Assembly (NCBI GenBank): GCA_032718475.1
Contig: JAUCBJ010008708.1
Coordinates: 62,001 to 126,000, forward strand
From: Nemertoderma westbladi
Lineage: Eukaryota > Animalia > Xenacoelomorpha
Direction of reading: 5' to 3'
Length of the DNA stretch: 64,000 nucleotides
In this document: piece by piece, positions 1 to 64,000 of the stretch
Position numbering within the stretch: position 1 is the stretch's first letter
How the letters are laid out: each line of letters starts with the position of its first letter
Made by a program: the position numbers and the translations under genes
The notes under the pieces: generated by a model
The model's input: the letters and a program-made list of their open reading frames with translations, nothing else
What the model was told of the DNA's origin: nothing
Database searches by the model: none

Positions 1-13
1 CTCCAGTCATACT

Positions 14-853
14 GTGACAGGCAGTGGATCCAGTTCGGAACAGCAACTTCGTGCTAAACAACGATCGTCCTTAATCGATACAATCAAGTCTCTTGTTAAT
101 TTCGAGGTAGAGAAAATACGCGATTCAATCGAAGAAATTAAAAGTAATCTCACTGATTTGGCCAATAATTTATCCCTACGTCACGATAATGCCGAGCAAT
201 ATTCTCGTCGGAATTGTGTCCTAATCCACGGATTGGAGCAACTTCCAGGTGAGAAATCCGAAGACGATACCTGTAATGTTGTGCTTCAATTCTTCACGGA
301 ATCTCTAAATCTCAATATCGATGAAATGGATCTGGATAGATGTCATCGCCTTCCTAGCAAAGCCCCCATAGATACCATCGGTAATCGTAAATATAATCCA
401 CCGATTATTGTCAAGTTAGTCCGATATAGAACAAGGGCGAGAATTTTCAAAGAGGTCCACCGCCTTCGCGCTTTGCCAAGCTTTATAACCGAGTGCTTAA
501 CGCCCCGTAGACGGGATTTACTAAAACGTATTCGTGTAAATGGGATTGGTTGGTCGCGAGATGGGCGCATCTTTGCTATAGATAAAAAGGGTAACAAAAT
601 CGAAATTGAACGCGACGACGACGTTAAACACGTTAAGCATTTCACTCTGGAGGAGAAGGTCGAGTGGAACCGGAAACGCTACAATCGCACGGGACCGACA
701 GCATCAGGCGCAGCACTGACCACCCACCCACCTCCTTCTAGAGACAAGAACCACAATAAAAGTGCTGCTAACGGAACCGAATTGACACACCTAATAGAAT
801 CAACCAGCAGCGATCCAGTTGGGGAAGGTGATACAGTATTTCATGGTTACTGA
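14..853 (+). CDS. LINE ORF1p (coiled-coil + L1-type RRM/CTD); frame open to the window edge
   Basis: Motifs EQYSRRNCVLIHGL, DRCHRL, PIIVKLV, FITECLT and WSRDGRIF, typical of L1-like ORF1 in CR1/L2-group LINEs. Confidence 0.85.
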   Translation: MTGSGSSSEQQLRAKQRSSLIDTIKSLVNFEVEKIRDSIEEIKSNLTDLANNLSLRHDNAEQYSRRNCVLIHGLEQLPGEKSEDDTCNVVLQFFTESLNLNIDEMDLDRCHRLPSKAPIDTIGNRKYNPPIIVKLVRYRTRARIFKEVHRLRALPSFITECLTPRRRDLLKRIRVNGIGWSRDGRIFAIDKKGNKIEIERDDDVKHVKHFTLEEKVEWNRKRYNRTGPTASGAALTTHPPPSRDKNHNKSAANGTELTHLIESTSSDPVGEGDTVFHGY

Positions 854-1196
854 GGTCACATAGATTAAATGACATTGGAATGTAATACTATTGTGTTTAC
901 ACCATACAAGGTTGCAATGAGTGTAGGGAAATTTAGTTTTATTTACAAAAAACTATAATTAGCCATTTCGCCAAAATATACGACACAGTCTAGCCATAAT
1001 AGTGTTTAGGAAAGGACTTACTGACTGCTTGAACTGTTTACTCCCTATAGCTTTTACACTAACTATCTTATCCTACATATATACTAGGCTTTGTAGCGTT
1101 TATTTGTAGCGTATTAGTTAGTTTGTTTTTTTAGTTTTAATCTACTGCATTGTTTTCTCCTATTTTGTCTTAATTTTATTGAATCTTAAATTTTAT

Positions 1197-3846
1197 ATGA
1201 TTCAAAATAGCACTTGCCACTATTGCACTAAATTAATAAAAAGCTCCAATATCTCTAAATTGAAATGTGCTGCTTGTAAGCAATTTGTTCACTACCGTTG
1301 TATCCCATCTCTTAAATTTTCAGAATTTAAACAACTCTTATCTCAGTCCTTTTGGTTTTGCCCACATTGTATTTTTAATGCACTGCCTTTCACAAATATT
1401 ATAGACGAAGTTGAGTTTCTTTTAACAATATACGACTATCGATTGCCTTCGATAATCGATATTGACCTTTTAACCTCTAATACAGTTAGACTGACAGATT
1501 TGAATGCAGGTGACACCAATTTTGAATTTGACAGAGACAATAATCCAGATAGCAATATACTAAATAACATTTACACTAAAATTCAATGTCGTTACTATAA
1601 CAATTTGGTGTCAACAGATTTTAACTTAAAAAATCAGCAAGAAAATAGACTGTCTCTTTTTCATACGAATATAAGGAGTGTTCCGAAGAATTTTCATAAT
1701 CTATACGATTTATTACAAATAATAGAGAAACCCTTTTCCGCAATTGCTCTAACTGAAACTTGGTTGAAAAAGGACAACCTTAATGACTATCAGCTGGATG
1801 GATACAAAATTTACCATAGCAAACCTCGTGCCAATCAACGTGGTGGGGGATGTAGTCTCTATTTAAGCAATAACTTGAAGTGCAAACCCCGCCATAATCT
1901 CGAGATAGATGAGCCTGATTTGGAGTCAGTTTTTGCCGAGTGGGATCGAGAAAATGCAAAAAATATTATCATAGGATGTATATATCGTCCACCTGCAAAA
2001 TATGTAATTGGCTTTCTAAGGAAATTAAAGCACATTTTAGAACAGATTAATACAGAAAATAAAATTTGTTACCTTCTTGGCGACTTTAACATAGATATGT
2101 TAGGAGTTAATATCCATAAACAACCAACTGATTTTTTTGAAATACTATCAGAATAGTTTTTTTATCCTGTTATTACCAAACCAACTCGTATAACAGAAAC
2201 TACTGCAACCTGTATTGATAATATCATAACAAACGATATTACAAACATTCGTAAATCTGGAATAATTGTAGCCAGTTTATCTGACCATCTACCCATATTT
2301 GTCAATTCCGAAATAACAATTCCCAGTAAACATAGTAAGCCATCTTACATCTAAGTTACGGATAGATCGGAAACAAACAGTAAAAAATTTGTGGAGATCC
2401 TTAAACAAACTTTTAACAATGGAGGCTGGGAAGAAGTTACGCAAGAAAGTGACCCCAATATTGCTTACAATACGTTTATTGAAATATATCAGAAGCTATA
2501 TAACAAATGTTTTCCCACTAAAAAAAATAAAGATAATAAATAGCGATAAACCTTGGCTATCTGAAAGTCTTTATAAATGTATCAAACGTAAGCATGCACT
2601 ATATGCAAAATACATTAATAGCAGATCTCTAAGCAAAAAAATCGAATATACGGCTTATAAAAACCAACTTACTAAAATAATTAGGAATGCAAAAAAAGCT
2701 TATTTTGAGAAATTATTTAATATTCATAGAAATAATACGATGAAAACCTGGAAAATAATAAAAACACTTATAAATCCCCGAGCCTCATGCTCACCTCAAA
2801 ACTATCCTGATACATTTACAGTAAACAATTCGTCAATTAGGAATAACACAGCGATTGCAAATGGATTCAAAACTTTTATCGTAATGTAGGTCCAAACTTA
2901 GCGAAAAATATTCCTAATACTAATGGTTCCATATATGATACCCTAGGTAACCAAACCGCATCCTCACTATACTTTTCACCACTAAGTACTAAAGATGTAT
3001 ATGATATTGCCTCATCAATAACCAATTCAAAAGCCTTGAGTTCGGACGGTGTTGATTCTCAAATCGCTCGGCAAAACTTTCTCTACATAGCCCATCCATT
3101 GACACACATCCTTAATCAATCATTATCTCTGGGAATATTCCCAGATCTAATGAAAGTGGCAAGAATTGTACCTATTTTCAAACATAGTAACGCCGATCAA
3201 TTTGGTAATTACCGTCCTATAAGTATACTCCCATTTTTTTCGAAAATTCTAGAAAAGGCTGTTTCTCGACAATTCGTAAACTTCATTATAAAAAACTCTA
3301 TTATTCATGAAAATCAGTTCGGATTTCAATCGGAAAAATCAACTATAACAGCTCTCACTCTCCTCCAATCTAATTTGTCAGATGCTATTGAAAATAAACA
3401 TCTTACACTTGGTGTTTTCTTGGATTTTAGCAAAGCCTTTGATACCGTTAATCATTCAATCCTATTAAAAAAAACTTGAGCATTACGGTGTACGCGGAAC
3501 CCCATTAGCATGGTTTTCCAGTTATCTCCACAATCGAACCCAATACGTTGATTTAAATGGAACAATTTCAGATACACTTGATGTGATATGTGGAGTTCCG
3601 CAGGGGTCTGTCCTTGGCCCAATTTTATTTTTAATTTACATAAATGACATCTCAAATTCTTCAAAAATCGTAAATTTCATACTCTTCGCTGATGATACAA
3701 ACGTATTTATTTCAGGTGAAAACGTATATGATCTGATATCAACAATGAACAAAGAAATACATAAAATATATCAATGGATTTGCTTAAATAAACTATCTTT
3801 AAATCTCGATAAAACAAAATATATGGTGTTCTCAATGAAGCCATAT
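1197..3846 (+). pseudogene. LINE ORF2, 5' part: PHD finger, AP endonuclease, reverse transcriptase; stops and frameshifts
   Basis: CHYC…CAAC…H..C…WFCPHC (PHD); NIRS, LTETWL, GGGC, IYRPP, GDFN, SDH (APE); NYRPISILP, DFSKAFDTV, GVPQGSVLGP, FADDT (RT). Split over several ORF-track fragments. Confidence 0.9.
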
Positions 3847-4019
3847 TTTAGCGTCAGGCTAAATTGTGAAGTTATAATAATAAGATTTGTTAAGAGTTGC
3901 ACAAGTCAGTAAGTCTGTACTGAAGAGGTACCGGTACATAGCCTACAACCCGAATCCTCGAGTGTTGCTAGGCAACCGTGTCAACAACCCAACTCCATAT
4001 CTCACCCCTGTACGCCACA
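3847..4019 (-). repeat. 3' LTR of CsRn1-like Gypsy
   Basis: Identical to 8034-8206 by eye; preceded on the minus strand by the PPT at 4021-4030. Confidence 0.95.
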
Positions 4020-4059
4020 ATGCTCCCCCCAGTGTAAGGAAATGAAACGAGAAGGTAAC

Positions 4060-7000
4060 CTATAAGTATCTGGGGGGATTTATGATGCGACCAGATCTTG
4101 TGGTTATTAGTGGCGCAGGCGGTGTAACTGGCGGAGATGAATGAGTTTGTACTGTAGGAGTGGGTTGAGTTTCGGGAGGAGGTTTGTCTGGTTGGACGCC
4201 GCAACCGTAGGCCACCTTGAGACGGTCGACGGACACGGTCTCTCGGCGGCCGGTGACGTCGAGAACGAAGTATTTCTCTGATTTTTGTAGGACTCTGTAA
4301 GGGCCAGAGTACGGGCGCTGTAGTGGTCTGCGGTGGGCGTCGCGCCGGACGTAAACGTATCCGGTCGAGCCGAGGTTGTCCGGAACGGAAGTCGTACGAC
4401 GGCCGTGGAACTCCGGAATCGGCGGAGCAACGGCGCGCATAGAGTCCTGGAGTTGGAGGAGGAAGTCCGAGGATGGAGGCTCCGATCGCGGTACTGGAGC
4501 GACGAACTCGCCGGGGATGTGGAGGCTGGTCCCGTAGACGAGGTCGGCGGGGGAGCAGCCGGAGTCCTCGCGCCACGCGGTCCGGATGTTGAGGAGGACC
4601 ATGGGGAGTTCGTCCATCCAGTTGGGGCCGACGAGACGCGCCATGAGGGAGGCCTTCAGCTGCCGATGGAGGCGTTCAACCATCCCGTTGGCCTGTGGAT
4701 GGTAGGCCGTTGTGTTGGATGCCGATATACCGAGGAGGCGGTGGAGATCGGCCCAAAGGTGGGAGGTGAACTGGGCGCCTCTGTCGGAAGTAACGTGACT
4801 GGGGATACCGAAACGGGATATCCAATGTCGGAGGAGGGCTCGAGCGCATGTCTCGGTGGTTGAGTCCGCCATTGGAATAACTTCGGGCCAACGGCTAAAC
4901 CTGTCGATTACGGTAAACATATATGTCATACCTTCGGACACGGGTAGAGGGCCGACGATGTCGACATGTAGGCTGTCGAATCGGTGGTCGGGAGGCTGTC
5001 GTCGAGTGAGTGGGGCGTGGACGTGTCGGTGAATCTTAGAGGCCTGACACGCGTGGCACTCCTGGCACCATCGTTTGACGTCACGTTTCAGTCCGTGCCA
5101 GACGAAACGGGACAAGATGGCGCGTTGGGTTGGGCGGTTCCCGGAATGGCCGAGTCCGTGGATTGCGTCGAAGACGCGTCGAGTCCACTCCTTGGGGATT
5201 ATGGGTCGGGTTCGGCCCGTGGAGACGTCGCACAGTATGGTGAAGTCACCGAATGGGACGTCTTCGATGACGAGGCTGGTAATGGCGGTTCGGTAGGTGT
5301 TGACTTCAGCAGATGTTTGCTGTGCCGTGGCGAGTTGCCGGAAGTCGATGGTCGGTGAGAGGATGGCGGCTACCGGGGCGCGGGACAGGGCATCGGCGAC
5401 GACGTTATCTTTGCCGCTGACGTGCCGAATATCCGTCGTAAACTCGGCAATAAACGACATATGGCGAGTTTGGCGGGGAGAACGTTCCGCGGCGCTGGTC
5501 AACGCAAAGGTCAGCGGTTTATGGTCGGTATAAACCGTAAAGGTTCGACCTTCAACGTAGTGTCGAAAGTGTTTAATGGCGAGGTTTGCCGCTAGTAACT
5601 CGCGATCGAATGCAGAATATTTCGCTTCGGCAGTCGAGAGTTTTCGCGAGAAAAATGCGACAGGGCGCCACACCTCGCCATGTAGCTGTTCGAGTTTAGC
5701 GCCAACAGCCTTATCAGAAGCGTCGACAGTGACACTCGTGGTGGCGGTCGAGTTGGGATGGTGGAGGAGGGTTGCAGCGGCGAGGGAGGACTTGGCAGAC
5801 TCGAACGCCGTCTGGCATTCGGGAGTCCACTGAATCGTCTGACTCTTCGACTTGGTGGCCTCGTACAACGGGCAGAGTTTGTCGGCCAACCTTGGCATGA
5901 AGCGGTGGTAGTAGTTTACCATGCCGAGGAAGCGTTGGAGGCTGAGTTTGGAGTCCGGGGTCGGATAGTCGCGGATCGCGTCGACTCGGTCTTCGAGAGG
6001 AAGGATTCCCGAGGATGTAACTTTGTGACCGAGGAATGTCAGTTCCGGGACACCGAAGACGCACTTGGTGCGGTTCAAAACCATCCCGTTGTCCGAAAGG
6101 AGTCGGAAGACTTGGCGGAGGTGGTCGATGTGTTCGGCGACGGAGCGACTTGCTACCAGGATGTCGTCGAGGTAGACGAACGCGAACGGAATGCCGCGTA
6201 GAATGCCGTCCATTAGCCGTTGGAACGCCTGGGCGGCGTTCTTTAGTCCGAACGGCATTCGGAGGAACTCCCAAAGGCCGAAGGGAGTGATGATCGCCGT
6301 CTTTGGTGTATCTTTGGTCGCCATGGGGATCTGGTGGTATCCCCGTACCAGGTCGATCTTAGAGAAGACCGACATTCCATCCAGGTGACCGTTGAAGTCT
6401 TGGATGTGTGGTAGGGGGTACCGGTCGTCGACGGTGGCGTCGTTGAGACGGCGGTAGTCCCCACAGGGCCGCCAACCGCCACCGGGTTTGGGGGCGATGT
6501 GGAGCGGGGAGGCCCACGGCGAGTTGGAACGCCGGATTATGCCGAGTTCCTCCATCTTGGCGAACTCGGCCTTGGCCACCGCGAGTTTCTCGGCGTCGAG
6601 TCGGCGGGCGCGAGCGTGTAGAGGAGGTCCCTCCGTAACAATGTGGTGCTCTACACCATGTTTATTCAACGCAGTCGGCTCGAACCGAGGGATGAGGAGC
6701 TCCGGGAACTCGTCAATGAGTCGCTCGCAGGGACCTGTAGTAGGGATGCGGATGCCGGCGATAGCGGTCGAATAGCAGGCGATCTTGGTCGGGATCGCTG
6801 TAGGGTTCGACATATCGATGAGGCGTCTCCCTGCAAGGTCGATGGCCAACCGGTTGGAGAAGAAGAAGTCGGCGCCGAGGATTGGGGAAGAGACGTTCGC
6901 CACGTAGAATTCCTGCGTGAAGACCCGCCCGTTGCCGAGGTGGAGGCAGATCGCCCTTTTGCCCCAAGTGGCAATCGGACTGCCGTTGGCGGCGACCAAC

Positions 7001-7113
7001 GGGGCAGTTGGGGTGCGGGACCGTTTGTCGGCAGCGGATGCGGGCGAAACCGAGACTTCGGCTCCGCAGTCGACCAGGTAGGTCTGGCCGGTGCGACGGT
7101 CCCACACAGTCAT
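4060..7113 (-). CDS. pol: Gypsy Pol (protease-RT-RNase H-integrase), probably translated as Gag-Pol by -1 frameshift
   Basis: LVDCGAEVS protease; YLDD RT; DASD/TDHKPL/NVVADALSR RNase H; H..GH…C..C zinc finger, VDIVGP…DRG…VER core and GPY integrase motifs. No stops in 1017 aa. Confidence 0.95.
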   Translation of the reverse strand: MTVWDRRTGQTYLVDCGAEVSVSPASAADKRSRTPTAPLVAANGSPIATWGKRAICLHLGNGRVFTQEFYVANVSSPILGADFFFSNRLAIDLAGRRLIDMSNPTAIPTKIACYSTAIAGIRIPTTGPCERLIDEFPELLIPRFEPTALNKHGVEHHIVTEGPPLHARARRLDAEKLAVAKAEFAKMEELGIIRRSNSPWASPLHIAPKPGGGWRPCGDYRRLNDATVDDRYPLPHIQDFNGHLDGMSVFSKIDLVRGYHQIPMATKDTPKTAIITPFGLWEFLRMPFGLKNAAQAFQRLMDGILRGIPFAFVYLDDILVASRSVAEHIDHLRQVFRLLSDNGMVLNRTKCVFGVPELTFLGHKVTSSGILPLEDRVDAIRDYPTPDSKLSLQRFLGMVNYYHRFMPRLADKLCPLYEATKSKSQTIQWTPECQTAFESAKSSLAAATLLHHPNSTATTSVTVDASDKAVGAKLEQLHGEVWRPVAFFSRKLSTAEAKYSAFDRELLAANLAIKHFRHYVEGRTFTVYTDHKPLTFALTSAAERSPRQTRHMSFIAEFTTDIRHVSGKDNVVADALSRAPVAAILSPTIDFRQLATAQQTSAEVNTYRTAITSLVIEDVPFGDFTILCDVSTGRTRPIIPKEWTRRVFDAIHGLGHSGNRPTQRAILSRFVWHGLKRDVKRWCQECHACQASKIHRHVHAPLTRRQPPDHRFDSLHVDIVGPLPVSEGMTYMFTVIDRFSRWPEVIPMADSTTETCARALLRHWISRFGIPSHVTSDRGAQFTSHLWADLHRLLGISASNTTAYHPQANGMVERLHRQLKASLMARLVGPNWMDELPMVLLNIRTAWREDSGCSPADLVYGTSLHIPGEFVAPVPRSEPPSSDFLLQLQDSMRAVAPPIPEFHGRRTTSVPDNLGSTGYVYVRRDAHRRPLQRPYSGPYRVLQKSEKYFVLDVTGRRETVSVDRLKVAYGCGVQPDKPPPETQPTPTVQTHSSPPVTPPAPLITTRSGRIINPPRYL

Positions 7114-7130
7114 TGTTGTCTTCCCGTTTT

Positions 7131-7173
7131 GGCCGGCCGCGGATATGTTTAGCGACCGGCCCCGGCGTTTCCC
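7131..7173 (-). promoter_or_regulatory. -1 programmed ribosomal frameshift signal
   Basis: In-frame slippery heptamer G GGA AAC (7173-7167), 5-nt spacer, then stem GGCCGGTCGC/GCGGCCGGCC (10 bp, one G-U) with an 11-nt loop. The -1 frame is open into pol. Confidence 0.85.
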
Positions 7174-7940
7174 GAACGAGGAGATGAGGCCGGTGTGGTG
7201 GGAATGAGGTGGCTCAGTCGACAGCCTCTGTAACCGCAGTTCCGCGCGGCATTCCCGAACTTCTTGTGGAAGAAGCAGAGAGTCGTAAAGGAGGACCCGG
7301 GAGGCTGTGTAGGCCCGGAGGCGGAGACGGCGTTCCGTTGTACCCCGGCGATACCGACTCCGACGGGTTCTCCTCGGGTCGCCTCCATAATCCGGTCGGC
7401 GTCCGTAGCGAGTTCGTCGAGGTCGGTGGAGCTCGAACCGGCCAGAACGCGCCGGACATCCGTCGGCAGCTGGGCGAGGAACAACGACCGGAAGAGTGTC
7501 TCTGGGTCCGCGTTGAGGGATCTCATGTGGCGGAGGAGACCGGTAGGTCGGCGGTCACCGAGTCCAGAAAGGGACAAAAGTTCGTTGTCTCTCTGAGCCT
7601 GGGTTTTACCAAAAGCGGCGATGAGGGCGCGCTTCAGTATTCTATACTTATTGTCTCCCGCCGGCGGATCGAGAAGTATTGGTCCAACTTCTTTGGCTGT
7701 AGTGTTATCCAACGCAGCAACCACGTGGTGAAACTTGGTTGAGTCTACAGTTATGTTGCGCGTGGCGAACTGAGCCTCGACTTGGGAGAACCAGATCTCC
7801 GGGTTCTCGGTCCAGAACGTGGGGAGTTTGACTCCGACGGCGTTTACTGAGGTTCCGGTTGTGTCGGAGCCGGAAGCAGCAGGAAGGAGGCCTTGGAGGG
7901 CCGTGGCGAGGGCCGCAATATCCTCAGCAGCGAGAGGCAT
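7149..7940 (-). CDS. gag: Gypsy Gag (263 aa)
   Basis: VKLPTFW..NPEIWFSQVEAQF N-terminal motif and C-terminal CFFH-x9-C-x4-C (CHCC), characteristic of CsRn1-like Gag. Confidence 0.92.
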   Translation of the reverse strand: MPLAAEDIAALATALQGLLPAASGSDTTGTSVNAVGVKLPTFWTENPEIWFSQVEAQFATRNITVDSTKFHHVVAALDNTTAKEVGPILLDPPAGDNKYRILKRALIAAFGKTQAQRDNELLSLSGLGDRRPTGLLRHMRSLNADPETLFRSLFLAQLPTDVRRVLAGSSSTDLDELATDADRIMEATRGEPVGVGIAGVQRNAVSASGPTQPPGSSFTTLCFFHKKFGNAARNCGYRGCRLSHLIPTTPASSPRSGNAGAGR

Positions 7941-8020
7941 ACCGGTAGTTAATATTGTAATAGGCTAATAGCTGAACATGGGGATTATTCCGCAACTGTT
8001 TGGATTAGCGAGTTCACCAT

Positions 8021-8032
8021 GCCGGGTCACCA
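8021..8032 (-). promoter_or_regulatory. Primer-binding site, tRNA-Trp-like
   Basis: TGGTGACCCGGC, 1 nt downstream of the 5' LTR; resembles the complement of the tRNA-Trp 3' end used by the CsRn1 clade. Confidence 0.75.
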
Positions 8033-8033
8033 G

Positions 8034-8206
8034 TTTAGCGTCAGGCTAAATTGTGAAGTTATAATAATAAGATTTGTTAAGAGTTGCACAAGTCAGTAAG
8101 TCTGTACTGAAGAGGTACCGGTACATAGCCTACAACCCGAATCCTCGAGTGTTGCTAGGCAACCGTGTCAACAACCCAACTCCATATCTCACCCCTGTAC
8201 GCCACA
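8034..8206 (-). repeat. 5' LTR of CsRn1-like Gypsy
   Basis: Identical to 3847-4019; followed by the PBS. Confidence 0.95.
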
Positions 8207-8210
8207 ATAT

Positions 8211-8887
8211 AATCCAAAAAACACAGGGGTCAAAATCGATGGGCGAACAATAAACTATACTGAAAATATTAAATTTCTTGGTATTCACTTCCAATCAAAT
8301 TTCTCATGGCATTTACATATACAAAATATTCGCATAAAAGTATCAAAAAACGTAGGTGTAATAAATAAGATCAAGCATTTCGTTCCATTACAGATTAGGA
8401 AGCTCCTATATAATACATTGGTAGAACCTTATATATCGTATGCTTTAACTGTTTGGGGTAATTGTATTATTAATGACAGCACTCTTAATCCTCTAGTCCG
8501 GCTACAAAAGAAAGCTGTCCGCATCGTTGAATTAAAACCATACCGACACCCAACACAATCAATTTTTTCAAATCATAAATTTCTTAAAATTAATGCAATG
8601 TACAAATTCCTCAGCTTGAAAACGATATACAACTACCGCATGAACTACTGTTTTGTACCCAAAAATTTTAAGACAAAAATGGTAACTAATATCAGTATTC
8701 ACGGACGGAAAACTAGACAGCAATTCCATTATCGATTACCATCACCAGTACTAATTTTGCTTGCTCACACTTACTATACAGGGGTCTTAATTTATGGAAT
8801 GAACTTCCTGACAGTTTGCAACGGTTCAAAGGCTCTGCCCAAATGTTCAAGAAGGCACTAAAGCAACACTTAATTGAAACTCAATAA
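8211..8887 (+). pseudogene. LINE ORF2, 3' part
   Basis: IKFLGIHF, W..HI, LYNTLVEPYISY…VWG, LQKKAVR and H.RKTRQ motifs of the CR1/L2 ORF2 C-terminus. Confidence 0.85.
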
Positions 8888-9540
8888 ATCTGGCAGTTAT
8901 TTCTGCTCACAGGTACATTTATTTTCTTTCACACAAATATTAAATAGTAAATTATAAATTAATTTCTCTCGATAGACGAAAAATAAGTTCTTCTTGTACG
9001 TTTATCGCGAGATAATGCTAAGATAGTAGTTTTTAGCATAGGTAATCATAATTACATTGTGCATTTTAATATTGTTTATCGAATACAGGGCCGGGCCGCT
9101 TTCCCGGAACTACTACTAAAGTACAATACAGCTAAAAAAAAAAAAAAAAAAAATATTGTGTGCTATAAGTTGTGATTATACTGTAGTTAGGTCACTTCAT
9201 TCAAGTGTTTATTTGGTGTAATAGTAATAATTTGTACTGTAGTAAGTTCGTTTCGTGCAATATTCACTATTATCTCATTCTGTATAAGAATTTATATTTA
9301 AGCAACAGAATGTAACACTACCGGTTACCAATTCATTATCTGATTCAGTGATTGATAACGGCTGCGATCTGCAGTTGAAATATATTTCTTTATGTTTTAC
9401 TGCCGTACTGCCGTACCGTTTGGAATTTTATATATAGTACCTAATATACTGCTTGACAATTATTTTAACTCCGAATTAAACTTATTATTTTCTTACTTAT
9501 TTTTACCCTTCATCTGTCACGAAATAATTTATAATATTAA

Positions 9541-9577
9541 TTAGCCTGAAGAAGCCCTGTGGGTGAAATCTAGCTAA
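9541..9577 (+). ncRNA. Minimal type I hammerhead ribozyme motif (Penelope-like)
   Basis: TTAGC-CTGAAGA-A-GCCC tgt GGGT-GAAA-TC-TA-GCTAA: CUGANGA and GAAA cores, stem II, closing stem I TTAGC/GCTAA; stem III is vestigial. Confidence 0.6.
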
Positions 9578-10077
9578 AACTGTTGTTTTATTTTGTAACT
9601 TGAGGTCTCCCAGCCCTACATATTACAGAATCAAAGACAACATTGTGCATTCTGGTTGTCTCTCGAGCTAGTATTGCGGAGGACATCGCAGGATCGCGAA
9701 TGGTGATGTTTATCTCAAATCTCCTTTAGACCACAATGATTATTTAATTATATATTAGAGTGTAGTATCAGGTATCAGCAATTATGATAACAATATAATA
9801 TATGACAATAATAATATACAATAATAATAATATTCAATAATAATTTTAGAAAAATTGTTAATAAACAGTATAATATAATAGAGGAAACGGAAATAATCAG
9901 CGTGATGCAGATCGATTTCTCATTTACCTAGATTCCTTCACCATTAATCCTTATGTATCATTGGGTGCGACAAAATGCGGTGTAGATAAAAACCATGTTG
10001 TCTATCATATAAATTATATTGTAACAGATTGGTAGGCAGTATATTACTTTCAATGTGACTTCTATGAGCTTATGAAA

Positions 10078-12205
10078 CTACTACTACTACTACTACTACT
10101 ACTAGGATCGGCATGCCGCATTGCAGCTGCATTTTTAAGAATGATGTGCCGGCTTGTCAACAAAATAGCGCCGCCACAACTCACTATCACCCATGACATT
10201 TGCTAGATCTTCCGCATCTCCAAGGCCAGTGTCCTTTAAGATGCGTCTCAAGAAGGTCATGGGCTGTCCACCATGCCCATTCACTTCATGGGGTTGCCAA
10301 AGCACAAGATTATGCACTGGTCCTCGGCGAAAGCAATGTCCTGCAAAGCGGAGGTGGCTTTGTTCTAGTGTCAAGGTGGGGGAACCAATGAGACACCTCC
10401 AATGTTATATAGTGTCTGGTTGATGTGTGTTGTGGAGATGTGGAAAAATGTGGAGATGTGTGCATTGTACTTGACACAATGAACCCGGCGTAGCATTCTT
10501 GTGAATGCGCCATCCAGAGATTTGGTGTCCTCCGCAGTTAGAGCCCAGCATGGACTCCCAAAGAGGAGTACTGGAACTTCTGCTGCTCTAAATAATCGGA
10601 ATTTAATTTTCCGATGGATTCTATGTGACTTCCAAATCCTGGAAACTCCATTCAAGGTTGCCCATGCCTTTCCCTTACGTTTTCGAAGGTCTTCACCTGA
10701 CTTCCTTACCCATGATCCCAGGTAACAGAAGTCGTCCACATGCTCAAGCATGCCATCTTTGAGCTTATGCTCATCCGATCAGAGACTTGCTGAGGACTTT
10801 CATTGTTAACTGTCAAAATATTTTCTTTTTGGAGTTAATAAAAAGTCCAACACTAGAGGAAGCCTGTTATAATGAGCTGAGGAGCCGTTGTGCTCCCTCT
10901 CTAGTGATTCTGAGAGTACTCCTAAGTCATCGGCAACGTCTAGATCAGTTAGGTACTTGGCAGGATTTCCTCGACTTCTGGAGCCTGTAGGTGGAGTTAC
11001 CATCACCTCATCATCATTATATGATGATCTAAGAACATGCATAGAACATAGTCAACCACAATTATGAACAAGAATGGCGCAAGTGTGTCTCCCTGGAGGA
11101 CTTCCCCTAACACTTCGAATGGTTTTGTGTCACCGTCAACAGTATAAGAAATGTTAATGATCTCATTGATGCAATAATATCATCAGGAATCCCATACAAT
11201 GAAAGTATGCTGAACATACATGAGCGAGAGACTGAATCAAAGGCCTTGAAGAAGTCAACAAAGATAACAGCCAGATGCCTGTCTTTCCTTTTTGATAACT
11301 CTTCAATTATCCTTCTAAGTACCAAAATGGGCTCCATGGTCCCACGACCTTTACGGAACCCTTTCTGATTTTCACGGAGCAGTCTCTCAATGGAATCCCT
11401 GATGTGATTTAATATAATTCTATTGTATAGCTTTGCAGCAATCGAGATCAATGAGATTCCCCGAAAAGAACCATAGAGTGTTAGGTTGCCCTTCTTGGGA
11501 ACTGGCACCAACTTATTTGTTTTCATTTCTTGTGGGACTCTTGTTGTTCGGTACATGTCTACTATGATGAAATATATGAGCTTTAAACTCTCAGGTATTT
11601 TAAAGACCTCAGGGGGGGGGGGGGGGGGGACATCATCTACTCCACTGGCACGATTGGTCTTAATTCTCTTTGAGGCAACCTTCACTTCTGCAAAGGAGAT
11701 ATCGCCAATGGGAATATATGGGAGTCCAGACTCAGACTCTTTTACTTCTATAAATACCCTGTCATTATTGAGGATATTTTCAAAGTGGGCCTTCCAACCA
11801 TTGAGGCGATTGGCTGGCGATTCTGCCTTAACCTTGGTGGTTGGTTGGCTTTTACGCCCAGTAAGCAAGTTGATCGATTTTCATGCCTGGGATGTTTGCA
11901 TGCTGTCATTGGCTTCATTGAAAGCATCAACCTGTTGGTTTATAAGCTCCTGTAGATTAACAGATTACTGCCTGCTCAGAGACCTAGATGCAGCCTTAAA
12001 TGCATTCTTGGCCACTGTAGTGGCCAAGAGCTCCTTATAGAGGTCATTTCGGCACTTCTGAATTTTGTGGTCAGTCCAGGGGGCCTTTTTCCTTTTTTCG
12101 AGGGTATACAGGAACTGTTTCTGTAGCTGCTATCTTCACTGCTTCTGTGAAGGCAGTATAGCCCTCTCAGTGATCTGCTGCCTCATAGGCAAGTACCTCA
12201 TTCCT
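10078..12205 (-). mobile_element. RTE-clade LINE, 5'-truncated, frameshifted
   Basis: PVPKKGNL…FRGISL, QKGFRKGR, DFFKAFDSV, QGDTLAPFLF, DVADDL, FCYLGSW, LRFAGHCFR motifs; 3' (TAG)n tail at 10078-10104. Confidence 0.9.
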
Positions 12206-12229
12206 GTAGTATGTAAAAAAAAGTAGGGT

Positions 12230-12411
12230 TAAATAATGGTGCTGTAACTCGAAAACTTCCCAATATTTTTGAAAACCATTTTCACTATTAGAAAGACAAT
12301 AGATTTTACGAAAATTCATAAAATTGCAGAATCCCAACTGCGTTTGCTTCAGAATTATAACAAAAAAGCCACGGGATGGTCATATTGACCGCCCCGGTTT
12401 TAATAGGGTTA
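12230..12411. mobile_element. Possible piggyBac-type non-autonomous element end
   Basis: Ends …GGTCATATTGACCGCCCCGG…AATAGGG|TTAA. The partner end was not found. Confidence 0.3.
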
Positions 12412-12787
12412 ATATTATATTTATAGATTGCATCCCATTGTGGGTGAGATCTCCATGGATACTAAACTACACCGTAAATAATGTAACCATGTGCCTAATA
12501 ATATCAATAAATATCATTACATTGTCTTGTAATTATTATAATTTAATTAATGTATTTATTACTTATTTGATGTTCTATGGAAAAAATATAAGTTATACAT
12601 TAACTCCAGGAATATATATGAAACAGTCATAGCTTGAGAACCCGGCTTCGTAGTAGTGGGTGAGTTTCGTTTTGGCTTTCCAATCTTTCTATAGATATAA
12701 GGAAGCGTTTAATGAGGAATAGCTAAGATATGGGCGTTCGGTATTTATATTTTTTGGGTTATTGCTGGTGTAATTTTAATTTATACT

Positions 12788-12872
12788 AAAATATTATATA
12801 TTATATATATAAAAATATTATATATTATATATATAAAAATATTATATATTATATATATAAAAATATTATATA
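12788..12872. repeat. 24-bp AT-only minisatellite, about 3.5 copies
   Basis: (AAAATATTATATATTATATATATA)n. Confidence 0.85.
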
Positions 12873-13527
12873 CATAATTCTGGAACATATTTTTTCAAAA
12901 ATACCTACTTACCTGCTGGTAATAATAAGTAGTAGCTTAAACAAACAATCAAAATTACTACTTACAATAATATTCAATTATTTTTATTGACTTAAATGCC
13001 ACCGGCGTGGCGGCTACATTTAAAATGGTCTGAACTGTCACGAGGAGTCAATAACCTAATGATAAGAGCGATTATCAAGGTAAAAATCATTGTCAATATT
13101 CATACATAAACAACATCTTATAGAATGAAGTGTGTTTATTTAATACAGTACAATTGAATAAAAGGCCGGTACTACTGTATTTTTGGCCTACCCCCTGCTA
13201 AATTTTTCTACTATGGAGTTTTCTAATTATGAAATTGATCTAGAATGTGAAAAATAAATTTTTTAGTTTATGAATCCAGATCAAGGCGTTATAATTGATT
13301 AGATATGTCTTTATATATATATTTTTTTGATAATAATAAAATACTAGCTATAGTAGGCAGGCATACTATAAAAGTAACTAGCTTTCATGATAATTTTGTT
13401 GTAATGAATGGTTGTTAACACGAATAACTTTCAACAAATCAGTGAAACTGAATTACTTGCTACATTGGATCATGGGTTCTGTGATTCTCTATGGTAGCCT
13501 TTGTTGGGGGATACCTAACAATTAAAG

Positions 13528-14220
13528 GGCACTACTATGTCTTGTACACCCCCCCCCCCCCCCCCCCCCCACTTTTGTTATAGAACATATTTATTGTTCT
13601 AGAACACATTTATTATGTTCTAGAACAAAATTTATTTTGATAAAAAAAAATATTATTGTTCTAGAACAAATTTTTTTTCTAGAATTTATTTTTATTTTTC
13701 CAGTTTCTATAGTAATTATATATTTCGAGAATATTTATGGAGGGATACATTTTCTTAATATTTAAAAATGTTATAGAAATAGTTATACTGTTGTAGCTAC
13801 ATCATATTTAGTTTTAGTTATGAGTGAAATTAATAAAAAAAGACATGTCAGCAAAAGAGCATCGTTTGCCGACCCCAATATTGAGGAAATATCTTATCAT
13901 CTGAGAACAGAACTGAGCGCAATTGAGTTTGCTGAGTTTGAAGAGGTACAAAGATGCTGGCACACCACTTGGCAGAATACAGATGGCGATTACTACATAA
14001 AGAATCACCATTCCTCGACTTGATTAAACTAATAAGACAAAAGTACAAATAGGTATAAATAATAGCTATAACTAATAAAATAAAATATTTGTTCTAGAAC
14101 AAAAAATATTTTTTAAATAAATCTAAAGCTGGTCATAAAACAATATTTGATAATAAAAATAACACATATACCTAGTATTTATAAAAAAAACAGGGGGTGT
14201 GTACAAGACATAGTAGTGCC
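13528..14220. mobile_element. Mutator-like non-autonomous element (693 bp)
   Basis: TIR GGCACTACTATGTCTTGTACAC at both ends; perfect 9-bp TSD CAATTAAAG (13519-13527 and 14221-14229); multiple subterminal GTTCTAGAAC palindromes. Confidence 0.88.
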
Positions 14221-14267
14221 CAATTAAAGTCTCCATGGAGTTTACATATACCAGGATGCTGCGCTGG

Positions 14268-14720
14268 GGTATTACTGTGTTTTTGGCACACAATTTCTTA
14301 TACTAGCTAGTATTTTTTACTTTTTTTTTAATGTTCTAGAACATATTATCTTTTCATTTAATATAAAATTTTGTTCTAGAACAAATATTTTTTGTTTTAG
14401 AACAAAAAAAAACAAGATTAGCTAATTTGTTAATTTTGTTAATTTTTTATTGTACTGGTATGTTATCTTTGTATCACACATTTGATAAAAATCACTAGCT
14501 ACAATGACAATTTGTAGTTGTTAGTAATTGTTTTTACACTAATCAAATTAAAAACTCCACAAAAAACAAATTTTTTAAAATGTTATAGAAAAAAAAACAT
14601 TTGTTCTAGGATATTACTTTTTCAAAAATGAACAGATAATGTGTTCTAAAACATTTCTTTTTAAAAAGTAACAAAAACTAGAAAATTTTTTTGGGGGTGT
14701 GCCCAAAACACAGTAGTACC
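14268..14720. mobile_element. Mutator-like MITE (453 bp), related family
   Basis: TIR GGTA(C/T)TACTGTGTTTT(G/T)GGCACAC; 9-bp TSD CTGCGCTGG / CTGCGCTTG (one mismatch); same GTTCTAGAAC motifs. Confidence 0.82.
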
Positions 14721-14988
14721 CTGCGCTTGGTGTATACAACAACATTACCTGCATACATAACCAATGTGGTGTTTTACAACCATGGTAACATATCATTGCC
14801 AAGACACACCATCACCCTGCAGAGACAACACCTGAAGCTTGCTGGCACTGTTTTCGCCGTCATGATCAACCTGTATACAACCTTGTGCTGTGGCAGTCTG
14901 CTGGTAAGAAAAGGCGTGGAGGATAGCCAATGACTTTCCTCAAACACCTACTCAAGGACACCGTACTTGAGAAAAGGGATCTTGGAAA

Positions 14989-16490
14989 GTGTATGGCTGC
15001 CCTTGAGATCTGGAGACGCTGCTGTGCTGCTAGGTCCGCTTGCACTGAGTATGGCTGACTGTGAGATCAAGGGGCGCTATGTTTCTGGGTCTGTTGGCAC
15101 TGTGTAATGTGTATGGCTAACGTTGTGATCTGGAGACGCTATGTTGCTAGGTCCGGTCCGTTGGCACTGTGTATGGCTGACTGTGAGATCAGGGGGCGCT
15201 ATGTTTCTGGGTCTGTTGGCACTGTGTATGGCTAACGTTGTGATCTAGAGACGCTATGTTGCTAGGTCCGTTGGCACTGTGTATGGCTGACTGTGAGATC
15301 AGGGGGCGCTATGTTTCTCGGTCTATTGGCACTGTGTATGGCTAACGTTGTGATCTGGATGCGCTATGTTGCTGGGTCCACCAGGTCTGTGTATGGCTGA
15401 CCGTGAGATCTGGGGGCGCTATGTTGGTGTGTCTGCTGGCACTGTGTATGGCTGACTTTGAGATCAGGGGACGCTATGTTTCTGGGTCCGCTGGCACTGT
15501 GTACTGTGAATGGCTGATTGAGATTTGGAGGCGCTATGTTGCTAGTTCTGACGGCCCTGTGTATGGTTGACCGTGAGATCTGGGGGCGTTATTTTGCTAG
15601 GTCAGCTGGATCGGTGTATGGCTAACCATGAGATCTGGAGGCGCTATGTTGCTTGGTCCACCATCACTGTGAATGGATGACCATGAGATCTGGAGGCGCT
15701 ATGTTGGTAGGTCAACCATCACTGTGAATGGCTGACCATGAGATCTGGAAGCGCTATGTTGCTTGGTCCACCATCACTGTGAATGGATGACCATGAGATC
15801 TGGAGGCGCTATGTTGAGGTCCACCAGCACTGTGTATAGCAGACCATGAAATCTGGAGGCACTATGTTGCTTGGTCCACCGGCACTGTGCATGGCTGACC
15901 GTGAGATCTGGAGGCGCTATGTTGCTTGGTCCACCAGCACTATGTATGGCAGACCATGAGATCTGGAGGCACTATGTTGCTTGGTCCACCGGCACTGTGC
16001 TTGGGTGGCCGTGTGATCTGGAGGTGTTATGTTGCTTGGTCCACCGGCACTGTGTACTGTGTATGGCTGATTATGAGATCTGGAGGCGCTTTGTTGCTAG
16101 TTCCGCCGGCCCTGTGTATGGTTGGCCGTGAGATCTGGGGGCGTTATTTTGCTAGGTCAGCTGTCTCGGTGTATGGCTAATCATGAGATCTGGAGGCGGT
16201 ATGTTGTTTGGTCCACCAGCACTGTGAATGGCTGACTGTGAGATCTGGAGGCGCTATGTTGCTTGGTCCACCATCACTGTGAATGGCTCACCATGAAATC
16301 TTGAGGCGCTATGTTGCTGGGTCCATCGGCACTGTGCATGGCTGACTGTGAGATCTAGAGGCGCTATGTTGCTTGGTCCACCAGCTCTGTGAATGGCTGA
16401 CCATAAGATCTGGAGGCGCTATGTTGCTTGGTCCACCAGCTCTGTGAATAGCTAACCATGAGATTTGGAGGCACTATTTTGCAGTGTCCA
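14989..16490 (+). repeat. 55-bp tandem array, about 27 copies
   Basis: Approximate consensus GTGTATGGCTGACCGTGAGATCTGGAGGCGCTATGTTGCTTGGTCCACCGGCACT; period 55 (e.g. 15661 to 15716). Confidence 0.92.
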
Positions 16491-16719
16491 ATGTTCGGTG
16501 TCTTGTAACAATAACGTTTTATTACCAGGTTATTTAGCTATTTTACGAGTTATTTACCCGAGGGACATGTTATAGACCCGAGGCGAAGCCGAGGGCCTCG
16601 CCGAGGGCCTCCCACAGCAATAATAATGACCCGAGTCATGAAATGTTATACACAGCAGCAAATGGTGATAAAAGCCACACCACCTGAACCTAATAATTAA
16701 ACCTAATTAAAGAATTTTC

Positions 16720-17365
16720 CATCCAGGACAACCTTGTCATTTATCCAACCGAATAGTCGTCCCGATTCTAGCCCACAAAAAATTCTTCATCGTCTACATT
16801 TCTCCCACCAAGGATATCACCGCACATGGGAGCGTGTTCAACAATTATATTTCTGGCCAGCCATACGTTCTGATATAAAAAATATTATAGATAATTGTGA
16901 AACTTGTCAATGTCACAGGCCCAGCCAAACCCAAGAGCCAATGATATTACAGGATCCTTTACCAAAACGCCCTTTTGAGCAAGCATCATTTGATCTATTT
17001 TGTCATGGTGGAAATACGTTTATGGTTTATCTTGACAGATATAGCGGCTGGCCTGATGTATACCATTTTGGAAAATTTACTCCTTCATCATACCAAGTGA
17101 AAACAATTATTATGGAATACTTCTGTGAAACTGGCGTACCTATTATGCTCTGCACAGCATTCCTCTATTGAGTTTACCAATTTTGTAAAAACTGGAACGT
17201 AAAACATGTTACTAGCAGTGCCTACTATCCGCAAAGCAATGGGCATGTGGAGTCAGCAGTAAAAGCTATTAAAGACTTGTAATAAATAATATATCAACTA
17301 ATGGCACTTTTGATAAGGCCAATTTCTTAGGAATTTTGGAATGGCGTAATACACCAGGTAATAGA
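16720..17365 (+). pseudogene. Orphan Gypsy (Mag-like) integrase fragment
   Basis: LHFSHQG…YFWP…CETC, RPFEQASFDLF, DRYSGWP, YYPQSNGHVESAVK, WRNTP. No LTRs nearby. Confidence 0.85.
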
Positions 17366-17652
17366 GGTGACATTTTACATTTTTCCCGGCGAAAGGAGTT
17401 ATATAAGAAAATATGAATATATTTTTAGTGTACTTTCTTAGATTTTATTACATGTGTTCAAAGGCATCGAAGCGGAAAAGATTTGCACATAATTTGAACA
17501 GAATCCACACTCATAAGTTATTGCAACTTTAGCGTCTGCAAGGCGTATTCCAAAATGGAACTCTGGTAGTTAATCGACTCTCTTGTTAAGTTATAAATAT
17601 TCGAGAACATTAAATTATTTAACATTGAGTAAGGCAACATCAGTAATTTTAA

Positions 17653-17846
17653 GGCCATGATACACCACCAGCCGCTGTGAACGGCGACTTTTGGTATGAA
17701 ACACCAGAGAGAGGAGCGGCAAGCGGCAGTGGCCATTTGTGGTGTATCATCACCCATAGAAAATAATGTGTTCTATTTTTAAAAAGTGGCCGCTCACCGC
17801 GGCCGCTCACCACTGCCGCTCACCGCTCCTGTGTTGTATCATGGCC
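17653..17846. mobile_element. MITE (Harbinger- or Kolobok-like)
   Basis: TIR GGCCATGATACA flanked by TTAA on both sides; internal GCCGCTCACC repeats. It sits in a dispersed repeat (17370-17880) whose second copy (19640-19960) lacks it. Confidence 0.75.
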
Positions 17847-18030
17847 TTAAGTACAGTAATTTGAATTGCAGTACATGCAACTACATTTATTACATAGTTC
17901 CACCCTTTAATTAACACCCTAATACGATTTTTAATAACTCTCTATTCTCCTTTCTATTTAAATCAAATATATAATCACCAACTGGATGGTATTTGTTAAT
18001 TTAGGATTATATTCAGTTAATTAACAAGCA

Positions 18031-19002
18031 ATGAGCAATGACAGAGAACAATTTGAAGATTTACTTGAATATGAAGATGAGCATGGAAGTACAAACCTCC
18101 ATGATTTATATCAACTAAAACATGAAGATCTATTTTTTGGGGGGTATGACGTTTCCTCAGACGAAAAAACTTTGGACGAAATCATCTCAAGTGAACTCGA
18201 TCCACAGCAAGTAGCAACTTATCCTGATCCTAGTAGAGTTGGGGCAGAAAGAGAATTTGCACTTTATCCTGATCCTAGTAGAGTTGGGACAGAAAGAGAA
18301 TTCACACTTTATCCTGATACTAATAGAGTTGGGACAGAAAGAGAATTCGGACCTTATCCTGATACTAGTAGAGTTGGGGCAGAAACAGAATTCACACCTT
18401 ATCCTGATACTAGTAGTAGAGTTAGAGCAGAAAGACAATTCGCACCTTATCATATTATTCCTAGTAGAGTTGGGACAAAAAGACAAATAGCACCATATCC
18501 TGATTCTAGTAGAGTTGGAGCAGAAAGACAATTCGCACCTTATCATATTCCTAGTAGAGTTGGGACAGAAAGAGAATTCTCACTTTATCCTGATACTAGT
18601 AGAGTTGGGACAGAAAGAGAATTCGGACCTTATCCTGATACTAGTAGAGTTGGGGCAGAAACAGAATTCACACCTTATCCTGATACTAGTAGTAGAGTTA
18701 GAGCAGAAAGACAATTCGCACCTTATCATATTATTCCTAGTAGAGTTGGGACAAAAAGACAAATAGCACCATATCCTGATTCTAGTAGAGTTGGAGCAGA
18801 AAGACAATTCGCACCTTATCATATTCCTAGTAGAGTTGGGACAGAAAGACAAATAGCACCTTATCCTGAGTTGAGGAAGAGTAGAGTTGGGGCAGAAAGA
18901 GAATTCACACCTTATCCTGATACTAGACAATTAGAACCGAACCATTTCGGAGCCGTTGGCAAATTTGCAGAGTCTACTGGTTCGATACACTGTGCACAAT
19001 AA
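18031..19002 (+). CDS. Orphan tandem-repeat protein (acidic N-terminus + about 16 x YPDxSRVG[A/T]ERxFxP)
   Basis: 323-aa ORF; 45-bp repeat with length variants only in multiples of 3; higher-order 276-bp duplication. Confidence 0.5.
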   Translation: MSNDREQFEDLLEYEDEHGSTNLHDLYQLKHEDLFFGGYDVSSDEKTLDEIISSELDPQQVATYPDPSRVGAEREFALYPDPSRVGTEREFTLYPDTNRVGTEREFGPYPDTSRVGAETEFTPYPDTSSRVRAERQFAPYHIIPSRVGTKRQIAPYPDSSRVGAERQFAPYHIPSRVGTEREFSLYPDTSRVGTEREFGPYPDTSRVGAETEFTPYPDTSSRVRAERQFAPYHIIPSRVGTKRQIAPYPDSSRVGAERQFAPYHIPSRVGTERQIAPYPELRKSRVGAEREFTPYPDTRQLEPNHFGAVGKFAESTGSIHCAQ

Positions 19003-19142
19003 TTCTTGTTCTCCCCTAATCTACCTTTTGTTTAGCTGGTATTATGCTAATGACCAGCTATAAATAGATGCTCCATTACAAATATTTTTGGAGCATTTAA
19101 CTTTTGTCATTTATATGCACATTACACATAGTTACTAATGCA

Positions 19143-19452
19143 CGGTTTCCACGATGTTAGGCCTGAAGTTAGGACAATTGCGACCCGGACAATTGTGACC
19201 CGGGCAATTGCGACCCGGACAATTGTGACCCGGACAATTGTGTCCCAGACAATTCCAACCCGATCATAAAGATTTCAAATATATTATATCAATAGCTAGT
19301 AAAAAAATATTACATGAACAATGTTAACAATATATGTAGGTTATGCCAAATTATAAATATATATATTATATATTTATATTATTATATATTATAATGTAGT
19401 CACTATTTTAAAATTGTCCGCAATTGTCCGGGTTGCAATTGTCCGGAGACCG
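19143..19452. repeat. Degenerate foldback-type element with 15-bp subterminal repeats
   Basis: (GGACAATTG[C/T]GACCC)x6 at 19173-19262 and inverted copies at 19411-19445; ends CGGTTTCC…GGAGACCG. No TSD seen. Confidence 0.55.
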
Positions 19453-20020
19453 TTAGCCCCCCCCCCCCCCCCCCCTGACATGGAGCATAGTGAAAAAAGT
19501 TGTACTTTTTAACATGTAATAAATAATTATTATTTTTAAATTATTGTTACTTTTTCGCTCACATTTAGACCAAAATCGGGAGAAAAAGTTGCATTTGTTT
19601 TCCCTAGGGAAAAAAAATAACCCATAGGATTGCATTGATTTTACATTTTTTCCCGGTGAAAAAAGTAAAATAAAATATTTTTGGTTGAATTTCTTAAATT
19701 TTATTAAATGTGTTCAAAGAACATTGACGTAGAAAATATTTGCACGTCATTTGAGCAAAATCCATGAACGCACTCAAAAGTTATTGCAACTTTAGTGTCT
19801 GCATGGCGTATTCAAAAACGGAACTCAATATCCAATATTGGTTTATATTGTTAAGCGGCTCTCTAATTACGTAATAAATATTCGAGAACACAAAATTATT
19901 TAACATTGAGTAAGGCAGCATCAGGAGTTGAATTGAAGAGTACAGTAATTTCAATTGCAGTAACTATGGAAGCAATAGGCCTATAGTAAAATACTGCAGT
20001 TCAATTTATTTTGTACCTCT

Positions 20021-20450
20021 ATACACCATGTCCTGGAATATAGTGTCGTTATTCAGGTACCGGCCCCCCACCCCAAATATTTCTACAAATCTTAATGAGA
20101 TTACATGAAATTTGAAATTGAGATAGTTTCACCTCCCTTCTCCTCCATGGGTGCGCCAGAATTTTTATTTTTTCTTTCAATCTTTAGCTACAAAAGCGTT
20201 TAAAAAAAGTGTCTCCGGTGATATTTCACCATTTACACGCCAGTTATTCTTCAATCATATAGTGATTTGTTGGTACTGATTGAAAGCTGGCAAAGTAAGG
20301 ATTCAAAATTTGTAACATAATCTGAATTTCATAGCTGAGATATGATCGTTTAAAAGTTTCATGGTTTTGCATCTGCATGAGGCTATTTTATTGTATTAAA
20401 TAAAAATACCATAATTATTCTGGAACATGTTGTTTATTTATGAATTTAGC
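20021..20450 (+). repeat. Long inverted-repeat arm (foldback DNA transposon family), left
   Basis: The first 38 bp (ATACACCATGTCCTGGAATATAGTGTCGTTATTCAGGT) are the exact reverse complement of 38898-38935; similarity continues about 400 bp inward. Confidence 0.75.
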
Positions 20451-20756
20451 TACGTAATAGTATAGATTAGAAAGATTATCACACCAAAAGGCGCGCGGCG
20501 CCAGTCTAGCTGGCATTTATTTCTTAAGATCTCAAATAAAATATTTATTATATAGGAAGGGATCTAGGGGTCTTATACGGTGGCTGATTTAGGCCACATT
20601 TAATTAAATTTTTTTTCGAAGAGGATTAAGAAAAAAATAAACTAAATTATATTATTTAGGGGATTAAGAAAACAGAAACAAATTAAACTAAATTATGTGA
20701 ATATTGATTTTGATTTCTGATTGGTTGAAAAAATAAATAAATGAATTATATGTCTG

Positions 20757-23421
20757 AATTTGCAGACTTTAACAAGTCTCTCGTAAAATCCTCCCCACTC
20801 AGGACTCCTGGCGGGAATCCTTTTCCATTCAACAGGGTTTGCTGGGAATCTCATCGATGCCAATTTGCGAAATGTCATGGCATTATCAGAGTGAAATGTT
20901 ATAGGCGTGAGGGGTTAACCACGCAAGTAATCTCCGGATAGCTAGGTGCGTTGTTTTGCATTTCGTATCTGGGACTAGTTCAAGGTGAACGGCTCGTATG
21001 CATGCACATACAAATAATGCAACCCAAACTTTGGTTCCATCCTTGAGGAACAAATGACCAAAGAAGTCAATCCCCGTATGTTTAAAGGGAGTTACAGGTG
21101 TTACACGGAATGGCTGGAGAGTGGACTCAGATGTCCGGTAGGGTATTGATCGATATCGTTGGCATTGAGGACAGTTAAAGATAAGTTTGCGCACAAGTGA
21201 TCTCCCCTTAGGGATCCAATAACTTTGACGAATAGATGCAAGAGTAGCATCATATCCCTGATGTCCAAGTATAACATGAACTTCCATGACGATTAGGTAA
21301 GTCAGGTGACTCTTAGGAGGTAGTAGTGGTAGCGGATCACAGTTACGTATACGGGGTACAAAGACTAATAAGCCATCAATGAGCTTGGGATGAAAGCGCC
21401 AAAGATTGGATGACTTGGATAAATGACTAACAGGACTCAACAACAATCGAATTTCTTTCCCAAAGAATCGATGTTGCTCTACACAAATCAAATAGCTACG
21501 AGCAGCACAAAGTTCTGAGCCACGCAACATTTCCGAGTATTTATTGGTTGGGTGACGAGTATTATGAATAAACCGTTGGACATAAGCTACAGTTCGTATT
21601 AGGGTATTAAGACATGAAAAACGGTATATATCAATAGGGTTATCAATAATAGGGTATGGTGAGTCGATAACGAGTAACTGGGGTGGAGGCAAAGGAACAC
21701 ATGGCCAATGTGACTCAGGCTCAGAAAGAAATGCCGGACCATGTTTGTATAACATGGAGTGTTGTAGTGTAGAAAGATAACAACCCCTAGAGGGAAGATC
21801 AGCAGGGTTTAGTGCTGAAGGTATATAACGCCATTGATCACTAATATGATCAGGACGTGTGAGGTTGCAAATCTCCGCTATGCGGTTGGAAACAAAAATA
21901 TTCCGCTTTGAGACACCTTTGCGAATCCACCACAACACTGCCATTGAATCTGTCCAGATAATTAAGCGACGTGGTTGAAATATCTCAATACAGATATGGT
22001 GGCCTAGTCGACTACCTATAAGGGCAGCAAGTAGTTCGAGTTGGGGAATAGAACGTTGGGGTTTTAAAGGGGCCACCCTAGCCTTTCCGAATAATAAACA
22101 TGGCGATTTTGTTGGATGTACAACATAAGCTAAGCATGCATACGCAGCTTCAGATGCATCACAAAAAATGTGAAGATCACATTGCTCATTAAGGTAAACA
22201 CATCGACGAAAAGTGATAATAGGTGTTAGGGCATCCTGAATCCAAGAATGCCATTGCTGCTGAAGAGATTGAGGCAGTTCATCATCCCAATGACCCTTCA
22301 CAGCCCAAGACTTCTGCAATAATATGCGTGGTATAATCGTCCATGCACAATAAAGGCCCAAAGGATCAAATACCTTGGCAAATGAACGTAAGAGGTGACG
22401 ACGGGTATAAAAAGGTGGCTCAGTTATAACACTGGTATCAATGTACAATCTATCTAATGATGAATTCCATGGAACCCCTAACAGCTTAGTGGGAGACTCA
22501 GTAGGCTTGAGTTCCATTGCAGCAAGTGCAAGAAGATGAATAGCATACTCTAAAAAATATGCTGCTTCCTCTGGGGAATCTTTGCTACTGAGGAGGTCAT
22601 CACAGAAAAAAGCTTCAATAAGCTGTGAGACAATAGTAGGATCTGCATATTTAGAGATATGATATAAAACTACAGAATGTAGGTGGTATGGACTAGAAGA
22701 TACACCAAATGGTGCTCGAACAAATTGCCAGGTGGATCCATTAATAATAAGCTTGACCCACTGACGGTCATTCGGATGTAGTTCAATTTGGTGAAAAGCC
22801 GCTTTAATGTCAGCAATGACGATGTATGGTTTGAGTCGAGATCTCATTAGAATATCAACCATCGGGGCTAACAGGTTAGGTCCAATATCAAGGCAATTAT
22901 TAAGACTGACACCATTCGTATCAGGAGCTGAGCCATTAAATACGATCCGAAGCTTAGGTCTTGGTTTCCAAACACAATGGTAAGGCAAGAAGTTTCCAAC
23001 ATTATTGGCAGTGGTGGCAGGTTCAATAATCCCTTCACTAACTAACTTGGTAAGTTTGTCGGAATATGCAATTAAATCGGAAGATTTCAAAGCCTTTTGC
23101 ATACCATATTGCTGGCGTGAAACCACAGAATAATTAGGAGAAGGACGGCGTGGTCCTTTGAATGGTAGACGAACCTGGTACTGGTTAGGGTTTTCGGTTG
23201 ATTTAACAGGTGGTGGATATGCGCATTCATCATTGTCCAGGAAACTCTGAGATGATATACCAATGGCTTCAAGGGACCACATTTGAGTGACATCATCAGG
23301 TTCCGTAATCAACAGACTTGGAGTTGATTCTATTGATATGTTATGGTTTGGTTCTCCGGACATTGGACCACAAAGAACATAACCAAAGAACGTATCGACT
23401 GGGCGTGGAAGACCAACATTA
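20757..23421 (-). pseudogene. pol: BEL-A pol: RT, RNase H, integrase (frameshift near 20915)
   Basis: LRIVFNGSA, ADIKAAFHQI, FGVSSSP, FFCDD, FDPLG, HIFCDAS, LELLAA, NPADLPSRG, H…GH…C..C, GIDFFG, SDNA, WGGFYERLV. Confidence 0.9.
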
Positions 23422-23426
23422 AGTAT

Positions 23427-24673
23427 TGTAAAAGCTTCTGTGGGATATAACTGGCCCCTTTTGCTTCGCAATCCAGTTTCCCCCCAGGCGCTGGAATACT
23501 CTAAAAAGGTTCTCTAACTGTATATATATTCCCCTCGCCCGCAAGGTACCGTTACAGGTGTTTTAACGGACATAAAAGTCATTCTGCTATATACGTGTTT
23601 TGGCGGACATGGTAAGGCAAAAAACCTGCAATGCACCAACTACCTTTCACAGCTTAGCCGTGATGATTCATATTACGACATCTAACAGCTGGTTGCTGAC
23701 ATGGAAACAGCCATTGGACGCATGGTTCTTTGTTTGGCTTGAGCCAATCAGAGCGATTTTTCCTGTCGACGTGTAGCTTTTCGGCCGATCATAAGGAGAG
23801 TGTTCAGTCTTACTGTTTTTACTTGATACTTTGTTGTTATTGCTGTCTAAGCCAGAAACACCGGCTTTTTGGGAAGAACTCTAGTAAACTGCTTGAATTA
23901 TCGAAAGTATAAACTGTTACCTCAATAACTCACTAATTAACATGCTCACTTAATTTAATTGCATTAATCATATTGTTTGTACTGTTATTTTACCGTCAGT
24001 TATTAATTGTACCTATTTGTTGATGGAAATATTGCTCTTTGGATAATACGGATAAATCACCCAAATTCCCAATTTTCTTGATACACTACAGGTTAGAGAG
24101 ACCGGCTATATATAACAATTGCGATTTATATCAATGTGGTGTGTATTGAATCTAATGTTATTTAGTAGACACTACCTGAGTCAATTGCTGTTCTCTTCAT
24201 GTGTGATCAAATATACTGACGGTCGGCAGAATAGTGTGCATGATTGTGAGTGTGATGTGACTGGTAACAAAGCATTTCCTAAAGAATGCGACTTATACTT
24301 TAATCATAAGCCTTATCGTTGCGTTTAGTATAAGTCCTAGCTCTGTTTAAATAGATAGAGCGCCACGTCCTAAAGGAACTGTTAATATTTCCCGAAAGTT
24401 AATAATATCTGTCAGAAATTAATTATTAGTGATCTATCGAATAATACAATAGGCTTACACTGCAACCTTACACTGCAATAATAAAATCTAAGCATCCGAA
24501 TTCAGCCTCCCGGGTGTAGATCCATCGGGTGAATGATCGCGCATGGGCTGGCTTCGGCTAATGTTTTGTTTATTAGCATAAAATATTGTCGTATGCTAAA
24601 GGTGTGTTAATTAACTAAAAGACATATAAATTTTGGCAGGTTAAACTGCTAAAGGTCTTCAAAAGCGCGAACA
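23427..24673 (+). repeat. 5' LTR of BEL-B
   Basis: Direct repeat of 34219-35465; AATAAA at 24480-24485. Confidence 0.95.
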
Positions 24674-25108
24674 GTAACAGTTAATAATCTTATTGCAGTA
24701 GGCAATAAGGTTGCAAGTGTAGGCATTAAATACAGTTTAATACTGTTCTGACGAACAGTAACAGTTTATAATCTTATTGCAGTAGGCAATAAGGTTGCAA
24801 ACTACCGTAGTGACTGGTAAAACTGAACCGGTACTTTGTAGGTCAGTAGGCCTAACTGTCATCACCGGTACCGGTACTGCTGTACAAGTACATTTAGTAT
24901 TATTCGATTTGATTATTGTATACTGGTAGGTCTTAGTACTTAATCAGGGACTGCAGCCCTGAATTTTTATTGAGATTTTACCTATTTCTGTCGGTTTTAT
25001 TTCCTAGTAGGCTAATATTGAGCAGAAGGCGTGTGACCCTGCTCAGATTGTTCAGATAATTGTAGGCTGAGCTGCTGTCTGACTGTTGTTGAGTTTGGAG
25101 AGATTACG

Positions 25109-25625
25109 GCGTGTGTAGAGTTTGTCTGATAAAGTGCCGTTAGTAAGTTGGGGCAGTCATAACTGTAAGGTCAATCCCCTCTTAAAGAGTAAGTCGTACT
25201 ACCGTGTTAGCACGCATACTAACTAACAGTTTCAGAGTCTGCATATACTGTAGTTTATTTAGGCTTGATCGTAGTCTGCCAGTGTTTTAGCCTGTGTTTG
25301 TTTGTGTGGTCTGTTCAGGTACTGTAATAGTTATTACTCAAATATTTGTAGGCTGGATTGTTGTCTAGCTATTTTTAGGTCTGAAGGGATTGCTGCGTGT
25401 GTAGAGTTGGTCTGATCAAGTGCCGTTAGTAAGTTGGGGCAGTCATAACTGTAAGGTCAATCCCCTCTTAAAGAGTAAGTCGTACTACCGTGTTAGCACG
25501 CATACTAACTAACAGTTTCAGAATCTGCACATACAGTAGTTTGTTTAGGCTTGATAGTAGTCTGCCAGCGTTTGGTTTGTATTTGTTTGAGTATTCTGTA
25601 CGGGTAGCGTAATATTTATTATTCA
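25109..25625 (+). repeat. Tandem duplication (period about 286 bp) in the BEL-B leader
   Basis: Blocks starting GCGTGTGTAGAGTT at 25109 and 25395 share an identical core of about 100 bp. Confidence 0.85.
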
Positions 25626-26941
25626 GAGTTTATGCGATTATTCGCAACATTCATGTCCCCAAGTTTATTCCTACAGTAATTGTGCTTGTTATACATACCG
25701 TTATAGTTAAACTAACCCCGGTACTACATCAGGGCTGCTTGGCGTAGGTAAAGACTGACGACTTTGTGCTTCGGTCACTCCAGCAGATGCCGTGGTTCTT
25801 TTAGCTGTTCAAGTATATTTAACTACTGATTATTTGTTATACCGGTACTTGTACCTAATTTAGGGTTTAGAGTACAGTGCCTTCCGAAGTAATTAGTGTA
25901 GGCAGTATATTTGTGTTGTAAAGTGGTTGATAGGCACATTCGTTAGCTCTATTAGCTTCTGGGTAGGAACAATCCGTGATACATAACGTAGTACCTATAG
26001 CGATACGGTTATAGGTCGTCAGGCGGTGGTATTTTCCTATCTGGACAGTACAATATATTTACTACTACTTATTATTTAAATACCGTAGTACCCTGTCCTT
26101 TGTAATAGCCAGAAATCTAACCCTTTGTTGGACTGGTTTGTAGACTTCCTGTAAAATTACCCTAAAAAAATTTCGTACGTAATATTTTGTTGTGTTTAAT
26201 TAGAGAATTGATCTCACCCGTATCGTAAGTAATTTGTAGTATTAAGTAACTTAGGTAAATTAGAATTATCAGTTTTAGTGTCAAATAAATAACACTTCAC
26301 TGAGAGCTCACAGCTTCTGTGTAGTGACTCCCCCAGAAATAATAACATTTATTTCAAATATTGACAAAAACCCATTTAAACGGGTATATATCTATTATAA
26401 ATCAACTCAAACGATTTATAAATAGTAGGCCTGCCAGACAACAACTAGGTCTCAATATCAGTTGGACTACTGCTTAAATAACGGTAATAAAGTAAGTTAA
26501 AGTAACCAAGTAACCCTAAATATTCAGAAATTCAATTATTCTAAAATAATTGATAATTGACATACCGGTATTTATCATAGGCTTATTATATTTATCTCTA
26601 TAAATTTGAGCTGAAATCATACCGGTACTCTGTAATTAATCTAGTCCGTAATTATACTTATATATACTATAAGTGTAAGCTGTATACCGGTATTCACTAT
26701 AGGCCTATTATATATTTATATATATCTGTGCTAAATTTATATACCGGTACCCTGTGACAAACCTAGTTTACAATACTTATATATATATTATAAGCATACC
26801 GTTATTCTAATATATTATATATATATCACGCTACACTGAGTAGCAGTATCGGTAATTAATTATTAGGCTAACAGTGATACTGAATTACTAGACTTGCTTT
26901 AACTGTAATATAGCAGTAGGCATTCGACTGTACAATCAAAC

Positions 26942-29900
26942 ATGGCTGACACAAGGCAAACTCTGTCAGATAGTCTTTTAGAAACAACAGCCTGTTTCTC
27001 AGATCAAAGTGTAGAGAATCCCAGACCGAGGTCTGAGACCCCTCCTACTGTAAGAAGGGCAACCCCTGCAGTAGTTGTGTCAGAACCTAGGTTGGTAGAA
27101 GCGATTTCGCAATTTGCGAAGTTAGTGAAGCGCCGTAGGTCTGCCATAGGCACTCGGGCCCAAGTTAAGCGGGATCAGGAAGCAGCTGTCAAACAGCAGC
27201 GACATCCTAGCCAAGAACCTAGTTCCCAGCAGCCCGATAGCTCCAGTAGTTCGGAGACGGTTGAGCGGACGCCCGAACGCGGAGCGAAGATGGCGGATAC
27301 GGTTTATGATGAGCGGCCAACCTTTGAAGAATCAACCGACGCCACTTCTTCTCAAGTGGAAAGCGAAGTGGAAAGCGAAGTGGAAAGCGAATTAACAGCA
27401 GCAGAGAAGCCACGAACTAGAGATGCCATTGACATCTATCTGTCAGACTATCAGCGATTCGTAGGAGACGAAGAGTTGAGGAGACGACTGTCTGGGCTTC
27501 GCCCTAATAGTGAAGGAACCAAGCTTGTGTTAGACGCAATCGATGCGGAAATGTTAGCTGCAAACCAAGCTGAATGTGATGAAAAACTCCGCCTCACTAG
27601 AGTCCGAGAAGAACAAATAAAGAAAAGAAGGATAGAGGAACAAAAGGCGGCGGCTATGGCGGCGGCTATGGCAGAAGCAGAAGTAGAAAGAAAGGCAGCG
27701 GCGGCAGAAGTAGAAGCAAAAGGAAGGGCAGCGGCGGCAGAAGCAAAGGTGGCAAAGGCAGTGGCAGAAGCAGAAAGGAGAGCATCTGAGCAGACTACCC
27801 AACTGGAGTTGGAGAATCTGCAAGAGACACAAGACAGTATAAATAAACAGTTTACTGCTAATCAAATGCAGATGATGAGAAAATCTACTCCCAAGCGCCA
27901 GGGGTACACATCCTCGGAGGAAGGCGATACTACCGATCCTGAAGGCGGAGGAAATAGATCTCATCTAAGTAGGCGTAGAAAAACATATTACCGTCGCAAA
28001 TTGCCTGATTTGCCCCCAGCTGTTAAAAGACAGCTAACTAGCACAGATTTAGGTAGTGCAGAACCCATAGAACAATTTATCCAGGTCAAAAGACTCCCTA
28101 CTATAGTCGATGAACCTGAAATAATTAGGCCTGTAGTTCCCAAAGTCACTTCTGTGCTAGAGACCCCTACACTTCCAGAGCTTAACTCTAAATTCCCTTT
28201 ACATAGCACTACACTGCCTGTACCCGGTGGAACAGTCCATGCAAATACCCCTGTCCAGATAGCAGAGAGAGAAATCAATAATTTGTCTCCCGTCGTCCCG
28301 CGTCAGCCCGCTACTATGTTGGCGACTCCCGCTTCGGCGGTTGAGTGGGTGGAAGAGGGACGGCGGGGGATGAATCTCCTGCTAGGACAGATGCAGGAGA
28401 CTGTCCACCAACTTAAGGGAACAGTGAGGGAAGGTAGAGCAGAGTTGCAAGAAGTGCAGCAAAGTATCGCGCTAGAACGCGACAAATTAGTCAATATACA
28501 AAAAGGCATACCAATGCCCCCTGTAACATTGTGTCAACCCGTTAGGTCTGAAGTATTACATGCGCAAGGTGTGGAGCCTACACGCATCTATACTGCTAGT
28601 GAAGTTGAAACTCCTATAGCAAACCCTATTAAGGGTGATTATAGACCTGTTATTAATGATATTCCCTATAGACCTGATAATGATCCGAGAAATTTGTATA
28701 CCGATAATTCGATATTAAATAACACGATGGCCCAAGAAAGCTTCACGCGTCAGATGGCTAGAACAGAAGCCCGCCAAGCGGTCAAAGTGGGAGAGATCGT
28801 CAAATTCAATGGAGATGAGATGAAATGGTTACCTTTCAACGAATATTACAAAGATAGCATACAGAACTCTGTACTATCTAACGGAGATAAACTTAGATTC
28901 CTCATCAAGTGCTTGGAAGGACCTCCCAAGTTAATGGCGTTAAAGTTTATTGGACATCCAGATGGATTAAGACAAGTTTGGGATACATTAAACATCAGGT
29001 ATGGTAACAAGGATAACATAGCTAAGTATTTGTATGCAAAATTAGTAGCCCCCCGACACTTCCTTAGTAGCGGGATTATAGAGTTTTCCGATGAAATTCA
29101 AGAGATTTGTAGACAACTGGACTGGTTAGGTAAGTCGCATGAATATCAGAGTTCCATGGTTATTGGAGCCGTAGTCTCTACTTTACCAAAGGGTGGAGTA
29201 TGTACACGTTGGGACAAGAAAGTGTTGTACATGAATGAACAACAACGACGAAGTCCTACCATGGCTGATCTCATGTCTTTCTTAGATGGTGAGGTAAAAC
29301 TACAACTCATCAAGCAGGCCAGAGAGAAAACATCGGAAAATAAGGTAAGTGAGAAACCCGTTTCTAGGAGAAGGATAATACCAGTGTGTTATACTGACGA
29401 CGGCGAAAGCCAAGCTTCTCAAGAAGAGGACAGCGGGAAAGACACAGCAAAATCTTACTATGACAACAAGACCTATAAAGACGTAAGTAAATACAAGTCT
29501 CGAACCAGTGACAGGAGAGAACAGGTAACAACAACTCCTCCTACGTCTCCTAAGAGAATTCACGGAAGAAAGCCCGAAGAAAGAACGAGAGTGCAGAACG
29601 TTAACCAAGTTAAGGTGAGTAACATCAAACCAAAATGTGCGCTGTGCGACGGGCCCCACCGTTTGAGTGCGTGTGCTGAATTTCTAAAGAAATCCCCTGT
29701 AGACAGACGTACAGTCCTGTGGAATAAGCGGCTATGCTATAATTGCCTCAGATCAGGACACCAACGGCGAACCTGTTACTCCGACGTAAAGTGTGCAAAG
29801 TGTGGCGCGAAACATCACATCTTGTTACACAGTGAGTTCGAACGAGACAACCCGAGTCAGGTAAGTGAGCCCGAACTACATGTCCAATTCAGTGATGTGA

Positions 29901-31063
29901 ACGACACTGACCAAGGTTCTGAGTGGGAAGGATTCTATACAGACGAATTCTCCGATGCCAACGAATCCTGTTATCTAATAAATACCACAGTGTATCGAGC
30001 ACTTACGGATGAAAAGGACACTGACGAGTTTACTCCAACTCCTTTTGACAAACAACCATCTTGGAAAGTTCCAACTTCCAACATAGGAATAAGAGAATTT
30101 CCTGTAGTGCAAGTTCGAGTTCATGGTCCCAACAAGAGTTACATAGTGAATGCCCTACTTGACTCCGGCAGCACAGGAACATTCATCGATCAAGAACTAG
30201 CCGAAGATATCTTTGCTGGACAACCCAAGTTCCGGACTAAATTGAATATGTCAGGAATTGTGCAGGTTTGGAAATCTACCCTAACGGCAGATTACTATGT
30301 AGGTGTGTTGTCCACCCCCCAGGATAAGTTAGGAACACAAGGTATAAGGTCAGTAAAAATGGTGGCTATAAAGAACTTTGCTACTACTCAAGCAGAACCT
30401 TATAACTGGGACGAGGACGAGTGCATCCAACATCTTGAGATACCTCGATTCCAAACCGATTATCCTGGAGTGCAAATACTCATCGGCCAAAACGCGCATG
30501 AGGCGCTCGAGCCATTAGAGAAACGGCCTGCTCAACCACAGTCACTACAAACCTATGCGGTAAGAACTAGAGTAGGTTGGTACTTCACTGGCCCTTCCCG
30601 TAGAACTCTCAAAGAGAGATTACCTCAACAACAGGTATACCAAGTAAAGGGGGAAGTGGAGAGCAGTGATGTGGACGATCCAACTGAGGGAACACCATAC
30701 TCCTCAGATAATGACGATATTAACTCCAATGTAGATCAATGGAGACATTGCCTTGGGACGATTAATCCAGCCAACATCGCTTCCAGAGGAGCAACTCCTC
30801 AAGAACTGATAGATACTCCAGGCTGGTTAGGTGGATCCGACTCCTTAAGTAAAGAAGAAGAAGAATTGCCTCCTCATCTTACCACGGCAGAGAGTAGACA
30901 GGCCAAGGGAGCGGAGAAACTAACACAACAACTCAATCGCCCAGCTGGTCGTTTATGTTTACTGGAAAGAGACCGAAAACTGTCCGGAAACTATGGAAGG
31001 CAAGATACTCTTCCTACGACCACTTCCCTAATCCGACAAATATCTAGGGACTCTATAACGTAA
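26942..31063 (+). CDS. gag: BEL-B Gag-protease ORF with RT, RNase H and integrase deleted
   Basis: KFNGD…W..F…K..FL..CL.G.P capsid region; three Cys/His knuckles; LLDSGSTGTFI protease; then only the remnants QWRHCLGTINPANIASRG and RPAGRLCLLE. Confidence 0.9.
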   Translation: MADTRQTLSDSLLETTACFSDQSVENPRPRSETPPTVRRATPAVVVSEPRLVEAISQFAKLVKRRRSAIGTRAQVKRDQEAAVKQQRHPSQEPSSQQPDSSSSSETVERTPERGAKMADTVYDERPTFEESTDATSSQVESEVESEVESELTAAEKPRTRDAIDIYLSDYQRFVGDEELRRRLSGLRPNSEGTKLVLDAIDAEMLAANQAECDEKLRLTRVREEQIKKRRIEEQKAAAMAAAMAEAEVERKAAAAEVEAKGRAAAAEAKVAKAVAEAERRASEQTTQLELENLQETQDSINKQFTANQMQMMRKSTPKRQGYTSSEEGDTTDPEGGGNRSHLSRRRKTYYRRKLPDLPPAVKRQLTSTDLGSAEPIEQFIQVKRLPTIVDEPEIIRPVVPKVTSVLETPTLPELNSKFPLHSTTLPVPGGTVHANTPVQIAEREINNLSPVVPRQPATMLATPASAVEWVEEGRRGMNLLLGQMQETVHQLKGTVREGRAELQEVQQSIALERDKLVNIQKGIPMPPVTLCQPVRSEVLHAQGVEPTRIYTASEVETPIANPIKGDYRPVINDIPYRPDNDPRNLYTDNSILNNTMAQESFTRQMARTEARQAVKVGEIVKFNGDEMKWLPFNEYYKDSIQNSVLSNGDKLRFLIKCLEGPPKLMALKFIGHPDGLRQVWDTLNIRYGNKDNIAKYLYAKLVAPRHFLSSGIIEFSDEIQEICRQLDWLGKSHEYQSSMVIGAVVSTLPKGGVCTRWDKKVLYMNEQQRRSPTMADLMSFLDGEVKLQLIKQAREKTSENKVSEKPVSRRRIIPVCYTDDGESQASQEEDSGKDTAKSYYDNKTYKDVSKYKSRTSDRREQVTTTPPTSPKRIHGRKPEERTRVQNVNQVKVSNIKPKCALCDGPHRLSACAEFLKKSPVDRRTVLWNKRLCYNCLRSGHQRRTCYSDVKCAKCGAKHHILLHSEFERDNPSQVSEPELHVQFSDVNDTDQGSEWEGFYTDEFSDANESCYLINTTVYRALTDEKDTDEFTPTPFDKQPSWKVPTSNIGIREFPVVQVRVHGPNKSYIVNALLDSGSTGTFIDQELAEDIFAGQPKFRTKLNMSGIVQVWKSTLTADYYVGVLSTPQDKLGTQGIRSVKMVAIKNFATTQAEPYNWDEDECIQHLEIPRFQTDYPGVQILIGQNAHEALEPLEKRPAQPQSLQTYAVRTRVGWYFTGPSRRTLKERLPQQQVYQVKGEVESSDVDDPTEGTPYSSDNDDINSNVDQWRHCLGTINPANIASRGATPQELIDTPGWLGGSDSLSKEEEELPPHLTTAESRQAKGAEKLTQQLNRPAGRLCLLERDRKLSGNYGRQDTLPTTTSLIRQISRDSIT

Positions 31064-32690
31064 TAACATATGGAGTGGGCGTGTGGCTATATCATTTTAT
31101 ATTTGTTTTTATTTTATATTTATGTATGTATTATTATGTAATTTTATTATAATCGTTTTCTTTAATTTTATTTAGTAAAATGTTATTTTAGAAAATTTAG
31201 TAAATTAGTGCAATATATTAGTGTTTATTACGTACATAATTACTTAAAATATATATTTAGTGCGACGGCGAGAAATAATTATTTTCTCTTCCCTTACTGT
31301 CCGTATCATATTATAAATGCGTGACTACAGTAAGATGAAATGTCCGTACTTCTTAAAGTACAATAAAGCCACTACTATATTTAAGTATTATTGGTAGGCA
31401 GAGTATTAGGAATGCAAAGTTCAGATCCTCGTGTCTCGGCTAAACCAAGCTCTGGGTAGACCTTGGAAACGACTTGCCTCTTCACACTGACATTGCTTCG
31501 TGCGATATTGCTCTTCTACCTTATAACAAATAATACATATAGTAGCGTGATGTCCCTCTAACAGTAGCGTCAATCGCAAATAAATCTGTTAAACTTTTGA
31601 CCATCTGTAATTCTAGTCGATTAAGATATCGTGGCACCCACCGATATACTTGAAAGACAAATTCTAGAATCAGTGGTTAACGTCCCCAGACAAGTTCTGG
31701 AATAAATTGGTGCCCATCCTAAATATTAATTTAATATTTGTTAAAATCTGTAAAATCCCGATCCTTTAAAATTTCTAGTCAATTAAGATATCGCAGTATT
31801 TACCGATATTCTTAGAAGGACTATTTTATAGAATTAAGGATCCTAAGTCCCCAGATATGCTCTGGAATAAAATTTATGTCAATTTAACAATCAAATAATA
31901 AAATTCACGGGAATAAATTTAAATTCATATTCAAATGAATTTCATAAATTGTCATTTTGTACAATTTATAACATTCCCAAAATTCCAGTAATTAATAGAT
32001 CATGGGAGCGGAGATTCATATTGAGTGTACTAGAGTGTGAGAATCTCCAACATATAGTCAATAGCCGATAAAATTTATAAAATCATGCATAAAGAGGATA
32101 TTGACAATTAAAGAATTACTATTAAATAACATCCCAGATCTGTATGCCTGCGCCTGAGGATTGCCCTAATTCTACCGCTAGTTTTCCATAATGTCACCAT
32201 GGCAACACCCACGCTAGAATTAGAAACAAGTTAAAGGACCAATAAAAGCTTGCCCCATTGCGTAGCATAAGAGTATACATAGCGCACTATTAGTATCCAA
32301 GGATACATAGTAATAACGTGACATTCTGGAAGACACTGACTAACGGACAAATGGCATGCATGTGTGCAGTAAGTAATGATTGTATGGAATTTGTGCGTTT
32401 ATAGGTGAATGTTACTACTAAAGTGTGTTTACAGTAGCTAATCGCAATTGTAAAATAGCCCTAACTCTACCGAGATAACCTCAAGTGGATTCAAGCCTTT
32501 GGGACGGACAGTGGTGGGACTTGTGCCGGTTATCGTTGTCGTGCTGTTGCTACATGTTGGCGTAAACACCGCGACAATGGTACATCGGCGCTGAGAAACC
32601 CACTGTCCGGGGGCAAAGCCTAGTAGGCAGCGACGCCCGCTTGCCTAAAATATTAACTCATATTGATATTAATAAACTCAGATAGCAGAT

Positions 32691-34140
32691 ATGACGGAAT
32701 TGATAGAAGATGACCTTGGTATCAGGGAGCGATATACTCTACCTTTACAAGCGTTTGTGGATAGCTTGATACGCGGTGAAGCCGATCCGACTATTATGGA
32801 GGACGATGGTCGTTATATCGAACCGCCGATGTCCCAGGAACAACTTACGCGTGAATTGGACTATAGAAAATTCACCGCTCGCTATACGAATCGTAATGGT
32901 ACGTATATGGACTTCTTAACTACCGGCCATCCTACCGATTTACATGATACGGACGATGTATACACCGAAAGGGAAATGGTTCTATTTAAATATCATACCC
33001 AGCGGAGTCGTAACGATAAACCGAGAATAGATCACGAAAATTATATTCGTAACAGACTGGGAAGACGGACCCATATGTTTAGAATCTGAAGAGATTCAGC
33101 CCCCACGTCTCGGAGTAGCGATAGCGACTACATATGGGAATGGTATCAAGGTCCACAGTGTCTCACTGCGTACGATTATCGCCATGCCAACTATGTTTCT
33201 CGGCAACGTTATCGATTATGCGCATCGAGAGACCATGTTACGCCCATGGACACAAACGTCCGCTGTTCCTATTTCCACGAACAACCGACGATGGAAATTT
33301 ATTGCGCGTATTACAGACTCAATAACTCGCACATTTTTGCGGTTTGCCCTCAATTGATGACTCAATGTCACCATTGTCAACTAAAGGGACGCGCCAGTTT
33401 CGATTGCCCTTTTTAGTCACGATTTGGAAAGCGTAGATGAAATGATCACACTACGTTACATCAGAGCTTGGGAAGCGAACGCTGATTTACATTGTGATTC
33501 ACGCCATCGCTATTATCCTGGACGCGCTTACGAAGGAGTTTATGCGTTCCATCCTTATTTGTTTGCCTCGGTCGAGCAGAAATCGCGCCTATCGAGTTAT
33601 GAACTATTGAAGCGCGTTGGAGAATGTATTTCAACCAAATATGTACGCAAATTTCTCAGGAGCATTAATCCGAGTGACATCAATTCGTACAACTTAATAA
33701 ACTTTATCCGTCAAGATCCGGCCTATGGAGACTTATTTGTCAACTCACACCCTGAGTTACAGGAAGTATATCGACGGCCTTACGAGTACAGAGCCCGCGA
33801 ACGCGAGTTGGAAAGAACCATTAAACCAAGGAAGTTTCTAACTGCCTATGGTCCACCCACGGCCCTCGTTCAGACCACTCGTAAAGGACCCGTAAGAGCG
33901 GCTGTCTTGAAACGAGCTCTCAAAGCCGTTAGACCCCTCTCCCCGGACGTTGATGTCAATCAACCCGGTACTTCGACCGGCGGATATACCGATCGCAATC
34001 CCATACCTTCTGATGCAATCATATTGCACCCTTCACCCAGGAGTTATAGCCCTCCTCGTAAAGTGGCTCGCCCCAAAGAGAAAAGGACTCTTGCTAGCTT
34101 TAAAAAACTGCGTAAACGCCGTCCGCGCAAGAAAGACTAA
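32691..34140 (+). pseudogene. BEL-B accessory ORF (about 482 aa reconstructed), zinc-knuckle-like with basic C-terminus
   Basis: The frame continues past the TGA at 33087 into YRLCASRDH…CAYYRLNNSHIFAVCPQLMTQCHHCQLKGRASFDCP. One extra T near 33411-33414 joins it to ORF 33424-34140, which ends KKLRKRRPRKKD. Confidence 0.7.
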
Positions 34141-34218
34141 CTGTTTAGAGTATTTACGTATATTAGAAACTGTGATTTTTGTATATTTATAGACTCAAAT
34201 CCCATTTTCTGGGAGCGG

Positions 34219-35465
34219 TGTAAAAGCTTCTGTGGGATATAACTGGCCCCTTTTGCTTCGCAATCCAGTTTCCCCCCAGGCGCTGGAATACTCTAAAAAG
34301 GTTCTCTAACTGTATATATATTCCCCTCGCCCGCAAGGTACCGTTACAGGTGTTTTAACGGACATAAAAGTCATTCTGCTATATACGTGTTTTGGCGGAC
34401 ATGTTAAGGCAAAAAACCTGCAATGCACCAACTACCTTTCACAGCTTAGCCGTGATGATTCATATTACGACATCTAACAGCTGGTTGCTGACATGGAAAC
34501 AGCCATTGGACGCATGGTTCTTTGTTTGGCTTGAGCCAATCAGAGCGATTTTTCCTGTCGACGTGTAGCTTTTCGGCCGATCATAAGGAGAGTGTTCAGT
34601 CTTACTGTTTTTACTTGATACTTTGTTGTTATTGCTGTCTAAGCCAGAAACACCGGCTTTTTGGGAAGAACTCTAGTAAACTGCTTGAATTATCGAAAGT
34701 ATAAACTGTTACCTCAATAACTCACTAATTAACATGCTCACTTAATTTAATTGCATTAATCATATTGTTTGTACTGTTATTTTACCGTCAGTTATTAATT
34801 GTACCTATTTGTTGATGGAAATATTGCTCTTTGGATAATACGGATAAATCACCCAAATTCCCAATTTTCTTGATACACTACAGGTTAGAGAGACCGGCTA
34901 TATATAACAATTGCGATTTATATCAATGTGGTGTGTATTGAATCTAATGTTATTTAGTAGACACTACCTGAGTCAATTGCTGTTCTCTTCATGTGTGATC
35001 AAATATACTGACGGTCGGCAGAATAGTGTGCATGATTGTGAGTGTGATGTGACTGGTAACAAAGCATTTCCTAAAGAATGCGACTTATACTTTAATCATA
35101 AGCCTTATCGTTGCGTTTAGTATAAGTCCTAGCTCTGTTTAAATAGATAGAGCGCCACGTCCTAAAGGAACTGTTAATATTTCCCGAAAGTTAATAATAT
35201 CTGTCAGAAATTAATTATTAGTGATCTATCGAATAATACAATAGGCTTACACTGCAACCTTACACTGCAATAATAAAATCTAAGCATCCGAATTCAGCCT
35301 CCCGGGTGTAGATCCATCGGGTGAATGATCGCGCATGGGCTGGCTTCGGCTAATGTTTTGTTTATTAGCATAAAATATTGTCGTATGCTAAAGGTGTGTT
35401 AATTAACTAAAAGACATATAAATTTTGGCAGGTTAAACTGCTAAAGGTCTTCAAAAGCGCGAACA
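34219..35465 (+). repeat. 3' LTR of BEL-B
   Basis: Direct repeat of 23427-24673; preceded by the PPT. Confidence 0.95.
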
Positions 35466-37474
35466 AGTATAGTGTTGGCGGTTACAATATGTAATTGGTC
35501 AGCACCAATAATAAGAGATATATTGCGCAGGCTACCATTAAATTCATCAGCCCATGGTTGGATGTGCGTTAAGTTAGTAGGTAAATGGGGCAAATATTCC
35601 TGTCTAATTGGAGGACAAAGAGATGTTGCAGTCCATGCACATAAAACCAAGGGTTGTGGCGAAAACTGACTCCGTAAAGAAATACTAACCTGAGTGGAGT
35701 CTTGAGAACAAATATGTCCTCCAAAGGAACCTGTAGTAAAAATCTGCTGCTGTAAACAAGGTAATGCTAATTCGTCGGCCACATTTTTTGTAATATATGA
35801 CCTTTTAGAACCATCATCCAGATAAATATAAATCCAGATACCTATATCTGAATTTGGCGGTGAGATAAATGCCTTAGCTATTTTAACAAAAACAGCAGAT
35901 GGATTAGGTTCGGTGGCATGAACAGATGGTTGGACATCGTTATAGATAGGTGTTGCTGTAGGTGGTTGCCATGGCAACATGCCATCGGGTTTTGTTAATG
36001 TTCTAGTATAAGTCTTAGAATTCGAGTGAGTACTTGCAGTTCCAGTACTAAGGCTAGGCTGGTGGTTTGATTTATTAGAACTATAACAAAGCAAAGAATG
36101 GTGGCGTTTGCCACAATGGCGGCAGGAGGTGGTTGAGGGACACAATGAATACTGGTGAGGTCCCAAACAATTGGTACACAGGTTTGATGCTTGAATAATG
36201 TTTGAACGAGCTAAAGGTAATTTGCTCATAAAGGATTTACACAATCTCAGACTATGGGGGGTGCCATTGCATGCAGGACAGGGAGAACGAGATGGATTCT
36301 CATTAATAGTAGTATAATTATTTTTGCCTCGATTGCCAACAGGTGAATGTCCTGTATTATCACTTATAGGCAAAGCAGCAACAGCACTAGGTTGGAGTGG
36401 TTGTCGCCTATAATTTGGCTGATGGAAGGTTGGTTTTATATTTGTCCGGGTTATTTCTTTGACTGACTGGGCATTAAAATCCAAAGATTCCCGAGTTTCT
36501 AATTCAGAATTGGCAAAATCTAACAATTTGTCTAGATTAAAACGATCGTCTGCATGTAGATGATTCCAATCCAGTACTACATCTGGAGGTAACTTCTGTA
36601 GCAGTAGAGGTGCTAATAATAAAGATGTAAGGTCATGTGTTGCAGTGGAAGTATCAACACTACAATTTGGGTTTATCTCACTAGATAAACTTTTGATCTG
36701 TCTAAGGGAAGATTGGAAAGAATTTAGAGTTTTTCTAAACATTGGTACATTATCAGTGGCTATATTTGGTTGGTTACACAACTTGGTGGCATAGAGTCCA
36801 ATTAAAAAATTGGGGTTCCCATATCGGCGTTTAAGGGTTTCTATGGCTATTATATAATTTTCGGCTGTTGCTTCCAGCCCTTCTAAAGCATCTCGGGCAT
36901 CTCCCTTTAAAGACTGCCGCAAATAAACAAATTTCCGGGTGGCCGGAATATTGCATTGATGAATTGATGTGGAAAATTGGTCCCAAAATGGGCGCCATTG
37001 CAAAAAATCACCAAAGAACTTTGGTATTTCAACCTTTGGTAAACCCCGGTCATCATCCTCCAATAGTTTGGTATGAGAACTAGAACTGGAAGAATCACTG
37101 GTTGGGGGTTGCTCTAGACGTGCTAGTAAACGGCTAGATTTGAATAAAATCTCATCTATTTCCTGGTCGAGTTTGTTAAAATTTACAATATTTAGGCCCA
37201 ACTCGGACAGTTCATTGTTTATTTTACACAGGTAAATACGGTGGTTTTCTAATACATGAATGGCATAGGCAAAATCATCAATTTCTACTGACTCACCTCG
37301 GCCTCTAAAACGATGTAAATCGCTTATTAATTTGTTGGCTTTAATTCGAGCCTGGTTATAAGAACGTTTTAAAACTTCAGCCTCAGCATTCTGACCTTCT
37401 GTTTCGACACGGTTGTCAGCAGCAGGGTTATTCTCTATATCTACAATATCGAGGGTATCATCTAGATCAGACAT
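35466..37474 (-). pseudogene. gag: BEL-A gag-protease (interrupted by BEL-B)
   Basis: LPKVEIPKFFGDFLQWRPFWDQF…KFVYLRQSLKGDA…RYG; three knuckles CPAC…H…C, CTNC…H…C, CRHCGKRHHSLLC; YLDDGSKRSYI protease. Confidence 0.92.
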
Positions 37475-37608
37475 ACCGGTACCGGTAGGCCCCTAATGGG
37501 CATAGGAGCATAGCAGTATAAGCCTACTGCTGTACTGACTGGTTGTAAGTGCTAGGTGGCGGTTGCGGTTGCAGGTTGGTAGGTAGTAGATTCCGGTCTC
37601 ACCACATA

Positions 37609-38105
37609 TGCTATGGTACCGGTATAATTTCACAGAAGACAATACAGCAGAAGTTTATTTATTTAAAATACATTGTTCCTTCTACTGTTCTAGTCACGTA
37701 CCAGTAGGCAGTACCGATAGATGTCATAATCCGGTTCGAAGATTGTGGTGTCTCTTTTCAACATATACCTAATATAATGAATAGTTGAGAAAACACCATG
37801 TTAAACATTTGGCAGGTAGGCGTCTTTCACAATAACAGTAATAATATAATATTGCAGTACCGGTATTGAATATTGACCACAATACACATAGGTGACATAC
37901 ACATTATCAGGTGTCAAGGATTACAGCAACCGGTATCCGTAGATAGGTCAGTAGGTACAGCAGAGCAGTACATCCACAATAGGCCTAGATAAAACCGACA
38001 TACAGACTTTCACAATATATATAATGAGGCCATGAGTCATAGACAGTTATAATAAAAGTCATTACACTTATAATAAAAGTCATTACAAACACACTGTTAC
38101 CATCA
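37609..38105 (-). repeat. Putative 5' LTR of BEL-A
   Basis: TGATGGTA…TACCATAGCA imperfect inverted termini, AATAAA near the 3' end, followed by TGG. There is no second copy to confirm the boundaries. Confidence 0.6.
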
Positions 38106-38228
38106 ATAATAAAACTCAGATAAAATGTTACACATAGCATAACTAAAAATCAAAATTTCTATGCTACAAAACAGATTTAAATAAAAAGAGTTAAACGTAT
38201 AATTAAAGAAATATTGCATTGTTTCCCA

Positions 38229-38935
38229 GCTACGTATGGAATAAACAAAATGTTCCAGAATATGGTATATTAAATAGAATAAATGGCCTGCAGGGGAAGC
38301 AAATACCTCCAACATTCAAATGCCAATATCTCAGCTTTTTTCCAACCAAATTCAAATGTTTTTACATATTTGGAATGCTTGCATGGGCAGCTTTCTAGCT
38401 GATGAGTAGATTAGATTTGATGGTTTGATACCATCAAATCACAATAATGTTGAAGAATGATTGCACTGTTACCTGTGAAAAATCGCCGGAGACACCTTTT
38501 TGTACCTGTACATGAAAGCAAAAATAAAAATTCTGGCTCACCCACGGAGGAGGATGGAGATGAAACTATCTCTGTTTCAATTTCATACAATCTCATTAAG
38601 ATTTCTAGAACAATTAGGGGGGGGGGGGGGGGGGGGTGGTGGAGGCATGTACCTGAATCAAGCAAAAGCAAACAGTCGGCCAAAGCCGGAGGCGACCCGA
38701 AGGCTCCTCTTTCGATAGCTGCTACCCGAGGGTAGGGGTGGGCGCCACTTCTATCCCATGATTTACTCTCAGTTATTTAACTGGTACTCATTTTATCGAC
38801 CCAGTGGTAGAAAGGCTGAGTAGACCCTGGCGGGGCTGAACATATAGACAACCAATAGATTGCAGGCCCGGCGCTCCACCATCTGAGCTACCCCGCCACC
38901 TGAATAACGACACTATATTCCAGGACATGGTGTAT
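38229..38935 (-). repeat. Long inverted-repeat arm, right (with SINE insertion)
   Basis: Reverse complement of 20021-20450 once 38659-38905 is removed. Confidence 0.75.
38659..38897 (-). mobile_element. tRNA-derived SINE (239 bp)
   Basis: Head GGCGGGGTAGCTCAGATGG (A box) … GTTCAGCCCC (degenerate B box). Body CTCAGCCTTTCTACC…GGTCGATAAAATGAGTACC resembles the MetaSINE-type central domain (from recall). (TTTGC)-like tail; 8-bp TSD ACCTGAAT (38651-38658 and 38898-38905). Confidence 0.85.
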
Positions 38936-39682
38936 CGCTGTACGTTTTATTAAATAATTAAGCAACAAAAAAGTACCAATTTAAGAATAAAATTACGTAG
39001 GCTACTACATGGGAAATTAAACGTAGAACATTTTTTTTCAATATTCTATCAACCCTTTATTAACCTCGCTGATGACGCTCGGTAAATAAAATGCCTCGAG
39101 AATAGTGAAAAAAAGTTCTATTTTTTTCCCATGTAATAAATAATTATTACGGCTTTCTTTAAATTCTAATTGTTGATATTGCACTTAACCAGTTTCGGAC
39201 ACTACCCCAGTTTGTTCTAGAACAAAATATAACCTGATTTGGATCCCACTTGCATTGTTATGGAACGATATATATATGTTCTAGAACCAAATTTTTTTCA
39301 AAAATAAATATATAAAGTGTTGAAGAACATTTTCAAAACAATTTCAAAACATTTTCAAAACATTTTCAATTTCGGCATGAATGCTACGAAGAGACTAGCA
39401 AAGGGCGTATCTCTCTCTACTTTGCACCCTTGATGTCACATATGTATACTATAGTTTGGTATTAGTAAAATTAATAGTTAATAAATTAATATAGTTAAAT
39501 TAATATAATAGATTAAATTACAATTTTTGTTCGATGTGTAGAGAAAATATGATGAAACATATACAGTACATGAAATATATAGTGTGGCACGTAGTGTGCT
39601 GCCACGGCTCTGACTTGGTTGAACTGAAGGCTATTTTCCTTGCACAAATAGTAAGTAGCTTCACGGCCAGTAGCTAGTAGGA

Positions 39683-41490
39683 CCCCCCACCCCCCAGATT
39701 TTTCTACAAATCTTTATCATAATGCTTGAAATTTGAAACACAACTAGTTCAACTTACCGTGGTTGTTACCATGAAGCCGGAATTTTCGATTTAACCTTTA
39801 GTTCTTTTTATAAGCGTTTTAAAAAAATGTCTTGTGCGAAATCGCACCCTCCGTATCGTGGCCATTCTTCACATTAGTCGTAATTTTTTCATATCATAAA
39901 AAATTCCAAATATTGGATTCCAAATATGTAACAATATATGAATTTGGTTGAGAAACAGCTGAGAAATAGGCGTTCAAAGATTGCAAGAATGATCATTCGC
40001 GGTAGGCCATTTATTCTATCTAAGCCATTTATTCTATCTAACTAGAAAGCCAGCAAGCTGGCTGGAAGGAGCCCGGGGGAAAAATCCTAGCCAAGACTAT
40101 TACAAAGAACTATGTCAGTCAGCAGTAAGTAAACTAAAATTGTCTAAACAATCGCGTGAGGCTAGCTGACTTTGTGGCTCGCCCCACATAATAAAAAATG
40201 CAACTTAGCTACCACTAACAAAAATATAATATGAAGCAAATAATTTCATTATCAAGAATGTTTACAAGATATAAGATGCGATTACTGAATATTTATAAAA
40301 AATGCCCATGATGCACAACCAGATAAATAACAATGAATAGAGCCAAATAACAAATTTAGTTTCCTTCTATAGGTATTACCCCGTCGTCAAGCGGAATATC
40401 TCTTCCCAGTGATTCTATGTGAATATGTAATATAGGTACTCCTTAGGCGGTAGGCCAGAGCGGGCTCCTTAAATACATGCAACTACTGTATTATAGTGTA
40501 GGTCAACTATAAAACATTTTGCAATCCACAGTGAGTATCGACTGCAATAGGACACAACACACTGCTTTGTGTAACTAAAATTCATTCTCCTGATCCACCC
40601 CCTAACATAGCAGAGTGAGTAACCTTATTGTAGATATACCCTTAGGAAGCACTGGGAAAGCAATCAGCTTATGGGGTAATACATTAGAAACCAACAGCTT
40701 ATGTGTGAGTAAACATTGCCTTTCCTTATAGCCTACTAGTAAAACTTGGCAACCAACACGTTTTTCTATGACTGTGTATAACATATTAAGCCATATTTCA
40801 TCATGAACACCAGCTATTATTTTACCATTGCTTTTAATTTCGCGACAAAACAATGTCAAAAAACTAAATATATCGAATACCACACATAGAATCGATCTGA
40901 AATTTTGTAACGCGATTATGAACCACCAAAGCAATGTACTTGCAAAATTTCATCAAAATCGCCAGGCAGGAAGTGCCTTAACCTAGATAATTATCAGTCA
41001 GTATGTCAGTCAGTATGTCAGTCAGTATGTCAGTCAGTGTAATGTATCCTGAGATTTTTACAGAAAGTATCCCTGAGATTCTTACAGTAAGTATCCCGCT
41101 GTCAAGCGGGCTCCTAATAAATACACATAATTCTAGAATGTGTTATGGCAACAGCGGTATTCCTATCCAATATATCTATTACGTAGCTATTCATACATAA
41201 ACAAAATGTTCCAGAACATCATGTATTTATTAAATAGAATAAATTGCCTTCAGCGAACATAAATTCTTGTAATCGTTGAACGCCTATATCTCAGCTGTTT
41301 CTCAACGAAATTCAGATATTGTTACATATTTCAAATCCTTGCAAGGCAAGCTATTTAATGATATGAAAAAGATAGGACTAATGTGAAGAATGGCCACGAT
41401 ACGGAGGGTGCGATTTCGCAAAAGAAACATTTTTAAACATATACAAAATATATATAAAACAATTAAAGGCACAATCGGAAATTCGGAATT
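39683..41490. mobile_element. Second foldback element of a related family; interior has Helentron/DINE-1-like features
   Basis: 39780-40020 is inverted relative to 41230-41490 (e.g. GCGAAATCGCACCCTCCGTATCGTGGCCATTCTTCACATTAGTC). The interior has AAATTTCATCAAAATCG, (CAGTCAGTATGT)n and the hairpin CCCGCTGTCAAGCGGG. Confidence 0.6.
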
Positions 41491-42194
41491 AACATATATT
41501 TAAAGTTTCCTGTTGTTCTAGAAAGTTAAACTGCATACCTACAAATAATTCCCCACAAATAAATAAAATTAGATTCGCCATTGTTAATAATTAGAACTTT
41601 ACAGCTTTTACCGGCCTCGTTTTGTTATCAACAACATCGCTCGTGCTGTTACGCTTTAAAGTGCTATTTTACGAACAATGATGTATATAGTTAATATCAC
41701 CCTATTGTTTAGCTAATCCTATTTGACAATAAGCGATAATACATGATAAACAGTATAACATAATCTTGGTGAAGAATTAAATTAAAACTAACTTTCAAGT
41801 TTATTCCAGGGCCTAATAATGTCGGTCTGTCTGTCTGTCTGTTCGTCAGTTTTGTGCCATTTAACTACATTAATTGTGCTTTATCTCGTGTAAATTTGCT
41901 AGTGCAATTAAATTAAAATTAATTTAATTTAATTTAATAAGATTACTTAATAAGAGTACTAGGTAGGAGAGATTTAATTTTTTTTTATTAGTCAAGCAAG
42001 AAAGAAAATCCTTACCAGCATAAAACCAACACCTGTTTTCATTAAAGGTTTGCAGAAAAATTAGGTGTATTGAACCAGTATAATCAACTACAGGGTATTC
42101 TGTAATTCGTAATAATAAAGCACCACTGGAATATACCGGAAGTTCTGGGATTCAGGCTAGGATTTATCTTCCCCCATTATCAAGATATTCCGAC

Positions 42195-43418
42195 ATGGTG
42201 CCGAATCCGAATGGTCCTGGAACGGTTTCAAGAGATTTAATAAAAAATGTTTACGGAACACCCAGAGATTCACTTAATCCATTACCAGGTGGTTCCGGTA
42301 TGGTGCCGAATCCGATTGGTCCTGGAATGGTTTCAAGAGATTTAATAAAAAATGTTTACGGAACACCCAGAGATTCACTTAATCCATTACCAGGTGGTTC
42401 CGGTATGGTGCCGAATCCGAATGGTCCTGGAATGGTTTCAAGAGATTTAATAAAAAATGTTTATGGAACACCCAGAGATTCACTTAATCCATTACCAGGT
42501 GGTTCCGGTATGGTGCCGAATCCGAATGGTCCTGGAATGGTTTCAAGAGATTTAATAACAAATGTTTACGGAACACCCAGAGATTCACTTAATCCATTAC
42601 CAGGTGGTTCCGGTATGTTATTAAATTCACAATTCCAGACTCATCAATATGAACAATTCCCAAGCGCGCTTCGTCCAATGTCGTCATCCCTTGGGCTTCC
42701 TTATTATACGTTTTCCCCGCATAAGAAAGTTCTAAATACATCAGAAGGAAATAGTTTTAATATAATAAGTTTTGGTCATGAAGATAATATTGCTCAATAC
42801 TCATATTCCTCAGTTTGTCGAGAAACTCTTTCACTGACAGCAAAAAGAAACATCATTGATACATCTCTAAGTTGTAAAGAAAGCAAAACAATGTCATTTG
42901 ATATTCCAAATTACAGCCCATCAGAGATAAAAGTGCTGGGTATGAAAAATGTAATATTAGGAAATGCTGATCATTTGTCAAACAGTAAACCTGTTTGGAG
43001 CATCTTCTTCGAGAAGGATGCCGAAGCCGCTCAGTTTCTACATCACTATAACATCGCTCATAGCGAATCCACAATGCGATTTGATTTTAAACCAAAAAAT
43101 ATGACCATTTACACAGCCACCAATCAACAAATCAGATTGCGACCAGAAGTAAAAAAATCATTGATTCTAGAAAATGGCCAACTCAAATTCAGCTGTGCCT
43201 TTGATAAAGTATTTTCATTGGCCATACTTAGTGGTGAAACAGAAGTATGTAGAAAAGATAACGAAGTAATCTTAACAAATAAAGGAGAACACAAAACTCC
43301 AATCTTAACTAGAAGAGGAAAATTAAAAAATATCAATGCTACTCATACTATCCTCAAATTCTCAACAGAAGAAGATGCCAAACCAGTTGAGCTCTTCCTG
43401 AAGCATAACTTAAATTAA
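42195..43418 (+). CDS. Orphan protein: 4 x 35-aa near-identical repeats + about 240-aa globular C-terminus
   Basis: 407-aa uninterrupted ORF in AT-rich DNA; 105-bp repeats at 42195-42616; AATAAA overlaps the stop. Confidence 0.6.
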   Translation: MVPNPNGPGTVSRDLIKNVYGTPRDSLNPLPGGSGMVPNPIGPGMVSRDLIKNVYGTPRDSLNPLPGGSGMVPNPNGPGMVSRDLIKNVYGTPRDSLNPLPGGSGMVPNPNGPGMVSRDLITNVYGTPRDSLNPLPGGSGMLLNSQFQTHQYEQFPSALRPMSSSLGLPYYTFSPHKKVLNTSEGNSFNIISFGHEDNIAQYSYSSVCRETLSLTAKRNIIDTSLSCKESKTMSFDIPNYSPSEIKVLGMKNVILGNADHLSNSKPVWSIFFEKDAEAAQFLHHYNIAHSESTMRFDFKPKNMTIYTATNQQIRLRPEVKKSLILENGQLKFSCAFDKVFSLAILSGETEVCRKDNEVILTNKGEHKTPILTRRGKLKNINATHTILKFSTEEDAKPVELFLKHNLN

Positions 43419-44014
43419 TAAATGGAATGTAAATTTTTTGTTACATCATGTCAAGTTATCAGCGTTCTGATGAAGTACTTGTAATGCTGCAAAGTACCAC
43501 TTTGCAGCGTTGCGGCCTATAGCAGAACGTAGCAAAGTAATCAATAACCTGGAAACAATTTCAATTACTGTATTCCAGTTTAATGTATTATTTCCATGTA
43601 TGAATGTATTAACCCTATAGTTGGGAATCTGAAATTTTATGACTTTTCTAAAAATCTATTGTCTTCAAAAAAATATTGTCTTCTAAAAATATACTAAATA
43701 AATATTTTTAAAAATATTGTGAAAAGTGGGTTAATTGCACAGAGCAGGCGATTTTAATGAAAACAATTTAATTGATGTGTTTTGGTAATAAAAAGCTGTC
43801 AATCAATACTGTGATATATAAAAAAAACTCACAAATTTATGATTTTGTGTGTTTTCACAACACATGGCTTAATAGTAACACAGTGCGACAAAAAGCTTGA
43901 TAATGAAGAATTATGTAGCTAATGTTTTTTCTGTCAGTTTTGTTCTAGTACAGTTTCGAATAACTTATCTCAACTTCTTGTTTGTCTATCTCCAGGTGTT
44001 CTGTGGTTGCCTCA

Positions 44015-44790
44015 CATCTACTCCCCAATAATGTTGGCTACCTCACATCTGCTTCCCAATGGTGGCTACACCACATTACACCCCAATGGTGGCTACACCA
44101 CATTACACCCCAATGGTGGCTGCACCAAAACTACTTTCCATTGTGGCTGAACCACAACAACTCCCCAATGGTGTATGAACCACATCAAGTCCCCAATGGT
44201 GGCTGCACTACACCTACTCCCCATTGGTGTCTGCACCACATTACTCCCCAAGGGTAGCTGCACCATAACTAGTCTCCAATTGTGGCTGAACCACAACTAC
44301 TCCCCAATGGTAGCTGCACCACATTACTCCATAATGGTAGCTGCACGAAAACTACTCTCCAATTGTGGCTGAAACAAAACAACTCCCCAATGGTGTATGC
44401 ACCAATTCAACTCCCCAATGATGGCTGCACCACATCTACTCCCCAATGGTGTATGCACCACATCTACTCCCCAATGGTGTCTACACCACATTACTCCCCA
44501 ATGGTGGGTGCACCAAAACAACTCTCAAATTGTGGTGCGGTCAATGGTGGCCGCACCACTTCAACTCCTTCATGGGGGCTGCTCCATATTTAATCCCCAA
44601 TGGTGTCTGCACCACATCAACTCCACAATGATATCTGCACCACATCAACTCCCCAATGGTGGCTGCACCACTTCAATTCCCCAATAATGGTGGCTGCACC
44701 ACATCTACTCCACAATGGTGTCTGCACCACATCTACTCCCCAATGGTGGCTGCATCACATTACTCCCCAATGGTTGTTGCACCAAAACTA
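44015..44790. repeat. 27-28-bp minisatellite, about 28 copies
   Basis: Approximate consensus CTCCCCAATGGTGGCTGCACCACAT(C)TA. Confidence 0.9.
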
Positions 44791-45565
44791 GTTTCCAATA
44801 ATAAATCCTTTCTTCACATACCGAACTCTAATAAGTTGATAAAATGTAGCAAAATTACATACATCATTGCTTGCAAAGGTCACTTTTCAGCGTTAAAGTC
44901 CCTTGTTTATTTATGTCAACCTCCCTCGCTGCGCTCCCTCGGTACATAAATAAAAGCGGGTCATAACGAAGCAAAGTGCTACTTTGCACACAATGATGTA
45001 AATAGTTATTAAATGTTTCTATAATTTATAAAACCAAAAATGTTTACAAACGAAAATCGGTCCATATCGTGGTGTGATGATGTTAGGCAACGTTTACACT
45101 ACAAAGTGAAAAATGTATAACATTACTAAAACATAAAATAACCCACTCATTTTCTCTCATAGAAACAGCCCCAGTTGACATTTCATAATGATGAATGGGA
45201 GAATCTTTTAGGCTCGCTAAGCCAAGGAATACCTGTTCACCACCATGGGTAATCTTCCACATTAAACCCTTCCACTATTGCCTTGGTTCCCAATTATCGA
45301 CCAGTTAAGGATGAAAGACAGGGTTGGGCTGGGCTGCAGCATTTAAAGCACTGTGCCCGAACAGGCAGCGTCCTGCAGGCACGTGTCCAATGCATTCAAT
45401 CGGATAAACCGGGTAACGGAAATAAATGCACGTGGCTTATTCCATTGTTACTTGAACTGGGTTCCAGCCGAAAACAATCTCTGGAAATGAATTATTTTCG
45501 GCTGGAACCCAGTTCAAGAAGCGAACTGGAAAGCTATGGACTCATAGTGGACCCAGTGGTCACAA

Positions 45566-48500
45566 TGATATGTACTGATATGTACAATATACATGGCTCG
45601 CCCCTTATAGGACTATGTACGTAAGATACCGGTACCACTAGATAGGTGGAGGGTTTTCCCTATTGCTATGCTGTACTGATATTACACTGTACTGCTGTAC
45701 AACACTTTTATATTATACGTGTCTGCCTTATATACTATTGATATTCATATTATTGGGGATATTCCGATAGTGCAGACATACCATGGCGCTGCGAGTAGTT
45801 AAACTCACAACACGCATTTAGCATTTAAAGTGTAGCCAAAAGCAACCGCCTGAACGCCAACCCAAAAATGTCACTACCAACTGAGGATGACACCCTCAAC
45901 CTCGATACTTCATCCGTCGACAAACTCGATAGGAATACGCTAAAAGCTCATCTCACCAACGCTGAGATCACGTTTAGCGATAAAACTTCGACAGTTGCTC
46001 TGAAACAGAAACTGCGGAAATTCCTAGTGGAGGGCGACATAGAAGAAGAGGTGGTAGAATCAGTTGCAGGAGCAGCACACGGAATAGATGTAGCAGCTCT
46101 GCTTCACCAGCAACAGCAGCTGATTAACGACCAACGCGAACAGCAAATACGGATGTTCACTCAACTGCAAGGGTTGCAAATACAACAGGAGGAACAACAC
46201 GCCCGGTTTATGGAAACCCTCAGTGCTGGCGACACTTCTCGCCAACGCGACCGGAACATCGATACTGTCGCTCCACGCATCAACGAACGTGAAACAACTA
46301 AACTCACGGTACGCGCACCAAACCTATTGGAGGACGACGTCGACTTCAAGGAGTTTAAAAGGTGGGAGGCCACTTGGCGAAATTATTCCCGGGTCACGAA
46401 ACTCAATAATAAAATCAGAGAGGATCAACTAGCAACCTTCTTCTCATACTGCAGTCCGGATTTTTTGAACCGATTGCAGTACGCCATTAGTATCCCGCAG
46501 GATACCACATCGTCAATGGAGGAAATCCTTACGATCATACGAAATCACCTGCGAGCCCAACAAAATATAACGGTGGACCGTTATAAACTCGTCCGTAAAC
46601 GTCAGGATGATAAAGAATCCTTTGACGACTTCTATATTAGTTTGTGCGAGATGGCGGATGACGCGATTCTCGAGAGCATGGCAAAGGATGATTGGTTATC
46701 AACTCTCATAATTTGCGGTATAGAAGACGACGAAACTCGGTTGGAGTTGCTCGCAAAGAAACCTACGCTAACACGCGAAGAAATCGTAGATTTTTGCCGC
46801 AATAAAGAACTGGCTATGAAAGACGACCAACGACTAAAGCAAAACGTCGGCGCGGTTTATCCAAAATCCCGCCCCCATAGTCGCGGTCGCCCTCGCCAGA
46901 AAAAATCTGCTGATCCTAAGGAGAAACAACCTCGCCGCAACTCCCAACTTCCTCCCAATGTTTGCTACAAATGTGGCGGTACCTGGCCCCAGAACAGCAG
47001 CAAACCGTGTGCCGCCAAGGGTAAAACATGCTCCAACTGCAATCGTATTGGCCACCTAGCCGACGTGTGTCGTAATCCAAAAGAGAAACAGACGCCGAAA
47101 CGAACTGGAGCAATAATCCTGGCTGCATTCAAGGAGGCGGCCTACACATCGAGGCCCCTTATATCCATAGACTTCCATGATACTCAGGGCGAATACATAG
47201 CGACTAAAGCCTGCATAGCAGATACAGGGGCTCAGGTTACAGTTGCCGGAATACAACTGTTAAAACGGTTCGGTATAACGAGGGATAAACTCCAACCAAC
47301 GGAAGTAAACCACCAGAGTGCAGATGGTTCATCCATACATTGTCTCGGGTCCATAGACTTTATTCTTTGTGCGAAACCATCCTCTGACTCTCATACCGAA
47401 ACCATATACATTTGTGATAAAATGAAGAGAGATGTCTTCCTCTCCCTAGCAGCTTGTAAGGGACTACACATTGTACATGACATGTTCCCCGCCCCCTTCC
47501 CAAATCAATACAGAGTTGGTGCTGTGAAGGAAGTCCTACCGACGACGGATATAAAACTCGCAGAGAAAACGGAAAAAAAACTCATAGAAGAATTTTCCGA
47601 CGTTTTCGCTATCCCTTCAGAGTTGAGGACGATGAACGGCCCACCGATGAAAATCGAACTGAGGGAGAACGCAACCCCGTTTTGCATCTACGCTGCTCGG
47701 AATATTCCGCTCGCCTACAGAGAAAAGGCGCGCCTTGAAATCGAGGATATGCTTACAAAAGGAATAATCGAACGTGTCGGGTATCGAGCTGTTCCTTGGT
47801 GTCATCCGATTGTCGTATGCCCGAAACCCGGCAACCCAGAGGAAATTCGGATGACCGTCGACTTGACGAAACTCAATAACCAAGTGAAACGGACAATTCA
47901 TAACGCGCGTACGCCATCCGATATTATGATGGACCGCACACCAAACGCTCGCTGGTTCACCAAACTCGACGCCAAATCGGGTTATTGGCAGGTGGAGCTG
48001 GCTGAGGAGTCGCGCGACCTTACCACGTTCCTAACGCCTTGAGGGCGCTACCGATACGCCAGGGCCCCTATGGGATTCATTTCCACTGGAGACTCGTATA
48101 ACTACCGTGGCGACCTAGCTCTGGACGGTATACCTAACGTTAAGAAACTCGTGGATGATATACTCATAGAGGATGAATCCCTAGAAGAACACATCGATCG
48201 CGTCCGCACAATATTGGAGCGTTGTCGCACCCACGGAATAACTCTGAACCGCAAAAAGTTTCAGTTCGCCAAACAACGCATCCAATTCGCTGGTTTTATA
48301 CTTTCCAGCACCGGAGTAGAGGCCAATCCGGATAAAATCCGCGCAATCGTTGACTTTCCTACTCCCACGAATATAACAGAGTTGAGAAGCTTCATGGGTC
48401 TCACCAACCAGCTGGGATGTTTCTCCTCAGCCGTGAGCTCAGCCGCAATTCCTCTGCGTGAATTATTGCGCACTAGAAATAGTTTCACCTGGACAACCAT

Positions 48501-50150
48501 GCAGGATAATGCATTTAAAGAGGTTAAACTCGCGTTAACGAGTCCCCCTGTCTTAGCCCCATTCGAACTCCAGGCCGAAACACGCCTTGAAACAGATGCC
48601 AGTTGGTTACAAGGTCTGGGTTTTAATTTAATGCAAAAACAACAAAATGAATGGAAATTAATCATATGTGGTAGTCGATTTTTAACGAGTGTGGAAAGTC
48701 GATATGCAACTATAGAACTCGAAACCATTGCAATAAAGTTTGGTTTGGAGAAATGCCGCATATATCTGGCTGGCATTGAACCTTTTAAAGTAATTATTGA
48801 CCAAGCCCACTCGTTTCTATTTTTAACAAACATACACTGGGTCAAGTTGAGAATAACAAAATACAGCGTATAAAAGCTGAGTTGCAGTCAAATTATCTAT
48901 TTGATGTAGAATGGCGGCAAGGTGAGAAAAATCGCATTGCCAACGGTTTAAGCCGTGCCCCAGTTGATAATCCAGAGGATGTAATCGAGGATGAGATGGA
49001 TAACACCTCAACTTTGGCTGCAATTTCCTCTGCATTACAATCCCATCAAAATAGTATGCAAAATACTACATTACAGTGTGGCTCGCCCCATATCCCTTCT
49101 ACTGATGACCCTGTCATAGAAGAGATCTGGGCTGCAGCATTAGTGGACCCTGACTACCAATCCCTTTTGTGTGAAATTCTTCAGGGACCTACAAATAAAA
49201 ATACTGTGTCCAGCCTGACACAACAGTGTAAATCTATTATCCACGAAATGTCCGTCGAAAATGGACTGGTTTTATTTGGTGTACAATTAGTCATCCCGAA
49301 ATCAAAACGAAACCTCGTTCTAAAACGTTTACACGCCCCACATCAGGGTATAGTACGTACCAAACAACGACGGCCGATCTCCCAACGAGATTGTGTTCGG
49401 TCACAATCTACGGTCACGAGTGCCAGCTCACCATACTACTTACGATCCTAAATGGCGCGATGCTGCTGAAGAAGCAGACAACAAACACAGCATTATTCGT
49501 AAGAAGGCGATAGACCACTATAATAGCACTGCACGAAACCTAAAACCATTGCCCGTTGATACCAAAGTGCGCCTACAAAATGCCCGCACCAGAACTTGGG
49601 ACCGCACCGGAATTATAACCAGCCGGCAAGGAGCGCGTGACTATTGGATAAAACTCCCATCTGGGCGCGCAATGCGGAGAAACCGACGTTTCATACGACA
49701 ATTCAATGAGCCGCTAGAACTTGGAAACGACTTGCAAACCGGTGACTTCGAAACTGAAAGTAAATCTGATACAAACGTTGAAACTGAAGCAAGTAATAAC
49801 CACTCAGAAGAAACTGAAAGCAATTTACTACGCCACAGTACACGCTCACGTAAACCCATTGTGCGATTCGATGAACGGGTTTACGAAACAAGATTTTAAA
49901 TTGAAAAACATTAAAAATCTAAAAGGGGGAGTTGATATGTACTGATATGTACAATATACATGGCTCGCCCCTTATAGGACTATGTACTTAAGATACCGGT
50001 ACCACTAGATAGGTGGAGGGTTTTCCCTATTGCTATGCTGTACTGATATTACACTGTACTGCTGTACTACACTTTTATATTATACGTGTCTGCCTTATAT
50101 ACTATTGATATTCATATTATTGGGGATATTCCGATAGTGCAGACATACCA
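45566..50150 (+). mobile_element. Ty3/Gypsy element, Mag-like, defective
   Basis: 218-bp LTRs at 45566-45783 and 49933-50150 (2 mismatches noticed); 5-bp TSD CACAA; PBS TGGCGCTGCGAG (tRNA-Ser-like) at 45784-45795; PPT AAAAGGGGGAG at 49921-49931. Confidence 0.95.
45868..49899 (+). pseudogene. Mag-like gag-pol: single ORF broken by TGA at 48040, a frameshift near 48810 and an integrase-core deletion near 49370
   Basis: Two CCHC-type knuckles; ADTGAQVT; LDAKSGYWQ; LVDD; TDAS; LHAPHQGIVRTKQR joined directly to DGRSPNEIVFG…RRNRRFIR. Confidence 0.9.
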
Positions 50151-51432
50151 CACAAGTCCCAGATAGACCATATTCTGTTTCGTAGGAAATACAGGAGCTC
50201 TATACAAGACTGTAATGCATTTACACTTCGACCCTTCTCCAGTGATCACCGCCTTATTGTGGCAATGGTAAGACTTAGTCTGCGTGCTAGCAGAACAACG
50301 AAATCTGCCTTGCCGCGGCATGACTGGTCCTCTCTGTTGCAACAGCCAAGTGTGAAATCCAGTTTCACACTACAGCTGAGCAACAGGTATGAGGCTCTTG
50401 CCTCTGAGGCGGCAGATCACTGTGAGGGCTATACTGCCTTTACAGAAGCAGTTAGCAGCTGCAGAAACAGTTCCTGTATACCCACGAAACAGGAAAAGGG
50501 CCCCCTGGACTGACAACAAAATTCAGAAGTGCCGAAATGACCTTCATAAGGCGCAGAAAGATTCCCGACTCAAACAGACTACAGCGGCCAAGAATGCAGT
50601 TAAGGCTGCATCTAGGTCCCTGAACAGGCAGTACTCTGTTAATCTACAGGAGCTAATAAACCAACAGGTTGATGCCATCAATGATGCTGACGACGACAAC
50701 AGGAAATGGAAATTGATCAATTTGCTTACTGGGCGGAAAAGCCAACCAACCACCAAGGTTAAGGCTGAATCACCAGCCGATCGCCTCAATGGTTGGAAAG
50801 CCCACTTTGAAAAGCTCCTCGATAATGACAGGGTATTGCCTGATAACTTTATAGAAGTAAAAGTGTCTGAGTCTGTACTCCCCCATATTCCCATTGGCGA
50901 TATCTCCTTTGCAGAAGTGAAGACTGCTGCAAAGAGCATTAAGACCAATCGTGCCAGTGGAGTATATGGTGTTCCCCCTGAGGTCTTTAAAATACCTGAG
51001 TGTTTAAAGCTCATCTATCCCATCATAGTGGACATGTACCGAATAATAAGAGTCCCACAAGAAATGAAAACAAATAAGTTGGTGCCAGTTTCCAAGAAGG
51101 GCAACCTAACACTCTATGGTTCTTTTCGGGGAATCTCATTGATCTCGATTGCTGCAAAGCTATACAATAGGAATCTATTAAATCGCATCAGGGATACCAT
51201 TGAGAGACTGCTCCGTGGAAATCAGAATGGGTTCCGTAAAGGTCGTGGGACCATGGAGCCCATTCTGGCACTTAGAAGGATAATTGAAGAATTATCAAAA
51301 AAGAAAGACAGGCATCTGGCTGTTATCTTTGTTGACTTCTTCAAGGCCGTTGATTCAGTCTCTCGCTCATGTATGTTCAGCATACTTTCATTATATGGGA
51401 TTCCTGATGAAATTATTGCAGCAATCAGATCA

Positions 51433-53320
51433 TGTAAGGGTCCAGTAGTATACCGCTTACCAGATCCTAGTAACGATGTATCTTACTATGAGACTCTAGT
51501 AATGTATACGGGCTTGTACAGTATCTGACAACAAATCCCAGTCCAGGATATCTAAACAAACAGATATAGTACACAAACGACTACTGGCGAGGAACAGAGC
51601 CTTGTATCTATTCTATGTACGTGAGCGGGTCGAATGCCTACGTACTAGACAGAAGGATACCTGTCCTCTAACCGGTGAGGCAGATGTACAGTTACAGTAA
51701 CAGACCAAACTCACGGGAAAACAATCCCCGCGCAGCGAATCCTAACTATCACTGACAGTCCTAAATACAGTAACTTGCCGCGGTGTGATTTATATGGTTT
51801 ATATACGAGCTAGTGGGTTAACAGACCTAGCGTAACAACACTGACAGTCCTAAATCAGTCGAAAAGGGGTCGTACCTAAATGTAACAATAACTGATCCCC
51901 CTGTACGAAATCAGTCTAAAGGGTCAGGCCTAAATGTAACAATACCGTTGTCCAGACAAACAACAGTTTAATAACGAAAGTGAAATACTCCTTTTTTTGC
52001 CGCAACTAAATCAGATCCTAATTTTACAAATACAGATAATTTCCACCTAACGTAATGTATAGTACGCTATAGCTAGTAGAACTTTAAGGGCGATATGTTT
52101 TAGGGCGTGTGTGTGTGGGTGTGTTACAAATAAAACAATTTCGTGTAATTCCTTTTACTAGGTTTTAGTGATTTTCTGACTAAATGATACCGTGCGCTAG
52201 CTACTAAAATAAACTAGTCGCGTTTGTAGAACTTTATACTCACGAATGACGTCAAAGCTCTCTCCTTCCTATCCACAACCCAATGGGCAACCACAGTGTT
52301 AGTAACTACACCCGTGATCGGCACTAATACCAGATTCTGGTTGTAAGATAAGAATAGGGGTTAATCGCTACCGTACGTTAGCTGATCTGGTATACTAATT
52401 TAATTCTAGAACTTTGTTGCTGCGGTAGTTAGCAGCAATACCTATCAGTACGTGGCGAGGCGCGGTAGGATATTAATAAACCTCCCTAGGCCAAGCAGTG
52501 TGCCGGTAGCAGAAATGCTCCTTGCCTGATCAAATAGCTAACTCCAGACAGGGGGGGGGGGGGGGGGGGTACTAATGTACGTTCTACAAAGCGAACCGGT
52601 ACCAAACAGTCAGTGCTACGACTCACTAAATTATGGAACATATGCTGTCCGTACCTAATATGTACTCGCGTACTGACGAATGGCAATAGTTCGCACCTGT
52701 AGGAAGTACAGGTTAACCCAGGGATTCGTAGGACTTGACAAAGGGGGGGTGTCTGGATATAATTATTTGATCCTAAATTTGCGGCGTCCAGTACAGTGTC
52801 ACGCTTACCCTGATCTATAGGTCTTACGGCGGGCAAGGGCGTCGAACAAAGTCTTACCTTCTCACAAAGCGGGCGCTGCATAGCAAGTGGAGTATTTCGA
52901 AGGGCAAAGGGGGTGCGCGGTCAATCCAATGTGGGCGCTAGCGTGTTGTGGACATCTCTTCCCTGCGTTGCTTACGGCCTAACGATCTAGGCTGCCATCT
53001 CCCTGGTGTTCGGCTGTCCCGAAGTCGGACCAAAAGAAAACATGTCAGGAAATTGCAGTATATTTACAGTTTTACAAAAGGATTTATCAAATAAAGTTTC
53101 AACAAGAAACCGAATTAACTAATTTTACAAGAATAAACTATAAGGTGGAGAAAAGGGGTAACGAAGTATATATTGATAACCGAAGGCAAACCGGCCTTTT
53201 ATACTAGAAATTGCACATGGAAACTAAACAGAATTTTCCACAGCTTCACCATTGAGCAATGAAGTGCTTCGTGCTCTATGATTGGCCCAGCTCATCGTTC
53301 AACGCAGTCCGGCCCTTACA
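51433..53320 (-). repeat. Putative 3' LTR of BEL-C (about 1.9 kb)
   Basis: Inverted termini TGTAAGGG…CCCTTACA. The inner boundary is unconfirmed (no second LTR in the window, no clear PPT). Confidence 0.5.
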
Positions 53321-53489
53321 CTAATCTGGGACATGGAATCCTAACAGAATTTTCCACTGCCTCACATTTGAGCAATAAGATAATTTATGCCCTATGATTG
53401 GCCTGGCTCATCATTCGCTACGCTGTACGCTTCTCATTGGCCTACCAATTAGCACCACACGAAAATAAATGGCCCCAAAATACAAATTT

Positions 53490-53557
53490 CCCGACTGGGA
53501 TTCGAACTCGTAACCTACGTAATGTAACCAACGCCTTAACCATCTGACCACTACGCC
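53490..53557 (-). ncRNA. Degenerate tRNA-like Pol III promoter within BEL-C
   Basis: GGCGTAG-TGGTCAGATGG (A box)…GAGTTCGAATCCC (B box); the acceptor stem does not pair. Confidence 0.55.
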
Positions 53558-54218
53558 ACGAGAGTACCTAAGGGTTTTATGTGTACAAATATGAATAGGC
53601 ATATTACATTACTGTAACTTAATCAAAATACGTCGGATTTTCAAAAGTTTTTACGTTAAAGTTAAACTACAAATGCTATCTTATAGTGAAATAATTCATC
53701 ACCGCTCCATGAAAACAGTAAGTAAGACTGTTTTCACCAATCAAAATATAAAATATCTACAAACTATTTCTAAATTTACTGGTAGGGCCTAAAATATAAA
53801 ATATAATCACTATCTAATCATTGCATACTTAATATTGCAGATACGGCGTAAATACAATCGATCGTACATACAAATACAAATTTACGAATTAACTTTAGTG
53901 CCTAAAATACAAAAAAAGGCTTTCGGTTATCAAGGTAAGCAAATTAAACAAATCAGAACAAATAAATCAAACAAATCAAACAAATAAATCAAACTCTTTC
54001 GATAAATCTTTATATATTGTAAATATACATAATAAACCTTCACCAAATTAAATTAGTCCAAATATAATATAAACACAATGCGCTAATAACTTCCAATAGT
54101 GTCCTCCTGACGATCTGAAAAGTTCGTCCTACTGGTCTGGATGTCTTCTCCTGAGCATCAATTGCTAACGGTAGGCTCGCAAGCCTTCCTTTCCATCTCG
54201 CTCCTCCAAATCCAACAT

Positions 54219-54759
54219 TCATACATAATATCCGAATATAAATATCCAATATAACATCCAAATATAATATCTGAATATAATATCCTTTCTTCTCGCTTTC
54301 CTATTCCTTGGCCGACCGGGCTCGTCCACGTCCTCTATTGCGATTGGGTGGTGGTCGAGGTCGAACTGGGCTCGGACTTCGGCGTCGAGTTGTCGGTGGT
54401 TCCAAAACGCTAGGAAAGGGGACGACGGGAGATGAAACGACCCCCTTCTTGGTAACGCAGACTTTGGTGGTTTGGGCAACGCGCTAATATCGGCTCAGGG
54501 TTCTCGCAAACGTCGTTGGCGTCGCATAACGCATCGTAGGTGTACAACGCTTTGAACTCCGCGCGTAACTCCTCCGCTGTTTTGTTATAAGCGTCCAATC
54601 GCTGTCGCGTGATGTTTGGATCCGCCTTGGATTTAGCAAGCTTGGCTGTACTCCTAGCCATACTCTCCACTCCAAACAGGTTAAAGTTTTGGCCCCATAT
54701 CGGTTGAACGGCGCCTGGTGCTACTATTCCTGCGTGGATCCTTGATAATAGTGTTTCTA
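54219..54759 (-). CDS. BEL-C accessory ORF exon (predicted spliced; possible frameshift near 54450)
   Basis: GC-rich coding-like island (ORFs 54410-54772 and 54219-54479) preceded by a CTAAC branch point, pyrimidine tract and AG at 54761-54760. Confidence 0.55.
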
Positions 54760-55451
54760 CTAGAGGAAGCACAAACAGAGGTTAGATGTGAGGAGACTTA
54801 GAGTTTGTCGGCTTTTGGCTCAACTCTGCTCTAAACCCCAACCCATTTTGCCTAATGACTTCGGGTTCGCGTGATTTCGCACTGGCCCCTAATCCAAAAA
54901 ATTGTGCCGATAAAAAACGAATTCCGGGTAAACTAGCCGCGAGTCTAAAATACTCACCTTTTAATTTCCCAAACTACATTTCCCAAGAAAATAATGCAGT
55001 CGAGAATTAATTGGTCAAAATAATAGTAGACACGACTACGTAGAACAAGACCGATTTTCTTTTCCAGAAAAAATTTTATCGGTAGGCTCGCAAGCCTTCC
55101 ATCCGCTCTTGTCCTCCCCAATTTTAATTTTATCTAGCTGTATTCTAGAATTTGCTTTCACTGGAGAATCGTTTTTCTTAAATTTAAATCCAACTAAATG
55201 GATTTGTCTAATAATTTTTGAAAATTGTCTCACTTGTGGGTTCCAAGTGGAATTCCATTCCTACTGTACACACAATCCCGCTCCTATGTGATACATAAGG
55301 GTACTACCCTCCATGTTCACGTATAAAGACAATGGAATTCCACCGCTGTCTCTATCTACAGTGAAGAGGATTACAAATGCACGTACAGTAATACAAATAC
55401 AAATAACTAAAATACAGTAGGTCTATGTGGCGGCCAACAAAGGTCCCACAT

Positions 55452-55907
55452 CTATTTACTAATATTGGGTGGAGATTTGTAGTCTCCCGTCTCGTTTCTA
55501 GTCTCCTCAAGGAGTACGAGACGTTGTACAGGCCTATCTACGGTACGTCCGTCGATAGTCCGTACAGTAACTGTTCTCACTATACCAGATGTAGGGTGCG
55601 TGGTCAAAATGACTCCAGTCAGCCAAAACCGTATTTTCAGATTAGCTTCAGCCAATAAAACATGGTCACCACGTCTTAAACATCGGGTATTTAGATACCA
55701 GGAAGTTCTGGTTGAAATAGAGGGCAAATAATTTTTCTGCCATATTTCCCAGAATTTATTTGCAAGCAATTGAGTGATTTTCCAAGCCTTGTTGCCGTAT
55801 CCGTCACTATCAACGGGTACCGAAATGGGCAACAGTGTCGTCGGCGCCTGCATAAGCAGGTGCGCTGGTGTCAAGGCAAACTGTACGTCGTTATTGTCTG
55901 GGATCAT
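55452..55907 (-). pseudogene. BEL-C integrase C-terminal domain
   Basis: ALTPAHLL, FWEIWQKNYL, GDHVLL, W..G.I, GIVRTVTVRT, RPVQRLVLLE. Confidence 0.9.
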
Positions 55908-55913
55908 GGTGTT

Positions 55914-58900
55914 TCATGGTAATTCATGGTGTTGCGGTATGATGATAGGATACCTAAAGTCAAGTGCAAAGTCGATGTTTTGGAGTCTGGACTTGTGACA
56001 AAGTAAGCCCCGGTAAATAATCGAACTCCAACTCAAAATCGGTGAAGACTTAATCTGTTTACCTTGTTTGATCGCTGTGAACTCTCGTGCGAAATATCGC
56101 AATTGATAATGTCGAATGATATCAACTTCACAGTGTTCAATTTCCTTTAAGGTAAGTCTTCTAGGAAAGTCGCGTTTGCCTCTGGCATATTGTCTCAATC
56201 GTTTGAGCCATGCTAACTTGCGGCACGCGTCAGTCCATGATCTAGTTAGGTTCACTATCCTGTCAACGTAAGTGTTGGTGACGTCATCGGGTAAGGTGTA
56301 GTCGTAGTGTGGATACTTGTCTGGACTTGGTAGGCCCACGGGCCTTCCGGTAGGTTTGTCTGAGTCCCCAAGTACGTCAATCTCTACGGTCTTACCTTTA
56401 CCGTCCGCACCTAATATGTCGACTGGCAGTAATGGTTTCAACTCTACAGTGTCAGTGTGTTCCTGTGAGCCTGTAAGCTTCCTAACCTTAGTCACCACTT
56501 TACCTGTAGGTAAGTCAAGTACCTTCTTCGAGCGGAGTGTAATCCCTGTGGCCACATCTCTGTCGTCCAAAGAAGTCAAATTCGGTAAGTCTCTAAATGT
56601 CCGCTCCAATGGGTCTTCTAATGGAGTGTCTAGTAGACAGTCTGGTGAAGCGTCTGGTGAACAGTCTGGTGAGACGTCTGGTGAGACATAGCGCGGAACA
56701 TCCGGCGAAATGTCCTGTCGTCGGTCCCAAAGTCTGTCTAGCGTAACTTCTATCAGAAAGTCTGGTTCAAAGTCTGGTGAACAGTCGGTCGAGATGTCTG
56801 GTGAACAGTCTGGTGAGACGTCCGGTAGACATTCTGTCGAGAGTTCCATCAAACAATCTGGCGAACAATCCGGAGAACAATCTGGTGTCTCTTCTGGTGA
56901 ATAGTCTGGCGAGTAATCTGGTGAACAATCCGGCGAAACGTCTGGTGAAATCTCCCGCGGAACATCCGGCGAAGGATTCGTACAAGCGTCTGGTCGAGTG
57001 TCTGGCGAGACGTCTGGCGTAATGTCAGGTCTGGCGTCCAGGTCATCAGATTTCGTCCGTCCTTTTTTCCTTTTGACCTTGGCGTTGGCTTTCCATTTAG
57101 ACTTGACAACCTTGTCGAGTTTTATCTCGGCACCCTCTGGTATGGTGTTGGTTGTCGCGTCGAATAACGGTGGCCATTCGTCTGATGGTCGCTGTAGGAA
57201 ATCGGGTCCTCTAAACCAAAAGGATTTATTGTCCGGTTTACAAAAGTCAAGTGGTTGCATCCCCCGTGACGCGATGTCAGCTGGGTTCAGCTTCCCTGGA
57301 CAGTGACGCCAATCTTGTTTGAGCGACCGGTCTAGTATTTCAGCCCGTCTGTTGGCTACGAAAGTCTTGAACTCGAATGTTTCGTTGTTTATGTACCAAA
57401 GTACCAACGTCGCATCCATCCAATATGTGACCTTCAAGTTAGCCTCCAGCTCGCGTTGAACTAGACTGACAATATCGGTAGATATCGTCCCGGCTTGCAG
57501 CTCCCCACGAGGTACAGTCATATACTTCAATGGCATTGTTCTAGCCCTTGAAGTAACGAGAGATACATCGTAGCTGTCCGATGTCACTTGTCGTCTAAGG
57601 TATAAGGTAACCCCCAATCCATCCTTGCTAGCGTCACTAAAGCTGTGAAGCTCTAAATCGGCAGGAAAGGTGGTTTGTAAAGGAAAGTATACCCTCGGTA
57701 TGGTATAGTCTTGTAGGAACGTCAGTTGGGCTTCCCAGTCCCTCCATCGCTCAGCTAACTTTTCTGGGATGGGATCGTCCCATTCCAGTCCGGCTTGCCA
57801 AATGCTGCGGAGTATGATCCTAGCATGTAGGATCACTGGACTAATGAAACACAATGGGTCATACAATCGACTCATAGTCGATAAGCAAGTCCTCTTAGTG
57901 AGAGGTCTAGTCTGGTCGTTGGACCTTACACGTACCCTAAAATTGTCGGTGTTAGGGTCCCAACTAAGTCCTAATACTTTGGTCGTCGGCAGTGGTTCTA
58001 GGTCTAAGTCTAAATCACCTCCGCTACGATCCATCGGGTCAAATGAGTTCACCAGTTCGGGTTCGTTGGAAGCGAACTTCGTCAGGTGAAATCCGCCCTC
58101 AGCGAGACAATCCTGGAGTTGGTGTGCTACGGTTGTAGCGCGCTCCAAGGTGTCACAACTCTTGAGGCCGTCATCCACGTAGAAATCTCGTTCCACGGTC
58201 CGAACTACTTCTGGGTCAAATTGGTCTCGTCTGTCTAATGCTGTCTGCTTCAAGGCGTACATGGTGCAGTTGGGGCTGTCCCTGGCTCCGAATACTCTTA
58301 CCTGCATTTGGTAAGTTTCTGGCGGAAGTTGTAAGTTTCCGTCCGGATACCAAAGAAACCTCAAACTTTCCCTGTTCCGCTCCAAAGCCTTAACCTGGTG
58401 AAACATGGCCTCTACGTCACAGGTGAAAGCCACTTTGCGTTGTCTAAAACGCATTAGGACTCCCATGAGGTAATTATTCATATTCGGCCCGTCCATCAGT
58501 TCGCTATTCATAGACATCCCTTGGTAAAGCGCAGCGCAGTCGTTGACTACACGCACCTTGCCAGGTTTGTCCGGGTGTCGAACATAATGATGTGGCAGGT
58601 AATATGTCTGGTCTGTAGTTACCTCAGGATTTAACATCCTAATGGCGTATCCCTTTTGGAGATACGTCTGAAGTTGTGCATTGTATTGCATATGGGCCGT
58701 CTCGTCTCGCAACAATCGCTGCCTTATTGATTTGAGTCGCCTCAAAGCAAGCGGGTAATTGTTAACGAGCTTAGGTTGTCCATTGCGCCACAACATACCA
58801 ACCTCATAGTGGCCATTCGCGGTCTGGCGAATGGTATCTCTCATAATATTTAATGACCGTTTTTCCTGTTCTGACATAGCGGTCTCGTAACTACCGGGTT

Positions 58901-61900
58901 CTGCTGAGTCCTGTTCCAACCATTGTATGGTCCGTTCAGTCAGCAGTCGGTCAAGCGCTGCTTGCACTGCGCCATGGTCCTCGTCCACGTCTTCGTCCGC
59001 TGCGGTGGCTAGTGTCAAGGTGTCTGGTAGGCTCGCAAGCCTTCCGGTGTCACTAGTCGGCGTCGAATTGTCGTGCGGCGGTTTGACAACCTCTTGATCT
59101 ATCGGTAGGCTCGCAAGCCTTCCAAGATCAACGACCGGTGTCGAAGCCTGGTGGGTGGGGTCAATGACCTTCGGATTTTTCGGTAGGCTCGCAAGCCTTC
59201 CAAAATCCTCGTTCATCGAGTCATCCACGGCAACAACCCTCAGGTCTTCGGTAGTCAATACAACCTGGTCTACTGCAAGTAGTTGTAAGTCAGAGGTCCG
59301 TATGGTCGTGTCCAGATCGGTTACGTCAGTATCGGTGGCGTCTGCGTTAGTGACGCAAGTCTGTCGTAGTGCCGTCCGTACAATTGGACCACGGGAGTGT
59401 GAAGGAGAATTATCTATCGTGTTAGTCAATAAACTACACGTGCTCAAAACGTCGTCCTCCTGGTCACTTACCTCTAGTGAACGTATTGGTGCTCTAGTAT
59501 ACCAACCTATGGGAGTTCTACATGCGTAGGGGTTGCCCGCTGTAATAACAGATGGGCGTGTCTCCCATACCTGATGTAAGTTAAACTGGTCTGTCCCAAT
59601 TAACATCGCAATGGAACGATAATTGACAGGACATTCCGGTATTCCAAGGTGTCGAAAATACTTACGATCTTCCGGAGATTGCTCTGGCACAGGGCCGAGC
59701 AAGTTACTAAAGTCCTTCGTAGCTGCAAAGGTCAAATTTCTTACCGGAAGTAATGAGCGCTCCTCCTTGCTGTGTTCCGTTTTGGAAAGAAGAGTGTCTA
59801 AAGTTAGTTTTACTCTCGTCACAGGAATCGCTCTCTTACCATGCATGCTGCTTACAGTATACTGAGCAGTCTTACCTTGACTCAAGTCCGTAACTACGTC
59901 GGCTACTTGTTCGTCGACATAGCTATGCGATGACGCAGAGTCTAAGATGGCGTATATACGCTTGCTCCCTCGGGTTCCGGTAATCTTTATAGGAATCACG
60001 CTAAACCCTTTCAATTGGTTCTGTGTGAGGAGCGTTATCGAAGGCTGTTCCTCACCTGCATGCACGTAGAAAGTGTCGTCTTCCTCCTCGTCCTCGTCCG
60101 ATGATCCTGACTGATCCATACAGTCGGTATAAAAGGTACGGATCTCGCGCGGCGCACGCTCCTTATAAAGCGCGTCGCATCTAGCCGCTTTATCGGGATG
60201 CTCTCGTCGAAAGCGTCTGGTCGGAGTATGACTGGTTGTGTGAAGCAACGCGTCATGGTTACGTCCACACAGAGAACATGTATCATCGCTCGGGCAATCC
60301 TTCCGGACGTGTCCTGGCTTCATACATCTCCAACAGGAATCTAGAGATCGGATTTGGAGTCTCCTTTCCTCGATCCCTAACTCTTTAAAAGCGCGACATC
60401 CACGTAGTTTATGTCCGCTATGGTTTCTGCCGTTCCGCTCGCAGTATGAGCATCCCACAAAGTCCGCCGGCAACTGTTGTCGTGGCTGCGTGGTGCCGAT
60501 AGGCGTCAGAACTTTAGAAGTCTCAGTAGGGGTGGCGTAAGTAACGGCTTTCGCGTTCGTCGGAAACGGTTTAGTCCGATTCGGCGCAGAAACAGTTATC
60601 CCTTCCGCCGCGATATGGTGATCGGTATAGTTCGATCGAGTCTCGATCACGGCCTCCCGTGAAATAAGTTGATAGACATCGGTGAGTTTTAATAACCCTC
60701 CGGCCTCTTCGCGTTGGTACTCGATGCGTCGCCATTCTCGTCGTAGTCGATGATGAAGTCGACCGATTATTCGAATGAGAACCGTCGGTGCGTTAGCGTA
60801 CTCGAGTTGTCCAATGGACCGTAAAGTCCCTATAGCGTTCTTTATTTCGTCCGCGAGTCGTAAAAGGTCGATCGGTCTCGAAATGTTGCCTCCTCTGCAG
60901 AGGTCTTCAATGATGGATTTAGCCATGGCGACATTACCGCCGTAAATCGAATACAAACGGTCGTACGCCAATTCAAAGGCATCGGGAACACCAATAAAGG
61001 TTTCCGCTAATCGTTTCGGCTCACCAGACAGAACTTGGAGCAAGTAATTAAACTTCTCCGTCGAGGTGAAAGCACACTTAGCGATCTGGGACTCTACGTA
61101 GTCTACCAGTGTGCGCCAGTGTTTCGCGTTGCCAGAGAATTTCGGCAGTTGCTGTGCCGGTAATCCGTGTCTAGCCGCGAATTTCGCAATCTCGTTAACT
61201 AAGTCCAACTGTCCGCGTCCCTGTTCGGTGGCGTCGTCCAGTCGCTTCCTTCCGCGCGTTGTTCGTCGGTAGGAATTATTAACGGGATCTTCTTCTCGAT
61301 GTGTCGGAGTCCGTCTAGTCTCCTGTTCTCTCCTCGGTGGTCGATGTTGTCTAGGTTGTTCCAACTCCACGCTGGTTCGTGATCGATCCGACGGTTGCGC
61401 TTCGAGTCGCTCTTCGAGTTGAGCTAGTCGGTCCGTTACAGGTCGCATTATTTCGGCGAGTCTGTTGGTGCTGATCGCTTCCGCAGGTTGCAACGTGGGT
61501 TTCTGTTGGGGTGTTTCTCGTGGAGGATTATCAATATAGGGGTTCGTCGATCGTTCCTCCCGTTTGTAATCCGCTGCCGCTGCCGCTCCAGTACGGAATA
61601 TTTCCCGTTCCGTCGACTCCGAGTCACTGGATGAATCGCTGTCGTCCGGATAAGGTGGTTGGCGGGTTCGCGTCCGGCGTATTATTCTTGGTCGAGTTCG
61701 TCGTGGTCTGGGATCTACGGCTCCTCGTTGTTCGGTAGGCTCGCAAGCCTTCCACGAAGTCGTAGGTCTCGTTAAACATTGGGTGAGAGGTCTAGTAAAA
61801 ACATCTGAGTTAAGTTCTACTGTAGGTTTATAAATGACTGGGTTCGCGCAGCACGTCACAGGTTTAACTTGCAATGGTTTACTCACCTGTTTTACTGTCA

Positions 61901-63560
61901 TAAACGCAGGTTCGTCTCTCTCCACAAGTAAACTACGACTTACTGTAGGTGGACTAGTTATGTTACCTGCTAAAATTGGCGATGAAGTCGCCCTAGGTTG
62001 CGGTATTTCCGTCACAACAAACCTGCTACCTTGCGTCGGACGCACAGGCGTTATTTCCTTAGGTTTCGTAACGAAGACCGGTTTTATCGGAGTCGTGGGT
62101 TTGAGCATAGGAATAACTTGGGGAAAACGTTTACAGTAATCCTCGACGAACTCCTCTCCTCGATCTATCGCTCCCACGCTTCCTTCCTCGATCCGCTTCT
62201 GTATTCCGCGATATCGAGCTTCCATACGATCCAGGGCAGACAAGTCGTGTCCAGTTCGCGATCTTATAGATCTATCTCTCGCGTCGAGTTCGAGGTCCGC
62301 TTGCGCGTTCGCTGTCTCGCGCGATCTACGATTCAATTCGAACTGTAGTTGCATCTCCCTTTCGCGTCGATCTGCGTCCTGTTGTTGTGCCGCTAATTCC
62401 GCTTCCTGTATAGCTAATCGAGCGTTTATTTGCCGCGCCTCCAACTTGGCATGAGCGTCGGATGCTGCTTTCTTCCGTGCTAACTCGTCAGCTGCCGCCT
62501 GTCGTGCTAACTCGTCGGCTGCTGCCGCCGCGGCCGCTTCTCGCGCTAAGTCCTCCTCCAGTCTCCGCATCTCTGATGCTTCGAACTCAGCCTGTGCTTG
62601 AAGTTTCGCAAGTTTCGCTACGTCCTCTCTGCGCTGTTTTTCTCCTTCGATGGCGATCTGTGCCATCTGTAGTTGCGCTTCTTCCTCGGCGACTTGTTGT
62701 CGGCGTGCAACCTCCTGTTGTTGTCGAGTAATTCCAGACGCTGTTCTACTAACGTCGCCAACGTTGCCAACGTCGCTCCGTACGCTAACGAACGATCTAT
62801 CCAGTGGTGGATGTTGGTAGGCTCGCGAGCCTTCCGTAGTGAGAACTTCCGTCGTCCCTCGCGGTTCGACTTCCGGTTCGTCGATCGGTACGCCGCATCT
62901 ACGAAGAAAATTGGTCAGCGTTTCCAACCTTCCGTCCAGGCAGTAGAGTTCTTCTTCCTCTTCTGGTTGTAACAACGCGTCCGAAACTGACTCACCTAGC
63001 AGTTGGTCGAACTGCTCCTGTTGAGCCAATCTTATCACCGACTTAAACTGGATAAGGCTTTCTCTCGCACTTACCAATTTATCTACTATCTTTACCTGAG
63101 TAAAGTTGTCGCCACGCAACTCTGCAAGTTCGTGCAAACCTTTAAGTTTATCTACGGAGGCATGTACCCTACTTTCTATCCTTACCTGTAAGGTGTAGAA
63201 CTCGTATCTCGACATCGGGGCGGTTAACTCACGTAAAACGCGAAAACCTTCTCCGAGGTTCCGAGTAATCTGGGCCATGTGTCCTCCTATACTTCTAATA
63301 ACGTTCTCCTGGCTTCCAGTCGAACTTACCATGTCCGGTTCCCGCGATCTAGTCTGCGGGACGGTAAGGAAATCTTCGATCCTGCCGTCGCCACGCGTTG
63401 CGGCTTCCGGTATTTCCGTTCGGGGTACCGGCGACGCAAGCGGTGTGACATCGGTGGAATCTCGGGTTCTCCTTCTCGGTTCGTCTACTGTCGATCTGTC
63501 CAGGTCGCACGAGTCATAGTCGGTAGATGGGTATCTCGTCGAATGGGGTGTGTCACTCAT
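55914..63560 (-). CDS. BEL-C Gag-PR-RT-RNase H polyprotein (2548 aa) lacking the integrase core
   Basis: LPKFSGN…KFNYLLQVLSGEP; three knuckles; ILDSASSHSYV; YYLPHH…KVRVVND; FYVDDG; YDPL; FSDAS; NPADIASRG. Ends after YPIIIP. Confidence 0.93.
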   Translation of the reverse strand: MSDTPHSTRYPSTDYDSCDLDRSTVDEPRRRTRDSTDVTPLASPVPRTEIPEAATRGDGRIEDFLTVPQTRSREPDMVSSTGSQENVIRSIGGHMAQITRNLGEGFRVLRELTAPMSRYEFYTLQVRIESRVHASVDKLKGLHELAELRGDNFTQVKIVDKLVSARESLIQFKSVIRLAQQEQFDQLLGESVSDALLQPEEEEELYCLDGRLETLTNFLRRCGVPIDEPEVEPRGTTEVLTTEGSRAYQHPPLDRSFVSVRSDVGNVGDVSRTASGITRQQQEVARRQQVAEEEAQLQMAQIAIEGEKQRREDVAKLAKLQAQAEFEASEMRRLEEDLAREAAAAAAADELARQAAADELARKKAASDAHAKLEARQINARLAIQEAELAAQQQDADRREREMQLQFELNRRSRETANAQADLELDARDRSIRSRTGHDLSALDRMEARYRGIQKRIEEGSVGAIDRGEEFVEDYCKRFPQVIPMLKPTTPIKPVFVTKPKEITPVRPTQGSRFVVTEIPQPRATSSPILAGNITSPPTVSRSLLVERDEPAFMTVKQVSKPLQVKPVTCCANPVIYKPTVELNSDVFTRPLTQCLTRPTTSWKACEPTEQRGAVDPRPRRTRPRIIRRTRTRQPPYPDDSDSSSDSESTEREIFRTGAAAAADYKREERSTNPYIDNPPRETPQQKPTLQPAEAISTNRLAEIMRPVTDRLAQLEERLEAQPSDRSRTSVELEQPRQHRPPRREQETRRTPTHREEDPVNNSYRRTTRGRKRLDDATEQGRGQLDLVNEIAKFAARHGLPAQQLPKFSGNAKHWRTLVDYVESQIAKCAFTSTEKFNYLLQVLSGEPKRLAETFIGVPDAFELAYDRLYSIYGGNVAMAKSIIEDLCRGGNISRPIDLLRLADEIKNAIGTLRSIGQLEYANAPTVLIRIIGRLHHRLRREWRRIEYQREEAGGLLKLTDVYQLISREAVIETRSNYTDHHIAAEGITVSAPNRTKPFPTNAKAVTYATPTETSKVLTPIGTTQPRQQLPADFVGCSYCERNGRNHSGHKLRGCRAFKELGIEERRLQIRSLDSCWRCMKPGHVRKDCPSDDTCSLCGRNHDALLHTTSHTPTRRFRREHPDKAARCDALYKERAPREIRTFYTDCMDQSGSSDEDEEEDDTFYVHAGEEQPSITLLTQNQLKGFSVIPIKITGTRGSKRIYAILDSASSHSYVDEQVADVVTDLSQGKTAQYTVSSMHGKRAIPVTRVKLTLDTLLSKTEHSKEERSLLPVRNLTFAATKDFSNLLGPVPEQSPEDRKYFRHLGIPECPVNYRSIAMLIGTDQFNLHQVWETRPSVITAGNPYACRTPIGWYTRAPIRSLEVSDQEDDVLSTCSLLTNTIDNSPSHSRGPIVRTALRQTCVTNADATDTDVTDLDTTIRTSDLQLLAVDQVVLTTEDLRVVAVDDSMNEDFGRLASLPKNPKVIDPTHQASTPVVDLGRLASLPIDQEVVKPPHDNSTPTSDTGRLASLPDTLTLATAADEDVDEDHGAVQAALDRLLTERTIQWLEQDSAEPGSYETAMSEQEKRSLNIMRDTIRQTANGHYEVGMLWRNGQPKLVNNYPLALRRLKSIRQRLLRDETAHMQYNAQLQTYLQKGYAIRMLNPEVTTDQTYYLPHHYVRHPDKPGKVRVVNDCAALYQGMSMNSELMDGPNMNNYLMGVLMRFRQRKVAFTCDVEAMFHQVKALERNRESLRFLWYPDGNLQLPPETYQMQVRVFGARDSPNCTMYALKQTALDRRDQFDPEVVRTVERDFYVDDGLKSCDTLERATTVAHQLQDCLAEGGFHLTKFASNEPELVNSFDPMDRSGGDLDLDLEPLPTTKVLGLSWDPNTDNFRVRVRSNDQTRPLTKRTCLSTMSRLYDPLCFISPVILHARIILRSIWQAGLEWDDPIPEKLAERWRDWEAQLTFLQDYTIPRVYFPLQTTFPADLELHSFSDASKDGLGVTLYLRRQVTSDSYDVSLVTSRARTMPLKYMTVPRGELQAGTISTDIVSLVQRELEANLKVTYWMDATLVLWYINNETFEFKTFVANRRAEILDRSLKQDWRHCPGKLNPADIASRGMQPLDFCKPDNKSFWFRGPDFLQRPSDEWPPLFDATTNTIPEGAEIKLDKVVKSKWKANAKVKRKKGRTKSDDLDARPDITPDVSPDTRPDACTNPSPDVPREISPDVSPDCSPDYSPDYSPEETPDCSPDCSPDCLMELSTECLPDVSPDCSPDISTDCSPDFEPDFLIEVTLDRLWDRRQDISPDVPRYVSPDVSPDCSPDASPDCLLDTPLEDPLERTFRDLPNLTSLDDRDVATGITLRSKKVLDLPTGKVVTKVRKLTGSQEHTDTVELKPLLPVDILGADGKGKTVEIDVLGDSDKPTGRPVGLPSPDKYPHYDYTLPDDVTNTYVDRIVNLTRSWTDACRKLAWLKRLRQYARGKRDFPRRLTLKEIEHCEVDIIRHYQLRYFAREFTAIKQGKQIKSSPILSWSSIIYRGLLCHKSRLQNIDFALDFRYPIIIPQHHELP
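56635..57030 (-). repeat. 12-bp in-frame tandem repeats encoding [S/T]PD[C/V/Y/I]
   Basis: TCTGG[T/C]GA[A/G]NNN units on the plus strand; protein …SPDVSPDCSPDYSPDYSPE…. Confidence 0.9.
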
Positions 63561-64000
63561 GTCTTATTATATACGTCGAGTACGGGTAATAAAATGTCAG
63601 TGTCTGAATGTTGAAGTGTCAAACTTACCTTGGTATATATAGTACATATATACCCTAACCGGTACAAATAAATCAACAAGTCAGAATGTCGAAATGTCAA
63701 AATGTCGAAATGTACAAATGTCAAACTTACCTTGATATATATATATATCATATATATACCCTAACCGGTACAAATAAAACTAACAAGGTATATAATAAAA
63801 TAAGTAGTAATCTAGCCTACCGGCTAAATTTGTACGAATAAGTGAGATAACGGTATACGTTAACAAAATATAGATCAACAAGTAAACAATAGGCCAAACA
63901 GCAACGTCTAACGGGAAAATAAGTACCAACAACACTACTAATAGACAGTGAAACCCACAAATTTTGAGTACTACTGTGCTTTCTTAAGTTTGAACGACGC

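Follow-up and report, generated by a model that had tools for sequence, protein, structure and literature searches.

The retrotransposon Tf1 primes reverse transcription with the first 11 bases of its own RNA, which are released by RNase H (PMC7175516). For this self-priming, Tf1 depends on a 'pretzel' of three duplexes: besides that of the primer, two more are formed between sequences adjacent to the PBS and LTR sequences downstream of the primer (bioRxiv 10.1101/2022.12.06.519325). Self-priming has also been predicted for Tj1 (PMC4600332) and, from complementarity between PBS and LTR, for the plant Tcn1 and TAR (Houba/Osr-1, Ty1/copia) lineages (PMC6317226). The BEL element Achilles, by contrast, carries a PBS for tRNA-Tyr (PMC4580426). 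Self-priming in BEL/Pao was not reported in the literature searched, to which subscription journals are largely external; the sections consulted of PMC3286476, PMC5443660 and PMC3601003 contain nothing on the priming of BEL elements, and a search on the priming of Cer7 found no paper.

The element BEL-B, located in the 64-kb stretch of DNA analysed here (the window), shares with Tf1/Tf2, Tj1, Tosmo1-3 and the Tf1/sushi group the lack of a tRNA-type PBS, a PBS complementary to the LTR and two further, in its case predicted, duplexes (PMC7175516, PMC4600332, bioRxiv 10.1101/2022.12.06.519325). The Tf1/sushi elements are Ty3/gypsy chromoviruses, however, whereas BEL-B encodes BEL/Pao proteins, i.e. 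it would work like this group without being a member. It also differs from Tf1 by its 1247-bp LTR, by primer candidates that lie 580-770 nt upstream of the PBS, by a primer that may be spliced and by being non-autonomous. The TAR and Tcn1 lineages belong to other superfamilies, and the accessible text describes no intron-built primer for them (PMC6317226), whereas Achilles resembles BEL-B in its superfamily (DUF1759 gag, Pao-type protease), its TG...CA LTRs and the repeats in its 5' UTR (PMC4580426). To these systems, the window would add a full three-duplex layout around a self-complementary PBS in a BEL element.

BEL-B, all features of which lie on the plus strand, is bounded by two LTRs of 1247 bp each, which were found by self-comparison of the window (23427-24673 and 34219-35465), end in TG...CA and differ at a single position (1/1247, at 23612); the 5-bp target duplication AGTAT flanks the element at 23422-23426 and 35466-35470, and a purine-rich tract ending at 34218 precedes the 3' LTR. 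The main ORF (26942-31063, 1373 aa) contains a DUF1759 gag region, zinc knuckles and an aspartic protease motif, with DUF1759 as the sole Pfam domain in the 1384-aa frame, and the 11 homologues found for it are mostly Pao polyproteins of 22-35% identity. Pfam detected neither an RT nor an RNase H or integrase core in this ORF; motif similarity points to a short RNase H remnant, and we take a further short stretch to be a remnant of the integrase C-terminus. BEL-B is thus a BEL/Pao element by its LTRs, target duplication, gag and protease, it is very young, and it is a non-autonomous derivative because it encodes no RT or integrase core. It is nested in another element, BEL-A, on the minus strand (gag at 35441-37492, part of pol at 20886-23513), and its family is very abundant in organism A, where 35,704 contigs from run X1 match it. 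Rfam gave no match anywhere in BEL-B.

Several further traits of the element were noted. Downstream of the main ORF, two additional ORFs of 132 and 232 aa with short frames between them extend over 32691-34140; there was no Pfam domain in 33385-34140, and the 232-aa ORF had neither a Pfam match nor a usable Atlas match. The polypurine-tract motif occurs three times, at 30908, 32005 and 34212, and the two internal copies may derive from former 3' ends or may serve as plus-strand starts inside the element. The leader carries a family-variable 286-bp tandem duplication (25047-25287 and 25333-25573, approximately 87-89% identical). In the LTR, Inr-like hexamers are found at 23579, 23804 and 23996, together with several TATA-like boxes, and the segment 23692-23809 comprises what we take to be an RFX-like box, a CCAAT box (23744) and an Inr-like hexamer (23804). 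The only mismatch between the LTRs, at 23612, is the G of the best consensus splice donor in the LTR, for which the 3' LTR has a T.

An important question is how such an element could start reverse transcription. BEL-B inserted very recently, with one mismatch in its LTRs and an intact target duplication, and yet no TGG, i.e. the hallmark of a tRNA-type PBS, follows the end of the 5' LTR at 24673, as a preliminary description of this DNA had already pointed out. The same description had listed three nested helices between LTR and leader, which all hold: 24472-24481 with 24690-24699 (10/10), 24461-24470 with 24706-24715 (10/10) and 24453-24460 with 24717-24724 (one G-U), so that 24453-24481 and 24690-24724 can be taken as the two arms of one structure. 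In local alignment, the LTR and the first 60 bases of the leader reach a score of 35, which is attained by none of 1000 LTR shuffles and compares with 28 for the best of 154 interior windows and with 13-14 for the two Gypsy elements of the window. The region 24370-24820 has a folding z of -5.5, and in the predicted fold the helices form with pair probabilities of 0.94-1.0. By raw duplex energy, 7 of 300 shuffles equal the LTR-leader match and at least 5 of the 154 interior windows are stronger. Furthermore, the LTR arm consists of a 13-nt tandem duplication, and an 11-bp hairpin can form within the leader arm by itself (-11.5 kcal/mol); because both arms are internally repetitive, the 28 helix pairs are not 28 independent coincidences. 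An outer 12-bp helix between 24436-24447 and 24897-24908 is predicted with p=0.99, a match that is not significant taken alone (96 of 1000 shuffles).

The duplication of the pairing block, previously placed at about 24753-24800, is real: 24668-24716, comprising the end of the LTR, the PBS and a helix arm, is repeated at 24752-24800 with 48/49 identity. The alternative folds that it was suggested to allow are not predicted: the repeated block would pair within itself, and a switch of the LTR arm to it has a predicted probability of 0.0. A shorter outer match at 24377-24384 was considered as a primer and set aside (8 bp, -8.5 kcal/mol, predicted probability 0). The best place for the three LTR-leader helices is that of the 3'-flanking duplex in a structure of the Tf1 type, and not that of the primer.

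Between the end of the LTR and this helix, 16 bases (24674-24689) remain free at the location of a PBS, and folding predictions put the cost of opening them at just 1.2 kcal/mol. Two places in the LTR are candidates for a self-primer that would pair here. Site A is contiguous (23908-23920) and complementary in 12 of 13 positions to 24674-24686 and in 13 of 13 to the second copy at 24758-24770; 24 of 2000 shuffles do as well for the first copy and 2 of 2000 for the second, and a match of this type occurs four times in the window against 0.20 expected, two of the four being the LTR pair. The contiguous exact match of 9 nt in the first copy, taken alone, is equalled by 26 of 300 shuffles. Site B would be assembled by splicing: 23999-24008 can pair with 24679-24688 (8 Watson-Crick and 2 G-U pairs) and is followed by a predicted GT-AG intron of 83 nt (24009-24091) with a strong YAG acceptor behind a pyrimidine tract and a weak donor, after which 24092-24095, the putative 3' end of the primer, can pair with 24675-24678. 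Across the junction 24008|24092, this gives 14 consecutive pairs with 24675-24688 (12 Watson-Crick, 2 G-U), which are matched by 1 of 500 shuffles when any GT donor is allowed and by 2 of 1000 with a donor score of at least 2. A junction match restricted to strong donors (score at least 3) was not found in BEL-B, because the donor at 24009 is weak. Other donors in the LTR were examined as primer sources, and the strong one at 23612 was rejected (junction match of at most 5 bases) while that at 23520 gives a weak match of 9. The duplex energies are -12.7 kcal/mol for spliced site B, -10.7 for its unspliced form (12 bp) and -11.4 for site A. The LTR is altogether rich in short motifs related to the primer sites, of which A and B are the two rival candidates, and the Inr-like hexamer at 23996-24001 overlaps the first-exon part of site B.

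On the other side of the PBS, the last bases of the LTR (24665-24673) can form a 5'-flanking duplex with 24534-24542 (8/9 Watson-Crick), which is predicted, in this instance from folding with the PBS held open and with no shuffle control, to end precisely at the last LTR base. Central, 5' and 3' duplexes would then abut, with the single bases 24674 and 24689 as hinges, so that BEL-B combines a PBS-LTR complementarity of at least about 11 bases with two flanking duplexes, the 5' one predicted, as in elements of the Tf1 type. In a model RNA that would start at 23998 and have lost the intron, holding primer B and PBS open costs 3.3 kcal/mol and retains 27 of the 28 helix pairs as well as the 5' duplex; the same operation for site A costs 7.5 kcal/mol. 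The folding program assigns a probability of 0 to the central duplex of site A, and because the central duplex crosses the flanking helix, the whole three-duplex structure cannot be scored in one fold.

We therefore favour, at a probability of roughly two in three and on grounds of sequence and predicted structure, a model in which the 5' region of the BEL-B RNA adopts a Tf1-like three-duplex 'pretzel' and reverse transcription is self-primed instead of being started by a tRNA. An LTR-derived segment would pair with 24675-24688 as the central duplex; most likely this segment would consist of 23999-24008 joined to 24092-24095 after loss of the 83-nt LTR intron, or else of 23908-23920. The duplexes 24453-24481:24690-24724 and 24534-24542:24665-24673 would flank the PBS and keep it open from either side. 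An autonomous relative would supply, in trans, the RT whose RNase H cuts just after the paired segment, and the freed RNA 3' end, sitting next to the LTR, would be extended into U5. Between a spliced primer from site B and a contiguous one from site A, the weight is about evenly divided, with a slight lean to B. The suggestion of tRNA-independent priming in the preliminary description is thus supported, though by features not listed there, namely the complement of the PBS in the LTR and the same signature in distant relatives; the helices proposed there would be flanking elements and not the primer.

This signature was also seen in distant BEL elements. Aligning 21 Pao polyproteins led to 19 loci in genome contigs, of which seven had a usable LTR pair; the other 12 were dropped because no LTR pair flanked the ORF or because only contig ends overlapped. 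These loci are likely animal or host DNA inside bacterial bins, and the elements share approximately 21-27% identity with BEL-B over long gag-protease alignments. Four of them (L029, L031, L037, L044) have no TGG and, at the junction that a consensus donor and a YAG acceptor in the LTR would create, show an 11-nt complement of the PBS, which is equalled by 0, 1, 0 and 0 of 300 shuffles, respectively. Together with L034, in which an 11-nt self-complementary PBS is contiguous (0 of 300), five of seven relatives thus have a self-complementary PBS, four of them across predicted splice junctions and one contiguously. In L047, 163 of 300 shuffles do as well at offsets 0-4, and a match of 12 at offset 8 is to be read with an uncertain LTR end and no shuffle control; L045 has a TGG and no self-match and is of the tRNA type. 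Every self-matching PBS matches its own LTR best among the relatives. Where L029 differs from L031 at the exon end, the PBS has changed to match, although these two are not independent because they come from one bin. A 3' helix like that of BEL-B was found in none of the five relatives tested (69-282 of 300 shuffles). By their sequences, the relatives would support self-priming in the BEL/Pao superfamily but not the details of the BEL-B family. As a separate observation, in all of L029, L031, L037, L044 and L047 the LTR contains a putative intron with a consensus donor and a junction that matches the PBS, and an AATAAA occurs downstream of its acceptor at a distance of at most 40 bases. A pattern scan of metagenomes yielded 28 loci, none of which resembles BEL-B by blastn, and scans of viral contigs found no relative.

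Within the BEL-B family, variation was read from contigs of runs X1, X3, X4 and X5, i.e. from short, unlinked contigs, for which depth is a poor measure and among which X5 is RNA by guess only. X1 has 20 sites with variation of at least 4%; of the 19 listed, one falls within the 56 helix bases, a depletion short of significance (P=0.095; 0.23 should the unlisted site lie inside the helix). This one variant, 24476 C>T at 30% of X1, turns a C-G into a U-G pair and keeps the pairing. With respect to the PBS, G>A at 24674 accounts for 22% of X1 depth at a base that is unpaired in model B, no X1 variant of at least 4% affects 24683, which has a pairing partner in B but a mismatch in A, and 24686 A>G still allows a wobble pair; these X1 variants would fit a lean to site B. 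Two rarer ones, 24684 A>T (3.6%) and a deletion of 24683 (1.4%), break both primer models.

The 49-nt block is present in some copies and absent in others, with a joint 24725>24822 in X1, X3 and X4 and joints back to 24667-24671 in X1 and X5. The spliced joint 24008>24092 was not found among the 15 of 33 joints listed, and one X5 contig reads unspliced through the predicted intron. In a diverged subfamily, the alignment begins no earlier than 24066, which is where the acceptor tract starts. In 12 X1 contigs, again unlinked, the LTR is followed by two extra bases, by a stretch complementary to site A in 13/13 positions and by a different sequence thereafter. Run X7 from organism C has zero cover of the BEL-B region. 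The summed depth of X4 is about 10-fold higher over 23424-24066 and 24600-24673 than over the middle of the LTR and the leader, which hints at a related and abundant family whose LTR differs in its middle part. At 24537, a diverged X4 contig apparently has an A, and 24670 A>T is a common variant; if these unlinked changes belonged together, they would represent a compensatory change in the 5' duplex.

An alternative function for the LTR-leader helix is a switch at the 5' LTR against premature polyadenylation at 24480, with priming taking another route. AATAAA, correctly located at 24480-24485 by the preliminary description, is the only one in the LTR; the helix, which no LTR but the 5' one can form, reaches as far as the first two bases of the hexamer, and in HIV-1 a hairpin over AAUAAA represses the 5' site (PMC2645353), which is likewise an RNA structure at this signal in an LTR element. 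The HIV-1 hairpin, however, encloses the hexamer and occurs at the 5' and the 3' end alike (PMC2645353), whereas the long-range helix of BEL-B touches two of six bases (24480-24481). The last four are predicted to be 0.80-0.92 unpaired in the 5' context, compared with 0.34-0.55 for all six in the context of the 3' LTR with host flank, so that the signal is no more covered at the 5' than at the 3' LTR and the earlier proposal of 5'-LTR poly(A) suppression is not supported for this copy. In addition, the partner strand of the helix is transcribed only about 210 nt downstream of the signal, and the hexamer itself is variable: A>C at 24484 makes up 37% of the depth in X1 and 26% in X3, and it is also carried by the one contig that covers the site in each of X4 and X5. 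Retroviruses, among them foamy viruses, also use U1 binding to this end (PMC3694450). Judged by eye, the minority leader of the 12 unlinked contigs would span the A>C hexamer with its pairing, and shielding of the poly(A) signal may be a second role of the 3' duplex in certain sub-lineages. As an account of the locus, however, a poly(A) switch leaves the missing TGG and the complement of the PBS unexplained, and we regard it as improbable.

Priming by a fragment of a host tRNA or by another host RNA seems slightly less probable still. Here, the helices would form a stem between U5 and leader, as in retroviruses, that presents the PBS, and the complements in the LTR would be due to chance. Half-tRNA primers do occur in Ty1/copia lineages (PMC6317226), the low predicted cost of opening the PBS would suit an external primer as well, and the contiguous 9-nt match of the first copy is weak. 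The junction and 12/13 matches, however, are unlikely by shuffling, and a self-complement recurs with different letters in five of seven relatives, plus a sixth when a wider offset is allowed; half-tRNAs are used only by Ty1/copia among the plant elements surveyed (PMC6317226). tRNA genes were present neither in the window nor in the 19 loci. A third possibility, that the repeats are a side effect of template switching during reverse transcription or are used for packaging or dimerisation, and that they play no part in priming, is very unlikely: the region is indeed full of short duplications (the 13-nt tandem, the polymorphic 49-nt block, the leader hairpin) and the tested relatives lack the 3' helix, but an abundant family with a very recent copy requires a working primer site at this position, the single listed helix variant retains pairing and the three duplexes fit end to end.

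If self-priming in a three-duplex structure is correct for BEL-B, the Tf1 mechanism including its flanking stems would have evolved again in another superfamily, possibly with a spliced primer, and this would explain BEL elements that are annotated as lacking a PBS. In the spliced-primer version, only spliced RNA would be copied, and host splicing would thus license retrotransposition. The still wider proposition, that a primer spliced from the LTR, a pretzel that arose independently of Tf1 and licensing by splicing govern BEL/Pao retrotransposition across many marine lineages, is at present doubtful.

The window contains further LTR elements. BEL-A, which is split by BEL-B and whose 3' end is truncated, has the probable end of its 5' LTR at 37730-37750 (minus strand), with no leading TGG downstream; there, the sequence after the LTR end is presumably the inner part of a tRNA-Tyr-type BEL PBS, and no self-complement of more than 6 bases was found in this element. 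In BEL-C, a purine tract of the same type as in BEL-B was seen, and its probable 3' LTR (approximately 53701-53007, with the segment 53449-53203, minus strand) has what we take to be four CCAAT boxes and a TATA box. Finally, the two Gypsy elements, at 3847-8208 and 45566-50150, have near-identical short LTRs with a TGG at or near the LTR end.

What the first reader, a model, noticed from the sequence alone, without database searches (positions are those of the whole stretch)
54170..62835. A 20-nt hairpin repeated seven times through BEL-C, in all three reading frames and in non-coding RNA
Seen: plus-strand GGTAGGCTCGCAAGCCTTCC occurs at 54170, 55081, 59026, 59104, 59182 and 61734, with a one-base loop variant at 62816. 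On the sense RNA it is GG-A-AGGCU-UGCG-AGCCU-A-CC, a stem-loop with an A-A mismatch. Within the polyprotein it is read as GRLASLP (three times, 78 bp apart), WKACEPT and EGSRAY, i.e. all three phases, and the flanks are unrelated. All coding copies lie in linker regions outside the catalytic domains, and two copies are downstream of pol. Protein-level selection or tandem slippage cannot explain this. Established: RNA phages use dispersed packaging hairpins, and complex retroviruses use structured response elements. Inference: a multi-site cis-acting code for Gag packaging, export or localisation, or a palindromic DNA operator, possibly read by the element's accessory protein. I know of no such system described in BEL/Pao elements.
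Basis: partly seen in the sequence, partly recalled or inferred. Interest (0 to 1): 0.9.

Follow-up and report, generated by a model that had tools for sequence, protein, structure and literature searches.

The report
Eight self-pairing hairpins in a retrotransposon
A jumping gene carries eight copies of one small palindromic hairpin spread through its coding and non-coding sequence, kept almost unchanged while the letters around them drift, and these likely act as tags on its RNA that its own capsid protein would bind and that are predicted to let two RNA copies pair for packaging.

Summary
The repeat is real: six exact copies and one single-change copy, all on one strand, none expected by chance. 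I found an eighth copy (56329) with the same two 7-nt arms and a different 6-nt centre. Six copies lie in pol-polyprotein linkers in three phases and two lie 3' of pol. In contigs of two studies, family variants hit 1 of 60 motif places against 26 of 151 flank places (p=0.0008; 0.055 on a conservative count), and 0 of 24 synonymous-capable places, so the constraint is on nucleotides. New point: all three centre types are self-complementary on the sense RNA when G·U is allowed (216 of 4096 hexamers are). This cannot matter inside a hairpin loop but lets two copies form a 20-bp duplex. These are among the strongest predicted self-pairing sites of the element, on the sense strand only. Best reading (0.45): multi-copy hairpins that work like the retroviral dimerization/packaging hairpin (DIS/SL1). 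An export or localisation tag is the main rival (0.27); a DNA operator is less likely. No binding, expression or sister-family data exist: all function is inferred.

The parts
62816..62835 (-). Hairpin copy 1 (sense order); centre UCGCGA, a perfect palindrome; phase 2, Gag N-terminal linker (aa 243)
61734..61753 (-). Hairpin copy 2; centre UUGCGA; phase 1, linker before DUF1759 (aa 604)
59182..59201 (-). Hairpin copy 3; first of three 78-bp units between protease region and RT; phase 0; on a predicted lower stem
59104..59123 (-). Hairpin copy 4; lower stem differs from copy 3 by two compensatory pairs
59026..59045 (-). Hairpin copy 5; third 78-bp unit
56329..56348 (-). Hairpin copy 6, new here; same arms, centre CCGUGG; phase 0 (aa 2406), linker before the integrase region
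55081..55100 (-). Hairpin copy 7; non-coding, between pol end and the accessory ORF
54170..54189 (-). Hairpin copy 8; non-coding, downstream of the accessory ORF
55914..63563 (-). BEL/Pao Gag-Pol ORF, 2549 aa (DUF1759 at 809-945, Peptidase_A17 at 1889-2050); ends in a stop where the integrase is cut
60240..60452 (-). Three Cys/His zinc-knuckle-like motifs of Gag (read from the translation; not called by Pfam); candidate reader of the hairpins
   Evidence: role inferred
55452..55913 (-). C-terminal pol piece (DUF5641); about 235 residues of integrase present in relative P0002 are missing before it
54760..54785 (-). Branch-point, pyrimidine tract and AG: the only acceptor-like site passing my pattern in 54000-64000; 7 of 8 hairpins lie upstream of it
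   Evidence: splicing not shown
54410..54781 (-). Orphan accessory ORF, 123 aa stop to stop
54301..54483 (-). Arg/Pro-rich 60-aa open stretch in another frame, overlapping the accessory ORF's end; link to it unknown
51433..53320 (-). Probable 3' LTR region (outer end at the junction with a LINE fragment; inner end uncertain, about 52953 or 53320); holds no hairpin copy
   Evidence: boundaries inferred

Best explanation
The eight repeats are nucleotide-level conserved hairpins that likely work on the element's sense RNA as a spread-out packaging and dimerization signal: Gag would bind each hairpin, and the self-complementary centres are predicted to let two RNA copies pair. Shown: invariant arms with an A·A mismatch, a fixed 6-nt centre Y-Y-G-Y-G-R, frame independence, low family variation. 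Predicted: hairpin of -7.6 to -9.6 kcal/mol that can convert to a 20-bp duplex with a net gain of 13-20 kcal/mol on the sense strand. Inferred by analogy with HIV-1 DIS and Ty1 PAL sites: the zinc knuckles read the stem and the two fixed loop guanines and help the loop-loop contact mature into a duplex. Inferred: because 7 of 8 copies lie upstream of the splice acceptor, the tag would mark mainly unspliced genomic RNA. Inferred: new copies arise by local tandem duplication in linkers that tolerate it, and selection then keeps the 20-mer while flanks drift.
For: Eight copies, arms identical in 8 of 8, 0.00 arm pairs expected in 300 shuffles; no decayed copy at 2, 3, 5 or 6 mismatches on +. All 5 differences between copies fall in the central 6 nt. 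All 72 pair cells are standard pairs, including one two-sided change (U-A to C-G) and the two inner centre pairs that can form only between molecules or copies. Centres rank 13, 68 and 120 of 4096 hexamers for duplex gain; 216 of 4096 are self-complementary; 5 of 104 chance arm matches in viral contigs are. Homodimer gain on the sense strand: 0-1 of 194 background windows are as low for seven copies and 12 of 194 for the eighth; on the antisense strand seven of eight are ordinary (52-126 of 194). Family variants: 1 of 60 vs 26 of 151 places, p=0.0008; synonymous-capable 0 of 24 vs 8 of 52, p=0.04; the 6 central CpG places show none while 9 of 27 flank CpG places vary. Lower stem of copies 3 and 4: 2 of 5 pairs change on both sides, 0 break. 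HIV-1 DIS, NC-guanine binding and Ty1 PAL precedent: PMC7599994 and PMC6844567 (passages).
Against: No binding, structure-probing or expression data. Retention of self-complementarity is modest evidence if changes are mostly transitions (4 of 6 and 5 of 15), and two fixed guanines read by a protein would give the same pattern about one time in four at origin (my estimate). The two energy rankings are one piece of evidence, not two. Arms are more invariant than pairing alone needs, so a protein reader is required and it need not be Gag. Cross-pairing of the eighth copy with the common type is weak (net -7.4). The family test weakens to p=0.055 if motif depth is taken as doubled by cross-laid contigs, and to p=0.065 at a 10% threshold. 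A general lower stem is not supported: swapped-flank tests on the seven original copies gave energy p of 0.035-0.52 over six settings, and the register of copies 3 and 4 pairs in only 47.5% of cells over all eight. Known DIS/psi sites lie in the 5' leader; none of these does within the window. No trace of the peptides in 240 relatives, all at most about 50% identical.
Confidence: 0.45

Rival explanations
1. Multi-copy RNA response element or zipcode: the accessory protein or a host protein reads the A·A stem and drives nuclear export, localisation, stability or translation of unspliced RNA; the self-complementary centre is incidental.
For: Arms more constrained than centre. 7 of 8 copies lie upstream of a strong acceptor, and 14 donor-like sites lie upstream of it. 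An orphan ORF and an Arg-rich stretch sit between copies 7 and 8. Cer1 CERV shows an LTR retrotransposon can encode an export protein by splicing (PMC10309623, section 15 and passages).
Against: Accessory ORF has no true relatives (2 hits, both repeat proteins), no Pfam, no atlas hit, pLDDT 42.6. The Arg-rich stretch is in another frame. Splicing is not shown. It does not explain the sense-only self-complementarity.
Confidence: 0.27
2. Double-stranded DNA operator or insulator (7-N6-7 near-palindrome) bound by a dimeric host protein on the integrated element.
For: Fixed half-sites with a fixed-length variable spacer are the classic shape; the eighth copy fits it. Central CpG places show no variants, which bound DNA could also give.
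Against: All eight copies share one orientation; centre and flank changes keep pairing on the sense strand through G·U, which DNA binding would not select. No copy in the LTR region or elsewhere in the window.
Confidence: 0.1
3. No function: a palindrome that is copied and homogenised by reverse-transcriptase template switching or gene conversion, or a tiny self-spreading insert like Rickettsia palindromic elements (name recalled; also named notes).
For: Copies sit only in tolerant linkers and non-coding DNA. Three arose as 78-bp units. Joints hint at family members with an extra copy near 54275 or one unit fewer. One copy has a 6-nt flanking direct repeat.
Against: Conservation stops exactly at the hairpin ends. 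Differences fall only in the centre and keep pairing. No half-decayed copies. No common target-site duplication (mean 1.75 vs 1.45 nt swapped). Absent from the five other LTR-element stretches tested. Fewer family variants than flanks.
Confidence: 0.1
4. A single-stranded DNA or RT-stage signal (pause, strand-transfer or priming site) on the minus-strand cDNA.
For: For copies 61734 and 59026 the antisense strand folds its flanks more stably than the sense strand.
Against: DNA hairpin energies are weak and alike on both strands (-3.9 to -4.7); the antisense strand is U/G-richer and so folds more easily; centre pairing favours the sense RNA.
Confidence: 0.05

Closest known systems
HIV-1 DIS/SL1 dimerization hairpin (PMC7599994, passages)
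   Same: Hairpin with a 6-nt self-complementary centre that can form a kissing or extended duplex; non-canonical stem positions; zinc knuckles bind exposed guanines in neighbouring hairpins.
   Different: One copy in the 5' leader versus eight near-identical copies over 8.6 kb, six in coding sequence; no unpaired purines flank the palindrome here; G·U is needed in 7 of 8 copies; no experiment here.
Ty1 PAL1/PAL2 dimerization palindromes (PMC6844567, passages)
   Same: LTR retrotransposon; hairpin that converts to an intermolecular duplex with Gag; alternative contact points exist.
   Different: Ty1 sites are different sequences clustered at the 5' end; here one sequence is repeated along the element.
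Dispersed packaging signals of ssRNA viruses and HBV (PMC6281560, passages)
   Same: Many stem-loops along the genome, inside coding sequence, sharing a recognition motif.
   Different: Those share a short loop/bulge motif with varied affinity; here 16 of 20 letters are invariant and the loop is the variable part.
Cer1 CERV and Rev-type export systems (PMC10309623, section 15)
   Same: LTR element with splice sites and a possible spliced extra protein.
   Different: No RNA element is described in the section and passages I read; the extra ORF here shows no likeness to any protein.
Palindrome-driven RNA self-recognition (PMC13079385, first third of text)
   Same: Several palindromes give multivalent, sequence-specific self-pairing.
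   Different: An in-silico model for germ-granule mRNAs, not for retroelement genomes.

Membership tests
BEL/Pao LTR retrotransposon (host element) | DUF1759 Gag, Pao peptidase/RNase H region, DUF5641 in one gag-pol order | tested here: met
   120 listed relatives carry PF05380
BEL/Pao LTR retrotransposon (host element) | Two LTRs and an intact integrase | tested here: inconclusive
   5' end outside the window; integrase lacks about 235 residues in this copy
Retroviral DIS-type dimerization hairpin | Self-complementary hairpin centre on the sense RNA | tested here: met
   (computed)
Retroviral DIS-type dimerization hairpin | Single site in the 5' leader | tested here: not met
   eight sites from aa 243 to the 3' region; leader only partly in the window. 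So: works like, not a member
Retroviral DIS-type dimerization hairpin | RNA dimer formation helped by nucleocapsid | not testable with these tools
   needs bench assay
Dispersed packaging signals | Multiple stem-loops along the genome with a shared motif | tested here: met
Dispersed packaging signals | Specific capsid-protein binding that aids assembly | not testable with these tools
   no RNA-protein tool
Rev/Rex-type response element | Element lies in sequence removed by splicing | tested here: inconclusive
   7 of 8 upstream of a predicted acceptor; splicing not shown
Rev/Rex-type response element | Element-encoded RNA-binding export protein | tested here: inconclusive
   orphan ORF, no homolog or fold
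Known Rfam RNA families | Match to a covariance model | tested here: not met
   0 matches at E up to 5 in 51400-64000
Mobile palindromic inserts (RPE/MITE-like) | Spread through unrelated loci, with target-site duplication | tested here: not met
   confined to this element in the window; no common duplication; genome-wide spread not testable

The most novel reading that the evidence does not exclude
This retrotransposon family tags its genomic RNA with a repeated palindromic barcode: eight or more interchangeable hairpins that zip two genomes together along their length, or condense them, so that the family packages its own RNAs apart from the many other retroelement RNAs in the same cell. This would be distributed, multivalent genome dimerization instead of a single 5' site.
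Probability: 0.25. Interest if true: 0.9.

Novelty: new variant of a known kind. Interest (0 to 1): 0.72.

Why it matters
How BEL/Pao elements pick and pair their RNA was not found in my searches. Here a 20-nt element with three natural centre types gives a small, directly testable candidate. If it dimerizes RNA, it extends the single-leader model of retroviral and Ty1 packaging to a distributed one and gives a natural test of palindrome-based RNA self-recognition. If it is an export or localisation tag, it is an unusually exact multi-copy response element written into coding linkers. Two unchecked notes of this scan describe repeated hairpins in other retrotransposon groups, so the design may recur.

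Tried and rejected
No whole genome is held, so the genome-wide spread is untested. Exact scan of viral contigs: 0. Metagenome scan: 2 single matches in GC-rich contigs with no similarity to the element beyond the motif; taken as chance. Arms-only scan of viral contigs: 120 loci held, one match each in the 80 rows shown, used only as a null. The search for related loci on viral contigs: none. Protein searches found no relative above about 50% identity and none for the Gag-protease region among shorter proteins; no DNA of sister families could be fetched. No RNA holder listed; X4 is only guessed to be RNA. One search showed 40 of 854 variant rows, too few to test the motifs. Rfam and ARAGORN: nothing. 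Swapped-flank test: not significant overall. Accessory ORF: HMMER hits P0122 and P0123 are long repeat proteins scored by summing 17 and 7 stretches, rejected; model too poor for a fold search, none run. A GNRA-loop fold with a 2-nt bulge was considered by eye and dropped: the eighth copy has no GNRA on the sense strand. A tRNA primer site, a p53 site and SPRE (PMC8579622, abstract only) were considered from recalled features and dropped. The phrase 'bel pao' had 0 occurrences in the rows listed and 0 papers, so it probably misses the slash spelling; one search used separate words and listed 4 general reviews (listing only). ASH1 zipcodes: search listing only, not used. Supplements were not read.
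Full report
Observation. The 20-mer occurs exactly six times and once with one change, at the stated places, all on the + strand; shuffles give 0.00. The host is a minus-strand BEL/Pao element: a 2549-aa ORF with DUF1759 and Peptidase_A17, then a DUF5641 piece. This copy lacks about 235 integrase residues found in relative P0002, and its 5' end is outside the window. The coding copies are read in three phases and lie where 0-4 of 120 relatives align. Five other LTR-element stretches in the window hold no dispersed repeated arm pair.

An eighth copy. Searching for the two 7-nt arms with a free centre gave eight perfect hits, all with a 6-nt centre; 300 shuffles gave a mean of 0.00. The new copy, 56329-56348, has four changes, all in the centre. 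A scan to seven mismatches found no + strand copy at 2, 3, 5 or 6 mismatches. Sixteen of 20 columns are invariant and conservation ends at the hairpin's ends. All five differences between copies lie in the central six letters. I found the eighth copy by its arms, but the unbiased mismatch scan found no copy with damaged arms.

Real and constrained. Six public runs of four studies hold the stretch or part of it; 18,092 contigs of X1 were laid on 52000-64000, which points to a large, varied family, though depth is no copy number. On 58975-59255, X1, X2 and X3 (two studies) gave 28 variant rows at 27 places, all shown; X5 laid nothing. In the interval I chose as callable (59015-59225), 1 of 60 motif places and 26 of 151 flank places vary at 2% or more (p=0.0008); at 4%, 0 vs 13 (p=0.011); at 10%, 0 vs 8 (p=0.065); if motif depth is taken as doubled by cross-laid contigs, p=0.055. 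Synonymous-capable places: 0 of 24 vs 8 of 52 (p=0.04). Most flank variants change the residue, so the linker protein is loosely held while the nucleotides of the motif are not. Joints (54271 to 55078, and 55108 back to about 54298, equal depth in X5) are best read as family members with one more copy near 54275, where the window has none; the tool warns that such short-sided joints can come from repeats.

Which molecule and strand. The three centre types read UUGCGA (6 copies), UCGCGA and CCGUGG on the sense RNA. All are self-complementary with G·U allowed; 216 of 4096 hexamers are, and 5 of 104 chance arm matches. The outer pair changes on both sides (U-A to C-G). The two inner pairs cannot form inside a 4-nt loop, yet stay pairable in 8 of 8 copies. 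Two of the three types pair fully only on the sense strand. Predicted duplex gain is -15.5, -19.7 and -13.2 kcal/mol (sense) against -7.7, -19.7 and -7.9 (antisense). In 60-nt context, 0-1 of 194 non-overlapping background windows match seven copies and 12 of 194 match the eighth; on the antisense strand seven of eight are ordinary. Caution: with transitions only, 4 of 6 single changes and 5 of 15 four-change sets would keep the pairing, and two guanines fixed by a protein would favour the same pattern.

Flanks. Copies 59182 and 59104 sit on a five-pair lower stem in the same register; two pairs differ on both sides and none breaks. Six family variants fall in these stems: three keep pairing alone on the sense strand (59206, 59173, 59177), three only if in phase with a partner variant (59204 with 59177; 59130 with 59095). 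Phase is not seen, cross-laying is possible, and a neighbouring variant (59131) breaks the end pair. A general lower stem is not shown: swapped-flank tests on seven copies gave p=0.035-0.52, and this register pairs in 47.5% of cells over all eight. A purine follows the hairpin in 8 of 8 copies.

Mechanism. The arms are more fixed than pairing needs, which implies a protein reader (inference). The centre keeps two guanines and self-complementarity. HIV-1 DIS has a six-letter palindrome that forms kissing and extended dimers with nucleocapsid help, and zinc knuckles bind exposed loop guanines (PMC7599994, passages). Ty1 dimerizes through palindromes with Gag (PMC6844567, passages). This Gag has three knuckle-like motifs. 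I therefore put a Gag-bound packaging and dimerization signal first (0.45). Seven of eight copies lie upstream of the one acceptor-like site found, which suits selection of unspliced RNA but suits an export element equally (0.27; precedent CERV, PMC10309623 section 15). The accessory ORF gave no support: no true relative, family or fold. A DNA operator (0.10) fits the 7-N6-7 shape but not the strand-specific G·U pattern. A functionless copied palindrome (0.10) fits the placement in linkers but not the sharp limits, the centre-only changes or the low family variation. Taken together, a selected element on the sense RNA has about 0.75-0.8.

Comparison and novelty. It works like DIS/PAL sites and like dispersed packaging signals (PMC6281560, passages) but is a member of neither as defined: it is not a single leader site, and it is near-invariant in the stem with a variable loop. 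Rfam has no match. Six paper searches showed no such element in BEL/Pao; the library omits most subscription journals and two of the searches probably missed the slash spelling. Palindrome-based self-recognition is proposed in silico for germ-granule mRNAs (PMC13079385, first third read). Two unchecked notes of this scan report repeated hairpins in other retrotransposons; they are leads, not support.

Verdict. A real, constrained, eight-copy hairpin, most likely an RNA signal; a new variant of a known kind. Interest 0.72. Limits: no sister-family DNA, no RNA data, no experiment.

Noticed in passing
window 55906-55916: This BEL copy jumps from the start of the integrase region to DUF5641, about 235 residues short of relative P0002, with a stop; some X2 contigs continue with other letters here.
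   Followed up: partly
window 53490-53560: tRNA-like piece with pol III A- and B-box-like motifs (recognised by eye) on the minus strand in the element's 3' region; not called by ARAGORN or Rfam; contig depth is higher here. Possibly a SINE remnant carried by the element.
   Followed up: partly
window 56628-57041: Degenerate 12-bp repeat coding SPD(C/V/Y)-type units in the long linker between the RNase H region and integrase; many family variants.
   Followed up: no
window 63629 and 63731; 62996-63330: Two tandem strong splice-donor-like sites in the 5' leader and five more in the first 200 codons.
   Followed up: partly
window 23427-35465: A second BEL element with 1.25-kb near-identical LTRs on + nested inside a third, minus-strand BEL (20886-37492).
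   Followed up: no
window 13570-14410 and 39210-39310: Arrays of a TGTTCTAGAACA palindrome (heat-shock-element-like, recalled) in AT-rich inverted-repeat DNA, probably a MITE family.
   Followed up: no
window 3847-8208 and 45566-50150: Two short gypsy-type elements (about 4.4-4.6 kb) with 175- and 218-bp near-identical LTRs.
   Followed up: no
window 54170-54300: AT-rich 13/26-bp repeat after copy 8; joints suggest the unit with the hairpin varies in number among family members.
   Followed up: partly
window 15000-16490, 18210-18926, 42188-42617, 44013-44790: Tandem arrays of 55, 45, 105 and 28 bp; the 45- and 105-bp arrays lie in long open frames without Pfam match.
   Followed up: no

What the first reader, a model, noticed from the sequence alone, without database searches (positions are those of the whole stretch)
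54219..63647. Predicted subgenomic splice that skips gag-pol and creates an accessory protein
Seen on the minus strand: ATG at 63647 followed by a 19-nt exon ending CAAG|GTAAGT (donor at 63628), 68 nt upstream of the gag ATG. An acceptor CTAAC…pyrimidine tract…CTAG ends at 54760. Joining gives MYYIYQ-VETLLSRIHAG… exactly in frame with ORF 54410-54772; an overlapping frame ends in basic RPRNRKARRK. A duplicated donor lies at about 63730. Six of the seven hairpins fall in the intron and one in the 3' UTR. Inference: retrovirus-like spliced/unspliced regulation with a small non-env protein unrelated to the BEL-B accessory ORF.
Basis: partly seen in the sequence, partly recalled or inferred. Interest (0 to 1): 0.7.

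Follow-up and report, generated by a model that had tools for sequence, protein, structure and literature searches.

The report
Spliced Rev-like gene in BEL retrotransposon
A retrovirus-like jumping gene in animal DNA carries strong splice signals, a small extra reading frame of no known family and eight copies of one hairpin, which together likely make a spliced messenger for a small protein predicted to help the unspliced genome RNA leave the nucleus, though no spliced RNA has been seen.

Summary
The sequence facts hold. In a BEL/Pao LTR retrotransposon (minus strand) the donor at 63628, its duplicate at 63730 and the acceptor at 54760 exist, and the join is in frame (122 aa). The donors rank at the top of 676 GT sites, and the acceptor sits 21 nt into a 123-codon frame with gag-pol-like codon use. 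The picture needs three corrections. (1) The frame's 'stop' at 54410 is itself the best acceptor of 699 downstream of the donor. Codon use switches frame there, and a diverged relative aligns only 54503-54608. A second intron of about 98 nt is therefore likely, making the 'overlapping basic frame' a third exon with an export-signal-like motif and an Arg/Lys patch (about 153 aa, Rev/CERV-like). No good donor for it was found. (2) There are eight hairpins, one with a compensatory pair; their share inside the intron is what length predicts. (3) The in-frame leader is weak evidence, and a conserved donor at 54957 offers another route. No homologue was found, and splicing could not be tested on RNA. 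The design is known from ZAM/Beagle env and Cer1 CERV; a non-env version in BEL/Pao was not found in nine literature searches.

The parts
63629..63647 (-). Coding part of leader exon (ATG + 19 nt); in unspliced RNA a 16-codon uORF ending at 63597
63623..63628 (-). 5' splice donor AG|GTAAGT, joint top score of 676 GT sites
63725..63751 (-). Duplicate ATG (63751) and donor (63730) in a ~95-nt leader duplication, different phase
55914..63560 (-). gag-pol ORF (DUF1759 gag, CCHC knuckle, Pao peptidase A17); ends before an integrase core
55452..55913 (-). Integrase C-terminal piece (DUF5641); no integrase core domain between it and gag-pol in this copy
55274..55356 (-). Non-coding block kept in a diverged relative; starts at a moderate acceptor-like AG (55356); overlaps a folded stem region
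54913..54962 (-). Second non-coding block kept in a relative, holding a strong donor AG|GTGAGT at 54957
54760..54785 (-). Branch point, pyrimidine tract and 3' acceptor (AG ends at 54760; tandem in-frame AG at 54757)
54410..54759 (-). Accessory ORF; coding-like from 54760 to about 54508; internal in-frame ATG at 54661
54410..54507 (-). Inferred second intron (98 nt): top-ranked acceptor at 54410, only a weak non-canonical GC donor candidate at 54507
   Evidence: inference
54219..54409 (-). Inferred third exon: export-signal-like motif, 7 K/R in 10 residues, then a 20-residue aromatic tail coded by short AT-rich repeats
54170..62835 (-). Eight 20-nt hairpins at 62816, 61734, 59182, 59104, 59026, 56329, 55081 and 54170 (low ends); 7 pairs, one A.A mismatch, 4-nt loop
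51515..52954 (-). Probable 3' LTR (TGT...ACA) after a purine tract at 52964-52955; TATA-like site near 52238, ATTAAA near 51972
   Evidence: inferred, because the 5' LTR lies outside the window

Best explanation
This BEL/Pao retrotransposon carries strong splice signals and an extra coding frame that likely give, besides the unspliced gag-pol genome RNA, a twice-spliced messenger for a protein of about 153 residues, predicted to work like retroviral Rev or Cer1 CERV by binding the eight hairpins and helping the unspliced RNA leave the nucleus. Steps: (a) shown: donor, acceptors, frames and hairpins exist; (b) inferred, about 0.6: the leader donor is spliced to 54760; (c) inferred, about 0.55 if (b) holds: a second intron ending at 54410, or a frameshift in this copy with the same effect, links the ORF to the frame with the export-signal-like and Arg/Lys motifs; (d) inferred, about even odds if (c) holds: the product binds the hairpins and mediates export.
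For: Donors are joint top of 676 GT sites; the acceptors at 54410 and 54760 rank 1 and 2 of 699 AG sites between 63627 and 54000. At my threshold of 6.4, none of that strength lies in the 8.1-kb gag-pol sense strand and two lie in the 1.35-kb 3' region (9 in 1000 shuffles; Poisson P=0.07 against the rest of the window). The codon model trained on the element's own gag-pol favours frame 0 for 54760-54662 (+3.2 vs -0.3, -4.8) and 54661-54508 (+6.7 vs -8.8, -10.2), disfavours it for 54507-54410 (-1.7), and favours frame 2 for 54409-54283 (+5.0 vs -3.8, -2.0); it picks the true frame in 51 of 60 42-codon gag-pol windows, leave-in. One contig of run X1 aligns to 54503-54608 at about 86% and its other 92 letters do not fit; of the 8 listed differences out of 15, 5 are third-position and 4 silent in frame 0, against 1 and 0 silent in the other minus frames. 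The 42 residues after 54410 hold an export-signal-like pattern and 7 K/R in 10; of 60 gag-pol windows 5 have the first, 1 the second, none both (patterns recalled, test made after the fact). The hairpin is a nucleotide-level element: 8 sites, three reading frames inside gag-pol, one compensatory pair, none in the other 51.5 kb of the window. Copies in X1 show purifying selection on gag-pol (18 of the 24 differences tested are silent), so the family was functional recently. Precedent: PMC10309623 and bioRxiv 2023.08.03.551782.
Against: No good donor for the second intron: the best phase-compatible candidate near the boundary is a GC site scoring -0.9. The silent-change excess in the relative is not significant (P=0.13; third positions P=0.06) and rests on one contig at depth 2.85. 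No homologue in any protein search, so conservation beyond this family is not shown. The in-frame leader is one of two duplicates and both ATGs have a weak context. Hairpins are not enriched in the intron, and one copy would remain in the spliced RNA, unlike a Rev response element. The single compensatory pair is reached by 64 of 500 shuffles. The predicted product would end in a hydrophobic helix (mean hydropathy 1.23 over 19 residues), which a nuclear shuttling protein does not need. A third frame (54483-54301) also ends in an Arg-rich stretch, so basic tails come cheaply in this GC-rich stretch.
Confidence: 0.33

Rival explanations
1. One reading: one splice only, giving a 122-residue soluble helical protein ending at 54410; the basic frame is incidental.
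For: The join is in frame with no internal stop; the first intron has strong signals; no convincing donor for a second intron.
Against: The last 32 codons score against frame 0; the relative's alignment ends at 54503; the stop codon has a full pyrimidine tract and is the top acceptor.
Confidence: 0.2
2. The accessory mRNA uses the nearby donor at 54957 (197-nt intron), from an internal promoter or through an extra non-coding exon, and translation starts at the ATG at 54661; the leader peptide plays no part.
For: The 54957 donor scores 7.5, fourth of 676, and lies in a non-coding block kept in a relative; the ATG at 54661 has a purine at -3 and G at +4; the relative's match lies wholly downstream of it.
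Against: The 33 codons between the acceptor and 54661 are open and score as coding (+3.2); an out-of-frame ATG at 54698 comes first; no promoter evidence.
Confidence: 0.15
3. The twice-spliced product is a tail-anchored membrane protein that, like sORF2/FAST proteins of Drosophila MDG1 elements, helps particles pass between cells; the hairpins are then packaging signals bound by Gag.
For: A basic patch directly next to a 20-residue hydrophobic helix; the ORF sits where env would sit.
Against: In sORF2/FAST proteins the basic patch follows the membrane segment and the transcripts are unspliced; here it precedes it, hydropathy is marginal, and the tail is coded by short AT-rich repeats.
Confidence: 0.12
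4. Chance signals or the decayed remnant of a former gene: nothing is spliced and no protein is made.
For: The ORF length is only modestly unusual (49 of 1000 shuffles); six perfect AGGTRAGT donors lie on the element's sense strand, three inside gag-pol; no homologue; low-confidence fold (pLDDT 44.7); this copy is itself defective in integrase.
Against: The joint placement of top-ranked donor, branch point and acceptor at the ORF start, the codon scores, and sequence kept in a diverged relative while a nearby spacer (55350-55453) was replaced.
Confidence: 0.2

Closest known systems
Cer1 CERV of C. elegans (PMC10309623: abstract, sections 6 and 15, passages; PMC3315495: passages)
   Same: LTR retrotransposon with a single gag-pol ORF and a non-env 3' ORF expressed from a multiply spliced mRNA; candidate nuclear localisation and export signals; shown there to be needed for export of unspliced RNA.
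   Different: Cer1 is Ty3/Gypsy; CERV is 517 aa and shares exons with Gag. Here the product would be about 153 aa with a leader peptide upstream of gag. No CERV-like hit appeared in the protein searches, and I made no direct comparison.
env splicing of Drosophila errantiviruses, ZAM and Beagle subclades (bioRxiv 2023.08.03.551782, passages)
   Same: [quoted passage not shown]
   Different: Those are Ty3/Gypsy elements, and the product is a large F-type envelope; here it is a small non-env ORF in BEL/Pao.
Rev/RRE of HIV-1 and similar retroviral export proteins (Rev as described in PMC10309623 section 15; the rest recalled)
   Same: Multiply spliced mRNA; small protein with an Arg-rich patch and an export signal; structured RNA target.
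   Different: The target here would be eight dispersed 20-nt hairpins, one outside the intron; the export-like motif precedes the basic patch; no sequence similarity found; nothing tested.
env-bearing BEL/Pao elements roo, Cer13, Atlas (PMC3118150, PMC9094657, passages)
   Same: Same family; extra coding capacity 3' of integrase.
   Different: Their extra gene is a large fusion glycoprotein; this one is under 160 aa and has no Pfam match.
sORF2 of MDG1-group elements (bioRxiv 2025.03.14.642691, passages)
   Same: Small non-env accessory protein with a hydrophobic segment and a basic patch.
   Different: Unspliced, different position, opposite order of hydrophobic and basic parts.

Membership tests
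BEL/Pao (Belpaoviridae) | Family-specific domains: DUF1759 gag, Pao peptidase A17, DUF5641 | tested here: met
   (E 4e-9, 3e-39, 1e-19); all 120 listed relatives of the RT/RNase H region carry PF05380, best identity 45%
BEL/Pao (Belpaoviridae) | Integrase core at the end of pol | tested here: not met
   No integrase core hit in this copy; X1 contigs continue with other letters near 55906-55919, so this looks like a defect of the copy
BEL/Pao (Belpaoviridae) | Two LTRs TG...CA, purine tract, primer site, target duplication | tested here: inconclusive
   Purine tract and TGT...ACA candidate at 52954-51515; the 5' LTR is outside the window and no genome is held
env gene (roo, Atlas, errantivirus type) | Large glycoprotein with signal peptide and fusion domain | tested here: not met
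   116-153 aa, no Pfam family, no hydrophobic segment in frame 0
ZAM/Beagle-type leader splice | Short peptide exon and donor upstream of gag, in phase with the 3' ORF | tested here: met
   (sequence only)
ZAM/Beagle-type leader splice | Spliced RNA demonstrated | not testable with these tools
   No run on record as RNA holds the element
Rev/CERV-type export proteins | Arg/Lys-rich motif and export-signal pattern in one protein | tested here: inconclusive
   Both lie in the frame after 54410; that they belong to the product depends on the inferred second intron
Rev/CERV-type export proteins | Binding to a cis RNA element and export of unspliced RNA | not testable with these tools
   needs bench work
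Rev/CERV-type export proteins | Sequence or fold homology | tested here: not met
   No hits; model too weak for a fold search
sORF2/FAST | Membrane segment followed within 15 residues by 3 or more K/R | tested here: not met
   The basic patch precedes the hydrophobic tail, which ends the frame (criterion)

The most novel reading that the evidence does not exclude
A BEL/Pao retrotransposon has independently evolved a Rev-like switch: a twice-spliced, small non-env protein with export and RNA-binding motifs that acts on eight dispersed copies of a 20-nt hairpin to control export of its unspliced genome.
Probability: 0.2. Interest if true: 0.75.

Novelty: new variant of a known kind. Interest (0 to 1): 0.48.

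Why it matters
How LTR retrotransposons get intron-containing genome RNA out of the nucleus has been worked out for few elements; CERV of Cer1 is the invertebrate case my searches turned up. A BEL/Pao element with a small spliced regulator and a 20-nt repeated target would extend complex-retrovirus-style control to a third lineage and offer an unusually compact protein-RNA pair to test. If only the splice holds, it adds one more accessory gene to a family usually described as gag-pol with an occasional env.

Tried and rejected
RNA evidence: no RNA holder listed; the single run X1 holds a quarter of the words and its RNA label is a guess. Laid twice it gave flat low depth, no joint at the predicted junctions and no cover of the leader exon or most of the ORF; this counts neither way. 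No whole genome is held. The hairpin pattern gave 0 hits in viral contigs and 37 single hits in metagenome contigs, none with similarity to pol and only one with a short 33-nt match around the motif: chance. Related-locus scans: viral contigs gave nothing; genome contigs gave 3 loci, one a distant BEL/Pao (L038, 35%) without the ORF or the hairpin, two weak. Protein searches with the ORF: 0 of 8 and 0 of 266 candidates scored; the two hits among 1.84 billion representatives are sums of repeat matches of at most 6.6 bits each; ESM Atlas gave no usable hit twice; no Pfam or Rfam match. Single-sequence models: pLDDT 44.7 for the ORF, so no fold search was run; 69.5 for the 3' frame, driven by one helix. 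Rejected: hairpins-in-intron as evidence; kinship with the BEL-B ORFs; a matching splice layout in BEL-B, where no listed top acceptor lies at the start of its extra ORFs. Literature: nine searches found no spliced non-env BEL/Pao gene. Bowen and McDonald 1999 and Ganko 2001 were not held; I recall that they predict splicing and accessory ORFs for BEL-type Cer elements, which would lower novelty. I read no supplements; the element sequences supplied with PMC3118150 could bear on conservation.
Full report
What the element is. The minus strand from beyond 64000 down to about 51515 is a BEL/Pao LTR retrotransposon. A 2548-codon gag-pol frame (63560-55914) carries DUF1759, a CCHC knuckle and Pao peptidase A17, and a separate piece (55913-55452) carries DUF5641. 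No integrase core lies between them, so this copy is defective there. The closest database relatives of the RT/RNase H region are about 45% identical; the named ones are from animals, the best from cnidarians. A purine tract followed by TGT at 52954 and an ACA end at 51515 mark a probable 1.44-kb 3' LTR; the 5' LTR is outside the window and no genome is held. Contigs of run X1 differ from gag-pol mostly at silent sites (18 of the 24 differences I tested, from those listed), so the family has been under selection recently.

The observation. With approximate splice matrices recalled from general knowledge, the two leader donors tie for first of 676 GT sites and the 54760 acceptor ranks second of 699 AG sites between the donor and 54000. 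It has a CTAAC branch point, a combination found 4 times in the other 113 kb of strands scanned. The frame is longer than in all but 49 of 1000 shuffles. Two supporting arguments are weak. The leader ATG sits in a duplicated TA-repeat whose other copy is out of phase. The hairpins number eight, and 7 of 8 in an intron that makes up about 74% of the visible transcript is expected (P=0.33).

Is the ORF coding? A codon model trained on the element's own gag-pol favours frame 0 from 54760 to 54508. One X1 contig from a diverged relative aligns to 54503-54608 with 15 differences; of the 8 that were listed, 5 are third-position and 4 silent in frame 0, better than in the other minus-strand frames but not significant (P=0.13). 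It is a single contig at depth 2.85. No homologue was found by Pfam, two word-seeded searches, a full HMMER scan of 1.84 billion proteins (two repeat artefacts) or the ESM Atlas. I rate the ORF as probably real, lineage-specific and unproven.

A probable second intron. The TAG read as the ORF's stop at 54410 follows a full pyrimidine tract and is the top-ranked acceptor downstream of the donor. The 32 codons before it score against frame 0, and the 42 codons after it score for frame 2. The relative's alignment ends at 54503, with 92 letters that do not fit. A phase-1 intron of 98 nt from 54507 to 54410 would link the two frames into a product of 153 residues. Its last exon holds an export-signal-like pattern and 7 K/R in 10 residues, a pair seen in none of 60 gag-pol windows (patterns recalled, test made after the fact), then a 20-residue aromatic tail from short AT-rich repeats. 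The weak point is the donor: only a poor GC site fits. A frameshift in this copy somewhere in that stretch would give a similar picture.

Other signals. A strong donor at 54957 and a block from 55350 to 55274 are kept in relatives, while the spacer 55350-55453 is replaced by other letters. They allow a short intron to 54760 with translation from the ATG at 54661, or an extra non-coding exon; the second block overlaps a folded region (z about -1.8 to -2.8). The hairpin is a nucleotide-level element: eight sites, three reading frames inside gag-pol, the same fold in all eight, one compensatory pair, none elsewhere in the window, no Rfam match. It is most simply a repeated protein-binding site; whether the binder is the accessory protein or Gag is open.

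Mechanism. Most likely the unspliced RNA makes Gag-Pol and serves as genome, a spliced RNA makes the small protein, and that protein binds the hairpins and helps export the unspliced RNA. Shown: the signals and frames. Inferred: both splices, the protein and its function. I give the whole chain 0.33; a single splice 0.2; the internal-donor route 0.15; a membrane protein 0.12; chance or decay 0.2.

Comparison with what is known. [quoted passage not shown] A spliced non-env export protein is described for Cer1 (PMC10309623, abstract, sections 6 and 15, passages; PMC3315495, passages). Both are Ty3/Gypsy elements. The BEL/Pao survey PMC3118150 mentions only env as an extra gene in the passages read and has no occurrence of 'splic'. 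PMC9094657 notes overlapping ORFs in C. elegans elements (passages), citing a paper I could not read. sORF2 differs in layout (passages). PMC6431247 (passages) and PMC8579622 (abstract) added nothing. Unchecked notes of this scan report BEL/Pao elements with extra intron-containing genes and a Rev-like ORF in a gypsy LTR in other genomes; they are leads only, but they suggest such genes recur. The element is a BEL/Pao member; the product is not env and not shown to be a Rev or CERV homologue, though it may work like one.

Verdict. New variant of a known kind; interest 0.48.

Noticed in passing
window:23427-35469 (+): A second BEL/Pao element with 1251-nt LTRs 99.8% identical; it has gag but no long pol frame, and two extra ORFs (32676-33089, 33385-34140) with no Pfam match. 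The second ends in a basic tail (8 K/R in 10), a parallel to the element studied, without sequence similarity.
   Followed up: partly
window:55039-55355 (-): A 74-codon open frame (55260-55036) scores well in the codon model (+9.9) and continues a 30-codon frame across one stop codon; no Pfam match. It may be a further decayed or alternative exon.
   Followed up: partly
window:56605-57020 (-): A 12-nt tandem repeat inside pol between RNase H and integrase codes an SPD-rich acidic linker.
   Followed up: no
window:53183-53416: Two ~118-nt direct repeats (75% alike) in the 3' untranslated region before the probable LTR.
   Followed up: no
window:52537: An X1 contig leaves the window's sequence here, inside the probable LTR, with 255 other letters: an LTR variant or another insertion.
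   Followed up: no
window:3847-8208 (-) and 45566-50150 (+): Two Ty3/Gypsy-like LTR elements with short, near-identical LTRs (175 and 218 nt); the first is GC-rich and interrupts a LINE-like frame (family from reading the translations).
   Followed up: no
L038:2-8167: A BEL/Pao element, followed by a second long ORF (7067-8167), lies in a contig filed under a bacterial MAG; probably animal DNA binned with it.
   Followed up: partly
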